Positions 1 to 64,000 of a DNA stretch of 64,000 bases are shown here, in pieces. The notes under the pieces were generated by a model. That model had not been told where the DNA came from. It saw only the letters and a program-made list of their open reading frames with translations, and made no database searches. Position numbers and translations under genes: made by a program. The DNA lies in the NCBI GenBank assembly GCA_021162685.1, contig JAGGYF010000028.1:4699-68698 (forward strand), read 5' to 3'. The stretch comes from Candidatus Iainarchaeum sp. Its GTDB lineage: Archaea > B1Sed10-29 > WALL01. Each line of letters starts with the position of its first letter. Positions within the stretch are counted from its first letter, which is position 1.

Positions 1-8
1 GTAGGACA

Positions 9-227
9 ATGTCTAGACACAAAGCAATAAAGACACACTGGGGCGACAAGGTAAAAAAGGAACTGGAACAATCAGGTATTATAGCAAAATCCACACATCC
101 TAAGGTCTTGGCAGAAGAAGCGCCAGATGCCTACAAGGATGTTGATGAGGTCATAGAATCTGTACATAATGCTGGTATCTCAACAAAGGTTGCTAGGATG
201 ACCCCTCTTGGCGTGGCAAAAGGATAG
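9..227 (+). CDS. small conserved hypothetical protein (72 aa)
   Basis: Complete ORF upstream of the rpl3 operon; no family recognised by eye. Confidence 0.4.
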   Translation: MSRHKAIKTHWGDKVKKELEQSGIIAKSTHPKVLAEEAPDAYKDVDEVIESVHNAGISTKVARMTPLGVAKG

Positions 228-262
228 CAAACCTTTTAAACCATTGATGAATTAATCCAGAT

Positions 263-817
263 ATGGCAGTTGAGCCAGAGATTTTGGAAGAGGTCAGACG
301 GCTGAGGGAAGAAGGATTTGATGTAGAGCAGATAAAACAAAATTTGAAGAAGATAGGATATTCTGATACAGATATTGAGGAGATAATGGAGAAAACAAAG
401 CCAAAGCCAGAGAAACCGAAAGGGCCAGAGGTTTACAAACCAGAAGAACAAAAAGAAACGCCTTCTGTCACTGTAAAGAAAGAGCCTGAGGAGAAGCCAG
501 AAGGGGAAGCCGCAATAGCGCTTGAATTTGATGAGGAATTGGAGGCATTAGAAGGACCAAATGTTCAACCAAAGGTTGTAAAAACGCCTGAACCAAAAAC
601 TGTTTACCTTCCAACTCCCCCTGCAGAAAAGAAGGCTGAGGAGAAGGAAATACCAGCACCGCCTCCTCCTGAACCATTTAAGGCTGAGGAAGAAAAACCA
701 AAAAAGCCATCAAAGATTCTTGCATTGTTTATATGGTTATTTGTGCTCCTCATCCTTGCAATGATCATATTATTGGCTGCAGAGAAGGTTGGTATGCAGC
801 TACCATTCAGTTTATAA
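263..817 (+). CDS. low-complexity Pro/Glu/Lys-rich protein with C-terminal transmembrane anchor (tail-anchored)
   Basis: PEKPK/PEEK repeats followed by a single hydrophobic helix ILALFIWLFVLLILAMIILLAA at the C-terminus. Confidence 0.5.
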   Translation: MAVEPEILEEVRRLREEGFDVEQIKQNLKKIGYSDTDIEEIMEKTKPKPEKPKGPEVYKPEEQKETPSVTVKKEPEEKPEGEAAIALEFDEELEALEGPNVQPKVVKTPEPKTVYLPTPPAEKKAEEKEIPAPPPPEPFKAEEEKPKKPSKILALFIWLFVLLILAMIILLAAEKVGMQLPFSL

Positions 818-930
818 ACAAAACCTTTTTAAATACCCAAGTTTCAAATATAAGGGACTGCATGGAACCCATGTGGTCTGGCAACTTCTAGGTTGTTTGG
901 ACTATATAGGGCCAGCAGTTATTCTCATAG

Positions 931-1932
931 GTGATAGCAGTGTCAAAACTTACTGCACCAAGACATGGTTCACTTGGATATGCCCCAAGAAAAAGGGCGA
1001 AGAGGCCTTATGCTAGTTTTAGCACTTATCCTAAGATTGATGAGACAAAACCATTAGCATTTGCAGGATACAAGGCAGGAATGACACATGTTATTGCTAT
1101 TGATAAACACAAGGGCAGCCCTTCCTACGAGCAGAAGGTTGCTATCCCCGTAACCATTGTAGAAGTACCACCAGCAAAGGTTTTTGGTATAAAGGTTTAT
1201 GAGATAACAAATGAAGGATTGAAAGCATTTGGAAGTGTTGTTGCTGAAAAGCTTGATAAGGAACTGAAGAAGAAGTTTAGTATTCCTAAAAAAACAGAAA
1301 CAAAAAAGAAGATGGATGAGATTGAGAAGAATATTGATAGGGTCTCAGAGGTAAGATTGCTGGTTCATACAAAACCAACGTTCAAGAAAAAGCCAGAAGT
1401 ATTTGAAATCTTGGTTAATGCTCCAACAGCAAAGGAGGCATGGGAATACGCAAAGAGTATTTTAGGAAAGGAACTGACAGCAGACCAAATATTCAAGGAA
1501 GGAGATTACATAGATGTTGTTGCGATAACAAAAGGGAAGGGAATACAAGGCCCAGTAAAACGATTTGGTGCGAGGATACAATACAGAAAGGCGCATGGAT
1601 TTAGGAGACATGTTGGTTGTATAAATCCTTGGTCACCAGCAAGGACAATGTGGACATCATTGATGCCTGGACAGATGGGCTATCACAGAAGAACAATGTT
1701 AAACCTAAGGGTTTTGAAGATGGGTGAGAATGGAAAAGAGGTAACGCCAAAAGGAGGAATTCCTCATTATGGTGTTGTAAAATCAAGATATTTGCTGATA
1801 AAGGGTTCACTCCCAGGACCAAAGAAGCGATTGGTTATGATGAGATTTGCTATAAGGCCACCAAAGAAAGAAGTGCCAGCACCAGAGGTTGTGAGTGTAT
1901 CAACAATATCCCAACAGGGGAGAGGTAGGTGA
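931..1932 (+). CDS. rpl3: 50S ribosomal protein L3
   Basis: GSLGYAPRKRAKRP N-terminus and GMTH.., HVGCINPWSPARTMW..GQMGYH motifs typical of archaeal L3; heads the L3-L4-L23-L2 order. Confidence 0.9.
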   Translation: MIAVSKLTAPRHGSLGYAPRKRAKRPYASFSTYPKIDETKPLAFAGYKAGMTHVIAIDKHKGSPSYEQKVAIPVTIVEVPPAKVFGIKVYEITNEGLKAFGSVVAEKLDKELKKKFSIPKKTETKKKMDEIEKNIDRVSEVRLLVHTKPTFKKKPEVFEILVNAPTAKEAWEYAKSILGKELTADQIFKEGDYIDVVAITKGKGIQGPVKRFGARIQYRKAHGFRRHVGCINPWSPARTMWTSLMPGQMGYHRRTMLNLRVLKMGENGKEVTPKGGIPHYGVVKSRYLLIKGSLPGPKKRLVMMRFAIRPPKKEVPAPEVVSVSTISQQGRGR

Positions 1933-2738
1933 AGATGATGAAAGCACCAGTATTGTCAATAGATGGTAAGAAAATCAAAGACATTACACTCCCAGAGGTG
2001 TTTTCCGAGGAATATCATCCCACACTGATAAGAAGGGCTGTTGTTGCACTCCAGAGCAGAAGATTCCAACCACATGCGCCATATAAATACGCAGGTCTTG
2101 AAACAAGTGCAACATATGTTGGAAGAAGAGGAGCATTCAGGGCAGGAATAAATAGAGGCATATCACGATTACCAAGAGTAAAACTACCAGGCGGGGGACT
2201 TGGTGAGGTAAGGAAAGTGCCACATGCAAAAGGTGGAAGAAGAGCCCATCCGCCAAAGGTTGAAAAAATTGTTGAAAAGAAGATAAACAAAAAGGAAAAA
2301 ATAAAGGCAACACGTTCTGCAATTGCGGCAACAGCAAAAAAGGAGATTGTAGAGAAAAGAGGTCATAAGATAGATTCAGTAAAACATCTTCCAATTATTG
2401 TTGAGGATAAGTTCCAGGAACTTAGCAAAACAAAGGATGTTGTTTCTGTGCTTGAGAAGATCGGGCTTAAAGATGAAATAGAGAGGGCCAAAGTGAGAAA
2501 GGAGAGGGCAGGAAAACAGAAGAGAAGGGGAAAAAGATTAAGAAAGAAAAAAAGTGCGCTCATCATCGTCCTTGATGGATCAAAGGTTAGGAGAGCATGT
2601 AAGAACATACCAGGTATTGATGTAACAACACCTAACAGATTGAACGTAGAATTGCTTGCACCAGGAACACATGCTGGAAGGTTGACTATATGGACAGAAT
2701 CAGCAGTAAAGAAGATAGGTGAGAAATATGGTAGTTAA
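1929..2738 (+). CDS. rpl4: 50S ribosomal protein L4
   Basis: Sequence similarity to archaeal L4 (L1e); follows L3 with ATGA start/stop overlap. Confidence 0.9.
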   Translation: MKMMKAPVLSIDGKKIKDITLPEVFSEEYHPTLIRRAVVALQSRRFQPHAPYKYAGLETSATYVGRRGAFRAGINRGISRLPRVKLPGGGLGEVRKVPHAKGGRRAHPPKVEKIVEKKINKKEKIKATRSAIAATAKKEIVEKRGHKIDSVKHLPIIVEDKFQELSKTKDVVSVLEKIGLKDEIERAKVRKERAGKQKRRGKRLRKKKSALIIVLDGSKVRRACKNIPGIDVTTPNRLNVELLAPGTHAGRLTIWTESAVKKIGEKYGS

Positions 2739-2976
2739 TCATCCTCTACTTTCAGAAAAAGCGGTTGACCTCATAGAAAAGGAGAATAAGTTAGTATTCA
2801 TTGTTGATAAGAATGCAACAAAATCTGAGATAAAAGAAGCGGTTGAAAAGCTGTATGATGTGAAAGTTGATGCTGTTAACACATTGATTGATTCAAAAGG
2901 TAGGAAGAAGGCATTTGTTAGATTATCAAAAGAAAGCTCTGCATCAGAGCTGGCAACAAAATTGAATATAATATGA
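2719..2976 (+). CDS. rpl23: 50S ribosomal protein L23
   Basis: 85 aa, L23 fold signature (KAVDLIEKENKLVFIVD...KAFVRL); position between L4 and L2. Confidence 0.9.
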   Translation: MRNMVVNHPLLSEKAVDLIEKENKLVFIVDKNATKSEIKEAVEKLYDVKVDAVNTLIDSKGRKKAFVRLSKESSASELATKLNII

Positions 2977-2977
2977 A

Positions 2978-3703
2978 GTGGTTGATATGGGAAGACCAAT
3001 TGGAACACAAAAGAGAGGAAAAGGAAGTCACAGATACAGGAGACCATCTCATAGATACAAAACTGAAGCACATTATAGGCCAAACAATGGAGGCATACTA
3101 AAAGGGGTTATAACAGGATTTGACCATGACCCATCAAAAACAGCAATACTCATGAAAGTAAAATGGCAGGATGGAAACGAGAGCTTATATCTCGCACCAG
3201 AAGGAGTATTTGTAAATGATATGATTGAGCAAGGAGCAGGCGCTTCATTATCCATTGGTAATGTTCTTCCTTTATCAGAAATACCAGAAGGAATGCCTGT
3301 ATTCAACATAGAAAAGGTTCCTGGAGATGGAGGAACAATAGTTAGAGCATCTGGAACAGCAGCATTCGTCATTGCAAAGAAGGGTGACAAGGTCATTGTG
3401 AGGTTACCCTCAAAGAGGATGAAACCTCTTGATGGAAAGTGCAGGGCAATGATTGGGATTGTTGCTGGTGGTGGAAGGACAGAGGAACCATTCGTAAAAG
3501 CAGGGAATAAATACCACAGAGAAAGAGCAAAGGGGAAGAGGTATCCAATTGTTAGAGGAGTTGCAATGAACCCAGTTGCGCACCCACATGGTGGTTCCCA
3601 ACACCACACTGGAAAAGCAACAACAGTGAAGAGGCAAACACCACCTGGAAGAAAGGTTGGACATATAGCAGCAAGAAGAACAGGAAGGAGAAAGAGGAAG
3701 TGA
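2978..3703 (+). CDS. rpl2: 50S ribosomal protein L2
   Basis: [13 protein letters not shown]..., HPHGG motif ([12 protein letters not shown]). Confidence 0.95.
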
Positions 3704-3707
3704 GAAT

Positions 3708-4091
3708 ATGGCAAAGGTATTTACATTCCATGGAAAAACAATGGATGAACTTAAGGATATGCCTATTGAGGAATTTATGAAGTTAGTTCCATCAAGGCAG
3801 AGAAGATCCCTGAAAAGAGGATTCACAGATGAACAGGAGAAATTCCTAAAAAAATTGAGGAAATATCCTGATAAGATCATACGAACGCATTGCAGAGACA
3901 TGATTATATTACCAGAAATGGTTGGAAGAAAGATTGCAGTCTATAATGGTAAAGAATTTGTTTATATTACAATCCAGCCAGAGATGTTGGGGCATTACCT
4001 TGGTGAGTATGCTCACACAAGAAAACCTGTTAAGCACTCCGCAGCAGGTATTGGTGCTACAAGAAGTACAAAATTCATAGCAGCGAAGTGA
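3708..4091 (+). CDS. rps19: 30S ribosomal protein S19
   Basis: S19p/S15e family ([26 protein letters not shown]). Confidence 0.9.
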
Positions 4092-4095
4092 TAAC

Positions 4096-4530
4096 ATGGC
4101 AAGAAAATATAGTGCTCAAGGTATTGAAGGTGCAAGGGCGTATGGAAGAGAGATGGATATCTCTCCAAAACATGCCATAGAGATATGCAGAGAGATCAGA
4201 GGAAAAAACGTGAATAAGGCTATTACATTCCTTGAGAAGGTCATAAAGAAGGAGGCATTTGTTCCATTCAAACGATTCAATAGCAAGGTTGCACACAGAA
4301 AAGGCGGTAAACCAGGAAGATATCCTGTTAAGGCATCAAAAGCGATATTGAAAGTGCTTGAGAATGCAAAAGCAAATGCTGAGAACCAAGGGATGGACAC
4401 TGATAAACTCATGATAGTACATGCAGCTGCTCATAGGGGCCCTGTATATGATAGAAGGGCACCAAAGGGGAGGATGAGAACATCTGCCATAGAAACCGTA
4501 AATGTTGAAATAATTGTAAAGGAGGCCTGA
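4096..4530 (+). CDS. rpl22: 50S ribosomal protein L22
   Basis: L22/L17e family; conserved position after S19. Confidence 0.9.
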   Translation: MARKYSAQGIEGARAYGREMDISPKHAIEICREIRGKNVNKAITFLEKVIKKEAFVPFKRFNSKVAHRKGGKPGRYPVKASKAILKVLENAKANAENQGMDTDKLMIVHAAAHRGPVYDRRAPKGRMRTSAIETVNVEIIVKEA

Positions 4531-4532
4531 AC

Positions 4533-5228
4533 TTGATAGAGAGAAAATTTGTCAAAGAGGGAATCAATAGGAGCCGATTGAACACATGGCTCAAAAGAAA
4601 ACTGAATAGAGCAGGCTATGTAGGCGTCTCTCTGCAAAAAACCCCTGTTGCAACAAGGGTTGTTATACAAGTTGAAAGGCCTGGTCTTGTAATAGGAAGG
4701 AAGGGGAGTAACATCCAAGAGCTCACAAAAGAAATTGAGAAGAAGTTTGGTTTGGATAATGTTCAGATAAAGATTGAGGAAGTGCCTGTGCCAGAACTTA
4801 ATGCAGCCGTCATGGCAAGACGGATTGCAAGGTCACTGGAAAAGGGACTAAATTTCAGAAGAGTCATGCACTGGTCACTTGACAAGATCATGGCAGCAGG
4901 AGCAAAGGGTGCAGAGATAACGATATCTGGTAAACTTGTTGGAAAAGGAGGAAAAGCACGGTCAGAAAGGGTCAGTGCAGGCTACCTAAAGAAAGCTGGG
5001 GAACCATCACGCCTTGTCCAGGTTAGTCACACACAAGCGATGAAGAAAGCAGGAATCATAGGCGTAACAGTAAAGATTGTCCCACCAGATGTGGTATTCC
5101 CAGACAAAGTTGACATAGAGAAGATTGTAAAAGAAGGAGGTGTAATGAGTGGCGATACTGAAACCAAAGCAGATAAGGGAAATGAGCCCACAGGAGAGGG
5201 AGGAGAAGCTACAGCAGTTGCGCAATGA
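4533..5228 (+). CDS. rps3: 30S ribosomal protein S3
   Basis: KH domain (VIGRKGSNIQELTKEIEKKFG); TTG start; the C-terminal tail overlaps rpl29. Confidence 0.9.
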   Translation: MIERKFVKEGINRSRLNTWLKRKLNRAGYVGVSLQKTPVATRVVIQVERPGLVIGRKGSNIQELTKEIEKKFGLDNVQIKIEEVPVPELNAAVMARRIARSLEKGLNFRRVMHWSLDKIMAAGAKGAEITISGKLVGKGGKARSERVSAGYLKKAGEPSRLVQVSHTQAMKKAGIIGVTVKIVPPDVVFPDKVDIEKIVKEGGVMSGDTETKADKGNEPTGEGGEATAVAQ

Positions 5229-5370
5229 ACTGGCAAAAGAGAGGGCTGCAATCGCCAGTGGCACAAGGCCAGAGAATCCTGGACGAATAAGGGAGATAAG
5301 AAAAACCATTGCGAGGATACTCACAATTCAAAATGAAAAGAAAAACACGGAGGTTGAAAAAACAGAATGA
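5149..5370 (+). CDS. rpl29: 50S ribosomal protein L29
   Basis: AILKPKQIREMSPQEREEKLQQLRNEL is canonical L29; starts at GTG, out of frame inside the 3' end of rps3. Confidence 0.8.
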   Translation: MAILKPKQIREMSPQEREEKLQQLRNELAKERAAIASGTRPENPGRIREIRKTIARILTIQNEKKNTEVEKTE

Positions 5371-5672
5371 CAGATGTCTGTCCTGTGTGTGGACTCCCAA
5401 AGGAGCTATGCGTCTGTCAAGAGCTTGCAAAGGAAAGGCAGAAGATAAAGATAAGAACAGAGGTCAAGAAGTACAGAAAGAAGGTCACAATCATAGAAAA
5501 CCTTGACCAGAGCATTGATCTGCATGCTCTTGCAACCCAACTGAAAAAGAAGATGGCGTGCGGAGGAACCGTCAAGGAAAACCGCATAGAGCTCCAGGGG
5601 GCACACGCAGAGAAGGTAAAGAAAGCTCTTATCGCACTAAACTACCCAGAGGATCAAATTGAAATCGTATAG
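5367..5672 (+). CDS. sui1: translation initiation factor SUI1 (aIF1)
   Basis: N-terminal CPVCG..C.C zinc knuckle plus SUI1 core (MACGGTVKENRIELQG); canonical position after L29. Confidence 0.85.
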   Translation: MTDVCPVCGLPKELCVCQELAKERQKIKIRTEVKKYRKKVTIIENLDQSIDLHALATQLKKKMACGGTVKENRIELQGAHAEKVKKALIALNYPEDQIEIV

Positions 5673-5946
5673 AAAGTTGCGTGCACTTGCACGTAACTTA
5701 TTGATCGGACTGGAGGCAAGGGTAGTCAGAAGCTCGGAGAAATCCCTTGAAGGAATGAAAGGGAAAATCGTTGATGAGACCCTGAATACCCTAGTACTCC
5801 AAACAAAGAATGGTGAGAAAAGGATAGCAAAAGACAAAGTGGTTGTTGAGATATCCTTCCCAGAGGGAACATATACCTTTTCTGGGAAGGAGATAAAGCA
5901 ACGGCCGGATGAACGCTTGAAAAAACTTTGGAGAAAGATAAGGTGA
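5659..5946 (+). CDS. rnp1: RNase P protein component 1 (Rpp29/Pop4)
   Basis: Sm-like Rpp29 fold (GMKGKIVDETLNTLVLQT..GEKRIAKDKVVVEI); TTG start; canonical position between SUI1 and S17. Confidence 0.75.
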   Translation: MKSYRKLRALARNLLIGLEARVVRSSEKSLEGMKGKIVDETLNTLVLQTKNGEKRIAKDKVVVEISFPEGTYTFSGKEIKQRPDERLKKLWRKIR

Positions 5947-5950
5947 GAAG

Positions 5951-6253
5951 ATGAAGGAGAAAAAATGCAACGACAAAAACTGCCCAATACATGGGAACAT
6001 CAAGGTTAGAGGTAACATTATGACTGGGGTTGTTGTTTCAGATAAGATGGATAAATCTGTCATTGTTGAAAGAGAGTACATAAGAAAAGTCCCAAAGTAT
6101 GAGAGATATGAACGAAGAAAATCAAGAATAGCTGTTCATAAACCAGAATGTATGGATGTCAAAGTTGGAGATGTTGTTGAATTTGGAGAAACAAGAAAGA
6201 TTAGCAAAACAAAAAGTTTTGTTATAACAAAGGTGTTGGGTGGTAAGAAATGA
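5951..6253 (+). CDS. rps17: 30S ribosomal protein S17
   Basis: CNDKNCPIHGNIKVRG...VVSDKMDKS, S17 OB fold. Confidence 0.9.
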   Translation: MKEKKCNDKNCPIHGNIKVRGNIMTGVVVSDKMDKSVIVEREYIRKVPKYERYERRKSRIAVHKPECMDVKVGDVVEFGETRKISKTKSFVITKVLGGKK

Positions 6254-6648
6254 AAGGTGTTGCTGCTAGAATCACATCCGGGCTTCATATTGGTTCAGTA
6301 TTAAAATGTGATGACAACACAGGAGCAAAGGAGCTTGAGATCATTGGAGTAAAAGGATACAGAGGAAAAAGAAGAAAGCTTGCCAAAGCGGGCGTTGGTA
6401 GTGTTGTCATCTGTTCAGTAAAAAAAGGCAAACCAGAGATCAAGAAGAAAGTTGTGAAAGCTGTGATAGTCAGACAAAAGAAGGAATACAGGAGAGCAGA
6501 TGGCACAAGAGTAAAGTTTAGCGATAATGCTGCTGTCCTTATAGATGATAAGGGAATGCCAAGAGGTACTGAGATAAAGGGAGTTGTAGCAAAGGAGGTT
6601 GCTGAGAGGTTTGCTAAAATTGCCACATTAGCAAAGAACGTGGTGTGA
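6250..6648 (+). CDS. rpl14: 50S ribosomal protein L14
   Basis: Highly conserved L14 sequence (LKCDDNTGAKE...AVLIDDKG). Confidence 0.95.
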   Translation: MKGVAARITSGLHIGSVLKCDDNTGAKELEIIGVKGYRGKRRKLAKAGVGSVVICSVKKGKPEIKKKVVKAVIVRQKKEYRRADGTRVKFSDNAAVLIDDKGMPRGTEIKGVVAKEVAERFAKIATLAKNVV

Positions 6649-7013
6649 TGGATATGGTATCAAAACAACCAAGAAAACAAAGAAAGGAGCATTTTGCTGC
6701 TCCATTGCATAAAAGGCAGAAAAAGGTAGCTGCGCCTCTTAGTAAAGAACTTAGAAAGACGTACAAGAGGAGAAGTGCAATTGTCCGTGTTGGTGATAAG
6801 GTAAAAATACTGCGTGGAGATTTCAAAGGAAGAACAGGCGAAGTGACAAAAGTATCTCTGAAGAACTATGCAGTACATGTTAAGGGTGTAACAGTAAAAA
6901 AGGCAAATGGTGAAGAGGTGCCAAAACCAATCCACCCATCAAATCTGATGATCATTGAGTTAAAACTTGACGATGAGAAGAGAAAAAAGAAATTCGCTAA
7001 GGAGGAGAAATAG
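6645..7013 (+). CDS. rpl24: 50S ribosomal protein L24
   Basis: KOW motif (VRVGDKVKILRGDFKGRTGEV). Confidence 0.9.
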   Translation: MMDMVSKQPRKQRKEHFAAPLHKRQKKVAAPLSKELRKTYKRRSAIVRVGDKVKILRGDFKGRTGEVTKVSLKNYAVHVKGVTVKKANGEEVPKPIHPSNLMIIELKLDDEKRKKKFAKEEK

Positions 7014-7730
7014 ATGGCAAGAAAAGGAGAGAAAAGAGTGAGGAAGCGACTTACTGCCCCAAAAACAATACCTGTACCGAGGAAGGGATATAAGTTCATA
7101 GTAAAGGCATCACCAGGCCCACATAATATAGAAGAGAGTGTTCCATTACTGGTTGTCATAAGAGATATGCTTCACCTTGCAGACACAGCAAAAGAAGCAA
7201 AGAAGATTATTCATGGAGGAAAGGTGCTTGTTGATGGAAAAGTCGTGAAAAACCCATCTCATCCCATAGGATTTATGGATGTTTTGTCCATACCATCCAT
7301 AAACAAGTTTTATAGGGTGCTCTATGATAGAAAGGGAAGGATAAAGTTGTATGAGATAGAGCCTTCAAACTCAACCTTCAAACTCAGTAAAATAAAAGAT
7401 AAAACTGCGGTGAAGGGTGGGAAGATACAGCTTAATCTACATGATGGCAAGAACATACTTGCAGATAATAAGTACAAGGTAGGGGACGTTGTAAAACTGG
7501 AGATACCACAGATGAAGATTACTGACCATTTCCCACTACAAAAAGGAAGCATTGCCTATGTCACCGGGGGAAAGCACGCTGGTGAAATAGCAACCATTGA
7601 GGAGATTGTTCCAGGCACTGCAACAAGAAAGCCATTAGTCATATTGAAATCTCCTGAAAAGCAATTTGAAACAAGAAAGGATTACGTGTTTGTTATAGGC
7701 ACAAAGGAGCCTGTGATTAAGTTTGATTAA
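7014..7730 (+). CDS. rps4e: 30S ribosomal protein S4e
   Basis: S4e family; GPHNIEESVPLLVVIRD..., KOW-like C-terminus. Confidence 0.9.
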   Translation: MARKGEKRVRKRLTAPKTIPVPRKGYKFIVKASPGPHNIEESVPLLVVIRDMLHLADTAKEAKKIIHGGKVLVDGKVVKNPSHPIGFMDVLSIPSINKFYRVLYDRKGRIKLYEIEPSNSTFKLSKIKDKTAVKGGKIQLNLHDGKNILADNKYKVGDVVKLEIPQMKITDHFPLQKGSIAYVTGGKHAGEIATIEEIVPGTATRKPLVILKSPEKQFETRKDYVFVIGTKEPVIKFD

Positions 7731-8232
7731 GGGTGATAGTGTGATAAGCATAGATAAGGTAACAGTGAACATTGGTGTTGGAGCATCTGGTGAGCCACTG
7801 GAGAAGGCAGAAAAGTTACTGGAAAAACTATGCAATCAGAAGCCGATAAGGACACTCAGTAAGAGCAGAATTCCATCATGGGGCATAAGAAAGAAACAGC
7901 CCATTGGTGTAAAGGTTACACTGAGAGGAAAGAAGGCGCTTGAATTCTTAAATAAAGCAATTGAGGCAAAGGACAGAACCCTAAAGAGAAGCCAATTTGA
8001 TGAGAATGGAAACTTCGCTTTTGGTATTTCAGAATATATTGACCTTCCTGGAGTAAAGTACGACCCAGAGATCGGTATATTTGGATTTGATGTATGTGTA
8101 AGCCTGAAAAAGAGGGGGTATAGGATAAAACGTAGAAAGAGGGAGAAGAAAAAGATTCCTTCTAATCACAAGATAACAAAAGAAGAAGCAATTGAATGGG
8201 TTGAGAAAAACCTTAACATAAAGGTGAGATGA
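7723..8232 (+). CDS. rpl5: 50S ribosomal protein L5
   Basis: L5 family ([13 protein letters not shown]..., [11 protein letters not shown]). Confidence 0.95.
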
Positions 8233-8390
8233 TGGCAAAAGGGAAAAGAAAAAAGGAGAGAAAAGGAGAAGGCAGAAGGAAATGTAGGATATGTGGATCA
8301 AGTGAAGGCCTAATACGAAAGTATGGGCTGAGTATATGTAGAAGGTGTTTCAGAGAAGTCGCAGAAGAGATAGGATTTAGAAAATATTGA
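8232..8390 (+). CDS. rps14: 30S ribosomal protein S14 (zinc-binding type, 52 aa)
   Basis: Manual translation: [52 protein letters not shown] with C-x2-C...C-x2-C; below the 60-aa cutoff of the ORF track; canonical position between L5 and S8; start ATG overlaps the rpl5 stop. Confidence 0.85.
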
Positions 8391-8391
8391 G

Positions 8392-8790
8392 GTGATTAAT
8401 GTGCTAATGGACCCAATTGCAGATGCTCTGTCCGCAATAAAAAATGCGGAAAACGTAGGAAAGAGCGAATGTATAGTAAAACCAGCATCTAAACTGCTAG
8501 GTAACATATTAAAGGTTATGCAAAAAGAGGGATACATCGGAGAATTTGAATTCATTGATGATGGAAAAAGTGGCAAGTACAGGGTAAAACTTATAGGAAA
8601 GATAAACAACTGTGGTGCAATAAAACCAAGGTTTGCTGTGAAGAAGGATGAGTATGAAAAGTATGAGAAGAGATATCTTCCTGCTCAAAATGTTGGTTTT
8701 CTTGTGATATCAACTCCCTTTGGAGTTATGACACAAAAAGAGGCAATAAAAAGAGGAACCGGAGGGAGAGCAATAGCATTTGTATATTGA
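8392..8790 (+). CDS. rps8: 30S ribosomal protein S8
   Basis: [15 protein letters not shown]-terminus typical of S8. Confidence 0.9.
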
Positions 8791-8793
8791 GGG

Positions 8794-9336
8794 ATGGATA
8801 TGGTCTTGGCTGCTGAGATAACAAAAGAGATTGAAATTCCAGACGGAGTAAATATTACTATTGAGGATAGTAAGATCACAGTTAGTGGGCCGAAGGGAAC
8901 ACTAACAAAAACGTTCAAACTTGGGAAAGCTTCTATTACAGTTGATGGAAAGAAGGCTATCATCTCAGCAAAGTTTCCAAGAAGAAAAGATAAAGCGATG
9001 GTTGGAACGATTGCTGCCCACATAAAAAACATGATAAAAGGAGTAACAGAAGGATTTGAGTATAAATTGAAGGTACATTATACACACTTCCCTGTTACTG
9101 TAAGTGTAGAAGGAGACAAGGTGCTAATCAAAAATTTCTTGGGAGAAAAGCATCCACGCATTGCAAAGATTGTTGGGAATGCAAAAGTAGATGTAAAAGG
9201 ACAAGACATAACAATCACTGGCATAGACATAGAAGAGGTAAGTCAAACTGCAGCTAACCTTGTACTAAAAACAAATGTTGGTAGGAGAGACATCAGAGTA
9301 TTCAAGGATGGTATCTTTTTGGTATCCAAAGGGTGA
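8794..9336 (+). CDS. rpl6: 50S ribosomal protein L6
   Basis: Two-domain L6 (ITVSGPKGTLTKTF...). Confidence 0.9.
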   Translation: MDMVLAAEITKEIEIPDGVNITIEDSKITVSGPKGTLTKTFKLGKASITVDGKKAIISAKFPRRKDKAMVGTIAAHIKNMIKGVTEGFEYKLKVHYTHFPVTVSVEGDKVLIKNFLGEKHPRIAKIVGNAKVDVKGQDITITGIDIEEVSQTAANLVLKTNVGRRDIRVFKDGIFLVSKG

Positions 9337-9680
9337 TATTGATGGAAAAGAAAAAACCCAGTTTCAAACGGCAATATTCATCGTATAAGAAGAGGGGGAA
9401 GGTACAGACTAGTTGGAGGAAACCACGTGGAATAGATAGCAAGCAGAGGAAACACAAAAAAGCCAAAGGGGCTCACCCGAGAGTGGGATATGGAAGCCCA
9501 AGAGTCACAAGAGGAATGCACCCAAAAGGAAAACACGAGGTACTTGTGAGAAATATGAAGGATGTTGAATCCCTAAATAAAGATGTTTTGGTTAGGATCT
9601 CTGCCACAGTAGGTGAGAAGAAGAGGAAAGAGATCATAGCAATATGTGAAAAGAAAGGTATAGAGGTAATCAACAGGTGA
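9333..9680 (+). CDS. rpl32e: 50S ribosomal protein L32e
   Basis: L32e family (WRKPRGIDSKQR...GYGSP). Confidence 0.9.
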   Translation: MILMEKKKPSFKRQYSSYKKRGKVQTSWRKPRGIDSKQRKHKKAKGAHPRVGYGSPRVTRGMHPKGKHEVLVRNMKDVESLNKDVLVRISATVGEKKRKEIIAICEKKGIEVINR

Positions 9681-9684
9681 TGAT

Positions 9685-10095
9685 ATGGAACTTAACCAAG
9701 TGAAACAGGTCGCTGCAAAGGTGTACAAAGTTGGAAAGGATAGGGTGAAAATCATAGATGAGACAAGGGCAAGAGAAGCAATCACACGTGATGACATACG
9801 ACAACTTGTTAAGGAAAAGGCAATCATAATAAAAAGCAAGAGGGGAACCAGCAGAGGAAGGGCAAGAGTGCTGAAAGCACAGAAGAAGAGGGGAAGAAGA
9901 AAAGGCCCTGGTATGAGAAAGGGAAAGAAAACAGCAAGAGAGAGCAGGAAGAAGAAATGGATAAAAAAGGTAAGAGCACAGAGGAAGAAGTTGAAAGAGA
10001 TAAGACCTGATGATTACAGAAGCAAATACAGGATGGTCAAAGCAGGGTTCTTCAAGAGCGTTAAACATCTTCTATCAGCAATAAAGAAGGAGTAG
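9685..10095 (+). CDS. rpl19e: 50S ribosomal protein L19e
   Basis: L19e family, basic K/R-rich. Confidence 0.9.
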   Translation: MELNQVKQVAAKVYKVGKDRVKIIDETRAREAITRDDIRQLVKEKAIIIKSKRGTSRGRARVLKAQKKRGRRKGPGMRKGKKTARESRKKKWIKKVRAQRKKLKEIRPDDYRSKYRMVKAGFFKSVKHLLSAIKKE

Positions 10096-10620
10096 GTGAC
10101 TTGGATGACTGAAAAAACTACCCATAGGATGCCACTCAAAAGGAGGAGGCTAGGAAAGACTGATTACAGGAAGAGGTTGGCTTTACTTAAATCTGGGAAG
10201 CATAGGTTAGTTGTTAGAGTTAAACCTAGGCAGATTATTGCTCAGATTATAGAATATAACCCAGAAGGAGATAGGGTAGTTATAAGTGCCACATCACTTG
10301 AATTGAAGAAGATGGGTTGGAAACACCATGGGGGGAATGTATGCGCTGCATACCTCACTGGATTGTTATGTGGCAAAAGAGCAAAAGAGAAGGGCATCAC
10401 TGAGGCAGTACTTGACATTGGACTGCACACGCCAGTACACGGCTCAAATGTGTTTGCTACATTAAAGGGTGCAATTGATGCTGGAATGAACATACCTCAC
10501 TCAGAGGATTGCTTCCCATCAGATGAGAGGATAACAGGAAAAACAATTGAGGAATACAGAAAGAACAACATATCAAAAGATGTTGAGGAGATGAAGAAGA
10601 AGATAATGGGTGGTAGGTGA
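10096..10620 (+). CDS. rpl18: 50S ribosomal protein L18
   Basis: L18p/L5e family ([16 protein letters not shown]). Confidence 0.9.
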
Positions 10621-11287
10621 TAGGATGGAAAAAAAGGAAGAAGAAAAGGGTATTGAATGGGTGCCAAAAACAAGGACAGGAAGGATGGTACTTAATGGAG
10701 AGATTACAACACTTGAACAGATATACAGTAGAAATCTCCCCCTCCTTGAACCAGAAATTGTTGATATGCTCGTTCCAGACCTGAAGGAAGAAGTACTTGA
10801 CATAAAAACTGTACAAAGAACAACAGACTCTGGAAGGAAGATGAGATTCTTGGCAACAGTCGTTGTTGGTAATAAGGATGGTTATGTTGGAGTAGGCATA
10901 GGCAAAGGAGCAAATGTTAGGCCTGCAATAGAAAGGGCAACGAGAAATGCCAAACTCAATATCATTCACATACAAAGAGGATGTGGCTCATGGGAGTGTG
11001 GCTGTGGAACACCTCACTCTGTGCCATATAAAGTTGAAGGAAAATCTGGATCTGTAAGAGTTATACTCATCCCTGCACCAAAGGGAACAGGAATTGTTGC
11101 TGGAAAGAAAGCAAAAAAGGTTTTAGAACTTGCTGGGATAAAGGATGTTTGGAGTAAAACATTTGGAGATCCAAGAACCACATTCAATTTCGCAATGGCA
11201 ACATTGGATGCGCTCAGAAATATAAGAAGGATGAAGATTGAAAAGCCGACAGAGGTGACAGAACATGAAGCGAGTAGCAGTAATTAA
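10610..11287 (+). CDS. rps5: 30S ribosomal protein S5
   Basis: S5 dsRBD plus C-terminal domain ([17 protein letters not shown]). Confidence 0.9.
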
Positions 11288-11732
11288 GGTCAGGAGCAAC
11301 ATTGGTGTGCCGAAAGCAGTAAGGGACACTATGAAAATGCTTAATCTGACAAGGGTTAATCATTGCGTTGTCATTGATGATAGAAAAAGTTATAAGAACA
11401 TGCTACAGAAAGCAAAAGATTATATCACATGGGGAGAGATAACAGAGGACACCTTCTATAAAATGCTTGAGAAGAGGGGGAGAGCAAAAGGAAACAAGCG
11501 TATAGATGACAAATACATAAAAGAACACTCAAAATTCAAAACAATGAAAGAATTTGTCAAAGCATTCATGAACTTTGAAGCAGAGATTAATGATGTTGAT
11601 GGACTAAAAAAGGTGTTTAGATTATCCCCACCAAGAGGAGGATATAAATCAATAAAAAAGAGCTTTGCAAACAGAGGTGCATTGGGATATCGGGGAAGCA
11701 AGATAAATGAGCTCATTGAGAAGATGATATGA
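11265..11732 (+). CDS. rpl30: 50S ribosomal protein L30 (L7e)
   Basis: [25 protein letters not shown] ferredoxin-like L30 domain. Confidence 0.9.
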
Positions 11733-11741
11733 GGTGGTCTG

Positions 11742-12137
11742 ATGCCAAGAAAAAAGAGGAAGATAAACAAACACAGAGGAACTAGGACGTGTGGGAGAGG
11801 TAAAAAAGGGTCTAGGAGAAAAAGTAGTGGGAAAGGTATGGCTGGTGCACACAAGCACAAATGGACATGGATAATAAAAAATAAACCAGACCACTTCGGA
11901 AGCGAGAGCATGAAACCAATAAAGAAGAAAATGAAGGCAATAAACATAGATTATATAAATGAGTTAGCACTAACTAGAAAAATGAAGGAGATTGATGTTG
12001 CCTCTATTGGATATGAAAAGGTACTTGGCAGGGGGAAATTATCAACTCCAATAAAGGTTGTGGCAAAGGCGTTTACAGCTGCCGCAAAAGAGAAGATTGA
12101 AAAAGCTGGTGGAGAAGCAATAATAAAGGGATCCTGA
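11742..12137 (+). CDS. rpl15: 50S ribosomal protein L15
   Basis: L15 family (KRKINKHRGTRTCGRGKK). Confidence 0.9.
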   Translation: MPRKKRKINKHRGTRTCGRGKKGSRRKSSGKGMAGAHKHKWTWIIKNKPDHFGSESMKPIKKKMKAINIDYINELALTRKMKEIDVASIGYEKVLGRGKLSTPIKVVAKAFTAAAKEKIEKAGGEAIIKGS

Positions 12138-13663
12138 TGGCACTTGAATTCCTGGACCCAATAATAAAGATGCTTCCAGAGGTGAAGAAGCCAATACAAA
12201 TGCCTAGTTTTAAGACTAGGATGATGTGGGTTGCCGCAGCACTTATCATATTCTTTGTTCTTGGTCAAATCTCCCCAATTGGACTGCTCAGCCCATCAAG
12301 ATTGGAAAAGATAAAAATGCAGAATCCTGTACTCTATGAACAATTGGCACAACAGAGGCAGGACGTGCTAAACAGAGTAAGCTATCTGGAAAGTGTACAG
12401 ACAATACTTGCATCAAAGATTGGATCAATAGCAACACTAGGTATTGGACCAATTGTTATGGCATCCATTATACTACAACTGCTTGTTGGTGCAGAACTAT
12501 TAAAGATAGATAAGCAAAGGTACCAAGGAGTACAGAAACTCTTTGCTATTCTGTTCTGTTTCTTTGAAGCAGCCATATATGTATATAGTGGTTTTCTACC
12601 TGTTGAACCGTCTGGTATAACCCTCCTCCCATTGCCTCTTCTAGCACAATTCTTTGAGTTGAACAAACTACTCGTTCTTATACAGATAGCATTTGGCTCC
12701 ATCCTTCTTCTGTACCTGGATGAGGTTGTATCAAAATGGGGATTTGGTTCAGGTATAGGGTTGTTCATTGTTGCTGGTGTATCCCAGGGGATTATGTACA
12801 GAAGCCTCAATCCAAACACAGGATTGATCCCAACATTCATTAATCAGATAATGGAGGCTGGAACATTAAATTTTGACCTTTTGGCTCCTCTGCTCTTTAC
12901 AATCATTGTATTCCTCGTTGTTGTGTTCTTTGAGGCGATGAGAATAGAGATCCCACTCACACTTGGCAGAATAAGGGGCGTTGGTGGCAGATATCCGCTA
13001 AAATTCCTATACGTCTCAAACCTTCCTGTCATCCTTGCTGCTGCACTATTTGCCAATGTTGTGTTATTTGCCAGTGTGTTTAATAACCTTGGTTACCCCA
13101 TTCTGGGAACATTCGGAGAAAACGGAATGCCACTACCAAAGTTTTCCATAAGTACTGACCCACATAACATATCTATACCAATAGCATGGATGGTTAGGGC
13201 GCCATATGGTATTCTTGGAAGTGGTAGTGCAATACAGCAATACATCTTGGACCCTGCTGTAAGAGTACTTGGGTTGATCCCACTTGAACTAATACATCTT
13301 GTAGTGTATGCAATACTGCTCATGGGCACTTGTGTTATTTTTGGAAAGTTCTGGGTTGAAACAACAGGCATGGACGCCTCCGCAGTTGCTGAACAACTAC
13401 AAAGCGTTGGATTTAGTGTTCCTGGATTCCGAAGAGATAAAAGGGTAATTGAACGTGTATTAGAGCGATATATACCTATGATAACTATTTTGGGTTCGCT
13501 TGCAGTTGGAGCGTTGGCTGCTGGTGCAGATGTTACTGGCGCACTTGGTACAGGTACTGGAATCCTTTTGAGCGTCGGTATATTGTATAGATTGTATGAA
13601 CAATTAGCAAGCTCCCAACTTATGGAGATGTACCCAGGATTAAAAGGGTTCTTTGGTGGATAA
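12137..13663 (+). CDS. secY: preprotein translocase subunit SecY
   Basis: 10-TM SecY/Sec61alpha; canonical position after L15; 508 aa is slightly long for archaeal SecY. Confidence 0.9.
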   Translation: MALEFLDPIIKMLPEVKKPIQMPSFKTRMMWVAAALIIFFVLGQISPIGLLSPSRLEKIKMQNPVLYEQLAQQRQDVLNRVSYLESVQTILASKIGSIATLGIGPIVMASIILQLLVGAELLKIDKQRYQGVQKLFAILFCFFEAAIYVYSGFLPVEPSGITLLPLPLLAQFFELNKLLVLIQIAFGSILLLYLDEVVSKWGFGSGIGLFIVAGVSQGIMYRSLNPNTGLIPTFINQIMEAGTLNFDLLAPLLFTIIVFLVVVFFEAMRIEIPLTLGRIRGVGGRYPLKFLYVSNLPVILAAALFANVVLFASVFNNLGYPILGTFGENGMPLPKFSISTDPHNISIPIAWMVRAPYGILGSGSAIQQYILDPAVRVLGLIPLELIHLVVYAILLMGTCVIFGKFWVETTGMDASAVAEQLQSVGFSVPGFRRDKRVIERVLERYIPMITILGSLAVGALAAGADVTGALGTGTGILLSVGILYRLYEQLASSQLMEMYPGLKGFFGG

Positions 13664-13665
13664 TT

Positions 13666-14169
13666 ATGATGGAAATACTCGGTATAAAACTTGTGTATCC
13701 AACTGCAACAGCCATAGTCATATGTACTGCTTGTGGTATCTCTATCTTCTCAGCACTCATGCACAGGAAGATGGTGGACAGAAAGAGGATGGATGAGATA
13801 AGGAAGAGGATAGAAACCCACCAGAAAGAGTATCTTGAAGCACAAAAAGCAGGTGACAAAAAGAAGATGAGTAAATTAGAGCAGGAGCAAGCAGAGATAC
13901 TTGGACTTGTCAAGCAGAATATGATGAACTCTATGAAACCAACATTGTTCACAATGCCACTCGTCCTTCTCGTTATATGGTATCTTGGTGCACAGTATGG
14001 CGCGATGGGTCCCCTCATTGACCTTCCTTTTGGAATACCTTTCCTAACAAAGAGTGTAGCTGAAACAGGCATTATAAATGGTGTGGATTGGTTTGGATTA
14101 TATCTTGTTTCAGCAATAACAACTGGGTTGCTCATTGAGCTTGTATTAAGGCGTATCATGAAAAGGTGA
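13666..14169 (+). CDS. DUF106 family membrane protein (archaeal YidC/Oxa1/EMC3-like insertase candidate)
   Basis: 3-TM architecture with a charged coiled-coil segment between TM1 and TM2; DUF106 is commonly found next to secY in archaea. Confidence 0.7.
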   Translation: MMEILGIKLVYPTATAIVICTACGISIFSALMHRKMVDRKRMDEIRKRIETHQKEYLEAQKAGDKKKMSKLEQEQAEILGLVKQNMMNSMKPTLFTMPLVLLVIWYLGAQYGAMGPLIDLPFGIPFLTKSVAETGIINGVDWFGLYLVSAITTGLLIELVLRRIMKR

Positions 14170-14173
14170 TTCT

Positions 14174-14383
14174 ATGAAATGCGCGATATGTGGTGCAAAA
14201 CTGCATGGAGTATCAAATAAGGGCTCAAAAACACAGAAAAGACCAACAAGGATATTTGCAGGTGTTTTATGCCACAGATGCGTAAGGGAGTTAGTTACAA
14301 TAAAAACAAGGATTAAAAATAACACGATAAAGGAAGAAGATGTTGACCCGCGTTTTATCCCTTATCTAAAACAGATGAAGTAA
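14174..14383 (+). CDS. rpl34e: 50S ribosomal protein L34e
   Basis: CAICGAKLHGV...CHRCVRE zinc-ribbon typical of L34e; conserved L34e-cmk-L14e neighbourhood. Confidence 0.8.
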   Translation: MKCAICGAKLHGVSNKGSKTQKRPTRIFAGVLCHRCVRELVTIKTRIKNNTIKEEDVDPRFIPYLKQMK

Positions 14384-14384
14384 T

Positions 14385-14945
14385 ATGATCATTGTTATTG
14401 CCTCCCAGCACGGTGCAGGAAAAACCACATTGATGAACTTGTTGTCAAAACGATTTCCACAACTGAGAGTATTGGAGATGGGAAAGAAATTTAGAGAACT
14501 TGCGATGAAGAGAGGTATGAGCATAGAGGATTTCTCAAAGTATCTGAGTGAGCATCCAGAGGAAAGCGAAAAAATAGACAGAGAGATGGATAGGTGGCAA
14601 AAAGAACAAATAGAAGAAGGGGACATAATGATAAATAGCAACCTGGGAGCAATGGTTGCAAACAATGCAGACATTAAAGTGTTGCTTGTCTGCCCATTGG
14701 ACGTGAGAGCGAAAAGGGTCTTTGAGAAGCAGAGAGAAGGGGACAGAAAAGCAACATCAATTGAGCAAGTGAAACAAAACCTATTAGAAAGGGACAGAAG
14801 CGACAGGGAAAGATATCTAAGATTGTATAACTTTGATATGTTTGATAAAAAACATTACGATATCATACTAAATACTGCTGAAATGACTCCTGAAGAAGAG
14901 GTTGAAACTATCATAAAAGAGCTGAAGAGGAGGTCATTGATATGA
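14385..14945 (+). CDS. cmk: cytidylate kinase (archaeal type)
   Basis: P-loop [11 protein letters not shown]; archaeal Cmk family; conserved position. Confidence 0.85.
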
Positions 14946-15157
14946 TGTTTGATATAGGAAGGGTTTGCGTAAAGAAGACAGGTAGGGAAGCAGGAAAAAA
15001 ATGTGTAGTTGTGGATGTAATTGACCAGAACTTTGTTTTGATTGATGGAGAAGTAAAGAGAAGAAGATGTAATATATTGCACCTTGAACCAACCACGCAG
15101 AAACTAGATATAAAGAAGGGCGCATCAACAGAAGAAGTGAAGGCAGCCCTTAAATAA
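14942..15157 (+). CDS. rpl14e: 50S ribosomal protein L14e
   Basis: KOW-type L14e ([23 protein letters not shown]). Confidence 0.85.
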
Positions 15158-15159
15158 TT

Positions 15160-16050
15160 ATGATTGAATTTAGAAAAGAAACACCGATCAAACACGATTT
15201 TGATAGGATTAAGTGTAGTTTTGTTGCTATTGATAAACCTGCTGGGCCATCATCGCATGAAGTAACTGCATGGGTTAAGAAGATTCTAGATGTAAAGAAA
15301 GCAGGGCATGCTGGTACGTTAGACCCAAACGTTACAGGAGTTTTACCCATAGCAATTGGAAAGGCGACAAAACTTTTGCAGGCATTGGCAAAATGCGATA
15401 AGGAATATGTATGCATAGCTAAGTTTGATAGGCAACCAGATAACATTGAGCAGTATTTTAAAGAATTTACTGGAAAATTTTATCAAACACCTCCAAAGGA
15501 GAGTGCTGTAAAAAAACGCATGAGAGTGAGAAGAATATACGAACTCAGGATATTGGAAAAGGAAGACACAAGGGTTCTTTTCTATGTAAAATGCCAGCAT
15601 GGAACATACATAAGAACATTATGTTCGGATATAGGAGAGGTCATGGGAAATCCATGCAAAATGGAAGAACTCAGGAGAATAAGGGCTGGGCCATTTGATG
15701 AAAAGGATTGCTGTACGTTGCACGAATTAAAGGATTTTGGTCCAGAGAGATGTCTGTTACCTCCTGAGAAAGGTGTTTCCCACCTAAAGAGGATGATTGT
15801 ATCAAATAATGCTGTGTCCGCAGTGTGCCATGGAGCAAACCTTGCAAAGGCGGGTGTTGTTGCTATTGATGAGAACATTGAAAAAGGAGAGATGATAGCA
15901 CTAATGACTGTAAGTAATGAATTGATTGGATTAGGAAAAGCACTGAAGTCAACCAATGAGATCGTAGAATCAAAAAAGGGCTTTGTTTGCTCACCTATAT
16001 CCATAATCATGCCAAAAGATATATACCCAAAGAAGTGGAAGCATGGCTGA
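15160..16050 (+). CDS. cbf5: tRNA/rRNA pseudouridine synthase Cbf5 (H/ACA RNP catalytic subunit)
   Basis: TruB motif GHAGTLDPNVTGVLP plus C-terminal PUA domain. Confidence 0.9.
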   Translation: MIEFRKETPIKHDFDRIKCSFVAIDKPAGPSSHEVTAWVKKILDVKKAGHAGTLDPNVTGVLPIAIGKATKLLQALAKCDKEYVCIAKFDRQPDNIEQYFKEFTGKFYQTPPKESAVKKRMRVRRIYELRILEKEDTRVLFYVKCQHGTYIRTLCSDIGEVMGNPCKMEELRRIRAGPFDEKDCCTLHELKDFGPERCLLPPEKGVSHLKRMIVSNNAVSAVCHGANLAKAGVVAIDENIEKGEMIALMTVSNELIGLGKALKSTNEIVESKKGFVCSPISIIMPKDIYPKKWKHG

Positions 16051-16633
16051 GCACTATTTTACTGAGGAACCTACAAGTAAATTAAGAAAGAAAACGATCA
16101 TCATAGAAGTAAATGGAAAAATGTTGGAACTAGAAACTGCGTCTGGTGTTTTTTCATTCGGAAAGCCAGATACTGGTACACTGACATTAATAAGGTACAT
16201 GGAACTCCCAAAACATGGAAAGATTTTGGACATAGGATGTGGCTACGGAATCATAGGGATTGTTGCTGCACTTGAAACAGATTGTGATGTTACAATGAGC
16301 GATGTAAACAAAAGGGCATTGATGCTTGCAAAGAAAAACGCAAAAATGAATGGAGTTAATGTTAGAATTGTCCATAGTAATCTATTTGAAAACATTAACG
16401 AGATGTTTGAGTGTATACTATCAAACCCTCCAATATCTGCTGGAAAGGATATTGTTTTCAAACTGATAGAACAATCATTTGAACATCTGAACAAGGATGG
16501 AACATTACAGATTGTAGCAAGATCGAAAAAAGGAGGGAGAAGTATAAAACAGAAGATGGAAGAGGTATTTGGAAACGTAGAAACTATAGGGAGGCAATCT
16601 GGTTTCCATGTGTATAAATCTATAAAGTATTAA
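16043..16633 (+). CDS. class I SAM-dependent methyltransferase (RsmC/MJ0882-like)
   Basis: LDIGCGYGIIG SAM-binding motif I and NPP catalytic motif (ILSNPPIS). Confidence 0.7.
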   Translation: MAEHYFTEEPTSKLRKKTIIIEVNGKMLELETASGVFSFGKPDTGTLTLIRYMELPKHGKILDIGCGYGIIGIVAALETDCDVTMSDVNKRALMLAKKNAKMNGVNVRIVHSNLFENINEMFECILSNPPISAGKDIVFKLIEQSFEHLNKDGTLQIVARSKKGGRSIKQKMEEVFGNVETIGRQSGFHVYKSIKY

Positions 16634-16715
16634 TAGAGCAAAACACAAAAGGTATGAGGTTTCGGGATACACCTGCTACTACCATAGAAATCATTGAAGC
16701 TGGGGTCGCATAGGC

Positions 16716-16764
16716 CCAAATTACATATGGGCGTTCGTAGTGGGATACAAGATCCCACTATTAG
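16716..16764 (+). repeat. conserved structured element C1: CCAAATTACATATGG-GCGTTCGTA-GTGGGAT/ACAAG/ATCCCAC hairpin-TATTAG
   Basis: Near-identical copies at 36438-36480 and 36553-36603; the copy 3 hairpin differs by compensatory changes; lies about 10 nt upstream of tRNA-Ser. Confidence 0.6.
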
Positions 16765-16774
16765 AAAACCATAA

Positions 16775-16858
16775 GCTGGGGTCGCATAGCCTGGTAGTGC
16801 GCAGGCCTGGAGAGCCTGTTTCCTTCGGGATGCGTGGGTTCAAATCCCACCCCCAGCG
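16775..16858 (+). tRNA. tRNA-Ser (anticodon GGA)
   Basis: Manual fold: acceptor GCUGGGG/CCCCAGC, D-stem GCAU/GUGC, anticodon stem CAGGC/GCCUG with loop CUGGAGA, 15-nt variable arm with UUCG tetraloop, T-arm GUGGG-UUCAAAU-CCCAC, discriminator G. Confidence 0.85.
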
Positions 16859-16952
16859 CTCTACTACTGGAGCTAATAGCGCCAAGAGAACCAAAAGCAA
16901 TATAAACAATTATTGTATAAACTTATAACGTATAATTTTATAAGGTGATTGA

Positions 16953-17225
16953 ATGGCAACTGCTCAGCAAGTACTGCATTATCCAAGGCTTGACACCGTG
17001 CTCATGATAGAAGATGCAATAAAGAAGGCAGGGGAGTATCCAACGAAAACACAACTGTGGAGAAGCCTTCCGAGGCAGGTGATGTACCGCACCTTCAACC
17101 TAGTTCTTGATTACTTGGAAAGTTCTGGGAAGATTTTGATTGACACAGATGGGAGGATTGTCTGGGTGTTTGCCGACAACCCAAAGCTCAGGAAACTTAT
17201 CAAGGAAAGTGTGAAGGTGCGCTGA
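16953..17225 (+). CDS. putative antitoxin (small protein co-oriented and overlapping the downstream toxin gene)
   Basis: 90 aa; stop overlaps the start of the RelE/ParE-like ORF in classic TA arrangement; preceded by TATA-like tataattttataagg and SD ggtga. Confidence 0.5.
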   Translation: MATAQQVLHYPRLDTVLMIEDAIKKAGEYPTKTQLWRSLPRQVMYRTFNLVLDYLESSGKILIDTDGRIVWVFADNPKLRKLIKESVKVR

Positions 17226-17569
17226 TGTACAGCGTGAAGCTGAGCCCAGAATTCAACAAAGAGTTTGCGAAGCTGCAGCAAAGAGCAGAGAAAGGTGGCG
17301 GAGAGGCCACTTATCTCATGAAAATAGTCAACAAAGGAATCTCAAGGATTGCCACGAAACTCACTGTAGGAAAGAAAGTTCCCAAAAAGCTCTGGCCAAA
17401 AGGATACATCAAAAAGTATGGCATAACTAACCTCTGGAAACTGGACTTGGACAAGCACTGGCGGATGCTTTACACGATAACCGGAGACCAGGCAGAACTC
17501 ATTGGAATCGTTCTGGATGTTATGGACCACAAGAAGTACGATAGGAAATTTGGGTACAAGACCAGCTAA
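17225..17569 (+). CDS. RelE/ParE-family toxin-like protein
   Basis: C-terminal pattern LWKLDLDKHWRMLYTITGDQAELIGIVLDVMDHKKY resembles the RelE/YoeB/ParE core (W/RxxY...Y.V..D...I....H..Y). Confidence 0.55.
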   Translation: MYSVKLSPEFNKEFAKLQQRAEKGGGEATYLMKIVNKGISRIATKLTVGKKVPKKLWPKGYIKKYGITNLWKLDLDKHWRMLYTITGDQAELIGIVLDVMDHKKYDRKFGYKTS

Positions 17570-17703
17570 CTCTTGGCACCGCTATACGGCATAGCGTAGC
17601 ACCTGGCAATTTTCCCATAAAATTGCGTGCCCCAGCGCTCTTTAAAGAACGTAATTCAATATAAATTGTTACAAATTATGATTGGTGGTGGAATGACCCA
17701 GGT

Positions 17704-17938
17704 TGTCGTAACACTAAACAAGGAACTAGATAAAGTAGTGGGCATAATTAAAAGCATGTACGGTTTCTCATCCAAGAACAAAGCAATACAATTCATAATC
17801 AGGAGGGAAGCTGAGGAGCTTCTTGAGAAAGAACTAAGACCTGAGTTCGTGCAGAGGATATTGAGGTTGGAGAGAACTGGTAGGTTTAAGAAGTATGCTT
17901 CTTTAGATGAATTAAGGGATGAGGTAGAGTATGCATAA
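17704..17938 (+). CDS. small ribbon-helix-helix-like DNA-binding protein (orphan antitoxin-like)
   Basis: MTQVVVTLNKELDKVVGIIKSMYGFSSKNKAIQFII is an RHH-like N-terminus; start taken at the internal ATG because the upstream part of the ORF covers the direct repeat. Confidence 0.4.
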
Positions 17939-18113
17939 GCTTAGTTAAATTCTACGACTTTGACCACCATGATAAGGTGTATAAGAAGTAAATGCTCAAT
18001 TTGTATCACTACTAGGGACGGTCCACAGCGCTCTACTGTTGGATTTTTCAAATATAATTGCAATGCAACTGTTTCCCAAATATATTTAAATACTATTACA
18101 TAGGAAAAAACTG

Positions 18114-20888
18114 TTGGTGAGAAGAATGAAAAAAGCCTTAGCAATCCTCTTGTTGGTTTGTGCTGCAGCAGCACTTCCAGACCTAGCAATAGAACGTTTT
18201 TCTCATGAGCTAGGTGAAGATTTTACAGTAAGCTTTACTGCTGTAATTACAAACAAAGGGACTAACTCAACAGAATCCTGTATAATGGCTTTTTCCCAGG
18301 ATGAAGAATGGGCAAATAATAAAATAATAACTATTGGCGCTCTTGAACCAGGCCAGTCCCAAAAAATCAACTGGCAATGGGAGTACTATGAGCCAGGTGA
18401 AAAAAAGCCAGGCATTTTTGTTGACGCATTTAATCCTGAATGCCAATGCTATCAAGGACCTGGTCATGCTGGAAGCATTGAAGAAGAAAACGAGGAAAAC
18501 AATGTCGCTTATCTGAGTTTTGAACTTGAAGCAGAGAATAAGCCGCCAGTAGCGATACTTGCTGTTCCAGTAAGTGTTTGCTTAGAAGGAGGAGAATGCA
18601 CTCCTCCTTGCTCAGTTGGCAAGCCATGCAGGTTTGATTGCTCGCAAAGCTACGACCCTGACGGCTTTATTAGCTGTTGGAGCATTGAATTCGGTGATGG
18701 AACAGCCCAAGCGTCAGAATGCGCAGCAGAAAAAGAAAACAAGCCTGGCGTGATCGAGCACAGCTACACTAAACCAGGAATCTACGAAGTCAAACTTACT
18801 GTCACTGATAACAAGGGAGCTAGTGGTTCAGCTACCGCAGGAATACAGGTCGGTGAAGTCACCAACCAGCCACCAGTAGCAAAAATAAGGCAAGTGGGCG
18901 ACTGCTATGCTTCCCAAAACTGTAATTTTGACGGGTCAAACTCTTATGATGCTGATGGGAAAATAGTGAAGTTTACTGTTGACTTTGGTGATGGTGAAAC
19001 CATTTCCTCAGAAGGCAGTCCAGCAGGGTTCGGGCATTCTTATTCAAGGCCCGGCACTTACGGAGTAACCCTCACCGTATTTGATGACAAAGGAGAAAAA
19101 GGATACGATAAAATTCTTGTCGAAGTTGAAGAATCCCCACTAGAAGAAGGCGTAGTGGAACTAGCAAAATGCCTTGGAGAAAAAAGTGTCCTTTACACGA
19201 ATGATGTCTGTCCATACTGCATAAAACAAAAAAGGCTTTTTGGAAACGCTTACCAGTACTTAACTGTCATGGACTGCGGCATTGACCTCTCCTTATGCAA
19301 AGAAGTGAAAGGTGTACCGACTTGGGAGATAAATGGAGTTAAATACACTGGTTACAAGTCCCTTGAAGAATTAAAGCAATTGAGTGGGTGTGGGGTTCCT
19401 GTTGAGGGATTGTATGCAAAAATCGGGGAGGAGTTTACCCTCTCAATAAACCAGCCAGTAAAAATAGTAGACTATATTGACTCCCATGCAAATCCATTGA
19501 AAATCACGCTACTAAGCATCAACCCGATCTGCCACCCTAAAGAACCGTGTCCCACTGTTATTCCTTATGCCCAAGTAAAAGCAGAGTTTAGTGGAGAAAC
19601 CGAAGTGCGAAAGATTACTACTGGAAGTGAAATAAATTTATTTGGGGTTGTATTGCGCACCATTAGCGTTGACAACATAGCACCGGGGTCAGTAACGCTT
19701 GTTGTCAAAAAGCCAGGAGTTATGTACTGCGAGCCAAACGTGGAATACCATTTTACCAACAAGTGCAAGTGTCCAGAAGGAACAAACTTGGTGTGGTTAA
19801 GCCGCTCTGTTTTTGTCTGCAAGAAAGAAGAGATTGTCCATGCGCGGCTGGGTCAAGCCTTTGAACTAAAGCCCAAGCAAATAGCGAAACTAATGGATTA
19901 TAGAGTCTTGACAATGCGTTTGGACAGCATTGTTTCTTCAGAAAACAAGAAAGCGGCTATTATCACTGTATGGCCAACATATGAGAGAGTCACCTTGGTG
20001 AAAGAGGAACCAATAACAGAAAAAGCAACAATGAGGCCTGTGACAGCCACCGCAGGCAAGGTAGTGACAGGTGTAAAAGTAGTACCAAGTATTACCAAGC
20101 CTGTTGAATCCCCACCAATTGTTCCCAGGCAATACCAAGTTTTAGAAGGAGAGTCAGTTAACGTGTTTGGAGTTAGGATGATGGTTAAAGAATTAACTGA
20201 AAGGTCTGCAGTATTTGTGATAACAAAGCAGACACCTTGGACTTCATGCGACCAAGCATGCAAGCAGAAGGGTTATGCAGGAGGACACTGCTCGTCAGCA
20301 TGTACAGGAGTTAGCATCGGAGAGGAGTTCTGTCCACAGCCAGTATTTGAAGCCAAAGAAGAGACACCCCCTCTTCCTCCAGTGCTGAGTTGCTGCTGCC
20401 AGCCAGAAGAAGAAACAATAAAAATTGTTATTCACAAGGGGTGGAACTTGTTCTCGATGCCTGGTGAAATAAGACCTGTATCAGAAAAGTGTGACAGCAG
20501 GAATTGGAGGGTTTTTGAGTATAACAGGGAAACAAGAAAATTTGAGGCAGTCAAATGGCCTGAGATTGGCAAGGCTTATTGGCTTTATGCTGACAAGCCC
20601 TGCACTGCAGAAGTGAGAATATCAAAACCTGTTTTGCTGGAAGAACTTGAGGGTATTTTGCCTGGTTGGAACCTCGTGCCAGTAGTTCCTGATATGATTG
20701 GAAAATCCCTTGAAGAATTAAGTGATTGTACTGGGCTGAAGGTTTACACATACGATACCAGCAGCAGGAAGTGGATAAAAGTGGATAAAATAACAGAAGA
20801 ATTCTATGGAAGGGGTCTGGCAGTAAAATCAGAGCTCAAATGCTCTTTTAACACACTGCCTTCCATTCCCCCTTTCCCAGAGGAGTGA
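18114..20888 (+). CDS. giant secreted Cys-rich surface protein: signal peptide, CARDB-like domain, two PKD domains, thioredoxin-fold domain with CPYC motif, and a Cys-rich C-terminal region
   Basis: N-terminal signal peptide MKKALAILLLVCAAAALP; PKD signatures CRFDCSQSYDPDG...FGDGT...YTKPGIYEVKLTVTDNKG and NFDGSNSYDADG...FGDGE...YSRPGTYGVTLTVFDDKG; CPYC at nt 19208-19219; many Cys throughout. Confidence 0.8.
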   Translation: MVRRMKKALAILLLVCAAAALPDLAIERFSHELGEDFTVSFTAVITNKGTNSTESCIMAFSQDEEWANNKIITIGALEPGQSQKINWQWEYYEPGEKKPGIFVDAFNPECQCYQGPGHAGSIEEENEENNVAYLSFELEAENKPPVAILAVPVSVCLEGGECTPPCSVGKPCRFDCSQSYDPDGFISCWSIEFGDGTAQASECAAEKENKPGVIEHSYTKPGIYEVKLTVTDNKGASGSATAGIQVGEVTNQPPVAKIRQVGDCYASQNCNFDGSNSYDADGKIVKFTVDFGDGETISSEGSPAGFGHSYSRPGTYGVTLTVFDDKGEKGYDKILVEVEESPLEEGVVELAKCLGEKSVLYTNDVCPYCIKQKRLFGNAYQYLTVMDCGIDLSLCKEVKGVPTWEINGVKYTGYKSLEELKQLSGCGVPVEGLYAKIGEEFTLSINQPVKIVDYIDSHANPLKITLLSINPICHPKEPCPTVIPYAQVKAEFSGETEVRKITTGSEINLFGVVLRTISVDNIAPGSVTLVVKKPGVMYCEPNVEYHFTNKCKCPEGTNLVWLSRSVFVCKKEEIVHARLGQAFELKPKQIAKLMDYRVLTMRLDSIVSSENKKAAIITVWPTYERVTLVKEEPITEKATMRPVTATAGKVVTGVKVVPSITKPVESPPIVPRQYQVLEGESVNVFGVRMMVKELTERSAVFVITKQTPWTSCDQACKQKGYAGGHCSSACTGVSIGEEFCPQPVFEAKEETPPLPPVLSCCCQPEEETIKIVIHKGWNLFSMPGEIRPVSEKCDSRNWRVFEYNRETRKFEAVKWPEIGKAYWLYADKPCTAEVRISKPVLLEELEGILPGWNLVPVVPDMIGKSLEELSDCTGLKVYTYDTSSRKWIKVDKITEEFYGRGLAVKSELKCSFNTLPSIPPFPEE

Positions 20889-21074
20889 TTGAAAATGAAG
20901 TTAATTGTCTTGCTTTTGGTTTGCGCACTTTTGCTTACACTAGGGTGCGTGGAAGTGACAGAAGAAACACCATTAAATGAAACCAATGTAAGTGTTGAGG
21001 AAACAACTGGAATCCCTACGCCAACTCCAGAAATGTGGAATGAGACAGCAGAGCCACCAGAGTTGCCGTTTTAG
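20889..21074 (+). CDS. small secreted Thr/Glu-rich peptide with N-glycosylation sequons
   Basis: Signal peptide MKLIVLLLVCALLLTLGC, then NET, NVS, NET sequons; TTG/ATG start immediately after the stop of the giant protein. Confidence 0.4.
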   Translation: MKMKLIVLLLVCALLLTLGCVEVTEETPLNETNVSVEETTGIPTPTPEMWNETAEPPELPF

Positions 21075-21121
21075 AGATTTCTTGACCCCACTTGCGGTGT
21101 TTCTTCAACTCATAGTCAGGC

Positions 21122-21550
21122 TCATAAAACAAGCAAAATCAGACTTATTGCCCCTAGTATTACTGCAAACAACTTTGTCGTAGTCAAACTCTCGTGAAAG
21201 AACAATATACCTCCCACAACAGCAATGATAAACGAGAGGCTTCTTATTGTGGAGACAAGTGATACTGGCCCGATATGTATCCCATATAGAAATGAAAAAT
21301 ATGCTATCCCCGCAACAACTCCTATCAGTATTATGAGAGGCAGTTCGTTTTTTACACCCATAATATCTGTCTTTCCGAGTATGAGTGAAAGAGCAAGAAC
21401 TGTTAGAAACATAAATAATGTTATCCACGTTACGACGATGAATCTATCCCCTTTGGCAACTTGTATAATAATGTTAGGATACCATAGAGAATCATAGCAG
21501 AAACTGCGGGGATTAACCAGTTCATCACAACACCCCCATAAGCAATGCAA
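21122..21550 (-). CDS. EamA/DMT-superfamily small membrane protein (4 TM)
   Basis: Four hydrophobic helices with an EamA-like pattern; the true start is likely internal, since the annotated N-terminal 45 aa are not hydrophobic. Confidence 0.45.
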   Translation of the reverse strand: MHCLWGCCDELVNPRSFCYDSLWYPNIIIQVAKGDRFIVVTWITLFMFLTVLALSLILGKTDIMGVKNELPLIILIGVVAGIAYFSFLYGIHIGPVSLVSTIRSLSFIIAVVGGILFFHESLTTTKLFAVILGAISLILLVL

Positions 21551-22634
21551 TTCCTAAACCAAGTATAATTATCCCTGCTACAAGGTGCAAGTGCCTAAGC
21601 TTTCCTTTCCTCCACTTCTCAACACGCTCTGGTGACAATCCTTTGTAAACCATAAATGTTATGAAAAGCATTGGGAGAATGAATATGGCATTATACAAAA
21701 GAAGCAACATAATTGCCAATGCCTGTGTTGCTCTTCTCGCTAATAATCCCAAAACAACAATATATGGACCACTTGTACAAGGCAACAAAAACAAACTGAC
21801 AATGAACCCAATAAAGAATGCACCTGGAGCACTTGTAACTGATTTTATTATGCGTTTTAGTGTTGGCCTCCATGACTGTGGGACTTCCATAACAAAGCCG
21901 CCACCACCATATCTCAGATAATCTTTAATGTTTAGTAAACCAACAACAACTGCAAGTGCACCTACTATATAGTAAATGGTTCGCGTTGCACCTGCCCATT
22001 GTATTGCAGAAAATAATCCTAAACCCATCAGAAAGTAAGAGATAAATATTGCTAATGAAAAAGCAATTCCTGCTTTTAACACCCTGAACCTATCACCAGC
22101 CACAAGGATTGTTGTAAGTAGGATAATAAGGACTGCAAATGCACACGGATTTATGGCATCAACAGCAGAACCAGCAATAACTGCTGAAACCAGTGAAAGA
22201 AGATTAACGCCCTCAACAGGCGATACCTCTTTTGTTGTAACGAATGTTGCATTTTCTATCTTTTCTCCAGGAGATGGACAGCCATATGTGATACACTCTT
22301 TAATTGTATTTTCTATGGCTTTTGGTGTTGGTTCACCAAAGATACCACGTGGATCCCATCCAACAATGACTTTGTTACCTATAAATAACGTAGGCACTCC
22401 TTGTATTGTTGTGTTGTATGCTTCTGCAGTCCTTTTAAACAATGCCCGGTTTGTTGTGTTTCTGTATATCTCAAATCGCTCAGCATGGAACTCGGGGTAT
22501 TTTGCCTCCATCTGCTCCAAAAAGGGCTCTTCTTTTGCACAATGCGGGCATCCTTGGCCCCAGAAGAAATATGCTGTTACATTATATGCAAAAACAGACG
22601 AAATGAGCAATAAAAGGAGGAATTTTCCCTTCAT
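21525..22634 (-). CDS. thiol:disulfide oxidoreductase: signal peptide + thioredoxin-fold (CPHC) domain fused to a CcdA/DsbD-like transmembrane domain
   Basis: WGQGCPHCAKEEPFL Trx motif; CcdA-type conserved Cys in TM helices (INPCAFAVL, LPCTSGPY); start moved to MKGKF (ATG at 22634 on the minus strand) with SD AAGGAGTGA. Confidence 0.75.
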   Translation of the reverse strand: MKGKFLLLLLISSVFAYNVTAYFFWGQGCPHCAKEEPFLEQMEAKYPEFHAERFEIYRNTTNRALFKRTAEAYNTTIQGVPTLFIGNKVIVGWDPRGIFGEPTPKAIENTIKECITYGCPSPGEKIENATFVTTKEVSPVEGVNLLSLVSAVIAGSAVDAINPCAFAVLIILLTTILVAGDRFRVLKAGIAFSLAIFISYFLMGLGLFSAIQWAGATRTIYYIVGALAVVVGLLNIKDYLRYGGGGFVMEVPQSWRPTLKRIIKSVTSAPGAFFIGFIVSLFLLPCTSGPYIVVLGLLARRATQALAIMLLLLYNAIFILPMLFITFMVYKGLSPERVEKWRKGKLRHLHLVAGIIILGLGIALLMGVL

Positions 22635-22732
22635 AGTATCACTCCTTTTATTAATCAACCGAAATATTTATATATAATTTTGAATATAAATTCATTACTG
22701 TATTGAATATATATTCAAAAGGAGGTGAATAT

Positions 22733-23065
22733 ATGCCATATGGAGATGGAACAGGACCTTTAGGATTAGGACCAATGACTGGAAGAGGTCTTGGATACTG
22801 CGCTGGATATAATGCTCCAGGTTTTGTTTTTGGCCCAGGTTGGGGCAGAGGAAGAGGCTGGCGCAGAGGATGGGGCAGAGGATTTGGATGGAGGTTTTGG
22901 GGTGCACCATATTGGAGAGCACCATATCCACAACAATACTGGAAACCAACAAAGGAGGAAGAAAAGACCATATTACAAGAAGAACTAAAAGCTTTAGAAG
23001 AAGAAATGAAGGCAATTGAAGAGGAAAGAAAAGCCATCCAGAAAAAACTTGCAGAGCTGAAGTAG
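22733..23065 (+). CDS. DUF5320 family protein (Gly/Arg/Trp-rich N-terminus, C-terminal coiled coil)
   Basis: GPLGLGPMTGRGLGYCAGYNAPGF...GWGRGRGWRRGWGRGFGW, then a coiled coil EEEKTILQEELKALEEEMKAIEEERKAIQKKLAELK; strong SD AAAGGAGGTGA. Confidence 0.6.
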   Translation: MPYGDGTGPLGLGPMTGRGLGYCAGYNAPGFVFGPGWGRGRGWRRGWGRGFGWRFWGAPYWRAPYPQQYWKPTKEEEKTILQEELKALEEEMKAIEEERKAIQKKLAELK

Positions 23066-23497
23066 ATGCCAAGACCAAGAAAACCCAGGTTGGTTGCAGG
23101 CGTCCCATCTATAACATATTTCAAACCTGCTGGCGTGCCTTTGCGTGGGGTTGATGAGGTAGTGTTAACAGTTGAGGAATATGAGGCTATAAAACTAAAA
23201 GACCTCGAAGGAAAGACACAGGAAGAAGCAGCAAAAGAGATGGATGTATCGCAACCAACATTCTTTAGAATATTAGAAAGCGCAAGGAAAAAGATTAGCG
23301 ATGCAATTGTTAATGGAAAGGTAATACGTATAGAAGGAGGTAGTTATATGGTAGGAAGAGGAAGAATGGGAGGGAGCGCACTTGGACCAGGAGGTTACTG
23401 TGTATGCCCAAAGTGTGGATATAAGGTTCCACATCAGAGGGGTGTTCCGTGCTATAGTATGACATGTCCAAAGTGTGGAACACAGATGACAAGGTGA
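23066..23497 (+). CDS. DUF134 (UPF0251) HTH DNA-binding protein with C-terminal Cys4 zinc ribbon
   Basis: MPRPRKPR...F.P.G.P...[39 protein letters not shown] is the DUF134 signature; C-terminus CVCPKCG...CPKCG. Confidence 0.75.
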
Positions 23498-23501
23498 AAA
23501 G

Positions 23502-23864
23502 ATGAAAGTCATCAGGAACCCGAATTGGATAGAAGGAAAGGGCGAGATGAAATACAAGAAGAGGATTTTGATGGAGAATGTCCCACCTTCAGTTAATTTA
23601 ATAGAGGATGTTGTGATACCACCAGGTGGGAAGATCCCCTCACATGCACACAAGGCAACAACCGAGTTGTTTTATATAACAAGTGGGAAGGCAAGGATGA
23701 AAGTCCAGAATAAAGAGTTTGAGGTTAACCCAAAAGATATGGTTTTAGTTGAGGTTGGGGAGAGTCATAGCTTTATCAATAATTCAGATGAAGATTTTGA
23801 AATGATAGTGCTTAAAATAAATTTCAGAAAAGATGACGCAATTTTATATGAGGTGAAAAAATGA
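23502..23864 (+). CDS. cupin domain protein
   Basis: Cupin beta-barrel motifs with conserved His (PPGGKIPSHAHKATTELFYITSGKARM...GESHSF). Confidence 0.6.
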   Translation: MKVIRNPNWIEGKGEMKYKKRILMENVPPSVNLIEDVVIPPGGKIPSHAHKATTELFYITSGKARMKVQNKEFEVNPKDMVLVEVGESHSFINNSDEDFEMIVLKINFRKDDAILYEVKK

Positions 23865-24259
23865 GAATAGCAGTAGCTTCGTCAGGACCAGGGCTTAATG
23901 CAGAAGCAAGCCCAATGTTTGGGAGATGTCCCTTTTTTGTAATTGTCAACATTGAGGAAAACAATATAAAGGAAGTTAAAAGCATTCCAAATACTGCAAC
24001 AGCATATCGTGGCGGAGCAGGTATATCGGCAGCAGAACTTGTGGGCAATGAGAACGTTGATGCAGTAATAGCTGGTGCAATAGGACCAAGGGCGTTTGAT
24101 GTGCTTAAACAGCTTGGGATAAAGCAATACATTGGCGTGCCAGGAACCGTAGAAAAAAACATTGACCTACTACTTAAAGGAGAGCTTAAAATGGTCGGCA
24201 GTCCAACAGGACCAATGAGGATGCCTCCTGGAAGAAGGGGCAGGAGAGGAGGTCAATAA
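23861..24259 (+). CDS. NifX/NafY/NifB-C-terminal-like dinitrogenase FeMo-cofactor-binding family protein
   Basis: MRIAVASSGPGL...FGRCPFFVIVNIEEN...GAG...AELV...VDAVIAGAIGPRAFDVL..LGIK matches the Nitro_FeMo-Co fold family. Confidence 0.75.
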   Translation: MRIAVASSGPGLNAEASPMFGRCPFFVIVNIEENNIKEVKSIPNTATAYRGGAGISAAELVGNENVDAVIAGAIGPRAFDVLKQLGIKQYIGVPGTVEKNIDLLLKGELKMVGSPTGPMRMPPGRRGRRGGQ

Positions 24260-24260
24260 A

Positions 24261-24470
24261 ATGCCAGAAGGAGTACCACGAACTGATGAAGAAAGAAGGG
24301 AAAGGCACAAGGAGAAATATGGAACAGAGGAAATCCCAGAAGAACGAAAAGGAAAGGCATCAAAAGCACTTGAGCAGAAGAAGAATCTGATTTTGGCTAT
24401 AAAGGTAGTGCTGGTGCTTGCAATTCTTTACTTTCTCTGGATAATTGTCAAGAGGGGTTGGGTTACTTGA
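24261..24470 (+). CDS. small membrane protein (single C-terminal TM)
   Basis: 69 aa with a charged N-terminus and one TM helix; sits inside the translationally coupled operon. Confidence 0.35.
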   Translation: MPEGVPRTDEERRERHKEKYGTEEIPEERKGKASKALEQKKNLILAIKVVLVLAILYFLWIIVKRGWVT

Positions 24471-25711
24471 ACAAGCTGAAACAAGGAGAGAGGGCAGCAG
24501 CAAAAGTGAGTGTGGGAACCCTAATCTTATCGCTAACAAAGGGAATTGTTGGATACATCACAGGAAGCACTGCTCTGGTAACAGATGCATTTCATTCCTT
24601 AGCAGACCTTATTGCTGCTGCGTCCTCCTGGTTTGGCCTAAAGATCTCACAGAGAAAACCAGATGAAATATTCCCTTACGGATATTACAAAGCAGAAAAT
24701 CTCGCTGGTCTGGTAGTTGCGTTGGTGATACTATACGCTGCTGCAACCCTACTTTTTGAAGGATTTTCCCGTATTGGTAAACCTGCAACAATACATGAAC
24801 CAATGCTCGCAATTGCAACGTCTATTGTATCCATTGGAATCGCATTTCTTTTCTATAAATATCTTAAGGCAGTAGGAGAGAAGATCAATTCGCCATCGTT
24901 AAAAGCAAATGCTAATGATAAACTTGTAGATATGGCATCTTCTTCGTTGGTGTTTATTGCCCTTGTGGCATCTTACCTAAACATACCTTACATTGAAGGA
25001 ATCGTGACAGTATTGATCTCGTTTTTAGTGATGAAAATTGGCCTAGAAACCGCAAAAGATTCTGTTCTGGCACTTATGGATGTCAGTCCGAGCAAGGATA
25101 TTGAAAAAAGGCTGGAATCTGTTTTATTATCTGTAAAAGGTGTAAGAAAAATAAAAAATCTCAAGCTTAGGAAAGCTGGGCCATTTGTATTTGGTGATGT
25201 TGAAATAGAAGTAAAAGGAAGTATTGATGTAAAAAGGGCACACAGTATAACAGAGGAGATACAAAAGAGTGTGAAGAGGAACATAAAAGAGATAGAGTTC
25301 ATTACAGTACATGTTGAGCCACATAAACCAAGAAGGCAAAAGGTTGTTGTTCCTGTGGAGAATGCAGATGGTATGCGTTCAAAAATAGTGAAGCATTTCG
25401 GGAGAGCCAGATACTTTGTTCTTGTTGAGCTGGATAATAACAAGGTAAAGAAACACAAGGTAGTAAAAAATCCATTTATTGGTGAAAAGATAAGGGCGGG
25501 TCTAAAAACTGCTGGATTTCTTGCTGAAAAAGGGATTGATGCTGTGATAACAAAATCAATAGGTGAGATCTCATTCCATACGCTAAGAGACCACTTTGTG
25601 GAAATCTACCACGCAAAAGGTGAGAATGTTGATGATACTATAAAGCTTTTTATTAGAGGGAAACTTAGACTACTTCGCAGACCGACAAAAGAAGCTGGCG
25701 GAATTGCATGA
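24458..25711 (+). CDS. cation diffusion facilitator (CDF) metal transporter fused to a C-terminal NifX-like cofactor-binding domain
   Basis: N-terminal 6-TM CDF with HSLADL motif and cytoplasmic CTD; the C-terminal 110 aa (VVVPVENADGMRSKIVKHFGRARYFVLV...GIDAVITKSIGEISFHTLRDHFVEIY) resemble the NifX-like protein at 23861; TTG start. Confidence 0.75.
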   Translation: MGYLNKLKQGERAAAKVSVGTLILSLTKGIVGYITGSTALVTDAFHSLADLIAAASSWFGLKISQRKPDEIFPYGYYKAENLAGLVVALVILYAAATLLFEGFSRIGKPATIHEPMLAIATSIVSIGIAFLFYKYLKAVGEKINSPSLKANANDKLVDMASSSLVFIALVASYLNIPYIEGIVTVLISFLVMKIGLETAKDSVLALMDVSPSKDIEKRLESVLLSVKGVRKIKNLKLRKAGPFVFGDVEIEVKGSIDVKRAHSITEEIQKSVKRNIKEIEFITVHVEPHKPRRQKVVVPVENADGMRSKIVKHFGRARYFVLVELDNNKVKKHKVVKNPFIGEKIRAGLKTAGFLAEKGIDAVITKSIGEISFHTLRDHFVEIYHAKGENVDDTIKLFIRGKLRLLRRPTKEAGGIA

Positions 25712-26544
25712 GGATATGTATAACAGGAGGAAAAGGTGGGACAGGTAAGTCATTGATAGCAACATCGCTCGCCTATCATCTTGGAAAAAATCACAAGGTG
25801 CTTCTTGTTGACCTAGATGTTGATTGCCCAAATGACCATCTTATACTGTCAACAAAAAGGGAGGTGTTAAAGGAGGTAAAACAGACCATTCCTGTGCTTA
25901 ACGAAAACAGATGTAAAAAATGTGGGATATGCAGTAATATATGCAGGGAGAATGCCATAGTATTCATAAGAAAACGATTTCCTATCTTCCTTCTTGACCA
26001 GTGTAATGGATGTAAAGCATGTATGGTTGCATGCCCTGCAAATGCAATAGAGGAAGGAGAGCGCGCATATGGTGTAATCTATAAGGGAAAAAATGAACGG
26101 ATTGACATGCTAGTAGCAGAACTCGTGCCAGGACAAAAAGAGGGCTCTCCTTTGGTACATGAAGCAATAAAACTTGTGGGTGAGAACAAAAAATACGATT
26201 TTGTTATTATGGATACTGCAGCAGGAATGCATTGTACTGTCATATCTGCACTTAGAGAATGCGACTATATACTCGCTGTAACCGAACCCACACCATTGGG
26301 CGCACATGATCTCAACCTAATCCTTGATTTAATTGATGAATTAAACATTCCTTCTGGTGTTATATTAAACAAGAGGGGCATTGGAAACGAGAAAGAGGTA
26401 AGAGAAATCACAAAAAGGCATGGAAAGAAGATTGTTGCAGATGTCCCATACAGTAAAGAGGTCATGGAAGCGTATTCCAAAGGCATCCCAGTACCGATTC
26501 GGTTTGTTGAGAAGTTGGTCTCATTTGTGGAGGAGATGAAATGA
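25708..26544 (+). CDS. MinD/Mrp-family P-loop ATPase with inserted double 4Fe-4S ferredoxin domain (COG1149-like, CooC-related)
   Basis: Deviant Walker [10 protein letters not shown]; two Cys clusters [11 protein letters not shown] and [12 protein letters not shown]. Confidence 0.8.
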
Positions 26545-26927
26545 AGGGTATATATGTACTCATTATAGATATTTCAAAGGATGTAACAATCAGAGTTGGC
26601 TCGCTTGGTAATATGCTTTTCAAAAAAGGTACGTATGCATATGTTGGATCTGCCCAAAACAATGTTGAAAAGAGGATTAGAAGGCACATGAATAAGAAGA
26701 AGAAATTATTCTGGCACATTGATTATCTTCTGAAAGAACCAGGGATTAGAATAAGAAGGGTGTTATACAAAAAAGCACCAAAAACAGAGGAATGCAGAAC
26801 AGCATCTGTTATCAGCAAAAGAGGGGAGGCAATTCCACAATTCGGATGCTCTGATTGTAAATGCAATAGCCATCTTTTTAAGATCACAGAGATGCCACTA
26901 AGAGGGTTTAGAGAGGTGATTACCTGA
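26541..26927 (+). CDS. DUF123 family GIY-YIG-like domain protein
   Basis: KGIYVLII...[20 protein letters not shown] matches the archaeal DUF123 / GIY-YIG clan signature; C-terminal Cys pairs (CSDCKC). Confidence 0.6.
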
Positions 26928-26995
26928 ATCCTATTTACGGTCCTGTACCCTCATGGAGACTTGGAGTTTCACTTGGAGTAGACCCTGTATGCAAA

Positions 26996-27685
26996 ATGCC
27001 AAAAATTTGCTCATTTGATTGTATCTATTGTCAGTTGGGAAGAACGGTCGTAAAAACGACAAAAAGGGAGAAATTTGTTGAAGCGGAGATTGTTCGCAGA
27101 GAGTTGAAGAAGGCATTACGTATTGTAACACCAGACGTTATAACATTCTCTGGGGTATCAGAACCAACACTTGCATCAAATATTTCAGACATCGTGAATG
27201 TAATAAAAGAGGAAACCGATATCCCTGTTGCTATTCTAACAAATGCTTCCCTTATATACAAAAAGGAGGTTATGGACGACCTCATGCATTTTGATATTGT
27301 ATGTGCGAAACTTGATGCTCCAAACCAAAAGATATTTGAGCAGGTAAACAGACCATCATACGGAATAAAAATTGATGATATTATCAACGGAATAAAAGAA
27401 TTTAGAAAAGGATTCACGGGGAAACTCGCACTACAAATTATGTTAGTTAACGAAAATAAACCATACGTGAAAGAAATTGCTAACATAGCAAGGGATATAA
27501 AACCTGATGAGATTCAACTTGATACTCCTCTTAGACCCTGTCCTGTACCTGCCCTTCCAGAGGAGGAGATGTATGAGGCAAAGCAATGCTTTGATGGATT
27601 GAATGTGATAATGGTGTATGATAGGAAAAAACCAGAGGCAAAAGCAATAGATAAGTATGAGACACACCTGAGGAGACCCACATGA
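26996..27685 (+). CDS. short radical SAM enzyme (CxxxCxxC)
   Basis: CSFDCIYC at residues 5-12 of the ATG-initiated ORF; the in-frame upstream peptide YGPVPSWRLGVSLGVDPV (open from 26912, after a TAG) resembles the conserved N-terminus of this radical SAM subfamily, so the real start is probably a non-ATG codon near 26924-26933. Confidence 0.7.
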   Translation: MPKICSFDCIYCQLGRTVVKTTKREKFVEAEIVRRELKKALRIVTPDVITFSGVSEPTLASNISDIVNVIKEETDIPVAILTNASLIYKKEVMDDLMHFDIVCAKLDAPNQKIFEQVNRPSYGIKIDDIINGIKEFRKGFTGKLALQIMLVNENKPYVKEIANIARDIKPDEIQLDTPLRPCPVPALPEEEMYEAKQCFDGLNVIMVYDRKKPEAKAIDKYETHLRRPT

Positions 27686-28566
27686 TAAAAATCACAGTAG
27701 TTTCTGGAAAGGGAGGAGTTGGAAAGAGTAGCATAGCAGCATCCATGGCACTGGTCTTGTCAAAAAACAGAGATATTGTTGCTGTTGATTGTGATGTTGA
27801 TGCACCAAACCTTGGGCTGTTGCTTGGTGTAAAAAAGGAGGGCTTCTCATACAAAGAAGTAGGTACAAAAGAGAAAGCGTCTCTCATAGAAGATAGGTGT
27901 ATAAGATGTAGAAAATGCGTGGATATCTGTGTGTTTTCAGCTATCTCATGGGATAACCTACCGATATTTGATAAATATCTGTGTGAGGGATGCGGAGCGT
28001 GCCAACTTGTATGTCCTGTTGATGCAATTGAACTCATAAAAGTGCAGAATGCATTTATTGGATTTACTGACACACAGTATGGGTTCCCTGTTGTTGGTGG
28101 TCAGCTAAAACCAGGAGAATCTGGGTCTGGTGATGTAGTAACATTAGTAAAGGAAAAGGCAGAGGAGATAGCTAACAAAAGAGGGATTGAGACAATGATT
28201 ATAGACTCTGCAGCAGGTATTGGTTGTCCTGTGATTGCCTCAGTAACGGGTTCAGATTACGTTGTCGCTGTCACAGAACCAACACCCGCAGCATTTAGTG
28301 ACCTTAAGAGGGTTTTGGAAGTTGTTGAACATTTCAACATACCATATGGGATAATTATCAATACATGGAACACCAATCCAGCGTTTACAGAAAAGATTGA
28401 GAAATTCGCTTCTGAGAACGAAATAACGTTACTTGGAAAAATCCCATATGACAAAGCCTTTATTGATGCCTTGGTTCAGCTGATGCCTGTTGTTGCTTAC
28501 GATAAGAGGTTTAAAAAATTGTTTAAAAGTATTCTAGAAAAAACTCTGGCAGAGGTAGAGAAATGA
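27682..28566 (+). CDS. second MinD/Mrp-family P-loop ATPase with inserted 4Fe-4S ferredoxin domain
   Basis: Deviant Walker A SGKGGVGKS; CIRCRKCVDIC and CEGCGACQLVCP. Confidence 0.8.
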   Translation: MIKITVVSGKGGVGKSSIAASMALVLSKNRDIVAVDCDVDAPNLGLLLGVKKEGFSYKEVGTKEKASLIEDRCIRCRKCVDICVFSAISWDNLPIFDKYLCEGCGACQLVCPVDAIELIKVQNAFIGFTDTQYGFPVVGGQLKPGESGSGDVVTLVKEKAEEIANKRGIETMIIDSAAGIGCPVIASVTGSDYVVAVTEPTPAAFSDLKRVLEVVEHFNIPYGIIINTWNTNPAFTEKIEKFASENEITLLGKIPYDKAFIDALVQLMPVVAYDKRFKKLFKSILEKTLAEVEK

Positions 28567-29363
28567 AAAGGATTATTATGTTAATGGTGTTGACTATGCT
28601 TTTGGGTTGCATTCAGAAAACAGAAAAATTTGAGGGGGTTTCTGCTGCTTCTGGCAGCATAAGGATCATAACACTTTATGACAACAATCCTTACGATGAA
28701 CGTTTTGAAACGGGTTTTGGCTATTCTTCATTAATTCAAGCTGGAAACAATACTATACTCTTTGACACAGGAGGAGATAGCATCACACTTTTAAGAAACA
28801 TGGAAAAGGCTGGGGTAAAGCCTGAAACAATAAACATTATTGTGCTTTCCCACATACATGGTGATCATACTGGCGGTCTTCTTGGCTTACTTGAGCATAC
28901 GAAAGCCCCCATTGTATACCTTCCATCATCGTTCCCTCAAGATTTTAAAGAAAAGGTAAAGACCAATGCAAAACTTGTTGAAGTCAGTGCGCCATCTGAA
29001 ATAAGCAAGGGGATTTATTCAACAGGAGAGCTTGGAACATGGATAAAAGAACAGTCACTAATCATAAAAAGCAGTAAGGGAATTATAATAATTACAGGGT
29101 GCGCTCATCCAGGGATTGTTGAAATCGTTAAGAAAGCAAAGGAGATTACTGGCGAAAGGGTTTACTTGGTTCTGGGCGGGTTTCATCTCAATGGCGCAAG
29201 TGAGAATGAGATCAGGAACATTGTTAGGGAATTCAGGGAGCTTGGAGTGGAAAAAGTAGCACCATGCCATTGTACTGGAGAAACTGCCACAAAAATTTTT
29301 AAAGAAGAATATAAAGAGTATTTCATAGAAAACGGGGTTGGAAAAACAGTAGTGGTAGAATGA
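28563..29363 (+). CDS. metallo-beta-lactamase-fold lipoprotein
   Basis: Lipobox-like LLGC after a signal peptide; HxHxDH motif SHIHGDHTGG. Confidence 0.7.
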   Translation: MKRIIMLMVLTMLLGCIQKTEKFEGVSAASGSIRIITLYDNNPYDERFETGFGYSSLIQAGNNTILFDTGGDSITLLRNMEKAGVKPETINIIVLSHIHGDHTGGLLGLLEHTKAPIVYLPSSFPQDFKEKVKTNAKLVEVSAPSEISKGIYSTGELGTWIKEQSLIIKSSKGIIIITGCAHPGIVEIVKKAKEITGERVYLVLGGFHLNGASENEIRNIVREFRELGVEKVAPCHCTGETATKIFKEEYKEYFIENGVGKTVVVE

Positions 29364-30193
29364 TTTTGGAAGCTTTAACAGAGACTTTGAAACTCCTTTT
29401 CATAGTTTTTATTCTTATGGTTGTAATTGAATATCTAGTCCTCAGATTTGAGAAAAAGATCAGAAGATATATTACAGGGAATCCTTTCACCCAGTATCTT
29501 GTGGCATCTGCGCTTGGTGCTATTCCAGGATGTATTGACGCATTTTTTGTCGTCTCTTTGTATACTGCTGGAATAGTAGGCTTTGGGGCCCTGGCTGCTG
29601 TAATGATTTCAACAGCAGGAGACGAGGCATTCATCATGCTTGCTATGATACCTGACACAGCCCTAATAATATTTGGAATCTGCTTTGTATTAGGCATTGT
29701 TGGTGGGTTCCTCGCTGACATTTTTGTTAAGAAGTTTAACCTCAAACTCAGTAAGAGTTGTTGCGTTCCAGTGCATAAAAAAGAAAAGGTAATAACATTG
29801 AAGCATTTTGTCAAAGAACATGTTCTCGGCCACATAGTGAAAAAGCACATGCCAAAGCTGTTCCTCTGGCTTTTTTTCACACTCCTTGTTATAAACTGGG
29901 CGCTTGCTAACCTTGAATTGCAATCCCTTCTTCCCAAAAACTACCTCTGGCTACTTGTTTTCGCAGCAATAGTTGGGATAATACCTGAATCAGGCCCCCA
30001 TATAATGTTTGTTGTGCTTTTTTCCAAGGGATTGATTCCCTTTTCAGTGCTCCTTGTGAACACTATAAGCCAGGATGGCCATGGTTTGCTCCCCTTGCTC
30101 TCACACTCAATAAAAGACACTATTTACCTACAAGTATTTACAACATTATTTGCCCTAGGGGTTGGAATAATTTTGTTTCTCTTAGGTGTTTAG
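29360..30193 (+). CDS. polytopic membrane protein, putative metal/metalloid permease (two repeats with Cys/acidic motifs)
   Basis: About 8 TM; internally repeated motifs GCIDAFF and TAGDEAF reminiscent of permease families. Confidence 0.45.
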
Positions 30194-30195
30194 GT

Positions 30196-30771
30196 ATGTT
30201 GGATGAAATTGCTGAAGAAATAAGAAAATGTAGAAGATGTGACCTATGGAAAACGAGAAAGAACACCGTACCAGGAGAAGGAAATGAAAATGCAGAGGTC
30301 ATGTTTATTGGAGAAGCACCTGGGAGAAAAGAAGATGAAACAGGAAAACCATTTGTTGGTGCTGCTGGAGATGTCTTGAACGAAATGCTTGATGGTATTG
30401 AATTGAAAAGAGAAGATGTTTTTATAACAAGTGTGTTGAAGTGTAGGCCCCCAAACAATAGAAATCCTAGACCAGATGAAATTGCTGCCTGTTCCTTATT
30501 TCTTGAAGAACAGATGAGAACTATAAAGCCAAGAGTAATTTGCACATTGGGGAATGTGGCAACTGCCTATCTCTTAAGGAGGTTTGGAATGAAACCGCAA
30601 CCAATTAGCAGAATACACGGAAAACCAATAAATATTGATACACTTGATTTGCATTTCACACTCATTCCGATGTATCATCCAGCAGCTGTCATATACAATG
30701 CTGGGATGAGGAATGCCTTAGTCAACGATTTTAAAACACTGAAGAAAGTGATTTATAGAAGAACGAGGTAG
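30196..30771 (+). CDS. udg: uracil-DNA glycosylase family 4 (Fe-S type)
   Basis: CRRCDL...[17 protein letters not shown] family 4 signature; H-P-A motif near the C-terminus. Confidence 0.85.
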
Positions 30772-30772
30772 T

Positions 30773-32836
30773 ATGGTTATGCCTGAGAAGATACGAAAAA
30801 GGGATGGGAGTGTTGTAAAATTTGACCAGAGGAGGATAACAAAGGCCATAGAAAGAGCAATAAAAGCCATAGGAAAAAAGGATGGAAAACTTGCTAAAAA
30901 ACTCTCGGATAGGGTTGTCAAAAAACTTGGAAAGGTAAAAATCACAACAGTTGAGAGGGTACAAGACGTTGTTGAAGAAGTTTTGGTGGAGTACGGCAAT
31001 GTAAAACTTGTGAGAGCGTATATTAGGTACAGATACCAACATGAAAAACTTAGAAAAACAAAGAGCCTATTTGAAGAAACCGATAAAATCATTGATAGTT
31101 ATCTGAAACAAAAGGATTGGAGAGTTAGGGAAAACAGTAACATCACGTATTCATTTGCTGGGCTCGTCATGTATGTATCAAATGCAGCAATTGCAAACTA
31201 CACTCTTGATAGAATCTATCCAGCGGAGATATCAAAAGCGCACAAATCAGGAGATATACACATACATGACTTACAGTTCGGATTAACAGGCTATTGCGCT
31301 GGTTGGTCACTAAAACAATTATTGCTTGATGGATTTGGTGGAGTTCCTGGAAGAACATCATCAAAGCCTGCAAAGCACTTTGATACCGCATTGTTGCAGA
31401 TGGTGAACTTTTTAGGTACGCTACAAAATGAATGGGCTGGAGCAATGGCATTTAGCTCTGTTGACACATACCTAGCACCATTTGTAGCCAAAGATAAACT
31501 CAGCTATAAGCAAGTACTCCAGGGCATGCAGAAGTTCATTTTCAATCTGAATATAACATCAAGGTGGGGCGGGCAGACACTATTCACAAATGTTACATTT
31601 GATTGGAAAGCACCAGAAGACCTAAGAGAAGAGCACATTATTATCGGAGGCAAACAATTAAGGCAGACATATGGCGAGTTCCAAGATGAAATGGACATGA
31701 TAAACAAGGCATTCATAGAGATCATGATGCAAGGAGATGCAAATGGAAGACCTTTCACTTTCCCAATACCAACATATAACATAACAAAAGAATTTGATTG
31801 GAATTCAGAAAATGCTGATCTACTGTTTGAGATGACAGCAAAATATGGGCTGCCCTACTTCTCAAACTTTGTTAATAGTGACTTGGATCCAAAAGATATA
31901 CGAAGCATGTGCTGCCACCTCAGACTGGATTTGAGACAACTTGAGAGGAATATCACTGGTGGATTATTTGGCTCTGCTGAACTTACTGGTTCTGTTGGCG
32001 TTGTAACCATAAATATGCCAAGGATTGGGTATCTGAGCAAAGATGAGGTAGAATTTTTTGAGAGACTTGATAAACTTATGGAGATAGCAAAAAACTCATT
32101 AGAGATAAAAAGAAAGGTTGTAGCAAGAAACATGGAAAATGGGTTGTTGCCATACTCAAAACGGTATTTGGGCAGTCTAGCAAACCACTTCTCAACTATT
32201 GGTCTTGTGGGAATGAATGAGGCTTGCCTTAATCTCTTCGGAAAGGACATAAGTACCAAAAAGGGAAAAGCATTTGCTGAAAGAACATTGAAACACATGC
32301 TTGAAAGATTGAAGGATTTCCAGGAAGAAACAGGAAACCTCTACAATCTAGAAGCAACACCTGCAGAAGGGTCATCATATAGATTGGCTTATCTTGACAA
32401 AAAGAAGTATCCAAAGATCATCACAGCAAGTAAGGAAGTTCCTAGATATACAAACTCAACGTGGCTGCCTGTGGATAAAACAGACGACGTTATCTATGCG
32501 CTAAAACATCAAGAAGCATTACAAACATTGTATACTGGTGGTACTGTTTTCCATGCATTTTTTGGAGAACGATTGAATAGCGGGAAGGCATGTAAGCGAT
32601 TTGTTAAAAAGGTCATGTATAAAACAAGGATTCCATACCTAACAGTTACACCAACATTTAGTATTTGCCAGGAGCATGGATACATTGTTGGTGAAGAAAA
32701 AACCTGTCCTATATGCGGAAAAGAAACAGAGGTGTATAGTAGAGTTGTTGGATATTTCAGACCAGTAAAGGATTGGAACCCTGGGAAGCAGCAGGAATTC
32801 AAGGAGAGAAAAACATACAATCCAAAGAAGGCGTAG
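30773..32836 (+). CDS. nrdD: anaerobic ribonucleoside-triphosphate reductase (class III RNR)
   Basis: N-terminal ATP-cone; C-terminal Zn ribbon CPICGKE plus glycyl-radical region (RVVGYFRPVKDWNPGKQQEFKERK). Confidence 0.9.
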   Translation: MVMPEKIRKRDGSVVKFDQRRITKAIERAIKAIGKKDGKLAKKLSDRVVKKLGKVKITTVERVQDVVEEVLVEYGNVKLVRAYIRYRYQHEKLRKTKSLFEETDKIIDSYLKQKDWRVRENSNITYSFAGLVMYVSNAAIANYTLDRIYPAEISKAHKSGDIHIHDLQFGLTGYCAGWSLKQLLLDGFGGVPGRTSSKPAKHFDTALLQMVNFLGTLQNEWAGAMAFSSVDTYLAPFVAKDKLSYKQVLQGMQKFIFNLNITSRWGGQTLFTNVTFDWKAPEDLREEHIIIGGKQLRQTYGEFQDEMDMINKAFIEIMMQGDANGRPFTFPIPTYNITKEFDWNSENADLLFEMTAKYGLPYFSNFVNSDLDPKDIRSMCCHLRLDLRQLERNITGGLFGSAELTGSVGVVTINMPRIGYLSKDEVEFFERLDKLMEIAKNSLEIKRKVVARNMENGLLPYSKRYLGSLANHFSTIGLVGMNEACLNLFGKDISTKKGKAFAERTLKHMLERLKDFQEETGNLYNLEATPAEGSSYRLAYLDKKKYPKIITASKEVPRYTNSTWLPVDKTDDVIYALKHQEALQTLYTGGTVFHAFFGERLNSGKACKRFVKKVMYKTRIPYLTVTPTFSICQEHGYIVGEEKTCPICGKETEVYSRVVGYFRPVKDWNPGKQQEFKERKTYNPKKA

Positions 32837-32843
32837 TGGTTGG

Positions 32844-33548
32844 ATGGAATTTAAAGGATTACAAAAGTTAACATTAATAGACTATCCTGGAAAATTGGCA
32901 TGCATAGTATTTACAGGAGGCTGTAATCTCAGATGTCCATTCTGCCAAAACAAGGACCTTGTTCTGAATTATGAAAAACTGCCATCAATATCAGAAGAAG
33001 AAATCATTAAGTTCCTTGAATCAAGAAGGAAATGGTTGGATGGGATTGTTATTACTGGTGGAGAGCCAACAATACACAGTGACCTACCAGAATTTATAAA
33101 AAAAGTTAAAGAGAGGAGGTTTCTTGTCAAGTTGGACACAAATGGCTCAAACCCGGCTATGTTGAAGATGCTTATTGAAAATAGACTCATTGATTATATC
33201 GCAATGGATGTCAAAGCACCATTGGAATGGGAAAAATACAGTAAAGCATCTGGCATAAAAAACAGAGAGATATTTGAGAACATCTTGAAGAGCATAGACA
33301 TACTTATGCACTCAAACATTGATTATGAGTTCAGGACAACTGTTGTTCCAGGATTGCACACAGAGGAGGACATCTTAAAAATTGCTGAGCAGTTGAAAGG
33401 AGCAAGGGCATATTATCTACAACAGTTTAGGCCAAGAACTACGTTGGACCCAAACTATGAAAAGATAGAGCCATATCCAAGAAAAATGCTTGAGAAACTT
33501 GTTGAAAAGATAAAAGGTTACTTTAAACATTGTGGTGTCAGAGGCTAA
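32844..33548 (+). CDS. nrdG: anaerobic RNR activating enzyme (radical SAM)
   Basis: CNLRCPFCQN radical SAM motif; immediately downstream of nrdD. Confidence 0.85.
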   Translation: MEFKGLQKLTLIDYPGKLACIVFTGGCNLRCPFCQNKDLVLNYEKLPSISEEEIIKFLESRRKWLDGIVITGGEPTIHSDLPEFIKKVKERRFLVKLDTNGSNPAMLKMLIENRLIDYIAMDVKAPLEWEKYSKASGIKNREIFENILKSIDILMHSNIDYEFRTTVVPGLHTEEDILKIAEQLKGARAYYLQQFRPRTTLDPNYEKIEPYPRKMLEKLVEKIKGYFKHCGVRG

Positions 33549-33588
33549 TGTAGAACATTATTGCTAGAAACTGTTTGGTTTCTGTTTA

Positions 33589-33855
33589 TTGGTTATCACC
33601 AATAACGTTAACCACCAAACTGCCATAACATTTATAAATCCCTTTTTCATTGTTCAGAACATGGCAAAGAAATGTGAATGTGTGATATGTAACATGCCGA
33701 ACCCAATGTTTTGGGGCATTGTCCTGACCATAGTTGGTATAGTGTACATCCTACAAGAGATGGGCACACAGATCCTACCAAAAGGGGTCTCGCTCTGGTC
33801 AGTGCTTGTCTTGATACTGGGTCTGTTCACACTATACCACAAGATACAGCAATAA
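33589..33855 (+). CDS. small membrane protein (2 TM, CxCxxC N-terminus)
   Basis: Hydrophobic helices IVLTIVGIVYIL and SVLVLILGLFTLY; probable start at the internal ATG 33661 (MAKKCECVIC). Confidence 0.35.
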   Translation: MVITNNVNHQTAITFINPFFIVQNMAKKCECVICNMPNPMFWGIVLTIVGIVYILQEMGTQILPKGVSLWSVLVLILGLFTLYHKIQQ

Positions 33856-33891
33856 TCGCAATAAATGCCCCAAAACGCTAGGTGAACCGTA

Positions 33892-33906
33892 TCATTTATA
33901 AATATA
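33892..33906 (+). promoter_or_regulatory. TATA-box-like element upstream of the rps13-rps4-rps11-rpoD operon
   Basis: ATTTATAAATATAAG about 105 nt upstream of the rps13 ATG. Confidence 0.3.
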
Positions 33907-33957
33907 AGTATGCAAAATAATAGGCATCTGGGCGAGTTTGCTATGCAAACGTGGACC

Positions 33958-33982
33958 CTAGAATAAGTGCTACTTATTCTAG
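33958..33982 (+). promoter_or_regulatory. perfect palindrome CTAGAATAAGTGCTACTTATTCTAG in the rps13 operon leader
   Basis: 11-bp inverted-repeat arms around GC...G, between the putative TATA box and the rps13 start codon. Confidence 0.4.
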
Positions 33983-34009
33983 TATGTCCAAAAACAAAGA
34001 GGGATTACT

Positions 34010-34534
34010 ATGGCAAAGAAAGAGAAGGTTGAACCAAAACCAAAGAAAGAGGTAGAGGACAAGAATATAAGAGGGATTGTGAGAATTGCAGGCAAAGACT
34101 TGGATGGCACATTACCTATCCCACGAGCGCTGCTTGGCATAAAGGGAATTGGCCATAATCTCGCACGCTCTATTGCGTACAAGGCAGAAGAAACCCTTGG
34201 TATTCCGTATAATCAAAAACTTGGTTATTTGACAGAAGAACAATCTGAAACACTTGAGAAGATTATATTAGATCCTGTTAAGTTTGGATTACCTTCATGG
34301 AGTGTCAATAGAAGAAAGGATTACGCAACAGGAAAGGACATTCATCTGACTGGTCATGATCTTGAATTCGCTGTAAAAGATGATATAGGAAGAGAGAAGA
34401 AGATGAAGAGTTACAAAGGAGTAAGGCATGCTGCTGGATTAACAGTTAGGGGACAAAGGACAAAAACATCTGGAAGAAAAGGTGCCACTGTTGGTGTGCA
34501 GAGAAGAAAGAACGTCAAGGGTTCAGGTAAGTAA
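34010..34534 (+). CDS. rps13: 30S ribosomal protein S13
   Basis: S13 family (IRGIVRIAGKDLDGTLPIPRALLGIKGIG); N-terminal K/E-rich extension. Confidence 0.9.
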   Translation: MAKKEKVEPKPKKEVEDKNIRGIVRIAGKDLDGTLPIPRALLGIKGIGHNLARSIAYKAEETLGIPYNQKLGYLTEEQSETLEKIILDPVKFGLPSWSVNRRKDYATGKDIHLTGHDLEFAVKDDIGREKKMKSYKGVRHAAGLTVRGQRTKTSGRKGATVGVQRRKNVKGSGK

Positions 34535-34544
34535 GGTGATATAG

Positions 34545-35150
34545 ATGGGAGATCCAAAACGATTGAGAAAAAAATATACTACACCTGGACATCCTTTTGA
34601 GAAGGAAAGGATTGAAGAGGAAAATAGGTTACTAAAAGAATATGGATTAAAGAACAAAAAGGAGATCTGGAAGGCAAAGAGTAGAATCAGAAACTTTAGG
34701 GCAATTGCGAGGAGATTAGAGGCAGAGAGAGGCCCGCAGAGAGAGACAAAAGAGAAGGAACTTATGAACAAATTGAAGAAAATAGGTTTGGTAGGAGAGG
34801 GTGCAACACTTGATGATGTTCTCTCATTAGAAGTAACAAACATATTGGATAGAAGGCTGCAGACCCTTGTTTTCAAAAAAGGGCTTGCCAGAACCATAAA
34901 ACAGGCAAGGCAGTTTATTGTACATGGGCATATCGCAATTGATGGAAGAAAGGTAGATGTTCCTGGTTACATAGTGCCTGTTGATGAGGAGGGAAAGATT
35001 GGATACTATGGTGAACCTCCTGCAGTTATGAGAAAGACTGAAGAGACTATGCCAGCAACAGTTGAGAAAGAACCAGAAACAAAACCAAAGATAGTTGAGA
35101 AGGCGCCTGAAACAAAGCCAGCTATACCTCAAAAGGAGGGGTCTAAATGA
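34545..35150 (+). CDS. rps4: 30S ribosomal protein S4
   Basis: S4 domain ([35 protein letters not shown]); Pro/Glu/Lys-rich C-terminal extension. Confidence 0.9.
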
Positions 35151-35539
35151 GCACAAAAGAGAAGTGGGGGATAGCCCATATCTATGCATCAGCAAACAAT
35201 ACAATAATAACAATAACAGACCTTACTGGAGCTGAAACATTTGCTAAGTGTTCTGGCGGTATGGTTGTTGACCAGGACTCAAAGCAGGGTTCTCCATATG
35301 CTGCAATGGAAGCTGCACTAAAAGCAGCTGAACAAGCAATGGCAAAAGGAATAACAGGAGTACATGTCAAGATAAGGGCACCTGGTGGACATAAATCAAA
35401 GCATCCTGGTAAAGGTGCGCAGGGAGCAATAAGGGCACTAACCAGGGCAGGATTGAGAATAGGAAAAATAGAAGATGTAACGCCAATCCCACATGATGGA
35501 ACAAAGGCTCCTGGTGGAAAGAGAGGGAGGCGTATCTGA
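35147..35539 (+). CDS. rps11: 30S ribosomal protein S11
   Basis: [22 protein letters not shown] typical of S11. Confidence 0.9.
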
Positions 35540-36312
35540 TGAGGGTAAAGGTTCTTGAAAGCAAGCCAAATAAAGTAAAGCTTCATATAAGCGGCACAAA
35601 ACCCGTTATTGTTAACTCTTTAAGAAGGGCAATCCTGGGTCTAGTACCCGCGATGGCAATAACAGAGGTGAACATATACGAAAATACATCCGTGATGTTT
35701 GATGAATATATTGCGCACAGGCTTGCAATGATTCCACTAACAACAGATTTGAAAACATATAAGATGCCAGAGGAATGCGAGGGAGGTGGATATAATACAT
35801 GTTCTGTTGATTTGAGTTTAGATGTAAGCGGACCAAAGATGGTTTATTCCTCTGATCTCAAAACAACTGACCCAAAAGTAAAACCTGTTAGTGGAAAGAT
35901 ACCTATTATTGAACTTCAACCAGGGCAACGCCTGAGGCTTGAGGCAAAAGCAACATTGGGTTATCCAGAAGAGCATGTGAGATGGCAGGTTGGAAACGCA
36001 GCATATAGATATGTATTTAACGTGAAGATAGGAAAGGAATGTGAGAACTGTCTTGAATGTGTTAAAGCGTGTCCAAAAAAGGTATTAAAGAAAGGAAGTA
36101 AGAAAATAGAGGTCGCAAATCCGCTAGAATGCAATGGATGTGGCATATGCAAAGAGGTATGCAAAAAGGGCGCCATTGAAATAATACCAGACACAACATC
36201 ATTCATATTCACCATAGAGACAAACGGGCAGATGAGTGCGAGGGACGCACTTAACACAGCAGTAAGTGCACTCCAGAAAAAGGTCTCAGAGATGAGAGAG
36301 ATAATGAAATAA
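35539..36312 (+). CDS. rpoD: DNA-directed RNA polymerase subunit D
   Basis: RpoD/Rpb3 fold with inserted 4Fe-4S ferredoxin-like Cys clusters (CENCLECVKACP, CNGCGICKEVC). Confidence 0.9.
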   Translation: MRVKVLESKPNKVKLHISGTKPVIVNSLRRAILGLVPAMAITEVNIYENTSVMFDEYIAHRLAMIPLTTDLKTYKMPEECEGGGYNTCSVDLSLDVSGPKMVYSSDLKTTDPKVKPVSGKIPIIELQPGQRLRLEAKATLGYPEEHVRWQVGNAAYRYVFNVKIGKECENCLECVKACPKKVLKKGSKKIEVANPLECNGCGICKEVCKKGAIEIIPDTTSFIFTIETNGQMSARDALNTAVSALQKKVSEMREIMK

Positions 36313-36314
36313 AT

Positions 36315-36433
36315 GCGGGGGTGCCGGAGCCTCCCTCGTGCCTTCATTGGCACGAAGGCTCAAGTGGTCAAACGGGCAGGATTGAGGGTCCTGTGGCTTA
36401 GTGCCTGCGCGAGTTCGAAGCTCGTCCCCCGCA
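36315..36433 (+). tRNA. tRNA-Leu (anticodon GAG) with a roughly 30-35 nt intron in the D-loop (non-canonical position)
   Basis: Acceptor GCGGGGG/CCCCCGC, anticodon stem CAGGA/UCCUG with loop UUGAGGG, long variable arm, T-arm GCGAG-UUCGAAG-CUCGU, discriminator A; the extra segment containing hairpin CCCUCGUGCC-UUCAUU-GGCACGAAGG lies between D-stem strands at about 36330-36361. Confidence 0.75.
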
Positions 36434-36662
36434 CTGACCAAATTACATATGGTCGTTCGTGGTGGGATACAAGATCCCACTTACAGCAGGAGGGGGTGTG
36501 GAATCCGAGGGTTTCCAGGGGGAACCTGGGTTCCCCATAAAGGACGCTCTGACCAAATTACATATGGTCGTTCGTGGTGTGGCATAAAGCCACACTATTA
36601 GAGGGGGATGTGCCCCCATAAAGGACGCTCTTCGAAGCTCGTCCCCCGCACTGACCAAATTA
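36434..36662 (+). repeat. tRNA-Leu-proximal repeat array: two tandem units (C-element + GC hairpin + ATAAAGGACGCTCT) ending in a 32-nt duplicate of the tRNA-Leu 3' end
   Basis: Unit A 36434-36550, unit B 36551-36631; C-elements at 36438-36480 and 36553-36603; ATAAAGGACGCTCT at 36537-36550 and 36618-36631; TTCGAAGCTCGTCCCCCGCACTGACCAAATTA at 36414-36445 and 36631-36662. Confidence 0.7.
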
Positions 36663-36709
36663 AACAACCTAGAAAATCCGAGTCCGAAAGGGCGTAAGGA
36701 GGTATTGGG

Positions 36710-37006
36710 ATGATATCAAAAAAGATTGCGAAGACAAAACTTGGAAAGGAAATAAAGAAACGCATGGAAAAGAGCAGAAAGAACAAGGCAGAAGTAAACA
36801 TAGGTAAGATTGCGAAGTATACAAAAAAAGGCGATAAGGTTGTGGTCGTTGGAAAGGTCCTGGGCATGGGTAGTATAAGTCATGCTGTAACTGTTGCTGC
36901 TCTAGCCTTTTCAAAATCTGCAAAAGAAAAGATAGAGAAGGCAGGGGGAAAAGCGATCCGTATACATGAACTTGAAGAAACAAAGGGAGTTAAATTGATG
37001 GCATGA
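36710..37006 (+). CDS. rpl18e: 50S ribosomal protein L18e
   Basis: L18e family; conserved position before L13. Confidence 0.85.
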   Translation: MISKKIAKTKLGKEIKKRMEKSRKNKAEVNIGKIAKYTKKGDKVVVVGKVLGMGSISHAVTVAALAFSKSAKEKIEKAGGKAIRIHELEETKGVKLMA

Positions 37007-37015
37007 GGTGTTGTT

Positions 37016-37453
37016 ATGAAGGTCATAGATGCAGACGGGCTTGTGCTTGGAAGGCTTGCAAGTAATGTTGCTAAGATGCTGCTCAATGGAGAAAAGGTTG
37101 TTATAGTGAACGCAGAAAAGGCAGTGATCACTGGAAGGAGAGATGATATATTTGAGAAATATAAGCAACGCATTGACAGAGCAGATAGAGCAAATCCCAG
37201 GAGAGGGCCAAAGTTTCCAAAGGTTCCAGATAGGCTTGTAAAGAGAACAATAAGGGGAATGGTTGGATATAGAACAAAACGTGGAAAAAGAGCATTAAGG
37301 GCATTGAAGGTGTATATAGGTGTACCAAAAGAGTTTGATGGTAAAGCAGAGGACATCAAAAATATAAAAAAGGCTGGTAAGGATGTTAGAGGCATTCGCG
37401 TTGGAGAATTATGTAAGATGCTTGGATGGAAAAACCCATTAGGAGGAAGATAG
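37016..37453 (+). CDS. rpl13: 50S ribosomal protein L13
   Basis: VIDADGLVLGRLAS N-terminus typical of L13. Confidence 0.9.
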   Translation: MKVIDADGLVLGRLASNVAKMLLNGEKVVIVNAEKAVITGRRDDIFEKYKQRIDRADRANPRRGPKFPKVPDRLVKRTIRGMVGYRTKRGKRALRALKVYIGVPKEFDGKAEDIKNIKKAGKDVRGIRVGELCKMLGWKNPLGGR

Positions 37454-37454
37454 G

Positions 37455-37880
37455 ATGGCGAGAAAGAAAGCAGATATACTGACAAAAGCAAAGAAAAAAA
37501 CAGCAATAGCAAGAGCTGTGATAAAAAAGGGTACAGGAAATATACGAATTAATTCAAAATCCATTGACACAATAACTGATGAGATGGTCAGAGATGAGAT
37601 AATGATTCCTTTTAAGATTGCATCAAATATATTGGGCGAAGGGTTTGAGGATAACATTGATATTTATGTTAACGTCAGAGGCGGAGGAGTAATGGGGAGA
37701 GCAGAAGCAGTAAAATCAGCAATAGCAAGAGCAATAGTAAAATACACAAATAATGATAAGTTGAAGGATGCATTCCTTTCGTATGACAGGCATCTTCTCG
37801 TAGATGATGTAAGGAGGAAGGAGCCAAAGAAGGCGTTAAGGAAAGGAGCAAGGGCAAAATATCAGAAGAGTTATAGGTGA
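37455..37880 (+). CDS. rps9: 30S ribosomal protein S9
   Basis: S9 family ([19 protein letters not shown]...KYQKSYR). Confidence 0.9.
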
Positions 37881-37884
37881 TGTT

Positions 37885-38079
37885 ATGCATATACCAGTAA
37901 GATGTTTTACATGTGGAAAATTGATAGGACATAAATGGGAAGAATTTAAGAAAAGAGTTGATAAAGGGGAGGATCCAGAGAAGGTGTTGGATAGTCTTGG
38001 ATTTGATAGATACTGCTGCAGAAGAATGTTCATAAGCCATGTTGAGGTGATGGATGAGATAAAGAAATACCCAAGATAA
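37885..38079 (+). CDS. rpoN: DNA-directed RNA polymerase subunit N (Rpb10)
   Basis: [10 protein letters not shown]...RYCCRRM zinc-bundle signature. Confidence 0.9.
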
Positions 38080-38107
38080 CATCCCTCCCCCTTCGGATCA
38101 ATGAGAA

Positions 38108-38180
38108 GGGGCCGTAGGGTAGCTTGGTATCCTACCAGCTTGGGGTGCTGGCAACCCGAGTTCAAATCTCGGCGGCCCCA
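38108..38180 (+). tRNA. tRNA-Pro (anticodon GGG)
   Basis: Acceptor GGGGCCG/CGGCCCC, anticodon stem CCAGC/GCUGG with loop UUGGGGU, T-arm CCGAG-UUCAAAU-CUCGG, discriminator A; followed by a T-tract (TTGTTTTTTG) terminator; the D-arm register is uncertain by 1 nt. Confidence 0.8.
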
Positions 38181-38248
38181 CTGGTATTTCATGCTAATCT
38201 CCCTGGTTTGTTTTTTGAAAGCGATGGGGAGTTAAAAGAGGTGTAAAA

Positions 38249-38932
38249 ATGCCTGAAACCAAAAAGAAAAAAGTGATGAAAAAGAAAATTACAAAAAAAA
38301 TAGTGAAAAAAACTGAAGGTGAGGAAAAGCCACAGGAAGAATATCTTGTGCCAATAGATGAATATCTGAAAGCAGGTATACACATAGGTTCGCAATACAA
38401 AACAGGTGATATGCGGCCATACATATACAAGACAAGGCAAGATGGGCTTCATGTTCTTGATATAAAAACAATTGACAAAAGGATCAGACTTGCTGCAAAC
38501 TTCTTGGCAAACTATGAACCATCAAAGATACTTGTTGTTGCTGGAAGGGTATACGCAAGAACACCCGCAAGAAGATTTGCTGAGAATGTTGGGTGCTTAC
38601 TATCAACAAAGCGCTTTGTCCCAGGTACATTGACAAATCCGAATAATCCAAACTTTGTTGAGCCAGATGTTGTTCTTGTCTCAGACCCTGGCGTGGATAG
38701 ACAGGTTATAAGAGAGGCAAAGAAAGTCAGGATCCCTGTTGTTGCATTTTGCGACACAAACAACTTATTAAAAAACATTGACTTCTGCGTACCATTGAAT
38801 AATAAGGGGAAGAAGGCGCTTGCGCTTGCGTACTGGCTTCTAGCAAGGGAACTCATGCTGAAGAAAGGGATAATATCCAACAGAACCGATTTCAGGGAGA
38901 CATTAGAGTCATTTGAGGCATCAGGTAAGTAA
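38249..38932 (+). CDS. rps2: 30S ribosomal protein S2
   Basis: S2 family (LLKAGIHIGSQ...); Lys-rich N-terminal extension of about 30 aa. Confidence 0.9.
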   Translation: MPETKKKKVMKKKITKKIVKKTEGEEKPQEEYLVPIDEYLKAGIHIGSQYKTGDMRPYIYKTRQDGLHVLDIKTIDKRIRLAANFLANYEPSKILVVAGRVYARTPARRFAENVGCLLSTKRFVPGTLTNPNNPNFVEPDVVLVSDPGVDRQVIREAKKVRIPVVAFCDTNNLLKNIDFCVPLNNKGKKALALAYWLLARELMLKKGIISNRTDFRETLESFEASGK

Positions 38933-38933
38933 C

Positions 38934-39701
38934 ATGCGAAGAGAACCTGTTGTTGCAGGCCAGTTCTATCCTTTTTCAGAGGACGCATTGAGAAAGATGA
39001 TTGAAGAGTATGTAAGCCAAGGTGAACCAGAAAAGGATGTAATTGCTGCTGTTTCTCCACATGCTGGATACATGTATTCTGGTCCTGTTGCTGGTTTCAC
39101 ATATGCGGCAATCTCAGAAATGAAACCAAAGGTTATAGCCATTATTGGCCCGGACCACACTGGCGCAGCGATGAACAGAACATATTGCTATCCAGATGGG
39201 GAATGGGAAACTCCACTGGGAGTGGTAGAAACTGTTGCGATGGATGGTATTGAAGTAAATGAGAACGCACATGCATTTGAACATTCTATTGAGGTGCAAG
39301 TACCATTCCTGCAGTATATATACAAACACAACTTCAAGATCTCTCCGATTATTATGGGCAACCAAAGCTTGGATGAAGCATTACTTGTTGGAGAGAGAAT
39401 AAGGGCAGACCTTGTTATAGCATCGTCTGATTTCTCACATTATGTTCCGTACGACACAGCAGTGAAAAACGACTTATACGCAATAGAAGCAGTTGAAAGA
39501 ATGGATGAAAAATTGTTTTACGAGCGCATATATGAAAAGAATGTTACAGCATGTGGATATGGTCCTATAACTGCTGCAATGCATTACGCAAAATTAAACA
39601 GGGCAAAACAGGGCAAACTTCTGAAGTATGCAACATCTGGTGATGTAACAGGGGACAAAGGAGCAGTTGTGGGATATGCATCCATAATATTCAAAAGATG
39701 A
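38934..39701 (+). CDS. MEMO1-family protein (AmmeMemoRadiSam system protein B-like)
   Basis: VVAGQFYP N-terminal motif and His/Asp ligands typical of Memo1; conserved S2-Memo-MVK neighbourhood in archaea. Confidence 0.8.
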   Translation: MRREPVVAGQFYPFSEDALRKMIEEYVSQGEPEKDVIAAVSPHAGYMYSGPVAGFTYAAISEMKPKVIAIIGPDHTGAAMNRTYCYPDGEWETPLGVVETVAMDGIEVNENAHAFEHSIEVQVPFLQYIYKHNFKISPIIMGNQSLDEALLVGERIRADLVIASSDFSHYVPYDTAVKNDLYAIEAVERMDEKLFYERIYEKNVTACGYGPITAAMHYAKLNRAKQGKLLKYATSGDVTGDKGAVVGYASIIFKR

Positions 39702-39751
39702 AAATGTGTTGATTGTCGTAATCATGTTTTTATATCAGCGAGGTTATAAAG

Positions 39752-40705
39752 ATGAAAATGCGAGATTTTATGGCCTCTGCGCCTGGAAAAGTGATATTGC
39801 TTGGAGAGCATGCTGTTGTCTATAATAGACCTGCTATAGCTGTGCCTGTAAATGCGGTGGAAGCAACATCAGAGGTTTCATATAGAGAGGGTGGCGTTTT
39901 TGTAAAGGCTCTGGACTTTGCTAAGGAGTATGATATTACAAAGAGGCCATTGAAAGAGGGAGATGATGGATTCGCATTGCAGGAGACAGTATACCACACA
40001 TATGAATACTTACAGAAAAGGCCAGAGGACGTAGAGATAAGGGTTACATCAACCATACCCGTTGCCGCAGGCATGGGTTCTGGTGCTGCTATTGCTGTTT
40101 CAATGATCAGAGCAATTGCTGGATATCTGAAGAAGGAACTATTACCAGAGGAGGTCAATTATCTTGCGTATAAAACAGAGATCATACACCATGGTACTCC
40201 ATCGGGTATTGACAATACAGTAATCACATACAATAAACCCGTATATTTCATAAGCGAACCTAGGAAGATGGAACGATTGGACATAGCAAAACCATTTATG
40301 CTTGTTATTGGTGATACGGGAATAAGATCAAATACAAAAGAAGTTGTTGCAATGGTGAGAGAGAACAGAAAAAAGAATTACAGCAAATATAAACAGATAT
40401 GGAATGAGATCGCAGATATAGTTAATGAAGCAAGGGATGCGATCATAAATGGAGACATAGAACATATCGGTCCACTAATGAACAGGAATCATGAACTACT
40501 AAAACAAATACATGTTTCCTGTGATGAGCTGGATAAACTTGTAGATGCTGCATTAGATGCTGGAGCAATAGGTGCAAAACTTTCTGGCGCTGGAAGAGGA
40601 GGAGATATGATTGCACTGGTGAATGAAGGCACAAAAGAAGATGTGGCAAATGCCCTGCGTAGAGCAGGGGCAAAAAATGTAATTATCACAGAGGTAAAAC
40701 CATGA
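39752..40705 (+). CDS. mvk: mevalonate kinase
   Basis: GHMP kinase motifs (PGKVILLGEHAVV, PVAAGMGSGAAIAVS). Confidence 0.85.
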   Translation: MKMRDFMASAPGKVILLGEHAVVYNRPAIAVPVNAVEATSEVSYREGGVFVKALDFAKEYDITKRPLKEGDDGFALQETVYHTYEYLQKRPEDVEIRVTSTIPVAAGMGSGAAIAVSMIRAIAGYLKKELLPEEVNYLAYKTEIIHHGTPSGIDNTVITYNKPVYFISEPRKMERLDIAKPFMLVIGDTGIRSNTKEVVAMVRENRKKNYSKYKQIWNEIADIVNEARDAIINGDIEHIGPLMNRNHELLKQIHVSCDELDKLVDAALDAGAIGAKLSGAGRGGDMIALVNEGTKEDVANALRRAGAKNVIITEVKP

Positions 40706-41256
40706 GGATTATTGTGGGAATTACAGGTGCATCTGGAAGCATTATAGGAAAGAGGATACTTGAAGTGCTAAAAGAAAAAGATATTGAAACACATTTGGTT
40801 ATAACAGATGCTGGAAAAACCACCATGAGTTATGAAATCGGTGATGTCAGAACAGTGGAGGAACTAGCAACAAAGACCTATGATATAAATGATATAGGCG
40901 CTGCTATTGCAAGTGGTTCATTTGAAACTCAGGGTATGATTGTTGCTCCATGCTCAATGAAAACAATGTCTGCAATAGCAAATGGCTTTGAAATAAACCT
41001 TCTGGTAAGGGCAGCAGATGCCTGCCTAAAACAGAGGAGGAGACTGATTCTCGTACCAAGGGAAACACCAATAATAAAAAGTTATGCAGAGAACATGGTA
41101 AAATGCCTTGAACTAGGAGCCATAGTTGTTCCGCCTATGGTACCATATTACGAAAAGCCTAAGACTGTTGACGAGATAACAGATTTCTTTGTGGGGAGAG
41201 TATTGGACTTCTTTGGGATTGAACATAGCTTATACAAAAAATGGGGTGGACTATGA
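40702..41256 (+). CDS. ubiX: UbiX-family flavin prenyltransferase
   Basis: Flavoprotein fold (IIVGITGASGSIIG..., VAPCSMKTMSAIANG). Confidence 0.85.
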   Translation: MRIIVGITGASGSIIGKRILEVLKEKDIETHLVITDAGKTTMSYEIGDVRTVEELATKTYDINDIGAAIASGSFETQGMIVAPCSMKTMSAIANGFEINLLVRAADACLKQRRRLILVPRETPIIKSYAENMVKCLELGAIVVPPMVPYYEKPKTVDEITDFFVGRVLDFFGIEHSLYKKWGGL

Positions 41257-41888
41257 AAGCCATTGTATTTGACATAGATGGTGTGCTTGTGGATACTGTA
41301 GGCAGCTTCTATACTGCATACAATGAAGCTATGAAAAGTGTTGGGAGTTACATTACAGAAAAGGAGTACCTTGATAGGGTTCACCTGCAAGGCTATAAAA
41401 TATTTGAAGAGATTCTGAAGATTAGAGGGATTGAAGCAGATGCAAAAGAGTTGAATCATTTGAAAAATAAGATTGTCAATAATATGCTTAAGAATGCAAA
41501 ACTGAAAAAAGGTGTTAATGAAATATTGAAAATGTTGAGTGAAAACAATATTAAGTATTGTATTGCAACAGCATCAGAACGTGAACAAACTGAAATCATA
41601 TTAAATGCTGTTGGCATTTCACATCTATTTCCCATAGTTGTGACTGCAAGTGATACTGAAGATGATGATGTAAAACCAAATATATATTACATTGCAGCAG
41701 ATAGACTTAAAGAACCAATAGAAAATTGCGTATTGGTTGAGGATTCACTGCATAATATCAAAGTGGGAAAATCTATAGGCATGGGCTGCATTGGTGTCAT
41801 TGGCAAATATTCAAAAGAAGGACTAAAAGAGGCTGCAGACTATGTTGTAGGACATGTTGGAGAGATAAAAACGGAGTGGTTAAGATGA
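41253..41888 (+). CDS. HAD-superfamily hydrolase (subfamily IA-like)
   Basis: Motif I VFDIDGVLVDT; ATGA overlap with the ubiX stop. Confidence 0.7.
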   Translation: MKAIVFDIDGVLVDTVGSFYTAYNEAMKSVGSYITEKEYLDRVHLQGYKIFEEILKIRGIEADAKELNHLKNKIVNNMLKNAKLKKGVNEILKMLSENNIKYCIATASEREQTEIILNAVGISHLFPIVVTASDTEDDDVKPNIYYIAADRLKEPIENCVLVEDSLHNIKVGKSIGMGCIGVIGKYSKEGLKEAADYVVGHVGEIKTEWLR

Positions 41889-43093
41889 ACCTAACAAAAG
41901 AAGAACAGAAAATGCTTGATGGAGAATATGGAGAGGGTGTACAAAAAGCAATGGAAATCATTGTTGCCCTTGGGAAGATTTATGGCGCTGAAAATTTGGT
42001 AGAAGTTGCATCAGTCCAAGTGGCAGGAGTCTCCTACAAGAATCTGGGAGATGCAGGCATTGAATTTTTAGAGGAGTGGGCATCAAAGGGGGCCAAGGTC
42101 AAAGTGCCAACAACATTGAACCCAGCAGGCATGGACCTTGATGACTGGAAAAGCATTGGATTTGCAGAGGAATTTGCTGATAAGCAATTAGAGGTTATTA
42201 AAGCATTTAGTAAAATGGGTATCCCACCGACATGCACATGCACGCCATATCTTGCTGGTAATATCCCAAAATTTGGCGACCATATCGCATGGGCTGAGAG
42301 TTCTGCTGTCTCATTTGCAAACTCTGTCATAGGTGCTAGAACAAATAGAGAAGGAGGACCATCTGCTATTGCAGCAGCAGTAACAGGAAGAACAGCAAAT
42401 TTTGGGTATCATCTTGATGAAAACAGGGTGGCAACATTTAAGATCATTGTTGAAGCAGACATGAAAGATACAAGTGATTTTGGTGCATTGGGGTACTGGA
42501 CAGGAAAACAATTGCGTAATAAAGTGCCTTTCTTTGTTGGTATAAAACACGCTACTACTGATTGCCTAAAATCGCTTGGCGCTGCCTCTGCTGCTAGTGG
42601 AGGTATTGCTCTGTACCATATTGAAAATATAACAGCTGAAGCAAGAGCAAAAGCAATGCTCAGCGATGACCATGAAACAGTCACATTTACAGATAAAGAG
42701 AAAAGAGATGTATTTGAAGCCATTGGCTTTTCTGAATCAGAAATAGACCTTGTTGTCTTTGGGTGCCCACATGCAAGTCTTGAAGAAGTGAGAACAATCG
42801 CAGAACGTGTAAAAGGAAAAAAACTCAAAGCAATGTTATGGATAACAACTTCAAAGCAAGTAAAATCTATGGCTGAGAGGATGGGTCTTGTAAAGGATAT
42901 AGAGGACGCTGGGGGTTATATCATAGCTGACATGTGCGCTGTTGTTGCTCCGGTAAAGTCGTTTGGGTTCAAGAACATAGCTGTAAATTCCGGAAAATAT
43001 GCGTGGTATCTTCCAAACCAAGGCTTTAATGTAAGGTTTGGCTCAACAGAAAAGTGCATAGAAGCAGCAATAACAGGAAGGTGGGAACCATGA
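41885..43093 (+). CDS. aconitase X large subunit (DUF521), putative phosphomevalonate dehydratase large subunit
   Basis: AcnX catalytic-domain family; paired with the DUF126 swivel subunit downstream. Confidence 0.8.
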   Translation: MNLTKEEQKMLDGEYGEGVQKAMEIIVALGKIYGAENLVEVASVQVAGVSYKNLGDAGIEFLEEWASKGAKVKVPTTLNPAGMDLDDWKSIGFAEEFADKQLEVIKAFSKMGIPPTCTCTPYLAGNIPKFGDHIAWAESSAVSFANSVIGARTNREGGPSAIAAAVTGRTANFGYHLDENRVATFKIIVEADMKDTSDFGALGYWTGKQLRNKVPFFVGIKHATTDCLKSLGAASAASGGIALYHIENITAEARAKAMLSDDHETVTFTDKEKRDVFEAIGFSESEIDLVVFGCPHASLEEVRTIAERVKGKKLKAMLWITTSKQVKSMAERMGLVKDIEDAGGYIIADMCAVVAPVKSFGFKNIAVNSGKYAWYLPNQGFNVRFGSTEKCIEAAITGRWEP

Positions 43094-43476
43094 TTGAATT
43101 GCATGGAAGAATTGTAAAGAGGGGTGCTGCAGAAGGAATCGCGCTCGTATCAAATGAACCTATTGGATTCTATGGTAATATTGACCCAGACACAGGAATC
43201 GTCATAGAAAAAGGACATCCTCTTGAAGGGCAATGTATTGCTGGAAAGGTTCTTGTTTTCCCGACAGGAAAAGGGAGTACTGTTGGTTCTTATACCATGT
43301 ACAGACTAAAGAAGAATGGAAAAGCTCCTATAGCAATAATAAATGAGGAGAGTGAACCCATAATCGCCGTTGGTGCTATAATATCAGATATACCACTAGT
43401 TGACAAGGTAGATATCTCAAAAATAAGGACAGGAGACAAGGTCAAAATTGACGGGGAGGTCGTTCGCATTGAGTGA
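43090..43476 (+). CDS. aconitase X swivel-domain small subunit (DUF126), putative phosphomevalonate dehydratase small subunit
   Basis: MIELHGRIVKRGAAEG...GKVLVFPTGKGSTVGSY matches the DUF126 pattern; ATGA overlap with the large subunit. Confidence 0.75.
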   Translation: MIELHGRIVKRGAAEGIALVSNEPIGFYGNIDPDTGIVIEKGHPLEGQCIAGKVLVFPTGKGSTVGSYTMYRLKKNGKAPIAIINEESEPIIAVGAIISDIPLVDKVDISKIRTGDKVKIDGEVVRIE

Positions 43477-43477
43477 A

Positions 43478-45055
43478 TTGGTGCTTTTGAAACTTGGTGG
43501 TTCCCTCATAACGGATAAAACAAAACCAGAGACAGCAAGGGTTGATGTAATAAGAAGGATTGCACAAGAGATAAAGAGAGCATTAACCAAGAGGGGAGAT
43601 ATAAAGTTAATTATAGGACATGGTGGTGGTTCATTTCCTCACTATCCTGCAAAGAGGTATAGAGTGAATGAGGGGATAATAAACAAGGATTCATGGAGAG
43701 GGTTTGCTGAGACAAGAGCAGCAGCATCAAAGCTGAATCAGATTGTTACAGAGATATTTCTTGAGGAAGGGCTGGATGTAGTATCACTACAACCGAGTTC
43801 ATCTGTTCTCTGTGAAAATGGGGTTATAGTGCATATGGACCTGAGGCAGATAAAATTCCTCATAGATAGACATCAGATCCCGGTAACCTATGGTGATGCT
43901 GTTTTGGACAGAGAAAAAGGATGTACAATTGTGTCAACAGAGGCACTGTTTGACTATATTGCACGAAAGCTTTTTCCAGATAGGATAATACTAGCAGGAG
44001 AGGTTGAGGGCGTCTATGATTCAGACCCGCATAAAAATCCAAATGCAAAACTTATTCCGGAGATAACAAACAAGAACTTTGAAAAAATCAAAAAGATGCT
44101 CACTGGTTCACATGGTTATGATGTAACAGGCGGCATGGCAACAAAAATAGAGAGCATGTATAACCTGTTACATATTCTCCCATCAATGAAGGTGCAGATT
44201 ATATCCGGAAAAATTCCAGGTGTTATTGAGAAAGCAATTGTTGGAAGAGAACACATCGGAACAATTATGAGATACTTGGGAAAGAGCAAGATACCTAAGA
44301 TAATTGTTGTTGAGGTTAATGGCATTATTGTAAAAAATGGCTTTAAGCCGTGGAAAGAAGCATTAACTATGATGGTAGAAAGAGGAGATATACCGCGAGA
44401 TGCATGGGAGAGAGAAATAAAGCCAATTGTTGATGGATATCTATCAAAGAAGATAGATAGAGATGAAGCAGTGAAACTTGTTATGATGGGCGTTGCAAAG
44501 GCACTGAAAGGAAAACCATACAAAGAGATAGAAGGAGTGATAAACAAAACAATGGAGAAGGTTAGGCAGAACTATGATCCATTTGTGATAGATATGCTGA
44601 AATATGCAAAGAATGAAAGAGGTTATAAGCTGGCAACAATCTCAGCAAATTTTTATGACATTGCAAAACATATTGCCAAGGATATTGGCGCAGAATATGT
44701 TTATGATACTACACTTGGCGTCAAAAACGGAAAACTTACAGGAACATTAAAGGGAGAATTCATGACATCCGTTGGAAAGTTGTGGGCAGTGAGAGACCTC
44801 ATGGAGAGAGCAAAATGTGTGAAGGAACGTATGATATACATAGGTAATAGGATATCAGATTGGAAAGCAATGAACGAATGCGGCATTAGCATACTATACA
44901 AACCAGATTTGAGTGTAAAGGCAGAAAAAACACTTGAAGAAAAGGAGTGGATTAAGGAGATACTAAAAGTCATGAGGACAAATGAGTTGAGCAACCTGAT
45001 TGTGATATCAAACAAATCAGACACAAAAAAACTGAAGGAGATCATAGATAGGTGA
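43478..45055 (+). CDS. ipk: isopentenyl phosphate kinase fused to a C-terminal degenerate HAD-IB (phosphoserine-phosphatase-like) domain
   Basis: N-terminal amino-acid-kinase fold LLKLGGSLITDK...GHGGGSF; the C-terminal 270 aa resemble HAD-IB, but motif I (DxDxT) is VEVNG and motif IV is GNRISDW; the TTG/GTG start just after the upstream stop is inferred. Confidence 0.7.
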   Translation: MVLLKLGGSLITDKTKPETARVDVIRRIAQEIKRALTKRGDIKLIIGHGGGSFPHYPAKRYRVNEGIINKDSWRGFAETRAAASKLNQIVTEIFLEEGLDVVSLQPSSSVLCENGVIVHMDLRQIKFLIDRHQIPVTYGDAVLDREKGCTIVSTEALFDYIARKLFPDRIILAGEVEGVYDSDPHKNPNAKLIPEITNKNFEKIKKMLTGSHGYDVTGGMATKIESMYNLLHILPSMKVQIISGKIPGVIEKAIVGREHIGTIMRYLGKSKIPKIIVVEVNGIIVKNGFKPWKEALTMMVERGDIPRDAWEREIKPIVDGYLSKKIDRDEAVKLVMMGVAKALKGKPYKEIEGVINKTMEKVRQNYDPFVIDMLKYAKNERGYKLATISANFYDIAKHIAKDIGAEYVYDTTLGVKNGKLTGTLKGEFMTSVGKLWAVRDLMERAKCVKERMIYIGNRISDWKAMNECGISILYKPDLSVKAEKTLEEKEWIKEILKVMRTNELSNLIVISNKSDTKKLKEIIDR

Positions 45056-45059
45056 AAGG

Positions 45060-45578
45060 ATGAAAGAAACAGAAGTTGAGATTGAAATAAAACATCTCGC
45101 ACCAGTACGGAAAAGGTTGGAATCAATAGGTGTACTTGTGGAGAAAGCATTATTTAGGGATGTGTATTTTGATAAAAAAATGTTTTTGAAAGGAGCAAGA
45201 GTAAGATTGAGAGAGAGAAAGGTCAGATATCCACATAAGAAATATGAAGCAAAATTAACACTCAAAAAACCAAGAATAAAAGGTGGTATCCAGAGGAGTG
45301 AAGAACTTGAGGTTAGATTAGATGACTTTAAGACAATGTATAAGATACTAGAAAGGTTATACGGTCCACCCTACTTTGATGAAGTACTATCTGTTGAGAG
45401 ATACAAGGTGGGCAGTTCAGTCGTGGACTTGAGAGCAGTAAAAGGTCTGTTTAAATATGTTGAGATTGAGGGGAATACTAAACAGATAAAGCGATTAGAG
45501 AAGAGACTTGGAATTGTAGGAAAGAGAATAACGGAGGGAGCATTCAAAAGAATATGTAAAATGCGGGGATTACTATGA
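45060..45578 (+). CDS. CYTH-domain (triphosphate tunnel metalloenzyme) protein
   Basis: N-terminal EVEIEIK (ExExK) motif and alternating basic and acidic beta-strands. Confidence 0.7.
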   Translation: MKETEVEIEIKHLAPVRKRLESIGVLVEKALFRDVYFDKKMFLKGARVRLRERKVRYPHKKYEAKLTLKKPRIKGGIQRSEELEVRLDDFKTMYKILERLYGPPYFDEVLSVERYKVGSSVVDLRAVKGLFKYVEIEGNTKQIKRLEKRLGIVGKRITEGAFKRICKMRGLL

Positions 45579-46627
45579 TAAAAAAACGAAAACTTGACCA
45601 TATTGAGATATGCACAGAGAAGGATGTGGAGGTTGGGAGCAATTGGTTTGAATATGTTCAGTTAATACATAATGCTGTTCCTGAGATAAATCTTGACGAT
45701 GTAGAGACAAAAACCACATTTCTCGGAAAAGAATTGAAAGCACCACTCATGGTCGCTGCTATAACTGGAGGAGTAGAAGAAGCCAAAGAGATAAACAAAT
45801 CACTGGCAAAGGTATGTGAGGAGTTCGGTATTGCATTCGGCCTTGGCTCACAAAGGGCAATGATAGAACATCCAGAACTATGGGATACATACTATGTAAG
45901 GGATGTTGCACCTAATATTCCTATTTTTGGAAATATTGGACTAGCAAATCTTGGTGATATAGGTATCAATGAGATTATAAAATCTATCAAAAGGGTTGAT
46001 GCAGATTTTCTGTGCGTGCATCTCAATGCTGCCCAGGAAGCAGCACAACCAGAAGGGAACACGCAATTTGCAGAGAAGATAAAGGAGTTGGCAAAACTAT
46101 CAAAGAAAATCCCCATAATTGCGAAAGAGGTTGGCAATGGCATATCAAGAGAAACAGCGATATTGCTGAAGGAGGCTGGAGTAAAGGCCATAGATGTCGG
46201 AGGATTTGGGGGAACAAGTTGGATCAAGGTTGAGGAGTACAGGAGTAAGAATAGTAGTGGATTTGTCAATTGGGGAATACCCACTGCTGCAGCCGTTATG
46301 GAATGTAGTGCTGTTGGTCTACCAATTATTGCAACAGGAGGCATAAGAAGAGGATTAGAATGTGCAAAAGCCATTGCGCTTGGTGCAAGCATATGTGGTA
46401 TGGCGTTGCCCTGTCTAAGATGGCATTACAAAGGAAAACTTAGGGAAAACATGAGCAATGTAATAAAAGAATTGAAAACCGCGATGTTCTTAACAGGAAG
46501 TAGAAGTATAGGTGAGCTAAAACAAACGAATGCTGTTATATCAGGCAAACTAAAGGAATGGTGTGAGGCGAGGTCTATTCCTATAAAACATTATGCAATG
46601 CGGAGAAGTCATTTAAAGATGTTCTAA
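45575..46627 (+). CDS. fni: isopentenyl-diphosphate delta-isomerase, type 2 (FMN-dependent)
   Basis: TIM-barrel IDI-2 motifs (LMVAAITGG, HLNAAQE, GGFGGTSW, ATGGIRRG). Confidence 0.85.
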   Translation: MIKKRKLDHIEICTEKDVEVGSNWFEYVQLIHNAVPEINLDDVETKTTFLGKELKAPLMVAAITGGVEEAKEINKSLAKVCEEFGIAFGLGSQRAMIEHPELWDTYYVRDVAPNIPIFGNIGLANLGDIGINEIIKSIKRVDADFLCVHLNAAQEAAQPEGNTQFAEKIKELAKLSKKIPIIAKEVGNGISRETAILLKEAGVKAIDVGGFGGTSWIKVEEYRSKNSSGFVNWGIPTAAAVMECSAVGLPIIATGGIRRGLECAKAIALGASICGMALPCLRWHYKGKLRENMSNVIKELKTAMFLTGSRSIGELKQTNAVISGKLKEWCEARSIPIKHYAMRRSHLKMF

Positions 46628-46640
46628 CATAGTTGATAGT

Positions 46641-48242
46641 ATGGACAAAACAATATTGAAATACGCATTGAAGAATGCACTTGATTATGGAAAAGCAAAT
46701 GAGAGGGCAGTTATTGCTAAGGTTATGGGGGAGCACCCAGAATGGAGAAAAAACGCCAAAGAGATCGTAAAAAGAACAAAGGAAATTATTGAGGAGATAG
46801 ACGCGTGGGATGATGATAAAAAAAGGAAGAAGCTCTTAGAGCTATGGCCAGATGTATTTGAAGAAAAAGAGAAAAAAGAAGAATTACCCGAACTTCCAGG
46901 AGCAGTTAAAGGAAACGTTGTTATGATGTTCCCACCAGAACCATCTAAATATCCACACATTGGGCATGCGAAAGCAGCATTATTGAACTATGTATATGCA
47001 AGGAAATACAATGGAACATTTATATTAAGATTTGAAGATTCAAATCCAGCAAAGGTTGAAGAACAGTATTACAAAATACAAGAAGAGGATTATAAATGGC
47101 TTGGGATGGAATGGGATAAAGTTGATTATATCTCTGACCACATGGACACATTTTATAGCATAGTGGAACGATTGTTGGCAGAGAAAAAAGCGTATGTTTG
47201 CACATGCGAGAAGGAGAAGATAAGGAGAGATAGGACAGAGAAAAAAGCGTGCGAATGTAGAGATGGAAGAAACAACAGGCTTTGGGAGGAGATAAAGAAA
47301 GGCGCAGGATATGTTGTCAGAATGAAGATAGATATGACACATAAGAATGCTGCTATGCGCGACCCCACAATCATGAGGGTTGTGGACAAGGAGCATCCAC
47401 GGACTGGAAACAAATACAAAGCATGGCCAACATACGAATTTGCTACATCTGTCATGGATGGTATTGAGGGCATAACCCACAGAATAAGATCAAAAGAGTT
47501 TGAAACAAAGAATGAAGTACAAGCATTTATGAGAACTGCTTGCGGTTTCCATAACCCTGTTATAATCTCAATAGGTAGATTGAATCTAGAAGGGATTGAA
47601 GCTGCTGGTAGGAAAAATAGAGAACTTGTTGAATCTGGAAAGTATATGGGATGGGATGACCCACGATTGCCAACCCTAAGGAGTTTCAAAAGAAGGGGAT
47701 TTAAACCAGAGGCCATAAAGGAGTTTGTCCTTAGGTCAGGCATATCAAAGGCGGATTCAACCTTGCCCATGAGCGTCCTTGAGTCAATAAACAGGAAGTA
47801 CATAGAACCAGAGGCAAACAGGTTGTTCTTTGTTCCAGATCCAAAGAAGATTGTTGTTGAGGGTATACCAAAAACAGTAGTAAGGCTAAAAAATCATCCC
47901 TCATTCCCAGAGAGAGGATTTAGAGAATACGTGCTTGAAGGAACTGTTACATTCTATGTTCCAGAGGTCCTCAATGAGTTCAGGTTGAAGGATGCATTTA
48001 ATGTAAAGGATGGCCAATACAATGGAGAAGAGTTAATGGACATACCAAAAATCCAATGGGTGCACGAGGGAAATCACGTAGAATGTAGTGTGGTTATGCC
48101 AGATGCCTCAATTGTAAGTGGGGTCATTGAAAAGGCCATTTTGGACGCAAAGGTGGGGCAGAGGTTCCAGCTCGAGAGGTTTGGATATGTAATCCTGGAT
48201 AGCCTTAAGGATGGTATCTCGTTCTGGTATACTCATAAGTAA
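46641..48242 (+). CDS. gltX: glutamyl-tRNA synthetase (archaeal/eukaryotic type)
   Basis: Class I HIGH motif PHIGHAKAA; archaeal GluRS/GlnRS catalytic core. Confidence 0.85.
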   Translation: MDKTILKYALKNALDYGKANERAVIAKVMGEHPEWRKNAKEIVKRTKEIIEEIDAWDDDKKRKKLLELWPDVFEEKEKKEELPELPGAVKGNVVMMFPPEPSKYPHIGHAKAALLNYVYARKYNGTFILRFEDSNPAKVEEQYYKIQEEDYKWLGMEWDKVDYISDHMDTFYSIVERLLAEKKAYVCTCEKEKIRRDRTEKKACECRDGRNNRLWEEIKKGAGYVVRMKIDMTHKNAAMRDPTIMRVVDKEHPRTGNKYKAWPTYEFATSVMDGIEGITHRIRSKEFETKNEVQAFMRTACGFHNPVIISIGRLNLEGIEAAGRKNRELVESGKYMGWDDPRLPTLRSFKRRGFKPEAIKEFVLRSGISKADSTLPMSVLESINRKYIEPEANRLFFVPDPKKIVVEGIPKTVVRLKNHPSFPERGFREYVLEGTVTFYVPEVLNEFRLKDAFNVKDGQYNGEELMDIPKIQWVHEGNHVECSVVMPDASIVSGVIEKAILDAKVGQRFQLERFGYVILDSLKDGISFWYTHK

Positions 48243-48248
48243 GCATAC

Positions 48249-48258
48249 ATTTATAAAT
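48249..48258 (+). promoter_or_regulatory. TATA-box-like element upstream of the L7Ae-S28e-L24e-adk operon
   Basis: ATTTATAAAT about 80 nt upstream of the rpl7ae ATG. Confidence 0.3.
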
Positions 48259-48334
48259 TCTAATGCTCAGAATATACTGCTAATTTTTATTAGCATCTGT
48301 GAAAGAGGCAAAAGCCGATGATTGAGGTGAGTAT

Positions 48335-48688
48335 ATGGCGTTTGAAGTACCGAAGGAAGTAGTTGAAAAGGTCTACGAAGCTGTAGAAATGGCAACAAAC
48401 ACTGGAAAGGTGAGAAAAGGAGTAAACGAAACAACAAAAGCTGTTGAGAGAGAACAGGCAAAGCTTGTCGTTATTGCATCAGATGTCTCCCCAGCAGAGA
48501 TTACAATGCATCTACCTATCCTATGCGATGAGAAGAACATTGTATATGTGTATGTTCCAACAAGGAAGGAGCTTGGGGAAGCAGTAGGTATATCTGTTGG
48601 AACAAGTGCTGTTGCAATAACTGAGCCAGGAAACGCAAAAGATATCATTGAGGACCTGAAAAAGAAGATTGCTGAACTGAAGAAGTAG
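48335..48688 (+). CDS. rpl7ae: 50S ribosomal protein L7Ae (K-turn binding)
   Basis: L7Ae/L30e fold ([24 protein letters not shown]). Confidence 0.9.
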
Positions 48689-48696
48689 GTGATCAG

Positions 48697-48912
48697 ATGG
48701 CAGAAGAAGAGCAGGGTGTTCCTGCAGAAGTGATGGAGATTGTTGGGAAGACTGGTGTCTATGGAGAGATACATCAAGTGATGGCAAAAGTACTGGAAGG
48801 AAGGGACAAGGGCAGAATACTGAGGAGAAACGTTAAGGGCCCTGTCAAAGTCGGTGACATTCTCATACTTATGGATACAAGAACAGAGGCAAAACAGATA
48901 AAAGCAAGGTGA
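48697..48912 (+). CDS. rps28e: 30S ribosomal protein S28e
   Basis: [47 protein letters not shown] is canonical S28e. Confidence 0.9.
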
Positions 48913-48916
48913 GGAG

Positions 48917-49258
48917 ATGAAGTGTAGTTTTTGTGGTAGAGAGATTCCAAGAGGCACTGGGAAGATTATAGCCACAAGGGAAGGAGACATCTATTACATA
49001 TGCTCTTCAAAGTGCGAGAAGAACATGTTCAAATTGAAGAGAAAGCCACAGAAGGTAAAATGGACCATGAGATACCAATACGAGAAGAACATCAGGTCAT
49101 CTGAGCCAAAGAAAGAGGAAAAGGTTGAGAAGAAAAAGGTGAAGAAAAAGAAGACAACAAGACAGGAGAGAAGAAAAGCAAGATTAGAGAAGAAACTAGC
49201 AAAAAAGAGGAAGAAGCAGGAGCTCAAGAAGAAGTCAAAAGAAGAGGGAAAGCAATGA
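48917..49258 (+). CDS. rpl24e: 50S ribosomal protein L24e
   Basis: MKCSFCGREIPRGTGKI...YICSSKC zinc motif; K/E-rich C-terminal extension. Confidence 0.9.
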   Translation: MKCSFCGREIPRGTGKIIATREGDIYYICSSKCEKNMFKLKRKPQKVKWTMRYQYEKNIRSSEPKKEEKVEKKKVKKKKTTRQERRKARLEKKLAKKRKKQELKKKSKEEGKQ

Positions 49259-49896
49259 AAACCAGGGTGATTTTCCTTGGGCCTCCTGGCGCAGGCAAGG
49301 GAACATATGCCTCACGTATTATGGAACGGTTAAATATTCCGCAGATATCTACGGGTGACCTACTGAGGGAAGCAATAAGGAATAGGACAGAGATAGGAAT
49401 AAAAGCAGAAGAGTATGTAAGTCAAGGAAAGCTTGTGCCAGACGATATTGTCATAGAAATATTAAAACAACGTCTTGCGAAAGATGACTGTAAAAATGGG
49501 TTCATCCTGGATGGTTTTCCACGAACAATTGAACAAGCAAAAGCACTTGATAACATAACACATATTGATCTTGTGATAAATCTTGTTGTACCAGATGAGA
49601 TAATTGTCAAGAGGTTATCATCCAGGATTATATGCAAAAGGTGTGGGGCAGTGTACAACCTCATCACACTACCACCAAAAAAAGAAGGTATTTGTGATAA
49701 ATGCGGTGGTCCACTCTACCAAAGAGAGGATGATAAACCAGAGGTTATAATGCAACGGTTAGACGTCTACAAAAAACAAACTGCACCACTAGTAGAGTAT
49801 TATAGAAATAGAGGCATTTTAGTTGATATTGTCTGTGATAAAGTAGATACTCCTCCAGAAGAGGTTGTTGATAGGATAATTAAGATTATGAGGTGA
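49255..49896 (+). CDS. adk: adenylate kinase (long form with Zn-binding lid)
   Basis: P-loop GPPGAGKGT; lid Cys CKRCG...CDKCG. Confidence 0.85.
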   Translation: MKTRVIFLGPPGAGKGTYASRIMERLNIPQISTGDLLREAIRNRTEIGIKAEEYVSQGKLVPDDIVIEILKQRLAKDDCKNGFILDGFPRTIEQAKALDNITHIDLVINLVVPDEIIVKRLSSRIICKRCGAVYNLITLPPKKEGICDKCGGPLYQREDDKPEVIMQRLDVYKKQTAPLVEYYRNRGILVDIVCDKVDTPPEEVVDRIIKIMR

Positions 49897-49900
49897 TTAA

Positions 49901-50092
49901 ATGGTAAAAAAGAAGAAGCTTGTGAGGTCCAACAAAGGAACGCTTGCTGGTATATGCACGGGTATTGCTGAATATCTTGAACTAGACCCTGCATTAATCA
50001 AGTTCGTATTTTGGTGCTTCTTGCTGGCAACAGGCATGCTACCAGGAATAATAGCATACCTTATTGGCTTAGCAATAATACCAAAGGAATGA
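49901..50092 (+). CDS. PspC-domain small membrane protein
   Basis: GTLAGICTGIAEYLELDPALIKFVFWCFLL matches the PspC pattern, followed by a TM helix. Confidence 0.6.
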   Translation: MVKKKKLVRSNKGTLAGICTGIAEYLELDPALIKFVFWCFLLATGMLPGIIAYLIGLAIIPKE

Positions 50093-50203
50093 CTTATACA
50101 TTTATAAATGCAGATACTCATAACAATACTGCCTCGGGACTGGGCTGATTAAGTTCCCAAAAAAGTCGCTGAGGTGCACTAATTCAGAGAAGGATTTGGT
50201 CGG

Positions 50204-51964
50204 ATGAAGGTCAGACAACCAATAATCGCAGTTCTGGCGCATGTAGACCATGGAAAGACTACCCTACTTGATAAGATCAGGGATACTGCTATTGCTGCAA
50301 AGGAAGCTGGGGGGATAACGCAAGAGATTGGTGCAACTGTTGTTCCAAGAGAGGTAATTGAAAGTATTTGTGGAGAAGAATTGAAAAAATTAGGTGTAAA
50401 GCTTACAATACCTGGCTTGCTTTTCATTGATACACCTGGGCATGAAGCATTTACAAACCTGAGGAAAAGAGGAGGAAGTATCTCAGACCTAGCAATCCTT
50501 CTCATAGATGTAACAGCGGGCATACAACCACAAACAATTGAGTCCATAGAAATACTAAAGATGAATAAGGTTCCATTTGTTATTGGCCTTAACAAGATAG
50601 ACCTATTGCCTGGATGGGAGCCAAATGAAAACATGTGCTTTAAAGGAACTATAGAAAAACAGGCAAAGGATGTTCAATTAGAGCTTGACAAGAGATTGTA
50701 TGATATTGTTGGGAAGATGTATGAACTTGGATTTAACTGTGAGAGGTTTGATAGAGTAGATGATTTTACAAAGCAGATTGTCATAATACCTATATCTGCA
50801 AAAACAGGGGAAGGGATACCAGAACTTCTGCTGTTCATCTCTGGACTTACGCAAAAGTATATGGCAAACAAATTGGAGATAGATGAATCAAAGCCAGGTA
50901 GAGGCACAATTCTTGAAGTAAAAGAAGTAAAAGGAATGGGCACAACGATTGATGTGATCATCTATGATGGTGTAATAAGAAAAGGAGACACAATAGTTGT
51001 TGGAGGAAGAGACAAACCAATCATTACAAAGGTTAGGGCATTGCTTCAACCAAAACCACTACAAGAGATTAGGGATATAAAAAGGCAATTTGAACATGTA
51101 GATGAGGTTGTTGCAAGTGCAGGTGTGAAAATTATAGCACCAGGGCTTGAAGATGCTGTTGCAGGTTCAACTGTATGCGTAGCAAGTGAACGTGTTGATG
51201 AAATTGTTGATGAAGTTGCTTCTGAAATGAGAGCAATGGAAGTTGAGACAGATAAGAATGGTATCATAGTAAAAACAAACTCATTAGGAAGTTTAGAGGC
51301 ACTGATCCATCTCCTTGGAAAGTACAATATCCCAATAAGAAGAGCATCTGTAGGGAATGTGACAAAGAGAGATGTGGTAGAAGCAGAATCAGTTGAGGAG
51401 TTTAATCACTATCTCGGAGTTATATTCGCATTTAACACAAAGGTGCTTGATGAAGCAAGAGATGAGGCAGAGGAAGCAGGTATTAAAATATTTGAAACAG
51501 ATGTTATATACAAACTTGTTGAAGAATATGAGAAATGGAAGGAAGAGGAGAAAAAGAGGGAGATTGAGGAATTATTGAAAAGCAACCTCTATCCTGTGAA
51601 AATAGAGATATTACGTGGGTATGTATTCAGAAAAAGCAAACCTGCTATTGTTGGCGTAGAGGTTTTGGATGGTATACTAAAATCTCCGTTACCTATTATG
51701 AACGAAAATGGTAGGAGAGTAGGGAAGATAAAAAGCATACAGAAAGAAGGGGAAAATGTTGAAAAAGCGGAGAAAGGAGAGAGAGTGGCTGTGTCTATTG
51801 AAGGCGTTACAATTGGTAGACAGATAAAAGAGGGAGATATATTATATGCTAACATTCCTCTGAAACAGATTCCTGAACTTGAAGAGGAAGTAGAGCATAA
51901 GGAACTGTTAGAGGAAATAAAGATAGTAAAAAAGAAACATAAACTAATGGAGGAAAGAACATGA
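50204..51964 (+). CDS. infB: translation initiation factor aIF5B (IF2 homolog)
   Basis: GTPase G1 [13 protein letters not shown]3 DTPGHEAF, NKID; four-domain aIF5B, no intein. Confidence 0.9.
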   Translation: MKVRQPIIAVLAHVDHGKTTLLDKIRDTAIAAKEAGGITQEIGATVVPREVIESICGEELKKLGVKLTIPGLLFIDTPGHEAFTNLRKRGGSISDLAILLIDVTAGIQPQTIESIEILKMNKVPFVIGLNKIDLLPGWEPNENMCFKGTIEKQAKDVQLELDKRLYDIVGKMYELGFNCERFDRVDDFTKQIVIIPISAKTGEGIPELLLFISGLTQKYMANKLEIDESKPGRGTILEVKEVKGMGTTIDVIIYDGVIRKGDTIVVGGRDKPIITKVRALLQPKPLQEIRDIKRQFEHVDEVVASAGVKIIAPGLEDAVAGSTVCVASERVDEIVDEVASEMRAMEVETDKNGIIVKTNSLGSLEALIHLLGKYNIPIRRASVGNVTKRDVVEAESVEEFNHYLGVIFAFNTKVLDEARDEAEEAGIKIFETDVIYKLVEEYEKWKEEEKKREIEELLKSNLYPVKIEILRGYVFRKSKPAIVGVEVLDGILKSPLPIMNENGRRVGKIKSIQKEGENVEKAEKGERVAVSIEGVTIGRQIKEGDILYANIPLKQIPELEEEVEHKELLEEIKIVKKKHKLMEERT

Positions 51965-52368
51965 AGATAGTTGTGTCTAACCCAGAGGATGGGAAAAGCT
52001 ACCAAAAAGAGCTAGAAAAAGCACAGGAGAAGACATTATACGGAAAAAGGATAGGTGATAAGATCAGTGGCGACACAATAGGACTTACAGGATACGAACT
52101 AGTGATTACAGGTGGTTCTGACAAGCAGGGATTTCCAATGAGGGCAGACCTCCACGGTACAGCAAGAAAGAAGGTCTTACTCTCAAAAGGTCCTGGCTTT
52201 CATCCAAAGAGAAAGGGTGAGCGAAGGAGAAAAAGTGTGCGTGGAAATACAATATCAGAAGAGATTGCACAAGTGAACATGAAGGTCTCTAAGAAAGGAA
52301 AGGAGCCGCTTGAGAAATTGTTTGGAAAAGGTGAAGAGGAGAAAAAGGAAGAAAAGGAGAAGAAGTGA
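51961..52368 (+). CDS. rps6e: 30S ribosomal protein S6e
   Basis: S6e family (GFPMRADLHGTARKKVLLSKGPGF). Confidence 0.85.
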   Translation: MKIVVSNPEDGKSYQKELEKAQEKTLYGKRIGDKISGDTIGLTGYELVITGGSDKQGFPMRADLHGTARKKVLLSKGPGFHPKRKGERRRKSVRGNTISEEIAQVNMKVSKKGKEPLEKLFGKGEEEKKEEKEKK

Positions 52369-52372
52369 GTAG

Positions 52373-53563
52373 ATGTCAGAACAAGCAGAGGTAAATATTG
52401 GGTTGGTAGGTCATGTAGACCATGGAAAGACAACGATAGTCAAAGCACTAACAGGAGTATGGACAGATACCCACAGCGAGGAACTGAAGAGAGGGATAAC
52501 AATAAGACTAGGGTATGCAGATGTTGAATTTAGAAGGTGTGAATCGTGTGGAAAGTACACAGTATCAGAGATGTGCGGGAAGTGCAACCATAAGACAAAA
52601 TCAGTAAGGAGGGTTGCGTTCGTTGATGCACCTGGACATGAAACACTGATGACAGTAATGATATCGGGAGCAGCGATAATGGATGGCGCGTTATTGGTAA
52701 TTGCAGCAAATGAACATTGCCCACAACCACAGACATACGAACACCTGATGGCATTGGACATTGTAGGAGTGAAGAATATTGTAATAGTACAAAACAAAGT
52801 GGACCTAGTGACAAAAGAAGAAGCTATGAAGAACTACAAGGAGATCAAAGCATTTGTAAAAGGGACAATCGCAGAGAATGCTCCGATTATACCAGTGGCT
52901 GCACACCATGGATTAAACATAGATGCCCTTATTGAAGCAATTGAAGAGTATATACCAACACCAAAAAGAGATGAGAAAAAACCAGCAAGGATGTTTGTGG
53001 CGAGAAGTTTTGACGTAAACAAGCCAGGAACACCTATTGAGAAATTGAATGGAGGAGTAGTAGGAGGAAGCTTAATACAGGGGAAACTAAAAATCGGAGA
53101 TGAGATAGAGATAAGGCCAGGGATAAGCAGAGACAACAAATGGATGACAATAAAAACAAAGGTCACAGGGCTTAGTACATGTGGGAAAAATGTCAAAGAG
53201 GCAAGACCTGGTGGGCTTATAGGTGTTGCAACATCTCTTGACCCTGCACTAACAAAAACAGATATGCTTGTTGGGAGTATTGTCGGCGCAACAGGAACAT
53301 TGCCACCTGTGCTGGCAGAACTAACCCTTGATGTAACACTCATGGAAAGAGCAGTAGGTGTTGAGAAAGTAGACCCACTCCGCATTGGAGAACCCATCGT
53401 GATAAGCGCGGGCACTGCAACGACATTGGGCACAGTGACTTCTGCAAAACCTGTGAAGGTTTCTTTAAAGCGGCCGGTATGCGCAGAAAAGGGATGGAAT
53501 GTAGCAATAAGTAGAAGAGTAGGAAACAGATGGAGGCTAATAGGTTATGGCAAGATCATATAA
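52373..53563 (+). CDS. eif2g: translation initiation factor 2 subunit gamma
   Basis: GHVDHGKTT, zinc ribbon CESCGKY...CGKC, DAPGHE. Confidence 0.9.
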
Positions 53564-53921
53564 GGTGATCATAGATGCAAACTTTGCAATGGTTCCAGTG
53601 CAATTCAGGGTGGACATATACAACGAATTAAAAAGAATTATAGATAGGAGATTTGAATTAATCACGTTCACACCAATCATAGAGGAGATAAAAGGAATAA
53701 AAGGGGGGAAACTCGCGATTGAGATCATGAAAAAGAATGGCGTAAAGATAATAGAAACAAAAGAGAAAACAGGGGACAAAGCAATAATGGACCACATAAA
53801 AGCCAGAGAAACGATTGTGTGTACAAATGATAAAGAACTGGAGAAGAAACTGAGGGAAAAAGGTGTGACTGTAATATATTTGAGAGGTAAAAAAAAGATT
53901 GAGGCAAAAGGAGAGGTATAG
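53547..53921 (+). CDS. PIN-domain protein
   Basis: N-terminal VIIDANF motif with acidic residues; conserved archaeal position between eIF2gamma and rpoE. Confidence 0.6.
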
Positions 53922-53933
53922 GAGGATGAGAGT

Positions 53934-54518
53934 ATGTATAAATTGCTGTCCATAAAAGATACAGTTAGAGTACCACCAAAAGAGTTTGGTACTGACATAA
54001 AAAAATCCATCATAAAGGTGTTGAGAGAAAAATATGAGAGCAGGATAGACCCAGAGCTTGGTGTAATCCTATCCATATCCAATATAAGAGATATCAGCAA
54101 GGGGAGGATTATCCCAGGTGACGGAGCAAGCTATCATGACCTTGTATTTGATGTGCTCATCTTCTCTCCAAAATTACATGAAACAGTTATGGGAAGAGTG
54201 TCAGAAATCGCACAATTCGGAGCATTTGTACGAATTGGTCCAATAGATGGGCTTGTGCATATATCCCAGGTAACAGATGATTTTATATCATATAATGAAA
54301 AGACTGGGGTTTTATCAGGAAAGGAATCTGGAAAGGTGTTGAAGGTGGGAGACATCGTAAGGGCAAAGGTTGTTACATTGAGCTTAAAATCTTCCATCAC
54401 AGATAGCAAGATAGGATTAACCATGAGGCAACCTGGACTTGGAAAACTTGAATGGATAGAGCAGAAGAAAAAGGAAGAGAAGAAGAAGGCGAAGAAAGGG
54501 AAAAAAGGTGGTGAGTAA
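53934..54518 (+). CDS. rpoE: DNA-directed RNA polymerase subunit E (Rpb7 homolog)
   Basis: N-terminal RNP-like plus S1 domain (GRVSEIAQFGAFVRIGPIDGLVHISQV). Confidence 0.85.
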   Translation: MYKLLSIKDTVRVPPKEFGTDIKKSIIKVLREKYESRIDPELGVILSISNIRDISKGRIIPGDGASYHDLVFDVLIFSPKLHETVMGRVSEIAQFGAFVRIGPIDGLVHISQVTDDFISYNEKTGVLSGKESGKVLKVGDIVRAKVVTLSLKSSITDSKIGLTMRQPGLGKLEWIEQKKKEEKKKAKKGKKGGE

Positions 54519-54713
54519 ATGCCATCAGAAAAAGCATGTAAACACTGTAAACTTATAGTACAGAAGGGGGACAAATGCCCACTTTGTGGAAGCACAGAAT
54601 TAACAACGAGTTGGAAAGGGTATGTCATCATATTCAACCCAGAGGTCTCAGAGATTGCAAAGAAGATGGGGATAAACGCCCCAGGAAAATATGCACTGAG
54701 GATTGGTAAATAA
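54519..54713 (+). CDS. spt4: transcription elongation factor Spt4 (RpoE'')
   Basis: CKHCK...CPLCGS zinc ribbon; 64 aa; conserved position after rpoE. Confidence 0.8.
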   Translation: MPSEKACKHCKLIVQKGDKCPLCGSTELTTSWKGYVIIFNPEVSEIAKKMGINAPGKYALRIGK

Positions 54714-55201
54714 TGTATACTATAACTGAAGATTTGAAAAAAGAGTTGAAAAAGCCACTTGGTGATCTTACTAATGATTTCCCTACTGGTAAGGAGATAA
54801 TAACAGTTGGAGATGTGTGCTCAAGGGATGCATTACTAAAGGGCATAGAACCAAAGCTTCTTGTGTACGATAATATGATTGAGAGGAAGCCATCTGACGA
54901 CGAGACAAAAAGGATAATTGAAAATTGGAATGTTATAACACTTAAAGTAAAAAACGATGCTGGCACAATTAGCGAACAATCAATTAAATCAATAGAGCTA
55001 GCATTGACTAGTGATGGGAAGTATAAGGTAGAGGTTGAGGGAGAAGAAGACCTATTGACATTGATATGTGTACTCTATGCAGAGGTGGGAACTGCTGTAT
55101 GTTATGGCCAACCAGGGGAAGGTATTGTTGTAGTTGATGTTAATAAATCATCAAAGGATATGGTTAAAGATATTCTTTCAAGAATGGAGGTTAGAAAATG
55201 A
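54713..55201 (+). CDS. DUF359 family protein (GTP-dependent dephospho-CoA kinase candidate)
   Basis: DUF359 pattern with GEED motif (EVEGEEDLLTL); conserved archaeal neighbour of spt4/S24e. Confidence 0.6.
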   Translation: MYTITEDLKKELKKPLGDLTNDFPTGKEIITVGDVCSRDALLKGIEPKLLVYDNMIERKPSDDETKRIIENWNVITLKVKNDAGTISEQSIKSIELALTSDGKYKVEVEGEEDLLTLICVLYAEVGTAVCYGQPGEGIVVVDVNKSSKDMVKDILSRMEVRK

Positions 55202-55542
55202 ACATAGAAATAAAAAACGAGCGAGTAAATAGGCTCTTGAACAGAACAGAGATTGAGTGTATTGCTGAGGGATATAATGTAACACCTTCAAGAGAGGAGA
55301 TAGTAAAACAGATTGCAGCTAAGAAGGGAGTAAGCGAAAATCAGGTCCTAGTGGACAAGATAGAACAGGAATATGGAACAAATAGGGCAAGGGTATACGT
55401 AAAAGTGTACGAATCAGAAAAAGCGCTTCAAACAACAGAACCAAAATACAAGATTGAAAGGCACAAAAAGAAAAAGGAGGAGAAGGAGGAAGCACCAAAG
55501 GAAAGTAGTGAAGAGACAAAAGAGGAGAAGAAGGAGGAGTAA
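55198..55542 (+). CDS. rps24e: 30S ribosomal protein S24e
   Basis: S24e family with K/E-rich tail. Confidence 0.9.
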
Positions 55543-55544
55543 CT

Positions 55545-55739
55545 ATGGCAGAGAAGAAGGGTAAAAGAAAAAAGAGGCAGAGAAGAAGGGTAAAGAAGAG
55601 CAGCTTTTATGAGGTAAAGGAAGGCAAGATAGTAAAAAAGAGGCAGGAATGCCCTAAATGTGGTGCTGGCGTTTTTATGGCCGAGCATAAAGATAGGTAT
55701 ACGTGTGGAAGGTGTGGTTATACAAAGTGGAAAAAATGA
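55545..55739 (+). CDS. rps27ae: 30S ribosomal protein S27ae
   Basis: CPKCG...CGRCG zinc ribbon, basic N-terminus. Confidence 0.9.
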
Positions 55740-56698
55740 TCTGTTTAGGTATAGAAAGCACTGCGCACACATTTGGAGTAGGAATAACAGATGGGAGAAA
55801 ATGTCTAGCAAATAGAAAGCTTATGTACAGGGCAAAAGGGGGCATACATCCGAGAGAAGCAGCGCAGTATATGACTGACAACGCACACCTTGTTCTAAAA
55901 GAGGCAATAGAAGAAGCAGACATATCTATGGATGACATAGGATTATTTGCATTTGCACAGGGACCTGGACTTGGACCATGTTTAAGGGTTGGTGCTGCAA
56001 TTGCGCGGGTTCTATCACTCAGATACAAAAAACCCATTGTTGGAGTAAATCATTGTATTGCACATGTTGAAGTTGGTAAGTGGGATGGTAAACTAAAGGA
56101 CCCTTTGGTTGTGTATGTATCAGGCGCAAATACCCAGATCCTTGGATTAGCAAAGAAGAGGTACAGAATATATGGGGAGACACTGGACATTGGTCTTGGG
56201 AATGCCATAGACGTGTTCGCTAGGGAGTTCGGGGTGCCAATGCCAGGAGGCCCATGGTTAGAGAAAACAGCAAAAAAAGGAAAGAGATACATAGAACTGC
56301 CATATACTGTTAAGGGGATGGACCTCGCCTTTTCTGGGTTACTTACTGCAGCAAAAAAGCTCGCTAGGAAGAAGAATAGGTATGACCTATGCTATTCATT
56401 CCAGGAAACACTTTTTGGTATGCTTGTTGAAGTGTCTGAAAGGGCATTAGCACACACAAAAAAAAGAGAGGTGCTTTTGGTTGGGGGAGTTGCACAGAAC
56501 AAACGCCTGAACAATATGTTTAATGAGATGTGCAGATTCCACAATGCAAAGTTTTTTGTTTCAAAACCGGAATATAACGCAGACAATGGGTTTATGATTG
56601 CACTTACAGGATTAAAAATGTTCAAAGCAGGCGTCAGACAAAAAGACTTACATATAAACCAGAAGTGGAGAACTGATGAAGTAGAAGTTATTTGGTAA
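55736..56698 (+). CDS. kae1: tRNA N6-adenosine threonylcarbamoyltransferase Kae1 (KEOPS catalytic subunit)
   Basis: [16 protein letters not shown]..., HCIAH metal-binding motifs; start set at the internal ATG overlapping the rps27ae stop; not fused to Bud32. Confidence 0.9.
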
Positions 56699-57794
56699 GA
56701 ACTATCATACTCTCTCTTGTAATACCTATCTTTTTTGTTCGTTGTTTAGTGCACCACCTTTTGTTCAAAACAATTATTCTATCAACTGCAAACCCTACGC
56801 TCTCAGCAATCTCTGATAGGATTATATCACTCTCAACAACACCATCTGGGAAGCAACCATTTCCAACAACAATTGCTACCTTCGCCCCTTGCTTACAGAC
56901 CCTATAAAGCTCATGTATAACCATATCCATGTCCTTGAAATATGCTCTTGCTATTGGAGGAAGGTCCTTATTCACAAGAAAATCCGCAGTAGTATCCAAT
57001 CCTATTGCGCTTCTTATGGCTGTTGTTTTCATATGTTTGAAGAAAAGCTCGGTTTCTATTGAGTAAACCCTTGTATACTCAATCTTATTTAGATAAGGAG
57101 GAGATGTTATGACAGCATCTACACTCTCATCTTCCATATCTAACATACGTGCATCTCCAATCCTCGCCTCTGCTTTTGCTTCTGTTGTTTCAAATGTCTT
57201 CACATCATGTAGCATCTTCATGAGCGTCCTCCGCAGCATCTTCCTAAGTGGAGGAACGGGTTTTTTCTTTATCCTCAGGACAGAACCGTCCTTTATCACA
57301 TATGAGCACTTCATCGCAGCATTCATCAATCCTAACAACAAGAAATCCCTTATCTTCTCGTCTTCAAATCTCATTATTGCATCCCTGAACACAAAGATAT
57401 CATCAAGCACATATTTTGAAAATGCTTTTTTTACAAACGATGAAACATCACACTCCTTCTTAACAAATTTTATTTTCATCAACCTCTTTATTGCCTGAAA
57501 TAGTTCATCTGGATCATATTCCCTTAATTTGACATTTGAAACAAAAACTGCTATTGGTGACACATCAAAACCTAAGGAATCTATGCCTCTTTGTTTACAT
57601 GCAACTAGTGTTGTACCAACGCCACAAAAAGGATCCAAAACCAAACCATTAGCACCAAACATATCAAGAACATTGAAAACTAATTGCTTTGAGAAACCCT
57701 CTTTATAGTAAAACCAGTCATATACAGGTTCATGTTTATTAGGAATGAATGTAGCAAATGGGCCCCATTCCAATTTCTCAACAATCTTATACAT
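56688..57794 (-). CDS. orphan DNA methyltransferase (N6-adenine/N4-cytosine, alpha-class motif order)
   Basis: Motif I DPFCGVGTT near the N-terminus and motif IV SPPY about 170 aa downstream; only minus-strand gene in this stretch; no adjacent nuclease-like ORF. Confidence 0.75.
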   Translation of the reverse strand: MYKIVEKLEWGPFATFIPNKHEPVYDWFYYKEGFSKQLVFNVLDMFGANGLVLDPFCGVGTTLVACKQRGIDSLGFDVSPIAVFVSNVKLREYDPDELFQAIKRLMKIKFVKKECDVSSFVKKAFSKYVLDDIFVFRDAIMRFEDEKIRDFLLLGLMNAAMKCSYVIKDGSVLRIKKKPVPPLRKMLRRTLMKMLHDVKTFETTEAKAEARIGDARMLDMEDESVDAVITSPPYLNKIEYTRVYSIETELFFKHMKTTAIRSAIGLDTTADFLVNKDLPPIARAYFKDMDMVIHELYRVCKQGAKVAIVVGNGCFPDGVVESDIILSEIAESVGFAVDRIIVLNKRWCTKQRTKKIGITRESMIVLTK

Positions 57795-57974
57795 ATGTAT
57801 GAATTAGAATGTGTACTTTTATATGGTTTTGCATGATAATTCAAATCTTTGTGGAGTTGCCAGCTCAGAGGTAAAAACAAAAGACTAAAAACTAGTTTTC
57901 CTAGTTCTTGAGATATTCTTACTAGTTTATTTTTATTTTTTGTATAAAATGCTGTTTATCACCACATTCCCTTT

Positions 57975-58160
57975 CTAATCGCTTTCATGTTCATAACAAT
58001 AGGGACATACTTCATATCCACCAAAAATCCCAAGAAATGCGCCTTTCTTCCTCACACAGAATGGGCATAATATTCTTCCACACACCGCGCATCTGTGTGT
58101 GACCAACCTGCCTATAATCTCTCTTCCACAATATCCACAGAAGATATGCTTAGGGCTCAT
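57975..58160 (-). CDS. small Cys-rich zinc-ribbon protein (61 aa)
   Basis: Four CxxC pairs (CGYCG, CAVCG, CPFC, CPYC); co-oriented and upstream of the methyltransferase. Confidence 0.4.
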   Translation of the reverse strand: MSPKHIFCGYCGREIIGRLVTHRCAVCGRILCPFCVRKKGAFLGIFGGYEVCPYCYEHESD

Positions 58161-58193
58161 ATTTTTTAATTATGTTATGTTAAATATAAAAAG

Positions 58194-58898
58194 GTGGTAT
58201 ATTTGACCGAACTTCTTTATATGAAAGATTGCTACATCAAAGAATTTGATGCAAATGTTATAGAGAATGGTAGAGATTACGTTGTATTGGACAGGACTGC
58301 ATTCTATCCAGAAGGGGGAGGACAAGAATCTGATACAGGCACACTAGATGATATTAGGGTAATTAAAGTAAAAAAGGATGGTGGAAAGATAAAACATTTT
58401 GTTGAGGCACCCATTGAGAATAGTGTGGTACATGGTGTCATTGATTGGGATAGAAGATATAAGCATATGAGGATGCATACTGCACAACATTTAGTATCTG
58501 CAATTGTTCTTGATAGATATGGTGCTGAAACAAAAGGCAATCAGATACATGCTGATTATTCACGTATTGATTTTTCGCTTGATAAGATAACGCAGGAGAT
58601 GGTGGATGAGATAACAAGATTGTTCAACGACTATGTTGATAAATCAATTCCAGTGAAGATATATTTTACAAATAGGGAGGAAGTTATCAAAACCATTGAT
58701 GAAAGGAGAAGGAACCTATTCAATCGCGTTCCCTCATTTGTGAAGGAGATAAGGGTTGTTGAGATTGTTGGAGTGGATAAATGTCCATGTGCTGGTACAC
58801 ATGTGTCCAACACAAACGAGATAGGGCACATAAAGATAAAGGACGTGGTAAGTAAGGGCAAGGGTATTACAAGAATTGTGTACGAGTTGGTAAAATGA
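58194..58898 (+). CDS. alaX: AlaX-type alanyl-tRNA editing protein (AlaRS second additional domain)
   Basis: HxxxH (MHTAQHL) and CxxxH (CPCAGTH) zinc motifs; N-terminus YIKEFDANVI...VLDRTAFYPEGGGQ; GTG start or internal ATG at 58221. Confidence 0.8.
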   Translation: MVYLTELLYMKDCYIKEFDANVIENGRDYVVLDRTAFYPEGGGQESDTGTLDDIRVIKVKKDGGKIKHFVEAPIENSVVHGVIDWDRRYKHMRMHTAQHLVSAIVLDRYGAETKGNQIHADYSRIDFSLDKITQEMVDEITRLFNDYVDKSIPVKIYFTNREEVIKTIDERRRNLFNRVPSFVKEIRVVEIVGVDKCPCAGTHVSNTNEIGHIKIKDVVSKGKGITRIVYELVK

Positions 58899-59128
58899 GT
58901 GGGGCTGGTGAAGGAAAATATGAACTTAAAAACGCAAAAGTGTACATACACGAAAGAGGTAAATCAAATGCGAAGATTACGCATATAGATGTAGAACACC
59001 CTTTACTCAATGAGATAATAAAACCAGGAGAAAGCACATATGTTGGGGCGAAGGAGGGCGGTGTTTTCATAGGGCTGAAAAAAGAGATGATAAAAAGAGC
59101 AGAAAGGTTATTGGAGAGGTTGAGATGA
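58895..59128 (+). CDS. small hypothetical protein (77 aa) upstream of bud32
   Basis: Translationally coupled with bud32 (ATGA overlap); no family recognised. Confidence 0.35.
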   Translation: MSGAGEGKYELKNAKVYIHERGKSNAKITHIDVEHPLLNEIIKPGESTYVGAKEGGVFIGLKKEMIKRAERLLERLR

Positions 59129-59715
59129 AACTCATACAAAGGGGGGCAGAAGCATTATTATATAAAGACAAATACCTAGGCATAGATGTGATAAGAAAGA
59201 TACGAACAGAGAAGCCGTACAAGGATAAAACACTTGATGAACGATTGAGAGCATTTAGGACAAGAAACGAGGCAAGATTATTAAACAGAGCAAGATGTGC
59301 AGTAAACACCCCACATGTAATTGAAGTTATCAAAAACAGAAATGAGATAGTAATGGAATTTATTGATGGAGAGCGCATTAAAGAGCGGTTTTTTAGAGGA
59401 GAACTGAGAGGAGCAAAAAAGATCGGAGAGCATATAAAAAAAATGCATGACCATAACATAATACACAATGACCTAACAACCTCAAATATGATAATGAGCC
59501 AACATACAATATATTTTATTGATTTTGGCTTGGGATTTATCTCTCCATCTATTGAGGATAAAGCAACAGACCTTGTTGTTCTTAAAAAGATGCTACAGAG
59601 CACCCATTTTGACCATTTCAGTAGGGTATGGGGAAAGATAATAAGAGGGTATAAACCAAGCAAGGCAATAGAACAGAAGATTGCGGATATAGAGTCAAGG
59701 GTCAGATATAAGTGA
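59125..59715 (+). CDS. bud32: Bud32/PRPK atypical protein kinase (KEOPS subunit)
   Basis: Kinase motifs (HNDLTTSNMIM, IDFGLG); size of archaeal Bud32. Confidence 0.8.
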   Translation: MKLIQRGAEALLYKDKYLGIDVIRKIRTEKPYKDKTLDERLRAFRTRNEARLLNRARCAVNTPHVIEVIKNRNEIVMEFIDGERIKERFFRGELRGAKKIGEHIKKMHDHNIIHNDLTTSNMIMSQHTIYFIDFGLGFISPSIEDKATDLVVLKKMLQSTHFDHFSRVWGKIIRGYKPSKAIEQKIADIESRVRYK

Positions 59716-59749
59716 AACATTTTTATACTGCTGTATATTAAAGAATAGT

Positions 59750-60403
59750 ATGGCAACAATCTTTCATCTTGATAGGTTCAGGGGCACAGAGAGGGATAGG
59801 CTTGCTTCTATAAGTGAAGATACACATGACGCAAATATACGGATGTACCAAGAAGAAACAGATGGCCCTGTAACACTTGAGCTCAAGGTTAGGTTGTACA
59901 GCAATCATAGGGAGGGTTACAACCTGCTTGAGAGATTCAGAAAAGCAGTTACACTTGAACATGAGAATGAGAAGAAGGATATTCCATTCCACGAGGACAT
60001 AAAGAAGGTAATAAAAGGTCTGAGTACAGACATCAACAATGTTTACACAGAGGTTGAGACAAGTGAGATACAACCATATAGAACAGGTAGCACGCAGATG
60101 GGCCATGAGATGTATGTTACTGTAAGATTTAGGAGTTGGGACCCAAGAGTACTTAGAGAAACAGAGGAGTATATCAGAAACCTCAGGAATAAACCAGCAG
60201 AAAACGTGGAACTCATTCTTGAAATTGTTGGGCACAATCCTGCTGCTGTCCAGAAACTACATCAAACATTAAAAACAGTTGTTGAAAGGGCAAAGGAGGA
60301 GATGAGAAGAAAACAAACAAGAGCACCAATGGGACCATCACTAGAGAGGATTGGTGCTGGACCAGAAATTCCAAAAAAGGGAAGATATGAAAGGATCAAA
60401 TGA
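59750..60403 (+). CDS. conserved hypothetical protein (217 aa)
   Basis: Well-formed ORF between bud32 and ham1; no recognisable motifs. Confidence 0.4.
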   Translation: MATIFHLDRFRGTERDRLASISEDTHDANIRMYQEETDGPVTLELKVRLYSNHREGYNLLERFRKAVTLEHENEKKDIPFHEDIKKVIKGLSTDINNVYTEVETSEIQPYRTGSTQMGHEMYVTVRFRSWDPRVLRETEEYIRNLRNKPAENVELILEIVGHNPAAVQKLHQTLKTVVERAKEEMRRKQTRAPMGPSLERIGAGPEIPKKGRYERIK

Positions 60404-60409
60404 TGCACT

Positions 60410-60952
60410 ATGTATTTTATTACATCAAATAAAAACAAAGTAGAGGAAGCTAGGAAGATTTTGGGAGACATAAGATGGAAGCGCATGGACGTGCCCGAGA
60501 TACAGAGCAATACAATAGAGGAGATTGCAAAAGAGAGCGCCAGATATGCCTTCTCAAGGATAAAAAAGCCCCTCTTTGTTGAAGATGCTGGTCTATTCAT
60601 GAAGGCCCTAGCAGGCTTTCCTGGCCCATACTCCAAATATGTATACAACACAATTGGCTGTAAGGGTATAATAAAACTCATGAGGGGAGTACAGACAAGA
60701 GATGCTGAATTTAGGGCTGCTGTGGCATATGCTGACAAGCGTGGCAGGATACATGTGTTCGTTGGCAGAGTTAATGGAACCATAGCAACGTCAGAAAGAG
60801 GAAACCACGGATTTGGCTTTGATCCTATATTCATCCCGAGAAACAAGAAGAAGACATTTGCACAGGACCCTGAGTACAAGGCCAAAATCAGCCATAGAAC
60901 AAAGGCTCTGCTCAAATTGAAGGCCTTTCTTGAGCAAAAGGTTTATAAATAA
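60410..60952 (+). CDS. non-canonical purine NTP pyrophosphatase (Ham1/RdgB/ITPase)
   Basis: FITSNKNKVEE N-terminus, FGFDPIF, SHR motifs. Confidence 0.85.
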   Translation: MYFITSNKNKVEEARKILGDIRWKRMDVPEIQSNTIEEIAKESARYAFSRIKKPLFVEDAGLFMKALAGFPGPYSKYVYNTIGCKGIIKLMRGVQTRDAEFRAAVAYADKRGRIHVFVGRVNGTIATSERGNHGFGFDPIFIPRNKKKTFAQDPEYKAKISHRTKALLKLKAFLEQKVYK

Positions 60953-61030
60953 AGATAGGCAAAATATAGCCACGCCAACGCCACCAGACCCTGTTTCTCG
61001 TTCCAGTTAGGAGCATAAGGAGTTGAAAAT

Positions 61031-61489
61031 ATGGCAAGAATGCATGCTAGAAAGAAAGGTAAGAGCGGGAGTAAGAGGCCTCCGACAAAAATTGCACCTG
61101 AATGGGTGGATATGAGTGCAAAGCAGGTGGAGGAGCTAGTTGTTAAACTTGCAAAAGAAGGCAAATCCATGAGTATCATTGGGGTTATACTAAGAGACCA
61201 ATACGGAATCCCATCTATAAAAGCTGTTTGTGGGAAAAGCGTGAAGGACATACTCAAAGAAAACAACCTTCTGCCAGAATTACCAGAGGACCTGCGAAAT
61301 CTCATGGAGAAGGCAGTTAAACTAAGAAAACATCTTGAGAAGAACAAAAAGGACCTACACAATAGAAGAGGGCTTATGCTTATTGAATCAAAGATAAAGC
61401 GATTGCAGAAGTACTACAAGAGAAAGAAGGTATTGCCACAGAACTGGTATTACAACCCAGAAGAAGCAGCACTTTTGGTGAAACGATGA
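61031..61489 (+). CDS. rps15: 30S ribosomal protein S15 (S13e)
   Basis: S13e N-terminal domain plus S15 helical core ([18 protein letters not shown]). Confidence 0.9.
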
Positions 61490-61595
61490 AGTATGCATTC
61501 AAAATAAAAATTGGTAAGAGAGTATTTTCAAAAACAATGGAGATGGACGATCTAATAAAGATGGTTGATAAGATGATTGTAAAGGAGAGGATTAA

Positions 61596-62192
61596 ATGGC
61601 AGTAAGAAAGAAAAAAACAGCGGATAGGTGGAAAACAAAAAAGTGGTATACACTTCTTGCACCAAAATGTTTTGAGGAAAAGGAGATAGGACAAACTGTT
61701 GCATCAGAACCTAAACAGATTGTAGGCAGGATAATACGAACTCCACTCAATGTTATAACAGGAAACATATCACAGCAGAGTATGATACTAAAATTTAGGG
61801 TTGTTGATGTAAAAGGAGAATACGGAAAAACTGCTATTGCTGGGCATGAGATTCAAAGAGGGTATATGGAAAGGCTTGTTAGAAGAATGCACTCAATAGT
61901 TACAGCTATTGGACCAGTAACAACAAAGGATGGGTATACATTGCAGATAACTAGTGTTGCAATTGCTAGAAACAAGATGGCGTCAACTCAGAGAAAAGCA
62001 ATAAGGAAAGTCATGTATGATTACATAAAAACAAAGGCATCAAAGATGAAACTTGACAAATTCTTCCAGGAGATGATTTTTGGGAAGGTATCATCAGAGA
62101 TTGCAAAAGAGATAAAAAAGATATACCCTGTATCAAGGGTAGAGATAAAAAAGAGTAGGATTATATCCGAACCTGGAAAGAAGAGTGAGTAG
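61596..62192 (+). CDS. rps3ae: 30S ribosomal protein S3Ae (S1e)
   Basis: KKWYTLLAPK...GRIIRTPL signature of S3Ae. Confidence 0.9.
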   Translation: MAVRKKKTADRWKTKKWYTLLAPKCFEEKEIGQTVASEPKQIVGRIIRTPLNVITGNISQQSMILKFRVVDVKGEYGKTAIAGHEIQRGYMERLVRRMHSIVTAIGPVTTKDGYTLQITSVAIARNKMASTQRKAIRKVMYDYIKTKASKMKLDKFFQEMIFGKVSSEIAKEIKKIYPVSRVEIKKSRIISEPGKKSE

Positions 62193-62867
62193 ATGTATGG
62201 GGCAGAGCTACTACTTCCCCTCATAGTAGGGATTGTAGCATATGGAACTGGTAGTTTAGACCTCCTAAGCTCTATAACTGGCATTGTTATGGGTTATACA
62301 ATCATCTTTGCAAGGGGGTTTGACTGGTTTCTTGTTCTTCTCTTCTTCTTTGTATTGAGTATTGCTGCAACCAGATATAAGTACAAAAGAAAGGAGAGAT
62401 ATCACGTATCCCAGAAAAAAAGAACAGTTGAAAACGTCTTAGGTAATGGTTTGGTTGCAGTTGCTTGTGCAGTCTATGGCAACATATATGGATTCTTTGG
62501 TGCAATATCAACAGCCACATCAGATACTGTTTCATCAGAACTTGGAGTATTATCAAAAGATGACCCTATTGATATTCTCACAGGAAGAACAGTAAGAAGA
62601 GGGGCAAATGGTGGCATATCAGTACTTGGGAACGTTGCTATGTTTGCCAGCTCATTTATACTCTCTTTGTCTGCTATTGTATTGTTCAATGATTTCCTTT
62701 TATTCTGGATAGCATTATGGTCTGGCATCTTTGGATGCATCATTGACTCAATATTTGGCTCTTGGCTTGAGAATAAGGGCGTCATAGGGAACAGTCTTGT
62801 CAATTTCATTGCAACAGTTTTTGGCGCAGGAATGGCTATTTGGCTGAGTACAATTATATCCATGTAA
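62193..62867 (+). CDS. DUF92 (TMEM19-like) integral membrane protein
   Basis: About 6 TM with the conserved basic loop KRKERYHVSQKKRTVENVLGNG. Confidence 0.65.
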   Translation: MYGAELLLPLIVGIVAYGTGSLDLLSSITGIVMGYTIIFARGFDWFLVLLFFFVLSIAATRYKYKRKERYHVSQKKRTVENVLGNGLVAVACAVYGNIYGFFGAISTATSDTVSSELGVLSKDDPIDILTGRTVRRGANGGISVLGNVAMFASSFILSLSAIVLFNDFLLFWIALWSGIFGCIIDSIFGSWLENKGVIGNSLVNFIATVFGAGMAIWLSTIISM

Positions 62868-62895
62868 ACAAACATTTAAATAAACAAGATGAATA

Positions 62896-63594
62896 ATGAG
62901 AATTATGCGAAGGATACTCAGTGGGATATCTGGGCTTGACAGGTTGCTGGAAGGGGGGTTTCCAGAAGGAAGCGCAATACTGGTCACAGGAGAGCCTGGA
63001 ACTGGAAAAACATTGTTCGGATTACAATATCTATACAATGGATGTAGCAGGTATGATGAGCCAGGTGTTCTCATACAAGCAGGAGAATTTAATAGTACAA
63101 TATACTGGTATGAGGAGATGATGCGCTGGAACCTTGCAGACATGCAAGACAAGAATAAACTCATGATATATGCATTTAAGCCAACTGACTATGATAAATT
63201 CCTACCAGAATCGCTTGAAAGTGAGGTTCTCTCAAAATTAAGGAATATCCTTGTCCCAATGCATGTAAAAAGGGCGGTTATTGATGCAATCACTCCTCTC
63301 AGTTTAGGAATGGATTTGAGTAGATACAGAAAGAGTTTGTATCTGTTAATATCGTTTATGAAAGAACTTGGTGTAACATCTGTTCTCATCTCTGAGAGTA
63401 GTTTAAAAGAACAAATGGCAGTTGAAGAACATATCTGTGACGGGGTTATAAGAATAAAACATGAGATAGATGAAACAGGACAGTACAACAAGCGCTTGTT
63501 GGTTGCAAAGATGGTAGCAACAAATGCACCAATGGCGTGGTATCCTGTAACTATATCCAGTAGGCTTGGTTTCTCTGTAAGGCCATTTCTGTAA
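62896..63594 (+). CDS. KaiC-like RecA-superfamily ATPase (single domain)
   Basis: GISGLDRLLEGGFPEGS and Walker A GEPGTGKT. Confidence 0.7.
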   Translation: MRIMRRILSGISGLDRLLEGGFPEGSAILVTGEPGTGKTLFGLQYLYNGCSRYDEPGVLIQAGEFNSTIYWYEEMMRWNLADMQDKNKLMIYAFKPTDYDKFLPESLESEVLSKLRNILVPMHVKRAVIDAITPLSLGMDLSRYRKSLYLLISFMKELGVTSVLISESSLKEQMAVEEHICDGVIRIKHEIDETGQYNKRLLVAKMVATNAPMAWYPVTISSRLGFSVRPFL

Positions 63595-63635
63595 ATAACA
63601 TATTTTTATATGATAATCAACACAATAGAGTAGGC

Positions 63636-63766
63636 AGCCCCGTAGTCTAGTGGCCAAGGATGCAGGCCTTTGGAGCCTGCGACGGCGGTTCGAAAATGAG
63701 GAACCTCCAGCGGGTTCCTCATCCACCTCCAGCAACCACTGGAGTTCGAAAATCCGCCCGGGGCTA
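63636..63766 (+). tRNA. tRNA-Gln (anticodon UUG) with a roughly 56-nt intron inside the T-loop (non-canonical position)
   Basis: Acceptor AGCCCCG/CGGGGCU, D-stem GUCU/GGAU, anticodon stem CAGGC/GCCUG with loop CUUUGGA, T-stem GGCGG/CCGCC; the T-loop is interrupted, with GTTCGAAAAT repeated at 63688-63697 and 63744-63753. Confidence 0.7.
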
Positions 63767-63946
63767 CTTAAACAAAATGTGTTTATTCTCAATCCTCAGC
63801 ACTATAGCATACAATAAGAGCACAATCACTACTGAAGCAATCCACAGGGTATCATGAATAACAAAAGAATCTGTTATCATTGTTAGATATACTCGTAGTA
63901 TATTCCACAACAAAAATATGGGGAAGGAGAGGAGGGCATATATCAC
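63764..63946 (-). CDS. small hydrophobic ORF (60 aa)
   Basis: Two predicted TM helices; poorly supported. Confidence 0.2.
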   Translation of the reverse strand: MIYALLSFPIFLLWNILRVYLTMITDSFVIHDTLWIASVVIVLLLYAIVLRIENKHILFK

Positions 63947-64000
63947 CTTTTTCTCGCTGTCTATGTTATTGGTCGCATATAATAGCGCTGCGAATATTGA

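Follow-up and report, generated by a model that had tools for sequence, protein, structure and literature searches.

A candidate ORP-type cluster for iron/Fe-S buffering and delivery in a DPANN archaeon

The window analysed here, a 64-kb stretch of DNA assigned to Candidatus Diapherotrites through a protein 100% identical to one on a 73-kb contig of a MAG of that group, carries twelve co-oriented ORFs on the + strand at 22733-30193, each lying where a first-pass annotation had placed it; all the domains then claimed were recovered by profile searches, with Pfam gathering scores passed. The overlaps reported at seven junctions were also seen: six are ATGA overlaps (23861, 25708, 26541, 27682, 28563 and 29360), and the seventh, at 24458, is either an overlap of 13 nt or, with a start at 24467, a 4-nt TTGA overlap. 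Overlaps of 4 nt occurred at 6/10 cluster junctions, compared with 8/64 in the rest of the window (Fisher p = 0.002), which is compact throughout (median same-strand gap 1 nt). Genes stay just as closely packed beyond the cluster, through UDG, NrdD and NrdG (gaps of 2, 1 and 7 nt; to 33548), so the 3′ end of the operon is undefined by spacing. Synteny extends to a second Diapherotrites MAG and to a contig from Woesearchaeota. Upstream, a control region (22659..22732, no strand) separates the first gene, encoding DUF5320, from a divergent DsbD-like gene and is common to both; within it lie a TATA-like TTTATATA (22667-22674), two operator-like sites matching a 14-bp palindrome (TGAATATAAATTCA, 22681-22694, and TGAATATATATTCA, 22704-22717) and a ribosome-binding site GGAGGTGA (22721-22728), the first and last being read from the sequence.

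For comparison, ORFs were clustered in 84 archaeal and bacterial loci anchored on DUF5320, two of which (L004 and L071) belong to one genome. NifX-like proteins were neighbours of DUF5320 in 51 of the 84, paired MinD-Fer4 ATPases in 46 and DUF134 in 44, frequencies that are conditional on the DUF5320 anchor and come from crude ORF calls on many truncated contigs. The association of DUF134, NifX-like proteins and MinD/ferredoxin ATPases, which had been put forward earlier, is real and widespread in these loci, and the description of a conserved, co-transcribed-looking metallo-system built from these families and DUF5320 is supported.

DUF5320 itself (22733..23065; PF17253, 106.9 bits) comprises an N-terminal motif, a cationic Gly/Arg/Trp-rich segment and an acidic, coiled-coil-like C-terminus. 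In the alignment the N-terminus is invariant (MPxGDGTGPxGxGPxTGRGxGyCaG), with one invariant Cys. Residues 1-72 contain 20 G, 9 cationic, 17 aromatic and 9 P residues (pI 10.6), and the IssA tail contains 15 G, 7 cationic, 14 aromatic and 11 P (pI 10.7), a likeness that is compositional, the IssA side being taken from the published description rather than from an alignment (PMC5524996). Fusions of NifX and DUF5320 were found in three survey proteins (L036_5, Pfam-verified at 51 bits, L041_3 and L079_13).

There are two NifX-like domains. The free NifX/IssA/ORP-type protein (23861..24259; PF02579, Nitro_FeMo-Co, 76.2 bits) has an FGRC motif and a short tail that is first Pro- and then Gly/Arg-rich (PPGRRGRRGGQ); Gly/Arg tails occur on NifX-like proteins in 10/51 loci. 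Its closest PDB match was MTH1175 (6e-27), a member of the IssA clade (PMC5524996), and D. gigas ORP was also matched (2WFB, 3.9e-13). The second domain is fused to a cation diffusion facilitator in a 417-aa CDF::NifX protein (24458..25711; Cation_efflux 165.8, ZT_dimer 71.2 and Nitro_FeMo-Co 64.8 bits), for which the start at 24467 fits the length of an identical database protein (P0241, 414 aa). This protein scored 237.7 bits against TIGR01297 (cut-off 82.35), and fell below the cut-offs of the MamB, MamM, FieF and MntE equivalogs. All 120 of its best homologs had the same three-domain architecture; the fusion is a populous family whose named members are mostly DPANN. In L011 and L021 the CDF bears a Gly/Arg plus Cys-ribbon module in place of the NifX domain. 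Between the two NifX genes lies a 69-aa protein (24261..24470), charged at its N-terminus and bearing a single transmembrane helix at its C-terminal end; profile searches returned no family match for it, and a 72-aa ORF occupies the same place in the Diapherotrites locus L001.

Both MinD-type P-loop ATPases (paralog A, 25708..26544; paralog B, 27682..28566) combine CbiA with two Fer4 motifs. In paralog A the 2x[4Fe-4S] ferredoxin insert follows switch I, an architecture like that of Orp3/Orp4, and a ninth Cys, C176, stands at Walker-B Asp +7; the eight ferredoxin Cys and the ninth were invariant in 73/73 family members. In paralog B, C37 and C182 were invariant among close homologs. Both ATPases have an invariant Cys in switch II, spaced as is Cys132, a cluster ligand, in NifH. 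The AF2 model of paralog B (pLDDT 95.2) was nearest, among solved folds, to the MinD, FlhG, FleN, NifH, Cfd1 and ApbC cores (TM about 0.6), each of which lacks the 2x[4Fe-4S] insert. The A-like paralog came first in the operon in 25/30 two-gene loci, so that the A/B order of the pair is a conserved feature.

Three further genes are recurrent accessories. The radical SAM protein (26912..27685; PF04055, 54.7 bits), a member of an uncharacterised family and previously called short, is a mis-started gene: in the family alignment a conserved N-terminal motif, YGPVPSxRLGxSLG, lies before CX3CX2C, and its counterpart here, YGPVPSWRLGVSLGVDP, is encoded in frame from 26912 and is cut off by the annotated ATG at 26996; no ATG, GTG or TTG precedes the motif. 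The same family was found in 20/84 loci. Its best PDB match, MoaA, reached only 3e-06, and matches to viperin and MoaA (59.9/180 and 51.6/325 bits) and to the W-maturase were far below cut-off. The MBL-fold protein (28563..29363; PF00753, Lactamase_B, 62.9 bits) belongs to the TM1679/7DCK subfamily (7DCK, 1e-46; TM1679, 7e-33), also present in 20/84 loci, where it is cytoplasmic; the predicted signal peptide and lipobox (MLLGC) of the protein described here are confined to two Diapherotrites loci, that of the window and L001. The DsbD-like membrane protein (21525..22658, − strand) has an N-terminal thioredoxin-like domain and weak DsbD_2/DsbD_TM Pfam matches, below cut-off; its family lies in or adjoins DUF5320 clusters in 9/84 loci, inside the operon in L002, and it is probably an accessory of the system.

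The core, a NifX-like protein with two MinD-type ATPases each carrying two [4Fe-4S] motifs, has the architecture of the ORP complex of Desulfovibrio, in which Orp3, Orp4 (two [4Fe-4S] motifs apiece) and Orp8 co-purify, carry Fe-S and are supplied with clusters by MrpORP (PMC6345978). The orp genes are under redox-potential control via OrpR (PMC8359166), and OrpR-like PAS-sigma54 activators adjoined DUF5320 clusters in 6/84 loci. IssA, in the NifX-like family, is a store of iron-sulfur (thioferrate) (PMC5524996). The earlier view that the neighbourhood had been assigned no biochemical function is thus right only in part, the core being of published ORP architecture with IssA in its NifX-like family. 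Mrp/MrpORP was present in 27/84 loci, the Mrp-NifX proteins of L055, L070 and L074 (519-529 bits) exceeding the NCBIfam MrpORP equivalog cut-off of 450, and IscU (NifU_N/IscU) in 14/84. Fur, in 11/84 loci, lies directly upstream of DUF5320 with Fur-box-like sites, DtxR (7/84) directly downstream, and FeoAB (9/84) is divergent in Asgard loci. None of Mrp, IscU, Fur, DtxR or Feo occurs in the window, so the iron link is made by homology to the other loci. Two NifX/IssA homologs of M. voltae increase alongside FeoAB and DtxR (PMC8516115).

We hold, with slightly better than even confidence, that the locus is a DPANN-archaeal variant of an anaerobe-specific ORP-type cluster, most likely serving metal-regulated buffering and delivery of iron/Fe-S, and that it is probably not dedicated to maturing a special enzyme cofactor. 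Such a maturation role had been proposed on the analogy of a disassembled NifB, and is not supported: the radical SAM protein gave no NifB match and its family occurs in under a quarter of the loci, no client enzyme recurs among the neighbourhood clusters present in ≥4 of the 84 loci, and what does recur is iron regulators, iron uptake genes and Fe-S carriers, which argues for iron/Fe-S handling rather than exotic cofactor assembly. Several observations nevertheless count against the iron/Fe-S reading. Members of the Fur family can respond to Zn, Mn or peroxide, and in L005 the Fur gene comes after a ZnuA-type transporter; CDF transporters normally export, which sits awkwardly with co-regulation with Feo uptake; and the literature's proposed role for the ORP complex is cell division. 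Moreover, D. gigas ORP as isolated held a Mo-Cu-S cluster and not an Fe-S species (PMC6345978).

Under the iron/Fe-S reading, NifX/IssA-type domains would hold anionic Fe-S species, both on the free protein and at the cytoplasmic end of the CDF transporter, while DUF5320, oligomerising through its coiled coil, would provide in trans a cationic Gly/Arg/Trp segment of the kind present in cis in IssA. The two ATPases may form an A/B heterodimer with two [4Fe-4S] clusters per subunit beside switch I and the invariant Cys in switch II, a placement suggesting that ATP binding and hydrolysis, together with electron input, gates cluster loading, reductive release or transfer. CDF::NifX could couple the Fe-S pool to movement of a metal, putatively Fe(II), across the membrane.

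Control might be exerted by the DUF134 helix-turn-helix protein (23066..23497; PF02001, 93.7 bits; further sub-threshold sigma-70 region 4 HTH matches), a candidate regulator and sensor for which no related solved structure was found. It would act on the two palindromes, which flank the predicted transcription start, and sense metal or cluster status through a C-terminal ribbon that contains six Cys and a single His (CxCPxCGx4Hx2GxPCx4CPxCG). This ribbon module recurs fused to DUF134, CDF and NifX and as stand-alone proteins of 60-90 aa, and DUF134 and NifX are themselves fused in L070_3. At up to 2 mismatches the palindrome TGAATATATATTCA has no match in the 64-kb window beyond the two copies upstream of DUF5320; shuffling gave a mean of 0.61 matches, and ≥2 in 13/100 shuffles. 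It recurs in 18 other loci, ahead of DUF5320, DUF134, NifX-MinD and Feo genes, with 50-fold enrichment within 250 nt upstream of DUF5320, and in L012 and L060 is common to the Feo, DUF5320, Mrp-IscU and NifX-MinD promoters. It may be bound by DUF134, by DtxR or by a Fur-like protein whose gene lies elsewhere.

The unity of the twelve genes, as originally proposed, is not supported. A small cupin (Cupin_2, 23502..23864; PF07883, 60.6 bits) is absent from the other 84 loci, closely syntenic L001 included, as are DUF123 (GIY-YIG-like, 26541..26927; PF01986, 99.9 bits) and an ArsP_2 or 'arsenic efflux' family permease (29360..30193; PF11449, 144.7 bits; NF037962, 144.8 bits against a cut-off of 100) from the other loci, making all three lineage-specific additions, and the recurrent DsbD-like gene falls outside the twelve. 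Weak, sub-threshold ArsP_1 matches were seen in ORFs after DUF5320 in L007, L014, L021, L030, L031, L038 and L042.

Twelve co-oriented open reading frames (ORFs) lie on the + strand at 22733–30193, as the first-pass annotation had described, and Pfam and NCBIfam profiles bore out each domain it had proposed. In order, they encode DUF5320 (22733–23065), a DUF134 HTH protein with a Cys-rich ribbon at its C-terminus (23066–23497), Cupin_2 (23502–23864), a free NifX-like (PF02579) protein (23861–24259), a 69-aa tail-anchored protein of no family, read from the sequence (24261–24470), a CDF transporter with a ZT_dimer and a second PF02579 domain (‘CDF::NifX’, 24458–25711), a CbiA/MinD P-loop ATPase with two CxxCxxCxxxC motifs (‘MinD-Fer4 A’, 25708–26544), DUF123 (26541–26927), a radical SAM protein (26996–27685, from the called ATG at 26996), a second CbiA/MinD P-loop ATPase with two CxxCxxCxxxC motifs (‘MinD-Fer4 B’, 27682–28566), an MBL-fold protein with a predicted signal peptide and lipobox (28563–29363) and an ArsP_2 permease (29360–30193). 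The overlapping junctions were likewise as described: six are ATGA overlaps, joined by a TTGA overlap if the CDF start is at 24467, which fits the 414-aa length of an identical database protein (P0241). A GGAGG-like motif was found upstream at most junctions in the cluster. Overlaps of 4 nt occurred at 6/10 cluster junctions, compared with 8/64 in the rest of the window (p = 0.002); the window is compact throughout, with a median same-strand intergenic gap of 1 nt. Close spacing runs on into genes for a family-4 UDG, NrdD and NrdG (30196–33548; gaps of 2, 1 and 7 nt), which may therefore share the transcript of the cluster, and tight spacing as far as 33548 leaves the 3′ end of the operon undefined. 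UDG4 and NrdG are [4Fe-4S] proteins, and UDG is also found near the homologous cluster of a second Diapherotrites MAG (locus L001).

The source of the window is a DPANN archaeon, and a Candidatus Diapherotrites MAG encodes proteins 100% identical to its ATPase, DUF5320 and CDF. A scan of the window for bacterial-type promoters and terminators found fewer sites than in shuffled sequence, an uninformative result because the host is an archaeon, and Rfam detected two tRNAs only and no riboswitch. Strand bias is strong (82/99 crude ORFs on the + strand), and GC skew is positive in every 2-kb bin except one. Upstream of the cluster, 18114–20888 encodes a secreted, Cys-rich protein of 924 aa that has CARDB and two PKD domains and is probably a DPANN surface protein.

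Recurrence of the cluster was surveyed by scanning an alignment of DUF5320 homologs (A1) against one genome per GTDB species, which gave at least 481 confirmed matches; 80 loci were fetched. All ORFs within 7 kb of DUF5320 were clustered across 84 loci with no prior labels, and labels were checked with Pfam and NCBIfam. Two loci, L004 and L071, come from the same genome, and L001 and L002 were reached via the ATPase rather than DUF5320. The resulting frequencies, which are conditional on the DUF5320 anchor and derive from crude ORF calls on contigs many of which are truncated, were 51/84 loci for NifX-like proteins, 46/84 for MinD-Fer4 (80 genes, and therefore usually pairs), 44/84 for DUF134 and 27/84 for Mrp/NBP35. 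MBL proteins of the window subfamily and the radical SAM family of the window were each present in 20/84, ARMT1/DUF89 in 15/84, NifU_N/IscU in 14/84, a NifX-methyltransferase in 12/84, Fur in 11/84 (immediately upstream, same strand), Pyr_redox_2 in 10/84, DsbD-like proteins, FeoB and FeoA in 9/84 each, DtxR in 7/84, and thioredoxin and PAS-sigma54 activators (OrpR-like EBPs, in bacterial loci) in 6/84 each. Cupin, DUF123 and ArsP_2 were found in the window only. The loci came from DPANN, Asgard, Thermoplasmata, Methanosarcinales, Theionarchaea, CPR, Firmicutes, Thermotogae, Planctomycetes, Omnitrophota, Spirochaetes, Deltaproteobacteria and others. The co-occurrence of DUF134, NifX-like and MinD-Fer4-type ATPase genes in archaea and bacteria, which the first reading had put forward, thus held, with core synteny kept in DPANN, Asgard, Thermoplasmata, CPR, Firmicutes, Planctomycetes and others. 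Gene order in L001 is DUF5320, DUF134, NifX, a small ORF, CDF::NifX, MBL, MinD-Fer4, radical SAM and MinD-Fer4; in L002, from Woesearchaeota, it is a 113-aa ORF matching the DUF5320 motif, DUF134, NifX, DsbD-like and two MinD-Fer4 genes.

DUF5320 (PF17253, 106.9 bits; cut-off 27) falls into three parts in A1: first an invariant N-terminal motif that includes one invariant Cys, next a cationic Gly/Arg/Trp stretch, and last an acidic terminus resembling a coiled coil. All 43 sequences keep M1, P2, T7, G8, P9, G11, G13, T16, G17, R18, G21 and C23. Its residues 1–72 (20 G, 9 cationic, 17 aromatic, 9 P; pI 10.6) are near-identical in composition to the 70-aa tail (15 G, 7 cationic, 14 aromatic, 11 P; pI 10.7) of IssA (PF2025), the thioferrate iron-sulfur store of Pyrococcus furiosus, in which W, G and R have been named as key residues (PMC5524996). 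Unlike in IssA, this composition is found not on the NifX-like protein but on a separate one, although it occurs in cis in fusions elsewhere, and DUF5320 has in addition a conserved N-terminal motif with a Cys, and a coiled coil. The free NifX-like protein (PF02579, 76.2 bits) shares the IPR003731/PF02579 domain with IssA. Its own tail is of 22 aa (6 G, 5 R, 4 P), and its best solved relative is MTH1175 (6e-27, 97.5 bits), placed in the IssA clade by Vaccaro et al. (PMC5524996); the orange protein (ORP) of D. gigas, 2WFB, matched residues 2–115 (3.9e-13, 52.9 bits). The NifX-like domains of the window appear to belong with MTH1175 and ORP, and not with the Nif clades of PMC5524996. At 22800–22930 the Gly/Arg/Trp segment is encoded by G-run-rich DNA (GGTTGGGGCAGAGGAAGAGGCTGG...), which is probably why an archaeal G-quadruplex survey mentions DUF5320 and DUF134 (PMC7565180).

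Fusions of NifX with DUF5320 were absent from the 120 best DUF5320 homologs, all single-domain, and turned up only in the locus survey. NifX is joined to the C-terminal half of DUF5320 in L036_5 (ORF 5 of locus L036; PF02579 plus PF17253 at 51 bits), L041_3 and L079_13, to a Gly/Arg tail in L023_10 and L074_10, to a Cys ribbon in L056_6, and to DUF134 in L070_3. In L011_15 and L021_1 the CDF carries Gly/Arg/Trp and a Cys ribbon instead of NifX. The six Cys and one His of the ribbon are arranged as CxCPxCGx4Hx2GxPCx4CPxCG. Approximately 15 loci (for example L069_4, L037_9, L013_4 and L008_1) encode stand-alone proteins of 60–90 aa with a DUF5320-like MPGGNGTGP start, a Gly/Arg stretch and a ribbon; these are unannotated, with no Pfam or NCBIfam family above threshold.

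MinD-Fer4 A and B, 33% identical to one another, represent two ancient ATPase subfamilies in a conserved order, A preceding B in 25/30 two-gene loci. Eight ferredoxin Cys are invariant across 73 family members, as is a ninth (C176 in A, C182 in B) seven residues past the Walker B Asp, a spacing equal to what we take to be that of Asp125 and Cys132 in switch II of NifH. With Mrp/NBP35/ApbC and the NifH/CooC group of SIMIBI NTPases the two proteins share a deviant Walker A (GKGGxGKS), and with NifH a conserved switch II Cys, at the position where NifH binds its bridging cluster. They differ from SIMIBI NTPases in a two-cluster ferredoxin domain inserted after switch I, and from Mrp in having no CxxC motif. 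Fold searches with an AF2 model of B (pLDDT 95.2) returned the cores of MinD, FlhG, FleN, NifH, Cfd1 and ApbC as nearest (TM ~0.6), and since ATPase cores alone were returned the search does not separate MinD-, NifH- and Mrp-like mechanisms; among solved structures, sequence and fold searches found none with the two-cluster insert. CoA_binding_2 proteins are encoded between the two ATPase genes, or close to them, in several loci (L043, L073, L047, L076, L035, L033 and others), and together with Pyr_redox_2 (CoA-disulfide/persulfide reductase-like) genes these hint at thiol/persulfide chemistry tied to the system.

A 74-bp region separates DUF5320 from a divergent DsbD-like gene, and four elements were read in it: a TATA-like sequence (TTTATATA), two operator-like copies of a 14-bp palindrome (TGAATATAAATTCA at 22681–22694 and TGAATATATATTCA at 22704–22717) and a ribosome-binding site upstream of DUF5320. 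The two palindromes are the sole matches in the 64-kb window at ≤2 mismatches, a count that alone is weak evidence because 13/100 shuffles reach two matches. Comparative evidence for a shared promoter element was strong: TGAATW4ATTCA has 36 matches in 1.2 Mb of loci, nearly all in promoters of system genes, and it is 50-fold denser within the 250 nt preceding DUF5320 than in the rest of the sequence. Sites upstream of DUF5320 were seen in 14 loci and upstream of DUF134 in 3; in 2 loci the motif separates divergent Mrp-IscU and NifX-MinD operons, and in 3 it faces FeoA. By lineage it is present in DPANN, Asgard, Methanosarcinales MAGs, Theionarchaea and one deltaproteobacterium, and none of the surveyed Fur- or EBP-linked loci had it. 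A literature search on the palindrome returned nothing relevant. The arms of the palindrome are similar to the Fur box of deltaproteobacteria, TGAAAATNATTTTCA (PMC545781), and in Fur-linked loci Fur-box-like sites lie between a TTGACA promoter and fur.

DUF134, present in 10/18 motif-bearing loci (several of the other 8 are truncated), is the candidate binder of the palindrome within the operon, with DtxR, which adjoins in Asgard loci, as an alternative. The protein matched PF02001 (93.7 bits; cut-off 27) but fell below the cut-off of the NCBIfam equivalog PRK04217 (66.6 vs 115 bits); a PDB search found no meaningful relative, and the literature on DUF134, DUF5320, UPF0251 and COG1149 held nothing functional. 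A match to the DUF134 prefix in a Bacteroides iron-stimulon table was rejected as a different DUF number. In other lineages Fur, DtxR or OrpR takes the position of DUF134, and one gene set therefore appears under DUF134, DtxR, Fur or OrpR. On pyrite, two NifX/IssA homologs of M. voltae rise along with FeoAB and DtxR (PMC8516115). Six Asgard loci (L012, L019, L053, L060, L078 and L080) have a fixed layout, with FeoB, FeoA and FeoA facing divergent DUF5320 and DtxR; this block adjoins a radical SAM-IscU-Mrp operon and a NifX-MinD-MinD operon, and the same palindrome recurs in several of the promoters, an arrangement that suggests a compact iron regulon.

The CDF protein scored 237.7 bits against TIGR01297 (cut-off 82.35), 165.8 against PF01545 (transmembrane) and 71.2 against PF16916 (cytoplasmic dimerisation), the Cation_efflux + ZT_dimer architecture of FieF/YiiP, MamB/MamM and MntE. 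Unlike these it has an additional C-terminal NifX-like domain, common to all 120 best homologs, and belongs to a separate family whose named members are mostly DPANN, with some from CPR, Bathyarchaeota and Thermoplasmatota. Assignment of a metal from equivalog scores was rejected, every equivalog being below cut-off (MamB 186/350, MamM 185/350, FieF 131/420, MntE 133/500, ZitB 76/408). The MBL protein grouped with 7DCK and TM1679 in a PDB search, and is predicted from its signal peptide and lipobox to be exported only in two Diapherotrites loci.

A conserved YGPVPSxRLGxSLG motif precedes CX3CX2C in the radical SAM family. In the window this motif is encoded from 26912 on, in the frame of the called ATG but ahead of it, following an in-frame TAG at 26909–26911; the stretch offers no ATG, GTG or TTG start and, in the −1 frame, runs over the 3′ end of DUF123. 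Initiation at a non-canonical codon (CTG 26924 or ATT 26933), a frameshifted fusion or an indel in the assembly could each account for this, although a fusion with DUF123, compatible with the −1 frame overlap, is unsupported because no other locus has DUF123.

The first-pass annotation had held that no biochemical function was assigned to such neighbourhoods, but NCBIfam MrpORP matches pointed to a published counterpart, the ORP system of Desulfovibrio vulgaris Hildenborough (Orp3, Orp4, Orp5, Orp8, Orp9 = MrpORP, and OrpR), one of the closest known systems. Orp3 and Orp4, with two [4Fe-4S] ferredoxin motifs apiece, purify together with the PF02579 ‘orange protein’ Orp8 and acquire Fe-S clusters from MrpORP (PMC6345978); the orp operons, for which an archaeal origin has been proposed, are under the redox-sensing sigma54 activator OrpR (PMC8359166), and their distribution is anaerobe-specific (PMC6345978, PMC8359166). 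Compared with the published description, the window has the same adjacent paralogous MinD-type ATPases (CbiA/ParA with two CxxCxxCxxxC each) beside a single-domain PF02579 protein corresponding to Orp8, putative orthology with Orp3 and Orp4 being drawn from architecture and shared clusters. Conserved A/B pairing fits a heterodimer, as Orp3 and Orp4 co-purify, and at the level of sequence this pairing and the domain fusions bear on a possible physical complex. Elsewhere, DUF5320 clusters include OrpR-like activators and bona fide MrpORP, three tested Mrp-NifX proteins (L055, L070 and L074) passing the equivalog (519–529 vs 450 bits). The 64-kb window, unlike ORP, contains neither Mrp nor MrpORP, for which matches were only partial (33–62 vs 450 bits), and in place of sigma54/OrpR/IHF control or an EBP it has the DUF134 HTH-ribbon protein and palindromic operator; it adds CDF::NifX, radical SAM, exported MBL, DsbD-like, cupin, DUF123 and ArsP_2.

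On the present evidence the cluster is best read as a module of the ORP/IssA kind that would buffer and deliver iron or Fe-S, with metal-responsive control. This reading draws on the domain identities, synteny, fusions, operator, regulator association and conserved cysteines observed here, and on what others have established for the Orp3-Orp4-Orp8 complex and its Fe-S content (PMC6345978), thioferrate storage by IssA (PMC5524996) and redox sensing by OrpR (PMC8359166). In such a module DUF5320 would play the part of the IssA tail, the A/B ATPase would gate cluster loading or release, DUF134 would bind the palindrome and the CDF protein would move iron. We tentatively extend this to a more specific proposal, one that may well prove wrong, in which DUF5320, NifX/IssA domains and A/B ATPases form a widespread, metal-regulated iron/sulfide storage-mobilisation machine of strict anaerobes, DPANN, CPR and Asgard among them. 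A protein-wrapped anionic Fe-S polymer or cluster pool would be mobilised by ATP and electrons, a function corresponding in anaerobes to that of ferritin together with an Fe-S carrier; DUF5320 would be a trans-acting equivalent of the IssA tail, DUF134 with its six-Cys ribbon would represent a new transcription factor family that senses metals or clusters and recognises TGAATATATATTCA, and the CDF::NifX fusion would join the store to membrane iron transport. To our knowledge IssA is the sole characterised iron-sulfur store, and we know of no ATPases described for it.

The first-pass annotation had instead read the operon as a heterometal cofactor assembly line, analogous to NifB, NifX and a NifH/CooC-type insertase, for a client metalloenzyme. 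This is less well supported than an iron/Fe-S module, and we consider it unlikely. NifX-like domains do bind FeMo-co precursors in nitrogenase maturation, one radical SAM family recurs in 20/84 loci, and the ATPases share the SIMIBI fold with NifH, count CooC among their sequence matches and have the invariant switch II Cys at NifH-like spacing; PF02579 proteins encoded near a radical SAM gene and NifH-fold ATPases do recall NifB, NifX and NafY. The analogy with NifB was nevertheless not borne out: no NifB model was among the NCBIfam matches (E ≤ 1e-3) of the window radical SAM protein or a full-length family member, solved relatives are only remote, and matches to viperin, MoaA and W-maturase are all far sub-threshold. 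Moreover, the radical SAM gene is missing from 64/84 loci, neither the window nor related loci have nif genes, and the cluster, which occurs widely across DPANN and CPR, shows co-regulation that suggests general iron homeostasis. The window was said to have no nitrogenase structural genes, and none, nitrogenase-like ones included, was found there or among the recurrent clusters of the 84 loci; nor did any nitrogenase-like enzyme, CODH, hydrogenase or Mo/W enzyme recur near the cluster. Slightly less probable still is a metal/metalloid detoxification-efflux operon under a metal-sensing DUF134 regulator, comprising the CDF protein, an ArsP-type permease, a DsbD-like reductant shuttle and the exported MBL lipoprotein, with NifX and MinD proteins as cytosolic metal chaperones and ArsA-like pump ATPases. 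CDF superfamily and ArsP_2/arsenic_eff matches are above cut-off, DsbD-like genes and weakly ArsP_1-matching ORFs recur in DPANN/CPR loci, and MBL export is particular to Diapherotrites, but ArsP_2 is limited to the window locus and most core-bearing loci have no transporter at all. Weak ArsA_ATPase matches on both ATPases span the P-loop only (residues 1–37), and the recurrent partners are IscU and Mrp (Fe-S scaffolds/carriers) and Feo uptake genes.

Thiomolybdate/thiotungstate-copper handling, with Mo(W)-Cu-S clusters bound to the NifX-like proteins as they are to isolated D. gigas ORP, appears improbable. The match to 2WFB (3.9e-13), the non-covalently bound S2MoS2CuS2MoS2 cluster harboured by Orp8 homologs (PMC6345978) and the weak similarity of the radical SAM protein to MoaA and W-maturase would favour it; however, similarity to MTH1175 is far stronger (97.5 vs 52.9 bits), adjoining regulators are of iron type, and the neighbourhoods show no recurrent genes for Mo/W transporters or molybdopterin. 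We regard as very improbable a role in cell division or positioning, proposed for Desulfovibrio ORP from its MinD-like ATPases: orp operons are labelled ‘cell division’ (PMC6345978) and the nearest solved folds are MinD, FlhG and FleN, but both ATPases are below MinD cut-offs (minD_arch 53.5 and 73 vs 201.75 bits; minD_bact 50 and 61 vs 212.9), no division genes recur, and the partners are metal-binding proteins and metal regulators. Least probable of all, with scarcely any weight, is that unrelated genes were juxtaposed by genome compaction. The compact window, the tight spacing into UDG, NrdD and NrdG and the three genes unique to the window locus are as expected of such a process, yet conservation of core synteny across archaeal and bacterial groups, the fusions of component domains and the common promoter palindrome largely refute it for the core genes.

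The core of the cluster is of a known kind, the ORP cluster having been recognised since 2007–2011 as an anaerobe-specific, archaea-derived gene set. The searchable literature contained neither the DPANN variant (CDF::NifX, DUF134-ribbon, exported MBL, DsbD-like) nor the link between DUF5320 and the IssA tail, the operator, or the association with Fur, DtxR and Feo. Together the window locus and 84 relatives connect the ORP cluster with IssA and contribute components open to test: DUF5320 as the hallmark first gene, with apparent IssA-tail chemistry; a candidate regulator carrying a Cys-rich sensor module; a conserved putative operator common to Feo promoters; Fur, DtxR or OrpR replacing DUF134 in other lineages; and an invariant switch II cysteine in the ATPases. 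That the system is kept in genome-reduced DPANN and CPR argues for a basic housekeeping function in anaerobic metal economy, a role that would bear on iron and sulfide handling in early and minimal cells.

Among CPR, the DPANN-type layout including CDF::NifX was seen in loci L008, L023, L032 and L083 and with database proteins P0012 and P0356, the carriers being Saccharibacteria, Nealsonbacteria, Parcubacteria and Portnoybacteria. CPR ATPases are 58% identical to the archaeal one, compared with 54–63% for other DPANN phyla, and these sequences suggest inter-domain transfer between CPR and DPANN, both ultra-small.

Follow-up and report, generated by a model that had tools for sequence, protein, structure and literature searches.

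The archaeal gene at 24458..25711 of the window (the whole 64,000-nucleotide stretch of DNA that was analyzed) encodes a cation diffusion facilitator (CDF) that continues past its cytoplasmic CTD into a NifX-like domain, and it belongs to a fusion family of single origin found in anaerobic DPANN archaea, other archaea, and CPR bacteria. The host is itself an uncultured anaerobic archaeon. With about even confidence, the fusion can be read as a CDF divalent-metal/H+ antiporter, probably for Fe2+, whose cytoplasmic end would carry a module that binds metal sulfides and serves to sense, donate, or dock. The gene, its domains, and its neighbors are collected in Table 1.

Table 1. Features of the fusion gene and the surrounding gene string, in window coordinates
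Feature	Coordinates	Strand	Evidence and occurrence
DUF5320 protein, Gly/Arg/Trp-rich region then coiled coil	22703..23065	+	Pfam 1.4e-31; in 14/40 loci
DUF134 (sigma-70 region-4-like HTH) putative regulator, C-terminal CxCPxCG...CPxCG module	23066..23497	+	Pfam 1.1e-26; in 33/40 loci
Cupin_2 protein	23502..23864	+	Pfam
Stand-alone NifX-like/IssA-like protein, short cationic tail PPGRRGRRGGQ	23861..24259	+	Pfam 2.5e-21; in 33/40 loci
69-aa ORF, one C-terminal TM helix, stop overlaps likely fusion start	24261..24470	+	ORF list
CDF::NifX-like fusion gene	24458..25711	+	417-aa ORF list entry, TTG 24458
Transmembrane domain of fusion, residues ~11-207, six helices	24488..25078	+	TIGR01297, AF2, YiiP alignment, Foldseek
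Cytoplasmic CTD (ZT_dimer) of fusion, residues 211-289	25088..25324	+	Pfam, YiiP alignment, MamM-CTD structural match
NifX-like (IPR003731 / Nitro_FeMo-Co) domain of fusion, residues 293-412	25334..25693	+	Pfam, AF2, profile search, fold matches
MinD/CbiA-type P-loop ATPase, 2x[4Fe-4S] ferredoxin insert, Orp3/Orp4-like architecture	25708..26544	+	Pfam, NCBIfam
DUF123 / GIY-YIG-like protein, occasional cluster member	26541..26927	+	Pfam
Radical SAM protein, occasional cluster member (6/40)	26996..27685	+	Pfam, NCBIfam
Second MinD/CbiA-type ATPase, 2x[4Fe-4S] insert	27682..28566	+	Pfam, NCBIfam
Metallo-beta-lactamase-fold protein, recurrent member (10/40 loci)	28563..29363	+	Domain annotation
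ArsP_2 / 'arsenic efflux' family 10-TM permease	29360..30193	+	Pfam 5.1e-42; NCBIfam NF037962 144.8 bits, cut-off 100

A transporter with three domains

The reading frame of the fusion ORF is unbroken along the forward strand. Its true start is likely the TTG at 24467, giving a protein of 414 aa, which is more plausible than the TTG at 24458 because it overlaps the upstream stop codon (TTGA) and lies 9 nt past a Shine-Dalgarno-like GAGGGG run. The protein deposited at NCBI (P0001, 414 aa) is 100% identical to the fusion read from this codon; residues are numbered here in the 417-aa frame throughout. At the other end, the stop codon (TGA, 25709-25711) shares bases with the start codon (ATG) of the next gene, which encodes a MinD-type ATPase with a ferredoxin insert (MinD-Fer4; ATGA).

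Three Pfam families match the protein in succession: Cation_efflux (PF01545; residues 19-207, 1.3e-48, 165.8 bits), ZT_dimer (PF16916; residues 211-289, 7.3e-20, 71.2 bits), and Nitro_FeMo-Co (PF02579, IPR003731; residues 307-399, 8.9e-18, 64.8 bits against a cut-off of 26.3). The first two matches, together with an HSLAD motif at residues 46-50, bear out the preliminary description of a six-TM CDF with a cytoplasmic CTD. The TIGR01297 profile likewise assigns the protein to the CDF family (1.5e-70, 237.7 bits against a cut-off of 82.35). AF2 models of the full-length protein (pLDDT 84.4) and of its soluble half (pLDDT 87.3, pTM 0.74) were obtained, and the predicted TM helices span residues 3-35, 38-64, 77-107, 115-143, 146-173, and 178-206, followed by a CTD of H-E-E-H-E order. 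A connector of three residues leads from the last strand of the CTD to the NifX-like domain. The junction is conserved, with P299 kept in 99% of the fusion family.

YiiP is the best full-length match in the PDB (Foldseek, 5.8e-15; ZnT structures were also matched), MamM-CTD is the closest structural match of the CTD (TM 0.90), and MamB (186 bits) and MamM (184.7) lead the NCBIfam subfamily HMMs on the CDF core, ahead of MntE (133), FieF (131), and ZitB (76). The last ranking offers a hint of iron, though the MamB and MamM scores fall far under the equivalog cut-off of 350 (NF033616, NF033615) and the protein is not a member of either. YiiP/FieF and MamB/MamM resemble the fusion in having six TM helices, an A-site of Asp and His on TM2 and TM5, and a CTD that is metallochaperone-like and bears His/Glu ligands, but all of them end at the CTD, whereas the fusion has a further domain and scores beneath every equivalog cut-off.

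The predicted A-site of the window protein is formed by H46 and D50 in TM2 and D154 and D158 in TM5 (HD-DD), aligned to D47, D51, H155, and D159 of YiiP (DD-HD), while the site-B histidines of YiiP are replaced by Phe and Tyr. CTD residues H262, H285, and E287 align with the YiiP site-C ligands H263, H285, and D287 and are 88-90% conserved in the family. Across the 210 fusion-family members D50 is invariant, and the commonest quartet is HD-ED (42%), with HD-EH in 20%. An HD-DD quartet in MamB found no support in the literature search and carries no weight here. Because the quartet varies within the family and A-site composition correlates only weakly with metal selectivity (PMC5703985), reading the metal from the A-site was given up.

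The NifX-like domain and the spread of the fusion

The fused domain is strongly basic (pI 10.2, net charge +12), contains no Cys, and is marked by the motifs HFGRA, NP, RAGL, and GEISFHTLRD. These properties extend to the family, in which the median pI of the domain is 9.3 and 155 of 210 members are Cys-free. A polar motif is shared, with N338 conserved in 97% and H374 in 79% of the fused domains and R377, D378, G348, and G369 also strongly conserved.

Fold matches to TM1816, MJ0327, PH0822, and the orange protein (TM 0.83-0.92), along with the separate Pfam match, rule out an extended ordinary CTD, in keeping with the preliminary description. The closest solved relative is MTH1175 (5.5e-18 by single sequence, 3.7e-28 by profile), a member of the IssA clade (Vaccaro et al. 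2017, PMC5524996), while the Desulfovibrio orange protein (2wfb) is matched at 6.4e-11 by profile with a TM of 0.89. Searched against PDB sequences, the fused-domain profile recovered seven non-nif members (including MTH1175, TM1290, TM1816, PH0822, and MJ0327) and the orange protein but neither NafY nor NifX at E <= 1, which rules out membership of NifX/NafY sensu stricto. No nif genes (nifB, E, N, H, D, K) occur among the annotated neighbors at 18114-35150 or in the related loci inspected. The earlier picture of a NifX-like cofactor domain stands for superfamily and fold (8.9e-18; TM 0.83-0.92), whereas these two results leave a FeMo-cofactor carrier unsupported. The Pfam family and fold are still common to the fused domain and to NifX, NafY, and the NifB C-terminal domain, and H313 of the HFG motif is the equivalent of NifX H35, which ligates NifB-co (PMC13128457). 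This histidine is retained in 149 of the 210 family members (71%).

Judged by sequence, the nearer functional analogues of the fused domain are IssA, which stores Fe-S as thioferrate, and the orange protein. To our knowledge, IssA is the single member of the NifX-like superfamily with defined chemistry. The likeness to IssA (Pyrococcus furiosus PF2025) runs via MTH1175 and comprises the IPR003731 domain, a probable place on the MTH1175/IssA branch, a high pI, and few or no Cys. An IssA-type cationic tail rich in Arg, Gly, and aromatic residues (Trp) terminates ~40 of 162 fusion-family members (about a quarter) and is absent from the window protein, which stops without one; another member, P0159, is extended by a DUF59 FeS_assembly_P domain. 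Whereas IssA is a soluble protein that assembles into ~20-nm particles, the fused domain is anchored to a membrane transporter. Collectively, the MTH1175/IssA relationship, the basic Cys-free domain, the IssA-like tails, and the DUF59 fusion suggest a link to Fe-S chemistry.

All 120 relatives among the matches listed have the three-domain architecture, and the number of cluster representatives recovered with a query of the CTD plus NifX-like domain was 79 at E <= 1e-30, rising to 370 at E <= 1e-10. Of the 149 representatives of 50%-identity clusters, 140 reach across the CTD-NifX junction, and hundreds of independent assemblies share it at identities down to about 26-30%. A frameshift or gene-calling error that merged two genes, a general possibility for any metagenome-assembled genome, has a negligible probability because the junction recurs throughout these relatives, as does the P299 connector, and because the frame is unbroken; the preliminary description had named such a joining as a risk. 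The fused domains form an exclusive clade that holds 60 of the 64 fused and none of the 77 stand-alone sequences. Relatives are encoded in 249 GTDB species genomes, so that the search for other CDF::Nitro_FeMo-Co fusions, proposed at the outset, finds an architecture that is not rare; the family exceeds 100 clusters at 50% identity by a wide margin, under the sole database label 'CDF family transporter'.

Though the architecture is recorded in databases, no published description or characterized example of a CDF::NifX-like fusion was found in the literature searched, as the preliminary description had supposed, nor was a CDF found described before in which a putative cluster-binding domain follows the regulatory CTD. 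The sole joint mention in that literature is an ANME-2a network study, in which a CDF appears beside NifX-like, 4Fe-4S, and P-loop genes and a role of the set in nickel uptake is speculated upon.

Conserved gene cluster and its likeness to the ORP system

Gene content was counted in the 40 of 85 related loci with enough flanking DNA. The fusion gene, a stand-alone NifX-like gene, MinD-Fer4 genes (usually two copies per locus), and DUF134 occur together in 33 of these loci, while in five (e.g., L005) the fusion gene is present without the cluster. Within the window, the stand-alone protein aligns with the fused C-terminus over 110 residues ungapped (27% identity, E = 2e-18), and the likeness reported at first, including FGRARYF and GIDAVITKSIGEISFHTL, is present; the two genes are separated by the 69-aa ORF, which places the stand-alone gene two genes upstream. 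This small ORF is matched in two related loci, and L086 has a 72-aa ORF in the equivalent position. The Cupin_2 gene, with zero phmmer matches over the 85 related loci, is not a conserved member of the cluster. FeoA and a DtxR-type repressor lie within the cluster of L087, and genes for ZIP, ABC-3, EncFtn-like, and P-type ATPase proteins are found in some related loci; genes for Mo or W transport or cofactors were absent from the clusters inspected. The gene string of the window closes with the ArsP_2 permease, a second metal(loid) transporter.

Many non-diazotrophic anaerobes have NifX-like proteins that stand alone and MinD-type ATPases that carry ferredoxin inserts, both of unsettled role, and the ORP complex of Desulfovibrio has been described as "putatively involved in cell division". 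The gene content of the fusion cluster resembles the Desulfovibrio ORP cluster (Orp3, Orp4, Orp5, Orp8, and Orp9/MrpORP), which combines single-domain NifX-like (Di-Nase) proteins with two paralogous MinD-type ATPases of two 4Fe-4S motifs each. The same combination defines the set at 23861..24259, 25708..26544, and 27682..28566 in the window, the match to DVU2103, DVU2104, and DVU2108 being one of architecture. Both clusters are specific to anaerobes. Among the members of the ORP complex are Orp3 and Orp4, which each carry two 4Fe-4S motifs and have an amphipathic C-terminus like that of MinD, and Orp8, a Di-Nase protein of one domain; Orp8 and the second Di-Nase protein, Orp9, are in physical complex with Orp3 and Orp4 (PMC6345978). 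Similar to the fusion, Orp9 has its Di-Nase domain fused C-terminally onto a metal-trafficking protein, but its Cys/His motifs (CXHFGHCE, CDH) are absent from the fused domain. Further, a transporter is missing from the ORP cluster as described, which is under sigma-54/OrpR regulation, whereas DUF134 is the candidate regulator here. Neither an Mrp-Di-Nase fusion (Orp9) nor a sigma-54/OrpR regulator was found in the window cluster, the NF041136 MrpORP model giving partial matches only (33-62 bits against a cut-off of 450).

Possible roles in metal traffic

As proposed here, the fusion would act as a homodimeric CDF-type divalent-metal/H+ antiporter, with Fe2+ as the most probable substrate, in which the CTD runs straight into a basic, Cys-free IPR003731 domain of the IssA/MTH1175/orange-protein type. 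As CDFs normally export out of the cytoplasm, the fused domain would lie on the substrate-entry side, beside the putative CTD metal site (H262, H285, and E287), and the monomer AF2 model is consistent with its docking on the CTD. By analogy to IssA with thioferrate and the orange protein with a Mo-Cu-S cluster, the domain may bind anionic metal-sulfide species non-covalently. Through such binding, metal translocation would respond to the state of the cytoplasmic Fe-S or metal-sulfide pool and be linked with the ORP-like proteins: the domain could gate the exporter, supply it with metal, or give MinD-Fer4/NifX-like partners a docking place at the membrane. The transported metal is probably iron. 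A direct hand-off between pore and cluster scaffold, the role first suggested for the fusion, is plausible, and a sensor or a docking site is equally possible.

Several other readings were weighed against the same evidence. The protein may be an ordinary Zn/Co/Ni/Mn/Cd efflux CDF in which the NifX-like domain does no more than add regulation or metal buffering, much as His-rich loops or the HMA domains of P-type ATPases do, and takes no part in Fe-S chemistry. The commonest quartet of the family, HD-ED, has been described in a clade assigned to Zn (PMC5703985), IssA itself holds one Zn per protein (PMC5524996), the site-C-like ligands of the CTD are retained, and the ZIP, ABC-3, ArsP_2, and P-type ATPase genes of the clusters suggest general metal homeostasis. 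The persistent linkage to MinD-Fer4 pairs, the FeoA and DtxR genes of one locus, and the IssA-like tails and DUF59 fusion within the family speak against it, as do the top scores of the CDF core on the iron CDFs MamB and MamM, and it is considered possible but somewhat unlikely. It is unlikely, too, that the fused domain carries no cluster and serves mainly to anchor a soluble ORP-like complex of stand-alone NifX-like and MinD-Fer4 proteins beside the transporter, a role that is compatible with the main explanation. The complexes of Orp8 and Orp9 with Orp3 and Orp4, whose amphipathic C-termini target the membrane (PMC6345978), provide a precedent, one MinD-Fer4 of the window (27682..28566) has a C-terminal helix that looks amphipathic (KRFKKLFKSILEKTL), the fusion gene overlaps the start of a MinD-Fer4 gene, and the equivalent of NifX H35 is not strictly conserved. 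However, the conserved polar motif (H374, R377, D378, N338, G348, and G369) and basic charge look like a ligand site, and the tails and DUF59 fusion point toward Fe-S binding.

A relationship to the orange protein could also indicate a thiomolybdate or thiotungstate system, in which NifX-like domains would carry S2MoS2-M-S2MoS2 clusters and the CDF would deliver or take away their bridging divalent metal (Cu, Fe, Co, Ni, or Cd). The orange protein, related to the fused domain in sequence and structure alike, assembles such clusters with several divalent metals (work cited in PMC6345978), and the best matches of the radical SAM protein at 26996..27685 are a W-cofactor maturase and MoaA. These matches are weak (~43 bits against cut-offs >300), the radical SAM gene is present in just six of the 40 clusters, none of the clusters inspected has Mo/W transport or cofactor genes, and MTH1175 is much closer to the fused domain than the orange protein, which makes this system very improbable. 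The antiporter with a metal-sulfide-binding module can also be extended to a bolder reading, which is doubtful at present: CDF::IssA-like fusions might be the membrane part of an unrecognized Fe-S mineral handling system in anaerobes, a functional counterpart of MamB/MamM in magnetosomes. In such a system the fused domain and its soluble paralogues would nucleate a thioferrate/Fe-S polymer tethered to the membrane, a polymer that would directly receive, or directly release, the iron that the CDF moves, and the MinD-Fer4 ATPases would power the transfer of clusters. If true, this would be the first defined physiological role for the ORP/NifX-like/MinD-Fer4 clusters.

A conserved fusion of single origin to a metal transporter implies, as a Rosetta-stone link, that the NifX-like module works at the membrane with divalent-metal flux. 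The fusion ties a gene cluster common among anaerobes to the transmembrane traffic of a metal, probably iron, and the function of the cluster becomes testable through transport, Fe/S binding, and partner interactions. It also bears on how DPANN and CPR organisms with small genomes manage iron in sulfidic habitats.

Architecture and gene context of the fusion

The window derives from an uncultured anaerobic DPANN archaeon, and a protein identical to that of the fusion gene is deposited from a Candidatus Diapherotrites MAG (P0001) as "cation diffusion facilitator family transporter". The preliminary description read this gene as a cation diffusion facilitator (CDF) fused to a NifX-like domain with the pattern of a nearby stand-alone ORF, which was right in every detail, because the ORF encodes three Pfam domains (Table) and its C-terminus aligns with the stand-alone ORF over 110 ungapped residues (27% identity, E = 2e-18). 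Between the two candidate start codons, the TTG at 24467 is the likelier, predicting a 414-aa protein as in the NCBI record, because it forms a TTGA overlap with the stop of the preceding 69-aa ORF and a GAGGGG run precedes it by 9 nt, whereas the TTG at 24458 directly abuts that run. At its 3' end the fusion runs into the next gene, whose ATG shares bases with the fusion's stop codon (ATGA), and all twelve genes from 22703 to 30193 lie on the + strand with spacing of ≤4 nt or 4-nt overlaps, except for a 68-nt gap 5' of a radical SAM gene.

The small ORF between the stand-alone NifX-like gene and the fusion has a charged N-terminus, one C-terminal TM helix and no Pfam match, and it is seen only in close relatives, with a counterpart at a related locus (L086, 6786-7004). 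Among the annotated genes only the DsbD-like one lies on the - strand, and the long ORFs of the whole window are mostly on the + strand. GC content is ~40%, GC and AT skew are persistently positive, and cumulative GC skew rises monotonically except at 56-58 kb, where it dips and a 368-aa ORF occupies the - strand.

Features of the fusion gene and its surroundings
Feature	Position	Strand	Details
Secreted-looking protein, upstream	18114-20888		924 aa; CARDB and two PKD domains, Cys-rich segments
Thioredoxin-motif protein fused to DsbD/CcdA-type membrane domain	21525-22658	-	adjoins the 924-aa protein
DUF5320 protein	22703-23065	+	stretch GWGRGRGWRRGWGRGFGWRFWG
DUF134 protein	23066-23497	+	GRGRMGG stretch in linker; Cys-rich module at C-terminal end
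Stand-alone Nitro_FeMo-Co ORF	23861-24259	+	Pfam 2.5e-21
Small TM-helix ORF	24261-24470	+	~70 aa
Fusion ORF	24458-25711	+	417 codons, open throughout
Cation_efflux	residues 19-207 of fusion		Pfam 1.3e-48
ZT_dimer (CTD)	residues 211-289 of fusion		Pfam 7.3e-20
Nitro_FeMo-Co (NifX-like)	residues 307-399 of fusion		Pfam 8.9e-18
ArsP_2/'arsenic efflux' permease	29360-30193	+	NCBIfam NF037962 above cut-off; ends co-directional string
Uracil-DNA glycosylase, anaerobic ribonucleotide reductase NrdD, radical-SAM activase	30196-33548		directly 3' of cluster; NrdD 649 bits

Distribution and origin of the family

Other CDF::Nitro_FeMo-Co fusions are numerous. All 120 relatives listed from a 5.8-billion-protein collection (42-54% identity) carry the same three Pfam domains, reconfirmed by a new Pfam scan for 39 of them. 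An exhaustive phmmer search of 1.84 billion 50%-identity cluster representatives with residues 205-417 (the CTD and NifX-like half) returned 79 matches at E ≤ 1e-30 and 370 at E ≤ 1e-10, and a relative is encoded in 249 genomes of GTDB species representatives. Among the 149 new representatives listed, 114 have the TMD, CTD and NifX-like domain and 26 are short CTD and NifX-like sequences, probably fragments. A frameshift or mis-joining of two genes, which the preliminary description had considered, does not account for a CTD/NifX-like junction spanned in 140 of these 149, down to ~26-30% identity, or for three domains in every listed relative; the sequences indicate that the fusion is neither an artefact nor rare.

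The best 80 of the 249 GTDB relatives all cover residues ~4-412 and all come from MAGs, including archaea (Iainarchaeia/Diapherotrites, Aenigmatarchaeota, Woesearchaeota, Micrarchaeota, Parvarchaeota, Bathyarchaeia, Thermoplasmata, Methanomassiliicoccales, Methanosarcinales and one Promethearchaeia) and CPR bacteria (Portnoybacteria and Nealsonbacteria). Several carrier bins from TPA 'binchicken' assemblies are labelled Gammaproteobacteria, Pseudomonadales, Actinomycetota or Saccharibacteria and have the same DPANN/CPR-like cluster; we place little trust in these labels, which could be erroneous, and horizontal transfer of the cluster is the alternative.

In a neighbour-joining tree of 64 fused and 77 neighbouring stand-alone NifX-like domains, one clade holds 60 of the fused domains and none of the stand-alone ones. 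The fusion had an essentially single origin because the fused domains form this exclusive clade, with the signature hFGRA, N-P, RAGL, GEISFHTLRD, Y and PT. Variant architectures also occur among close relatives: a DUF59/FeS_assembly_P domain follows the CDF, CTD and NifX-like domain in one relative (P0159), and two or four tandem ZT_dimer domains replace the NifX-like domain in two other CDFs (P0263 and P0256).

Predicted structure and type of the fused domain

A confident full-length AF2 model (pLDDT 84.4, pTM 0.58) has six TM helices, an alpha-beta-beta-alpha-beta CTD and an alpha/beta C-terminal domain; Foldseek matched the N-terminal 290 residues to YiiP and ZnTs (5.8e-15) and the C-terminus to PH0822. 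Aligned to Shewanella YiiP, the A-site is H46, D50/D154, D158 (HD-DD), and CTD residues H262, H285 and E287 match the site-C ligands H263, H285 and D287, while the site-B histidines of YiiP are replaced by Phe and Tyr. Across 210 family members D50 is invariant, the three CTD ligands are 88-90% conserved, and the A-site quartets are HD-ED (88), HD-EH (42), HD-HD (14), DD-ED (12), HD-DD (11) and rarer types. Just three residues separate the last CTD strand (279-289) from the first NifX-like strand (293-300), P299 is 99% conserved, and a monomer model of the soluble half (pLDDT 87.3, pTM 0.74) suggests, with moderate confidence, a defined rather than floppy arrangement of the two domains. CDFs have both termini inside, as established for YiiP, and the fused domain would therefore be cytoplasmic, directly beneath the CTD metal site.

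A search of all PDB sequences with a profile built from 29 fused domains found MTH1175 (3.7e-28), TM1290 (6e-24), TM1816 (4e-22), PH0822, MJ0327, the Desulfovibrio gigas orange protein 2wfb (6.4e-11) and Ta1041, but neither NafY nor NifX at E ≤ 1. The label "NifX-like" thus holds for the shared IPR003731 family and fold and not for a close relation to NafY or NifX at that threshold. In structural superposition the fused domain reaches TM 0.83-0.92 against TM1816, MJ0327, PH0822 and the orange protein. The histidine of the HFG motif, which we take to be equivalent to NifX H35, is H313 in the window protein (71% conserved in 210 members), and the family-specific motif GEISFHTLRD contains H374, conserved at 79%. 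In NifX, H35 ligates NifB-co (PMC13128457).

MTH1175 has been placed in the clade of IssA, the P. furiosus storage protein for iron and sulfide in the form of thioferrate, whose globular IPR003731 domain by itself binds Fe and S, and whose cationic Gly/Arg/aromatic tail has been proposed to wrap around the anionic polymer (Vaccaro et al. 2017, PMC5524996). IssA-type traits of the fused domain include its basic character (pI 10.2 and net +12 in the window, family median pI 9.3) and the lack of cysteine in 155 of 210 members. The window fusion lacks the cationic tail of IssA, whereas ~40 of 162 full-length relatives have an acidic spacer and an Arg/Gly/Trp-rich end after the domain (e.g., ...RRRGPWWGRW and ...GRGGGRGRFGGRGPRWGR).

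Gly/Arg/Trp/aromatic-rich low-complexity stretches also occur in three cluster proteins, namely DUF5320 (GWGRGRGWRRGWGRGFGW), the stand-alone NifX-like protein (ending PPGRRGRRGGQ) and the DUF134 linker, and in chemistry they agree with published descriptions of the IssA tail that binds thioferrate; DUF5320 could be such a tail in free-standing form, joined to a coiled coil. At another locus (L012, 5965-6585) a stand-alone NifX-like protein carries, beyond a Gly/Arg tail, a Cys-rich module (CVCPKCGFRVPHQRGIPCFQHKCPKCG) near-identical to that of the DUF134 protein. It is a mobile metal- or cluster-binding module within this system, and the small [2Fe-2S] protein of the ORP operon might be its counterpart.

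Cluster content, proposed mechanism and alternatives

The window's neighbour genes were searched at 85 related loci and counted at 40 non-redundant loci with ≥4 kb on both sides. A stand-alone NifX-like gene, MinD/CbiA-type ATPases with an inserted 2x[4Fe-4S] ferredoxin (MinD-Fer4, usually two) and DUF134 were each present at 33 of the 40, DUF5320 at 14 and an MBL-fold gene at 10; at least one of the first three occurred at 35 loci and none of them at five (e.g., L005). Pfam tables of six loci, including a CPR example with the same core (L004), had the same gene order plus recurrent metal genes, such as ZIP (L001 and L088) and an ABC-3 permease with its ATPase, a P-type ATPase and an EncFtn-like protein (L003). 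The ZIP, ABC-3 and P-type ATPase genes occupy places comparable to that of ArsP_2 in the window, and the cluster has thus taken in different metal transporters repeatedly. The most direct contextual pointer to iron is an Aenigmatarchaeota MAG (L087, 8819-9449), whose cluster encloses FeoA and a DtxR-type iron-dependent repressor, flanked on one side by the fusion and its downstream stand-alone NifX-like gene and on the other by the MinD-Fer4 pair. The NrdD and activase genes beside the window cluster mark the organism as a strict anaerobe; the uracil-DNA glycosylase gene is also close to the cluster at L001 and L086.

Compared by architecture alone, the gene content agrees with what has been described for the Desulfovibrio ORP complex. 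In that complex the paralogs Orp3 and Orp4 each carry two 4Fe-4S motifs and end in a MinD-like amphipathic C-terminus, Orp8 is the orange protein, a single-domain Di-Nase protein, and Orp9 fuses a Di-Nase domain to an Mrp-type Fe-S carrier (PMC6345978). A CDF with 4Fe-4S, NifX-like and P-loop genes as neighbours is listed in an ANME-2a study, which shows that the same neighbourhood occurs in a methanotroph; its nickel-uptake idea is speculation (PMC12622379).

The protein is a CDF whose A-site and CTD ligands are intact; an IssA/orange-protein-type domain extends it, and its gene lies in an ORP-like cluster. CDFs generally export from the cytoplasm, and this one would do so as a dimeric M2+/H+ antiporter. 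The metal would probably be Fe2+, because the iron CDFs MamB (186 bits) and MamM (185) gave the best subfamily HMM scores (MntE, 133; FieF, 131; ZitB, 76; all below equivalog cut-offs), MamM-CTD is the best structure match of the CTD, and context and fusions point to Fe-S and iron. The fused domain would bind anionic metal-sulfide species non-covalently and might thereby sense the cytoplasmic Fe-S pool, feed the pore metal, or bring the NifX-like and MinD-Fer4 partners to the membrane. We give this composite an even chance of being right, the doubt being mainly about the metal and about the choice among the three couplings.

A generic Zn/Co/Ni/Mn exporter with a regulatory add-on is unlikely but deserves weight, as HD-ED quartets have been described in a Zn-assigned clade; A-site composition is a poor predictor of CDF selectivity (PMC5703985). 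It is rather improbable that the fused domain acts purely as a docking module, and an orange-protein-like thiomolybdate system seems highly improbable. The chance of an artefact is negligible, the same junction recurring in most of the listed 50%-identity representatives.

The preliminary description was aware of no characterised example, and no account of a CDF fused to a NifX-like domain was found in the literature searched; database records name the fusion simply a CDF transporter. The architecture, for which that literature gave no description, has a clear functional implication; since its two parts belong to known kinds and public data already contain many family members, it is not new as a category, nor is its sequence a fresh discovery. 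Without overturning current understanding, the fusion makes the role of the ORP/IssA-type cluster testable, and its tight link to that cluster is informative for specialists in metal homeostasis and Fe-S biogenesis.

Follow-up and report, generated by a model that had tools for sequence, protein, structure and literature searches.

A radical SAM gene of Candidatus Iainarchaeum sp. annotated without its conserved N-terminus and probably starting at a CTG codon within a stop/start overlap

The window analysed here, a stretch of 64,000 nucleotides from Candidatus Iainarchaeum sp., contains a chain of 15 co-directional genes on the forward strand (22703..33548), in which no gap exceeds 7 nt. The first eight encode a DUF5320 protein, a DUF134 protein, a cupin, a NifX-like protein (23861-24259), a 69-aa ORF, a CDF transporter fused to a C-terminal NifX-like domain (24458-25711), a MinD/CbiA-type ATPase and a DUF123 protein. 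The remaining seven encode a radical SAM protein, a second MinD/CbiA-type ATPase, an MBL protein, ArsP_2, UDG, NrdD and NrdG. The first ATPase (25708..26544, + strand) has an inserted 2x[4Fe-4S] ferredoxin domain and is Orp3/Orp4-like in domain content; the second (27682..28566, + strand) also carries a ferredoxin domain. No gene resembling that of the sigma54/OrpR regulator of the ORP complex was seen among the 15.

The DUF123 gene (26541..26927, + strand) runs from ATG 26541, which overlaps the stop of the first ATPase gene as ATGA, to TGA 26925-26927, and encodes 128 amino acids with a C-terminal FGCSDCxCxSH. The protein matches PF01986 (1.2e-28) and GIY-YIG (1e-4), and has the GIY-YIG fold together with the Tyr...Tyr...Arg...Glu set. 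The radical SAM gene follows directly. Public annotation starts it at the first ATG of the frame (26996..26998, + strand), which gives a 229-aa ORF (P0001, 26996-27685, + strand) whose stop, TGA 27683-27685, overlaps ATG 27682 of the second ATPase gene as ATGA (27682..27685), an overlap already recorded in an earlier note on this DNA. Read from the sequence, the annotated protein begins M-P-K-I-C-S-F-D-C-I-Y-C, with the CxxxCxxC motif for the radical SAM [4Fe-4S] cluster (27008..27031, + strand; C29, C33 and C36 when counted from CTG 26924) four residues past the ATG, and its tryptic N-terminus would be MPK/ICSFDCIYCQLGR. Upstream, the frame is closed by a TAG (26909..26911, + strand). Between this TAG and 26996 the frame holds no ATG, GTG or TTG; CTG 26924 and ATT 26933 are present. 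Genetic code table 11 includes CTG among the initiators.

The radical SAM protein was aligned with its best 119 homologues, giving a set of 120 sequences. The homologues are 251-262 aa long, with 50-57% identity to a 253-aa query counted from CTG 26924, of which they span 96-100%. All 119 carry a segment YGP[VI]xSWR, which in the window (YGPVPSWRLG...) lies upstream of the annotated ATG. In 105 of them a Met stands exactly four residues ahead of the invariant Tyr, and CTG 26924 aligns with this Met1 (LNPIYGPV in the window, MNPIYGPV or MKPIYGPV in the homologues). A canonical start is found 4-12 codons before the same Tyr in all the remaining loci of the comparison (80 genome loci and the loci L003-L007).

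The 24 codons absent from the public annotation (26924..26995, + strand) hold 11 of the 47 columns conserved at 97% or more. Mean top-residue frequency is 0.82 in this segment versus 0.66 elsewhere, and identity to the homologues is 70% over window residues 2-24 versus 51% over the remaining protein; judged by the alignment, no part of the family is better conserved than the N-terminal segment, and this conservation far exceeds what chance would give. An AF2 model gives it a pLDDT of 97.2 with strands at residues 4-10 and 14-19, and the predicted beta-hairpin (residues 4-19, CTG numbering) probably forms an integral element of the fold. On sequence grounds the annotated 229-aa ORF is a truncation, and the full-length gene as proposed here (26924..27685, + strand) encodes 253 aa counting the initiator. 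With the conserved N-terminus encoded ahead of the annotated ATG, initiation has to be non-canonical. The earlier note had anticipated both the conserved segment and the non-ATG start, and its coordinates all proved correct when re-read directly from the sequence.

The CTG (26924..26926, + strand) is embedded in CTGA, and the proposed start of the radical SAM gene therefore overlaps the TGA stop of DUF123. The result is a co-directional 4-nt stop/start overlap (26924-26927), leading from DUF123 to the radical SAM gene, with the Shine-Dalgarno (SD) site inside the upstream gene. It is the single CTGA amid six ATGA junctions that extend from the CDF-NifX gene through ArsP_2, and its restart codon is CTG, not the canonical ATG, GTG or TTG. 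The coupling of the two genes proposed in the earlier note is thus found as a 4-nt overlap, and the pairing recurs with ATGA in two other loci, L034 and L008; in L034 the order is likewise DUF123 to radical SAM, and the junction is a normal ATGA with a GGGTGA SD of its own.

The SD-like element GAGGTGAT (26913..26920, + strand) lies within the 3' end of DUF123, 3 nt before CTG 26924. An Rfam scan of the window found no 16S rRNA and two tRNAs only, and the anti-SD was for this reason assumed to be the generic GAUCACCUCCU. With this assumed tail the duplex of GAGGTGAT reaches -13.6 kcal/mol, a value that beats all 82 gene starts of the window and falls in the top 0.15% of background positions. 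From GGTGA to CTG 26924 the distance is 9 nt, the modal spacing of the ATG genes (9/17), whereas ATT 26933 lies 18 nt away and the ATG genes span 6-11 nt. Of the two start codons that the earlier note had considered, CTG 26924 is favoured by the Met1 alignment, the CTGA overlap and the SD spacing; the spacing and the alignment led us to reject ATT 26933.

The junction can be compared to the ATGA termination-reinitiation described by Huber et al. 2019 (PMC6728339), with which it shares the 4-nt overlap, the occurrence in a run of such junctions, the SD inside the upstream gene and the normal spacing. It differs in the restart codon, which is ATG in that system and CTG in the window; neither CTG nor CUG occurs in that paper.

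We take as the most probable explanation, at roughly 60%, that the gene begins at 26924 by an ATG-to-CTG change at a termination-reinitiation junction, that it is intact, and that it is probably translated weakly from CUG. The position of the relatives' ATG is occupied by CTG in the window population, within CTGA. Ribosomes completing DUF123 would terminate at UGA 26925-26927, base-pairing between the 16S rRNA tail and GAGGUGAU (26913-26920) may retain them, and the initiator tRNA could re-initiate on the overlapping near-cognate CUG, with a first-position mismatch as in GUG and UUG. The yield would be the full-length 253-aa enzyme, probably in a small fraction of the AUG output, and the unusually strong SD may partly offset the weak codon. 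As predicted from its sequence, the product would be a minimal radical SAM enzyme with a single [4Fe-4S] cluster, bound by C29/C33/C36, and with SGxxEPT as its SAM-binding motif. In E. coli, where all 64 codons were measured, initiation at CUG amounts to about 1-2% of that at AUG (bioRxiv 10.1101/063800). Near-cognate initiation (CUG/AUU) in bacteria has in common with the proposed start a single mismatch, at the first position, to the initiator anticodon; the window host is an archaeon with a eukaryote-like set of initiation factors, and the efficiency of CUG is known only from this bacterial measurement. For archaea, one review names only AUG, GUG and UUG as start codons (PMC7531240), and a second gives the same list (PMC4705826).

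A recent loss of the start codon is possible, though we hold it to be unlikely: ATG would have changed to CTG, and the gene would now be silent or nearly so, a young pseudogene that has suffered no further damage. The change would have been synonymous in the DUF123 frame if the ancestral codon was ACA (ACA to ACC, both Thr). Among about 85 loci the window gene alone has no canonical start at the conserved position. This is consistent with start loss, as are the very poor initiation at CUG where it has been measured, its absence from the recognised archaeal starts, and the replacement of an otherwise invariant Phe (F174L). DPANN genomes readily lose genes. Against it, the ORF is still full length and retains 70 of the 73 columns conserved at 90% or more, a number within what normal homologues show; the SD, stronger than any other in the window, is still exactly in register; and the gene has tightly overlapping neighbours on both sides within an operon, where the downstream genes would depend on the flow of ribosomes. 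A very recent loss would nevertheless look identical, because neither the SD nor the ORF would yet have decayed.

The CTG allele is also common to assemblies that differ elsewhere, a further point against start loss. CCTGA is found at 26924 in two other metagenome assemblies, made from other samples, and one of these departs from the window sequence at 4 further positions; an assembly or sequencing error at this base is thereby ruled out. The SNPs between the assemblies all lie in the MinD gene and none in the radical SAM gene. All three assemblies probably derive from one population, and fixation of the C therefore says little on selection.

Initiation at ATG 26996, with a 229-aa, N-terminally truncated enzyme functional in this lineage, is very improbable. 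The public annotation chose this codon, which precedes every other canonical start in the frame, but none of the best 119 homologues starts at the equivalent position, and the region upstream of it (-2.6 kcal/mol with the assumed anti-SD, ordinary background) contains no SD. The truncated protein would lack the 11 near-invariant positions as well as the beta-hairpin predicted immediately ahead of the cluster loop, and untranslated codons would not be expected to remain 70% identical to those of the homologues. A protein initiated there would very likely be inactive, because the hairpin is probably integral to the fold. Equally improbable is a programmed -1 frameshift near the end of DUF123 yielding a DUF123-radical SAM fusion, or else initiation at the near-cognate ATT 26933: the radical SAM frame is indeed -1 relative to DUF123 and open 4 codons before the DUF123 stop, with the strong SD-like element just upstream, but GAG GTG ATT ACC TGA contains no slippery X XXY YYZ heptamer, RNA structure is not significant (z = 0.0), no fusion of DUF123 with Radical_SAM occurs among the top 120 homologues for each protein, the genes of relatives are separate with Met1 at the same position, and the ATT has the unfavourable SD spacing given above.

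The radical SAM protein matches PF04055 with 54.5 bits (cut-off 29.5, E 2e-14) and has the partial TIM-barrel fold of the superfamily. C29, C33 and C36 are invariant in the 120 sequences and no other cysteine is, Cys23 being present in 81% and Cys206 in 76%. The family, short radical SAM proteins of the YGPVPSWRLG type, is characterised by M-x-x-[VI]-YGP[VI]xSWRLG, a length of 251-262 aa, TPLR and a C-terminal RR, marks which the window protein shows in full only if it starts at CTG 26924. At least 591 anaerobic species, archaeal and bacterial, have members of this widespread and functionally uncharacterised family, which JGI labels COG0731; DNA context exists for roughly 7,900 members. No NCBIfam model scored above its cut-off, and no sequence match to a solved structure was obtained, for either the radical SAM or the DUF123 protein.

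Several known families were considered and rejected. TYW1 (2yx0), the family to which the COG0731 label points, gives the best Foldseek E-value (4e-10) and belongs to the same superfamily, but TIGR03972 reaches only 24.8 bits versus a cut-off of 317.95, and PF04055 is found with no Wyosine_form domain; the window protein moreover has no second cluster and, at 253 aa, is about 70 aa shorter than the TYW1 of P. horikoshii (324 aa). For QueE (TIGR03963) the score is 22.5 bits versus 260.1, and the clustering with Tyw1 or QueE that the earlier note had named as evidence against its view is not observed. PflA has 19% identity (PFLA model 19.8 bits versus 231.75) and the NrdG2 model gives 26.3 bits versus 131.15; in distinction to the small radical SAM activases, no glycyl-radical enzyme adjoins the gene, and the NrdD of the operon has its own NrdG. 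A prokaryotic viperin is likewise rejected (NF038283 32.6 bits versus 180; PADLOC pVip 40.5 bits, over the radical SAM core only), and with it a role in defence of a viperin-like enzyme and a nuclease, PADLOC giving generic similarity to the radical SAM core and nothing for DUF123.

The earlier note had speculated on a split-NifB-like logic. The window protein shares 15% identity with NifB and has no fused NifX domain, no NifB model appears among the NCBIfam matches (E up to 0.01), and no conserved Cys/His ligands for the NifB K1 and K2 clusters are present in it. The idea is not supported, because the protein has only its three radical SAM cysteines. As a working guess, the substrate may be protein- or cofactor-bound and handled by the neighbouring ORP-like cluster, and would not involve a cluster fusion of the NifB type.

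Radical SAM genes of this family are linked to ORP-like genes (NifX-like, MinD/ferredoxin ATPases, DUF134, DUF5320) in 49 of 80 loci. The ORP complex of Desulfovibrio vulgaris (PMC6345978) comprises the MinD and ferredoxin proteins Orp3 and Orp4, the Di-Nase/NifX-like Orp8 and MrpORP, a fusion of Mrp/NBP35 and Di-Nase, and the window shares with it, in domain content only, two paralogous MinD/Fer4 ATPases and NifX-like (Nitro_FeMo-Co) proteins. Gene sets of the ORP type occur only in anaerobes. The paper describing the complex contains no mention of a radical SAM enzyme, and the MrpORP model reaches 62 bits in the window, versus a cut-off of 450.

The radical SAM gene is linked to DUF123 in 17 of the 80 species loci, in at least six arrangements. 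With L034 and L008, ATGA overlaps of the two genes are found in both gene orders, and 4-nt overlaps occur in three lineages. From the side of DUF123 the association is rare, since radical SAM or ORP-like cluster genes are found at only 3 of 80 metagenomic DUF123 loci; elsewhere DUF123 adjoins DNA-repair and replication genes. The closest syntenic locus, L003, has no DUF123. An origin of DUF123 as a one-off mobile insertion is partly ruled out by its recurrence with the radical SAM gene, though not in L003; the link is facultative. Literature searches on DUF134 or DUF123 with radical SAM, and on the COG identifiers, returned nothing relevant.

The findings on the CTG start and on the family change no major paradigm. 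The 24 residues missing from the deposited 229-aa protein are the most conserved of its family. Any gene caller limited to ATG, GTG and TTG will make the same mistake, and truncated sequences then pass into databases and structure predictions. If re-initiation at CUG is real, the junction would be a natural example of archaeal stop/start overlaps tolerating a fourth start codon. It is a tentative and rather doubtful extension that this DPANN archaeon uses CUG as a genuine start, through re-initiation and a strong SD, to keep the dose of the radical SAM enzyme low relative to DUF123, and that the two proteins may form a functional pair, acting together with the ORP-like NifX/MinD-ferredoxin machinery on a substrate bound to a protein, a nucleic acid or a cofactor. 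The analysis delimits a large family of single-cluster radical SAM enzymes as a recurrent companion of the ORP-like NifX/MinD-ferredoxin set and of DUF123, and this association provides a defined set of candidate partners.

The DUF123 gene (ATG 26541 to TGA 26925-26927, 128 amino acids, Pfam DUF123/GIY-YIG) and the radical SAM gene following it are on the plus strand, within a co-directional chain of 15 genes (22703-33548, plus strand) in which no gap exceeds 7 nt. The first ATG, GTG or TTG in the radical SAM frame is ATG 26996, giving the annotated product of 229 amino acids (Pfam Radical_SAM), present in the public record as P0001, radical SAM protein of Candidatus Diapherotrites archaeon. 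The cluster motif CSFDCIYC (27008-27031, plus strand) lies four residues past this ATG, and the frame is open upstream to a TAG (26909-26911, plus strand), encoding 28 further residues. At its 3' end the stop TGA shares bases with the ATG that opens the following gene (27682-27685, plus strand). The coordinates that the earlier note gave for the pair were all correct when read from the sequence, and its domain labels (DUF123/GIY-YIG, radical SAM, ferredoxin ATPases, NifX-like) agree with Pfam, which detects at the locus two CbiA/ParA-type ATPases, each with an inserted 4Fe-4S ferredoxin domain (MinD/Fer4), Nitro_FeMo-Co (NifX-like) in one protein and again as a domain fused to a cation-efflux transporter, and also a cupin, DUF134, DUF5320 and a metallo-beta-lactamase (MBL).

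In this chain, where eight of the 14 junctions overlap, metal- and cluster-handling genes are combined with genes of DNA metabolism (UDG, NrdD, NrdG). The family-4-like UDG is also syntenic in the compared genomic loci L003, L039 and L057 and is found near DUF123 in L125. NrdD-NrdG (30773-33548) lies 3 kb downstream of the radical SAM gene in the same operon; anaerobic ribonucleotide reductase genes are likewise close to it in L168 (CP070798.1), L013, L014, L019, L033, L036 and L049, and NrdD/NrdG occur at two DUF123 metagenome loci (L139, L151). In Thermoplasmatota NrdR-NrdD-NrdG is divergent from the radical SAM gene, which is followed by CutA1 and DUF123. The fused transporter (24458-25711), a CDF protein with zinc-transporter dimerisation domain and C-terminal NifX-like domain, is kept in L003, L010, L042 and others. 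Between the NifX-like and CDF-NifX genes there is a 69 amino acid ORF (24261-24470) matching no Pfam family, whose N-terminus is charged and which has a single hydrophobic helix; its conservation in L003 and L042 (58 and 65 bits) makes a genuine small membrane protein probable. The DUF5320 protein (22703-23065) is extremely Gly/Arg/Trp-rich (GPGWGRGRGWRRGWGRGFGWRFWG) with a coiled-coil tail, and it recurs together with DUF134 and NifX-like genes, with two copies directly 5' of DUF123 in L170. Upstream of the operon, 18114-20888 encodes a secreted-looking protein of 924 amino acids with repeated PKD-like segments and many cysteines.

With the radical SAM frame translated from 26924 as query, a homologue search retrieved 7,868 relatives; the 119 best, excluding self, were aligned. 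These are 251-300 amino acids long (mostly 251-262) and show 49-57% identity over 96-100% of the extended query. The conserved N-terminus which the earlier note had proposed upstream of the annotated ATG is present in 119 of 119, as the motif YGP[VI]xSWR; in 105 the annotated Met is exactly four residues before the invariant Tyr, and CTG 26924 aligns with this Met (LNPIYGPV in the window, MNPIYGPV in the database proteins P0049 and P0117). Conservation in the family peaks in the 23 residues following the start, with a mean top-residue frequency of 0.82 versus 0.66 elsewhere and 11 of the 47 columns conserved at 97% or more; identity of the window protein to its homologues is 70% in this stretch and 51% over the rest. 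In an AlphaFold model made from the alignment (pLDDT 97.2), residues 4-10 and 14-19, counted from CTG 26924, form a beta-hairpin just before the cluster loop. Judged from alignment and model, a product begun at ATG 26996 would lack the whole conserved segment and the hairpin; the deposited 229 amino acid protein has a mis-annotated start.

CTG 26924-26926 overlaps the DUF123 stop codon (TGA 26925-26927) in a CTGA. Of seven junctions from the CDF-NifX gene through ArsP_2 the six others are ATGA overlaps, so that the CTGA is a junction of this type altered at one base. The Shine-Dalgarno-like GAGGTGAT (26913-26920, plus strand) is 3 nt upstream of the CTG, with a duplex energy of -13.6 kcal/mol against a generic anti-Shine-Dalgarno tail, assumed and not the host's own because the window has no rRNA gene; a recurrent aGGTGAt motif before window genes supports this assumption. 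Its pairing beats that at the first starts of all 82 long window ORFs (median -6.3) and is within the top 0.15% of background positions, while upstream of ATG 26996 no Shine-Dalgarno is found (-2.6 kcal/mol). From GGTGA to the CTG there are 9 nt, the modal spacing of ATG genes in the window (9/17; range 6-11); to ATT 26933 there would be 18 nt. The earlier note had left the start between these two codons and an unusual start, and Met alignment and spacing support a non-ATG start at CTG and not at ATT.

Two further samples, assembled independently, supply two contigs that encode the same protein and carry an identical CCTGA, which rules out an assembly artefact at 26924. One contig matches the window at 100% identity. 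The other differs at four sites, every one of them in the ATPase gene downstream; three of these changes are synonymous and the fourth is not. The three assemblies probably sample one population. At 80 species-representative genome loci and five others, the homologues all start with ATG, GTG or TTG, placed 4-12 codons ahead of the Tyr and at most loci exactly 4 codons ahead (46 ATG, 6 GTG, 2 TTG); the window population is the sole exception.

CUG, like GUG and UUG, departs from AUG in its first base alone. Archaea and bacteria translate gene pairs with an ATGA overlap by termination-reinitiation, usually with a Shine-Dalgarno within the upstream gene (PMC6728339); such pairs often encode complex subunits, according to the abstract of PMC10666635. 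CUG initiation in E. coli reaches about 1-2% of AUG (bioRxiv 10.1101/063800), and AUG, GUG and UUG are the only archaeal starts in one review (PMC7531240) and in the abstract of a second (PMC4705826). We give a probability of roughly 60% to termination-reinitiation on CUG, in which the strong Shine-Dalgarno would hold ribosomes terminating on DUF123 and these would restart to make full-length enzyme at low level. It is possible, if doubtful, that the gene was instead silenced by a very recent loss of its start. The ORF is full length, matches the consensus at 70 of 73 columns conserved at 90% or more (three mismatches, against a median of 2 and a 90th percentile of 4 among normal homologues) and carries no sign of decay, which speaks against silencing. 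The sole hint of constraint that may have altered in this lineage is one of the three mismatches, F174L (27443-27445, codon 174), a Leu for the Phe of the QxMF motif invariant in the 119 homologues. A -1 frameshift yielding a DUF123-radical SAM fusion is unlikely: the slippery heptamer is absent, RNA structure is not significant (z = 0.0), and no such fusion occurs in the best 120 homologues of either protein.

The coupling of the two genes put forward in the earlier note is supported by the CTGA and by ATGA overlaps in L034, which has the same order and its own GGGTGA Shine-Dalgarno, and in L008, where the order is reversed. The closest syntenic locus, L003, lacks DUF123, cupin and MBL and reads MinD-radical SAM-MinD with a direct ATGA overlap; on this comparison DUF123 was probably inserted 5' of the radical SAM gene in the window lineage. 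The three extra genes of the window are each seamless (overlap or gap of few nt), DUF123 (start overlap 26541-26544) sitting exactly between the first MinD and the radical SAM genes, which overlap directly in L003 (8001-8004). DUF123 accompanies the radical SAM gene in at least six different arrangements, namely in Woesearchaeota, Iainarchaeum, Methanosarcinales, an Omnitrophica bacterium, an uncultured archaeon and eleven Thermoplasmatota. Radical SAM or orange protein complex (ORP)-like cluster genes occur at only 3 of 80 metagenomic DUF123 loci, many on short contigs, and the link is facultative. Neighbours of DUF123 in three long contigs are HhH-GPD glycosylases, PCNA, thymidylate kinase, Rad50/Mre11 or DUF5320; DUF123 is read here as a likely nuclease whose unexplained association with the radical SAM gene recurs. 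Directly 5' of DUF123 in Thermoplasmatota and several metagenome contigs (L013-L019, L033, L036, L049, L127, L135, L145, L151, L164) is a distant MinD/ParA-like ATPase gene, of a different subfamily since it scores only 40-54 bits to the window MinD/Fer4 proteins.

No curated NCBIfam family fits the enzyme, the best scores being far below cut-off: tungsten-cofactor maturase 42.5 bits (cut-off 380), archaeal MoaA 40.1 (325), TYW1 24.8 (318), QueE 22.5 (260) and PflA 19.8 (232). A PDB sequence search gave no match, and fold searches find the generic radical SAM core, at 12-19% identity (Foldseek: TYW1, E 4e-10, TM 0.62; PFL-AE, TM 0.68; NifB and viperin, TM 0.67 each). In size and cluster position it is closest to the small activase type. 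The only invariant cysteines are C29, C33 and C36 (Cys23 is present in 81% and Cys206 in 76% of sequences), so conserved ligands for auxiliary clusters are missing from the family, and this speaks against a NifB-like role in cluster fusion; the split-NifB-like logic suggested earlier is not supported. In one uncultured archaeon (L031, 7977-9389) the homologue continues without stop into a class I SAM-dependent methyltransferase domain (Methyltransf_11, 2e-21; ORF of 471 amino acids), and this fusion, if real, would hint that the substrate or product is also methylated.

The family is present in at least 591 species genomes, hosts among the matches listed being DPANN archaea, Thermoplasmatota, Hadarchaeota, Methanosarcinales, Chloroflexota, Omnitrophota and Planctomycetia. 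Of 80 loci, 49 have ORP-like cluster genes no further than 8 kb from the radical SAM gene (loci within this distance: NifX-like 40, MinD/Fer4 39, DUF134 35, MBL 30, DUF5320 18, DUF123 17), and MinD/Fer4 directly adjoins it in 13. In domain set these neighbours correspond to Orp3, Orp4 and Orp8 of the Desulfovibrio vulgaris ORP complex, which receives Fe-S clusters from MrpORP and is linked to cell division (PMC6345978); a radical SAM enzyme has no occurrence in that paper. The outcome is a better delimited, uncharacterised radical SAM family and, in CTG 26924, a candidate for an archaeal CUG restart codon occurring in nature.
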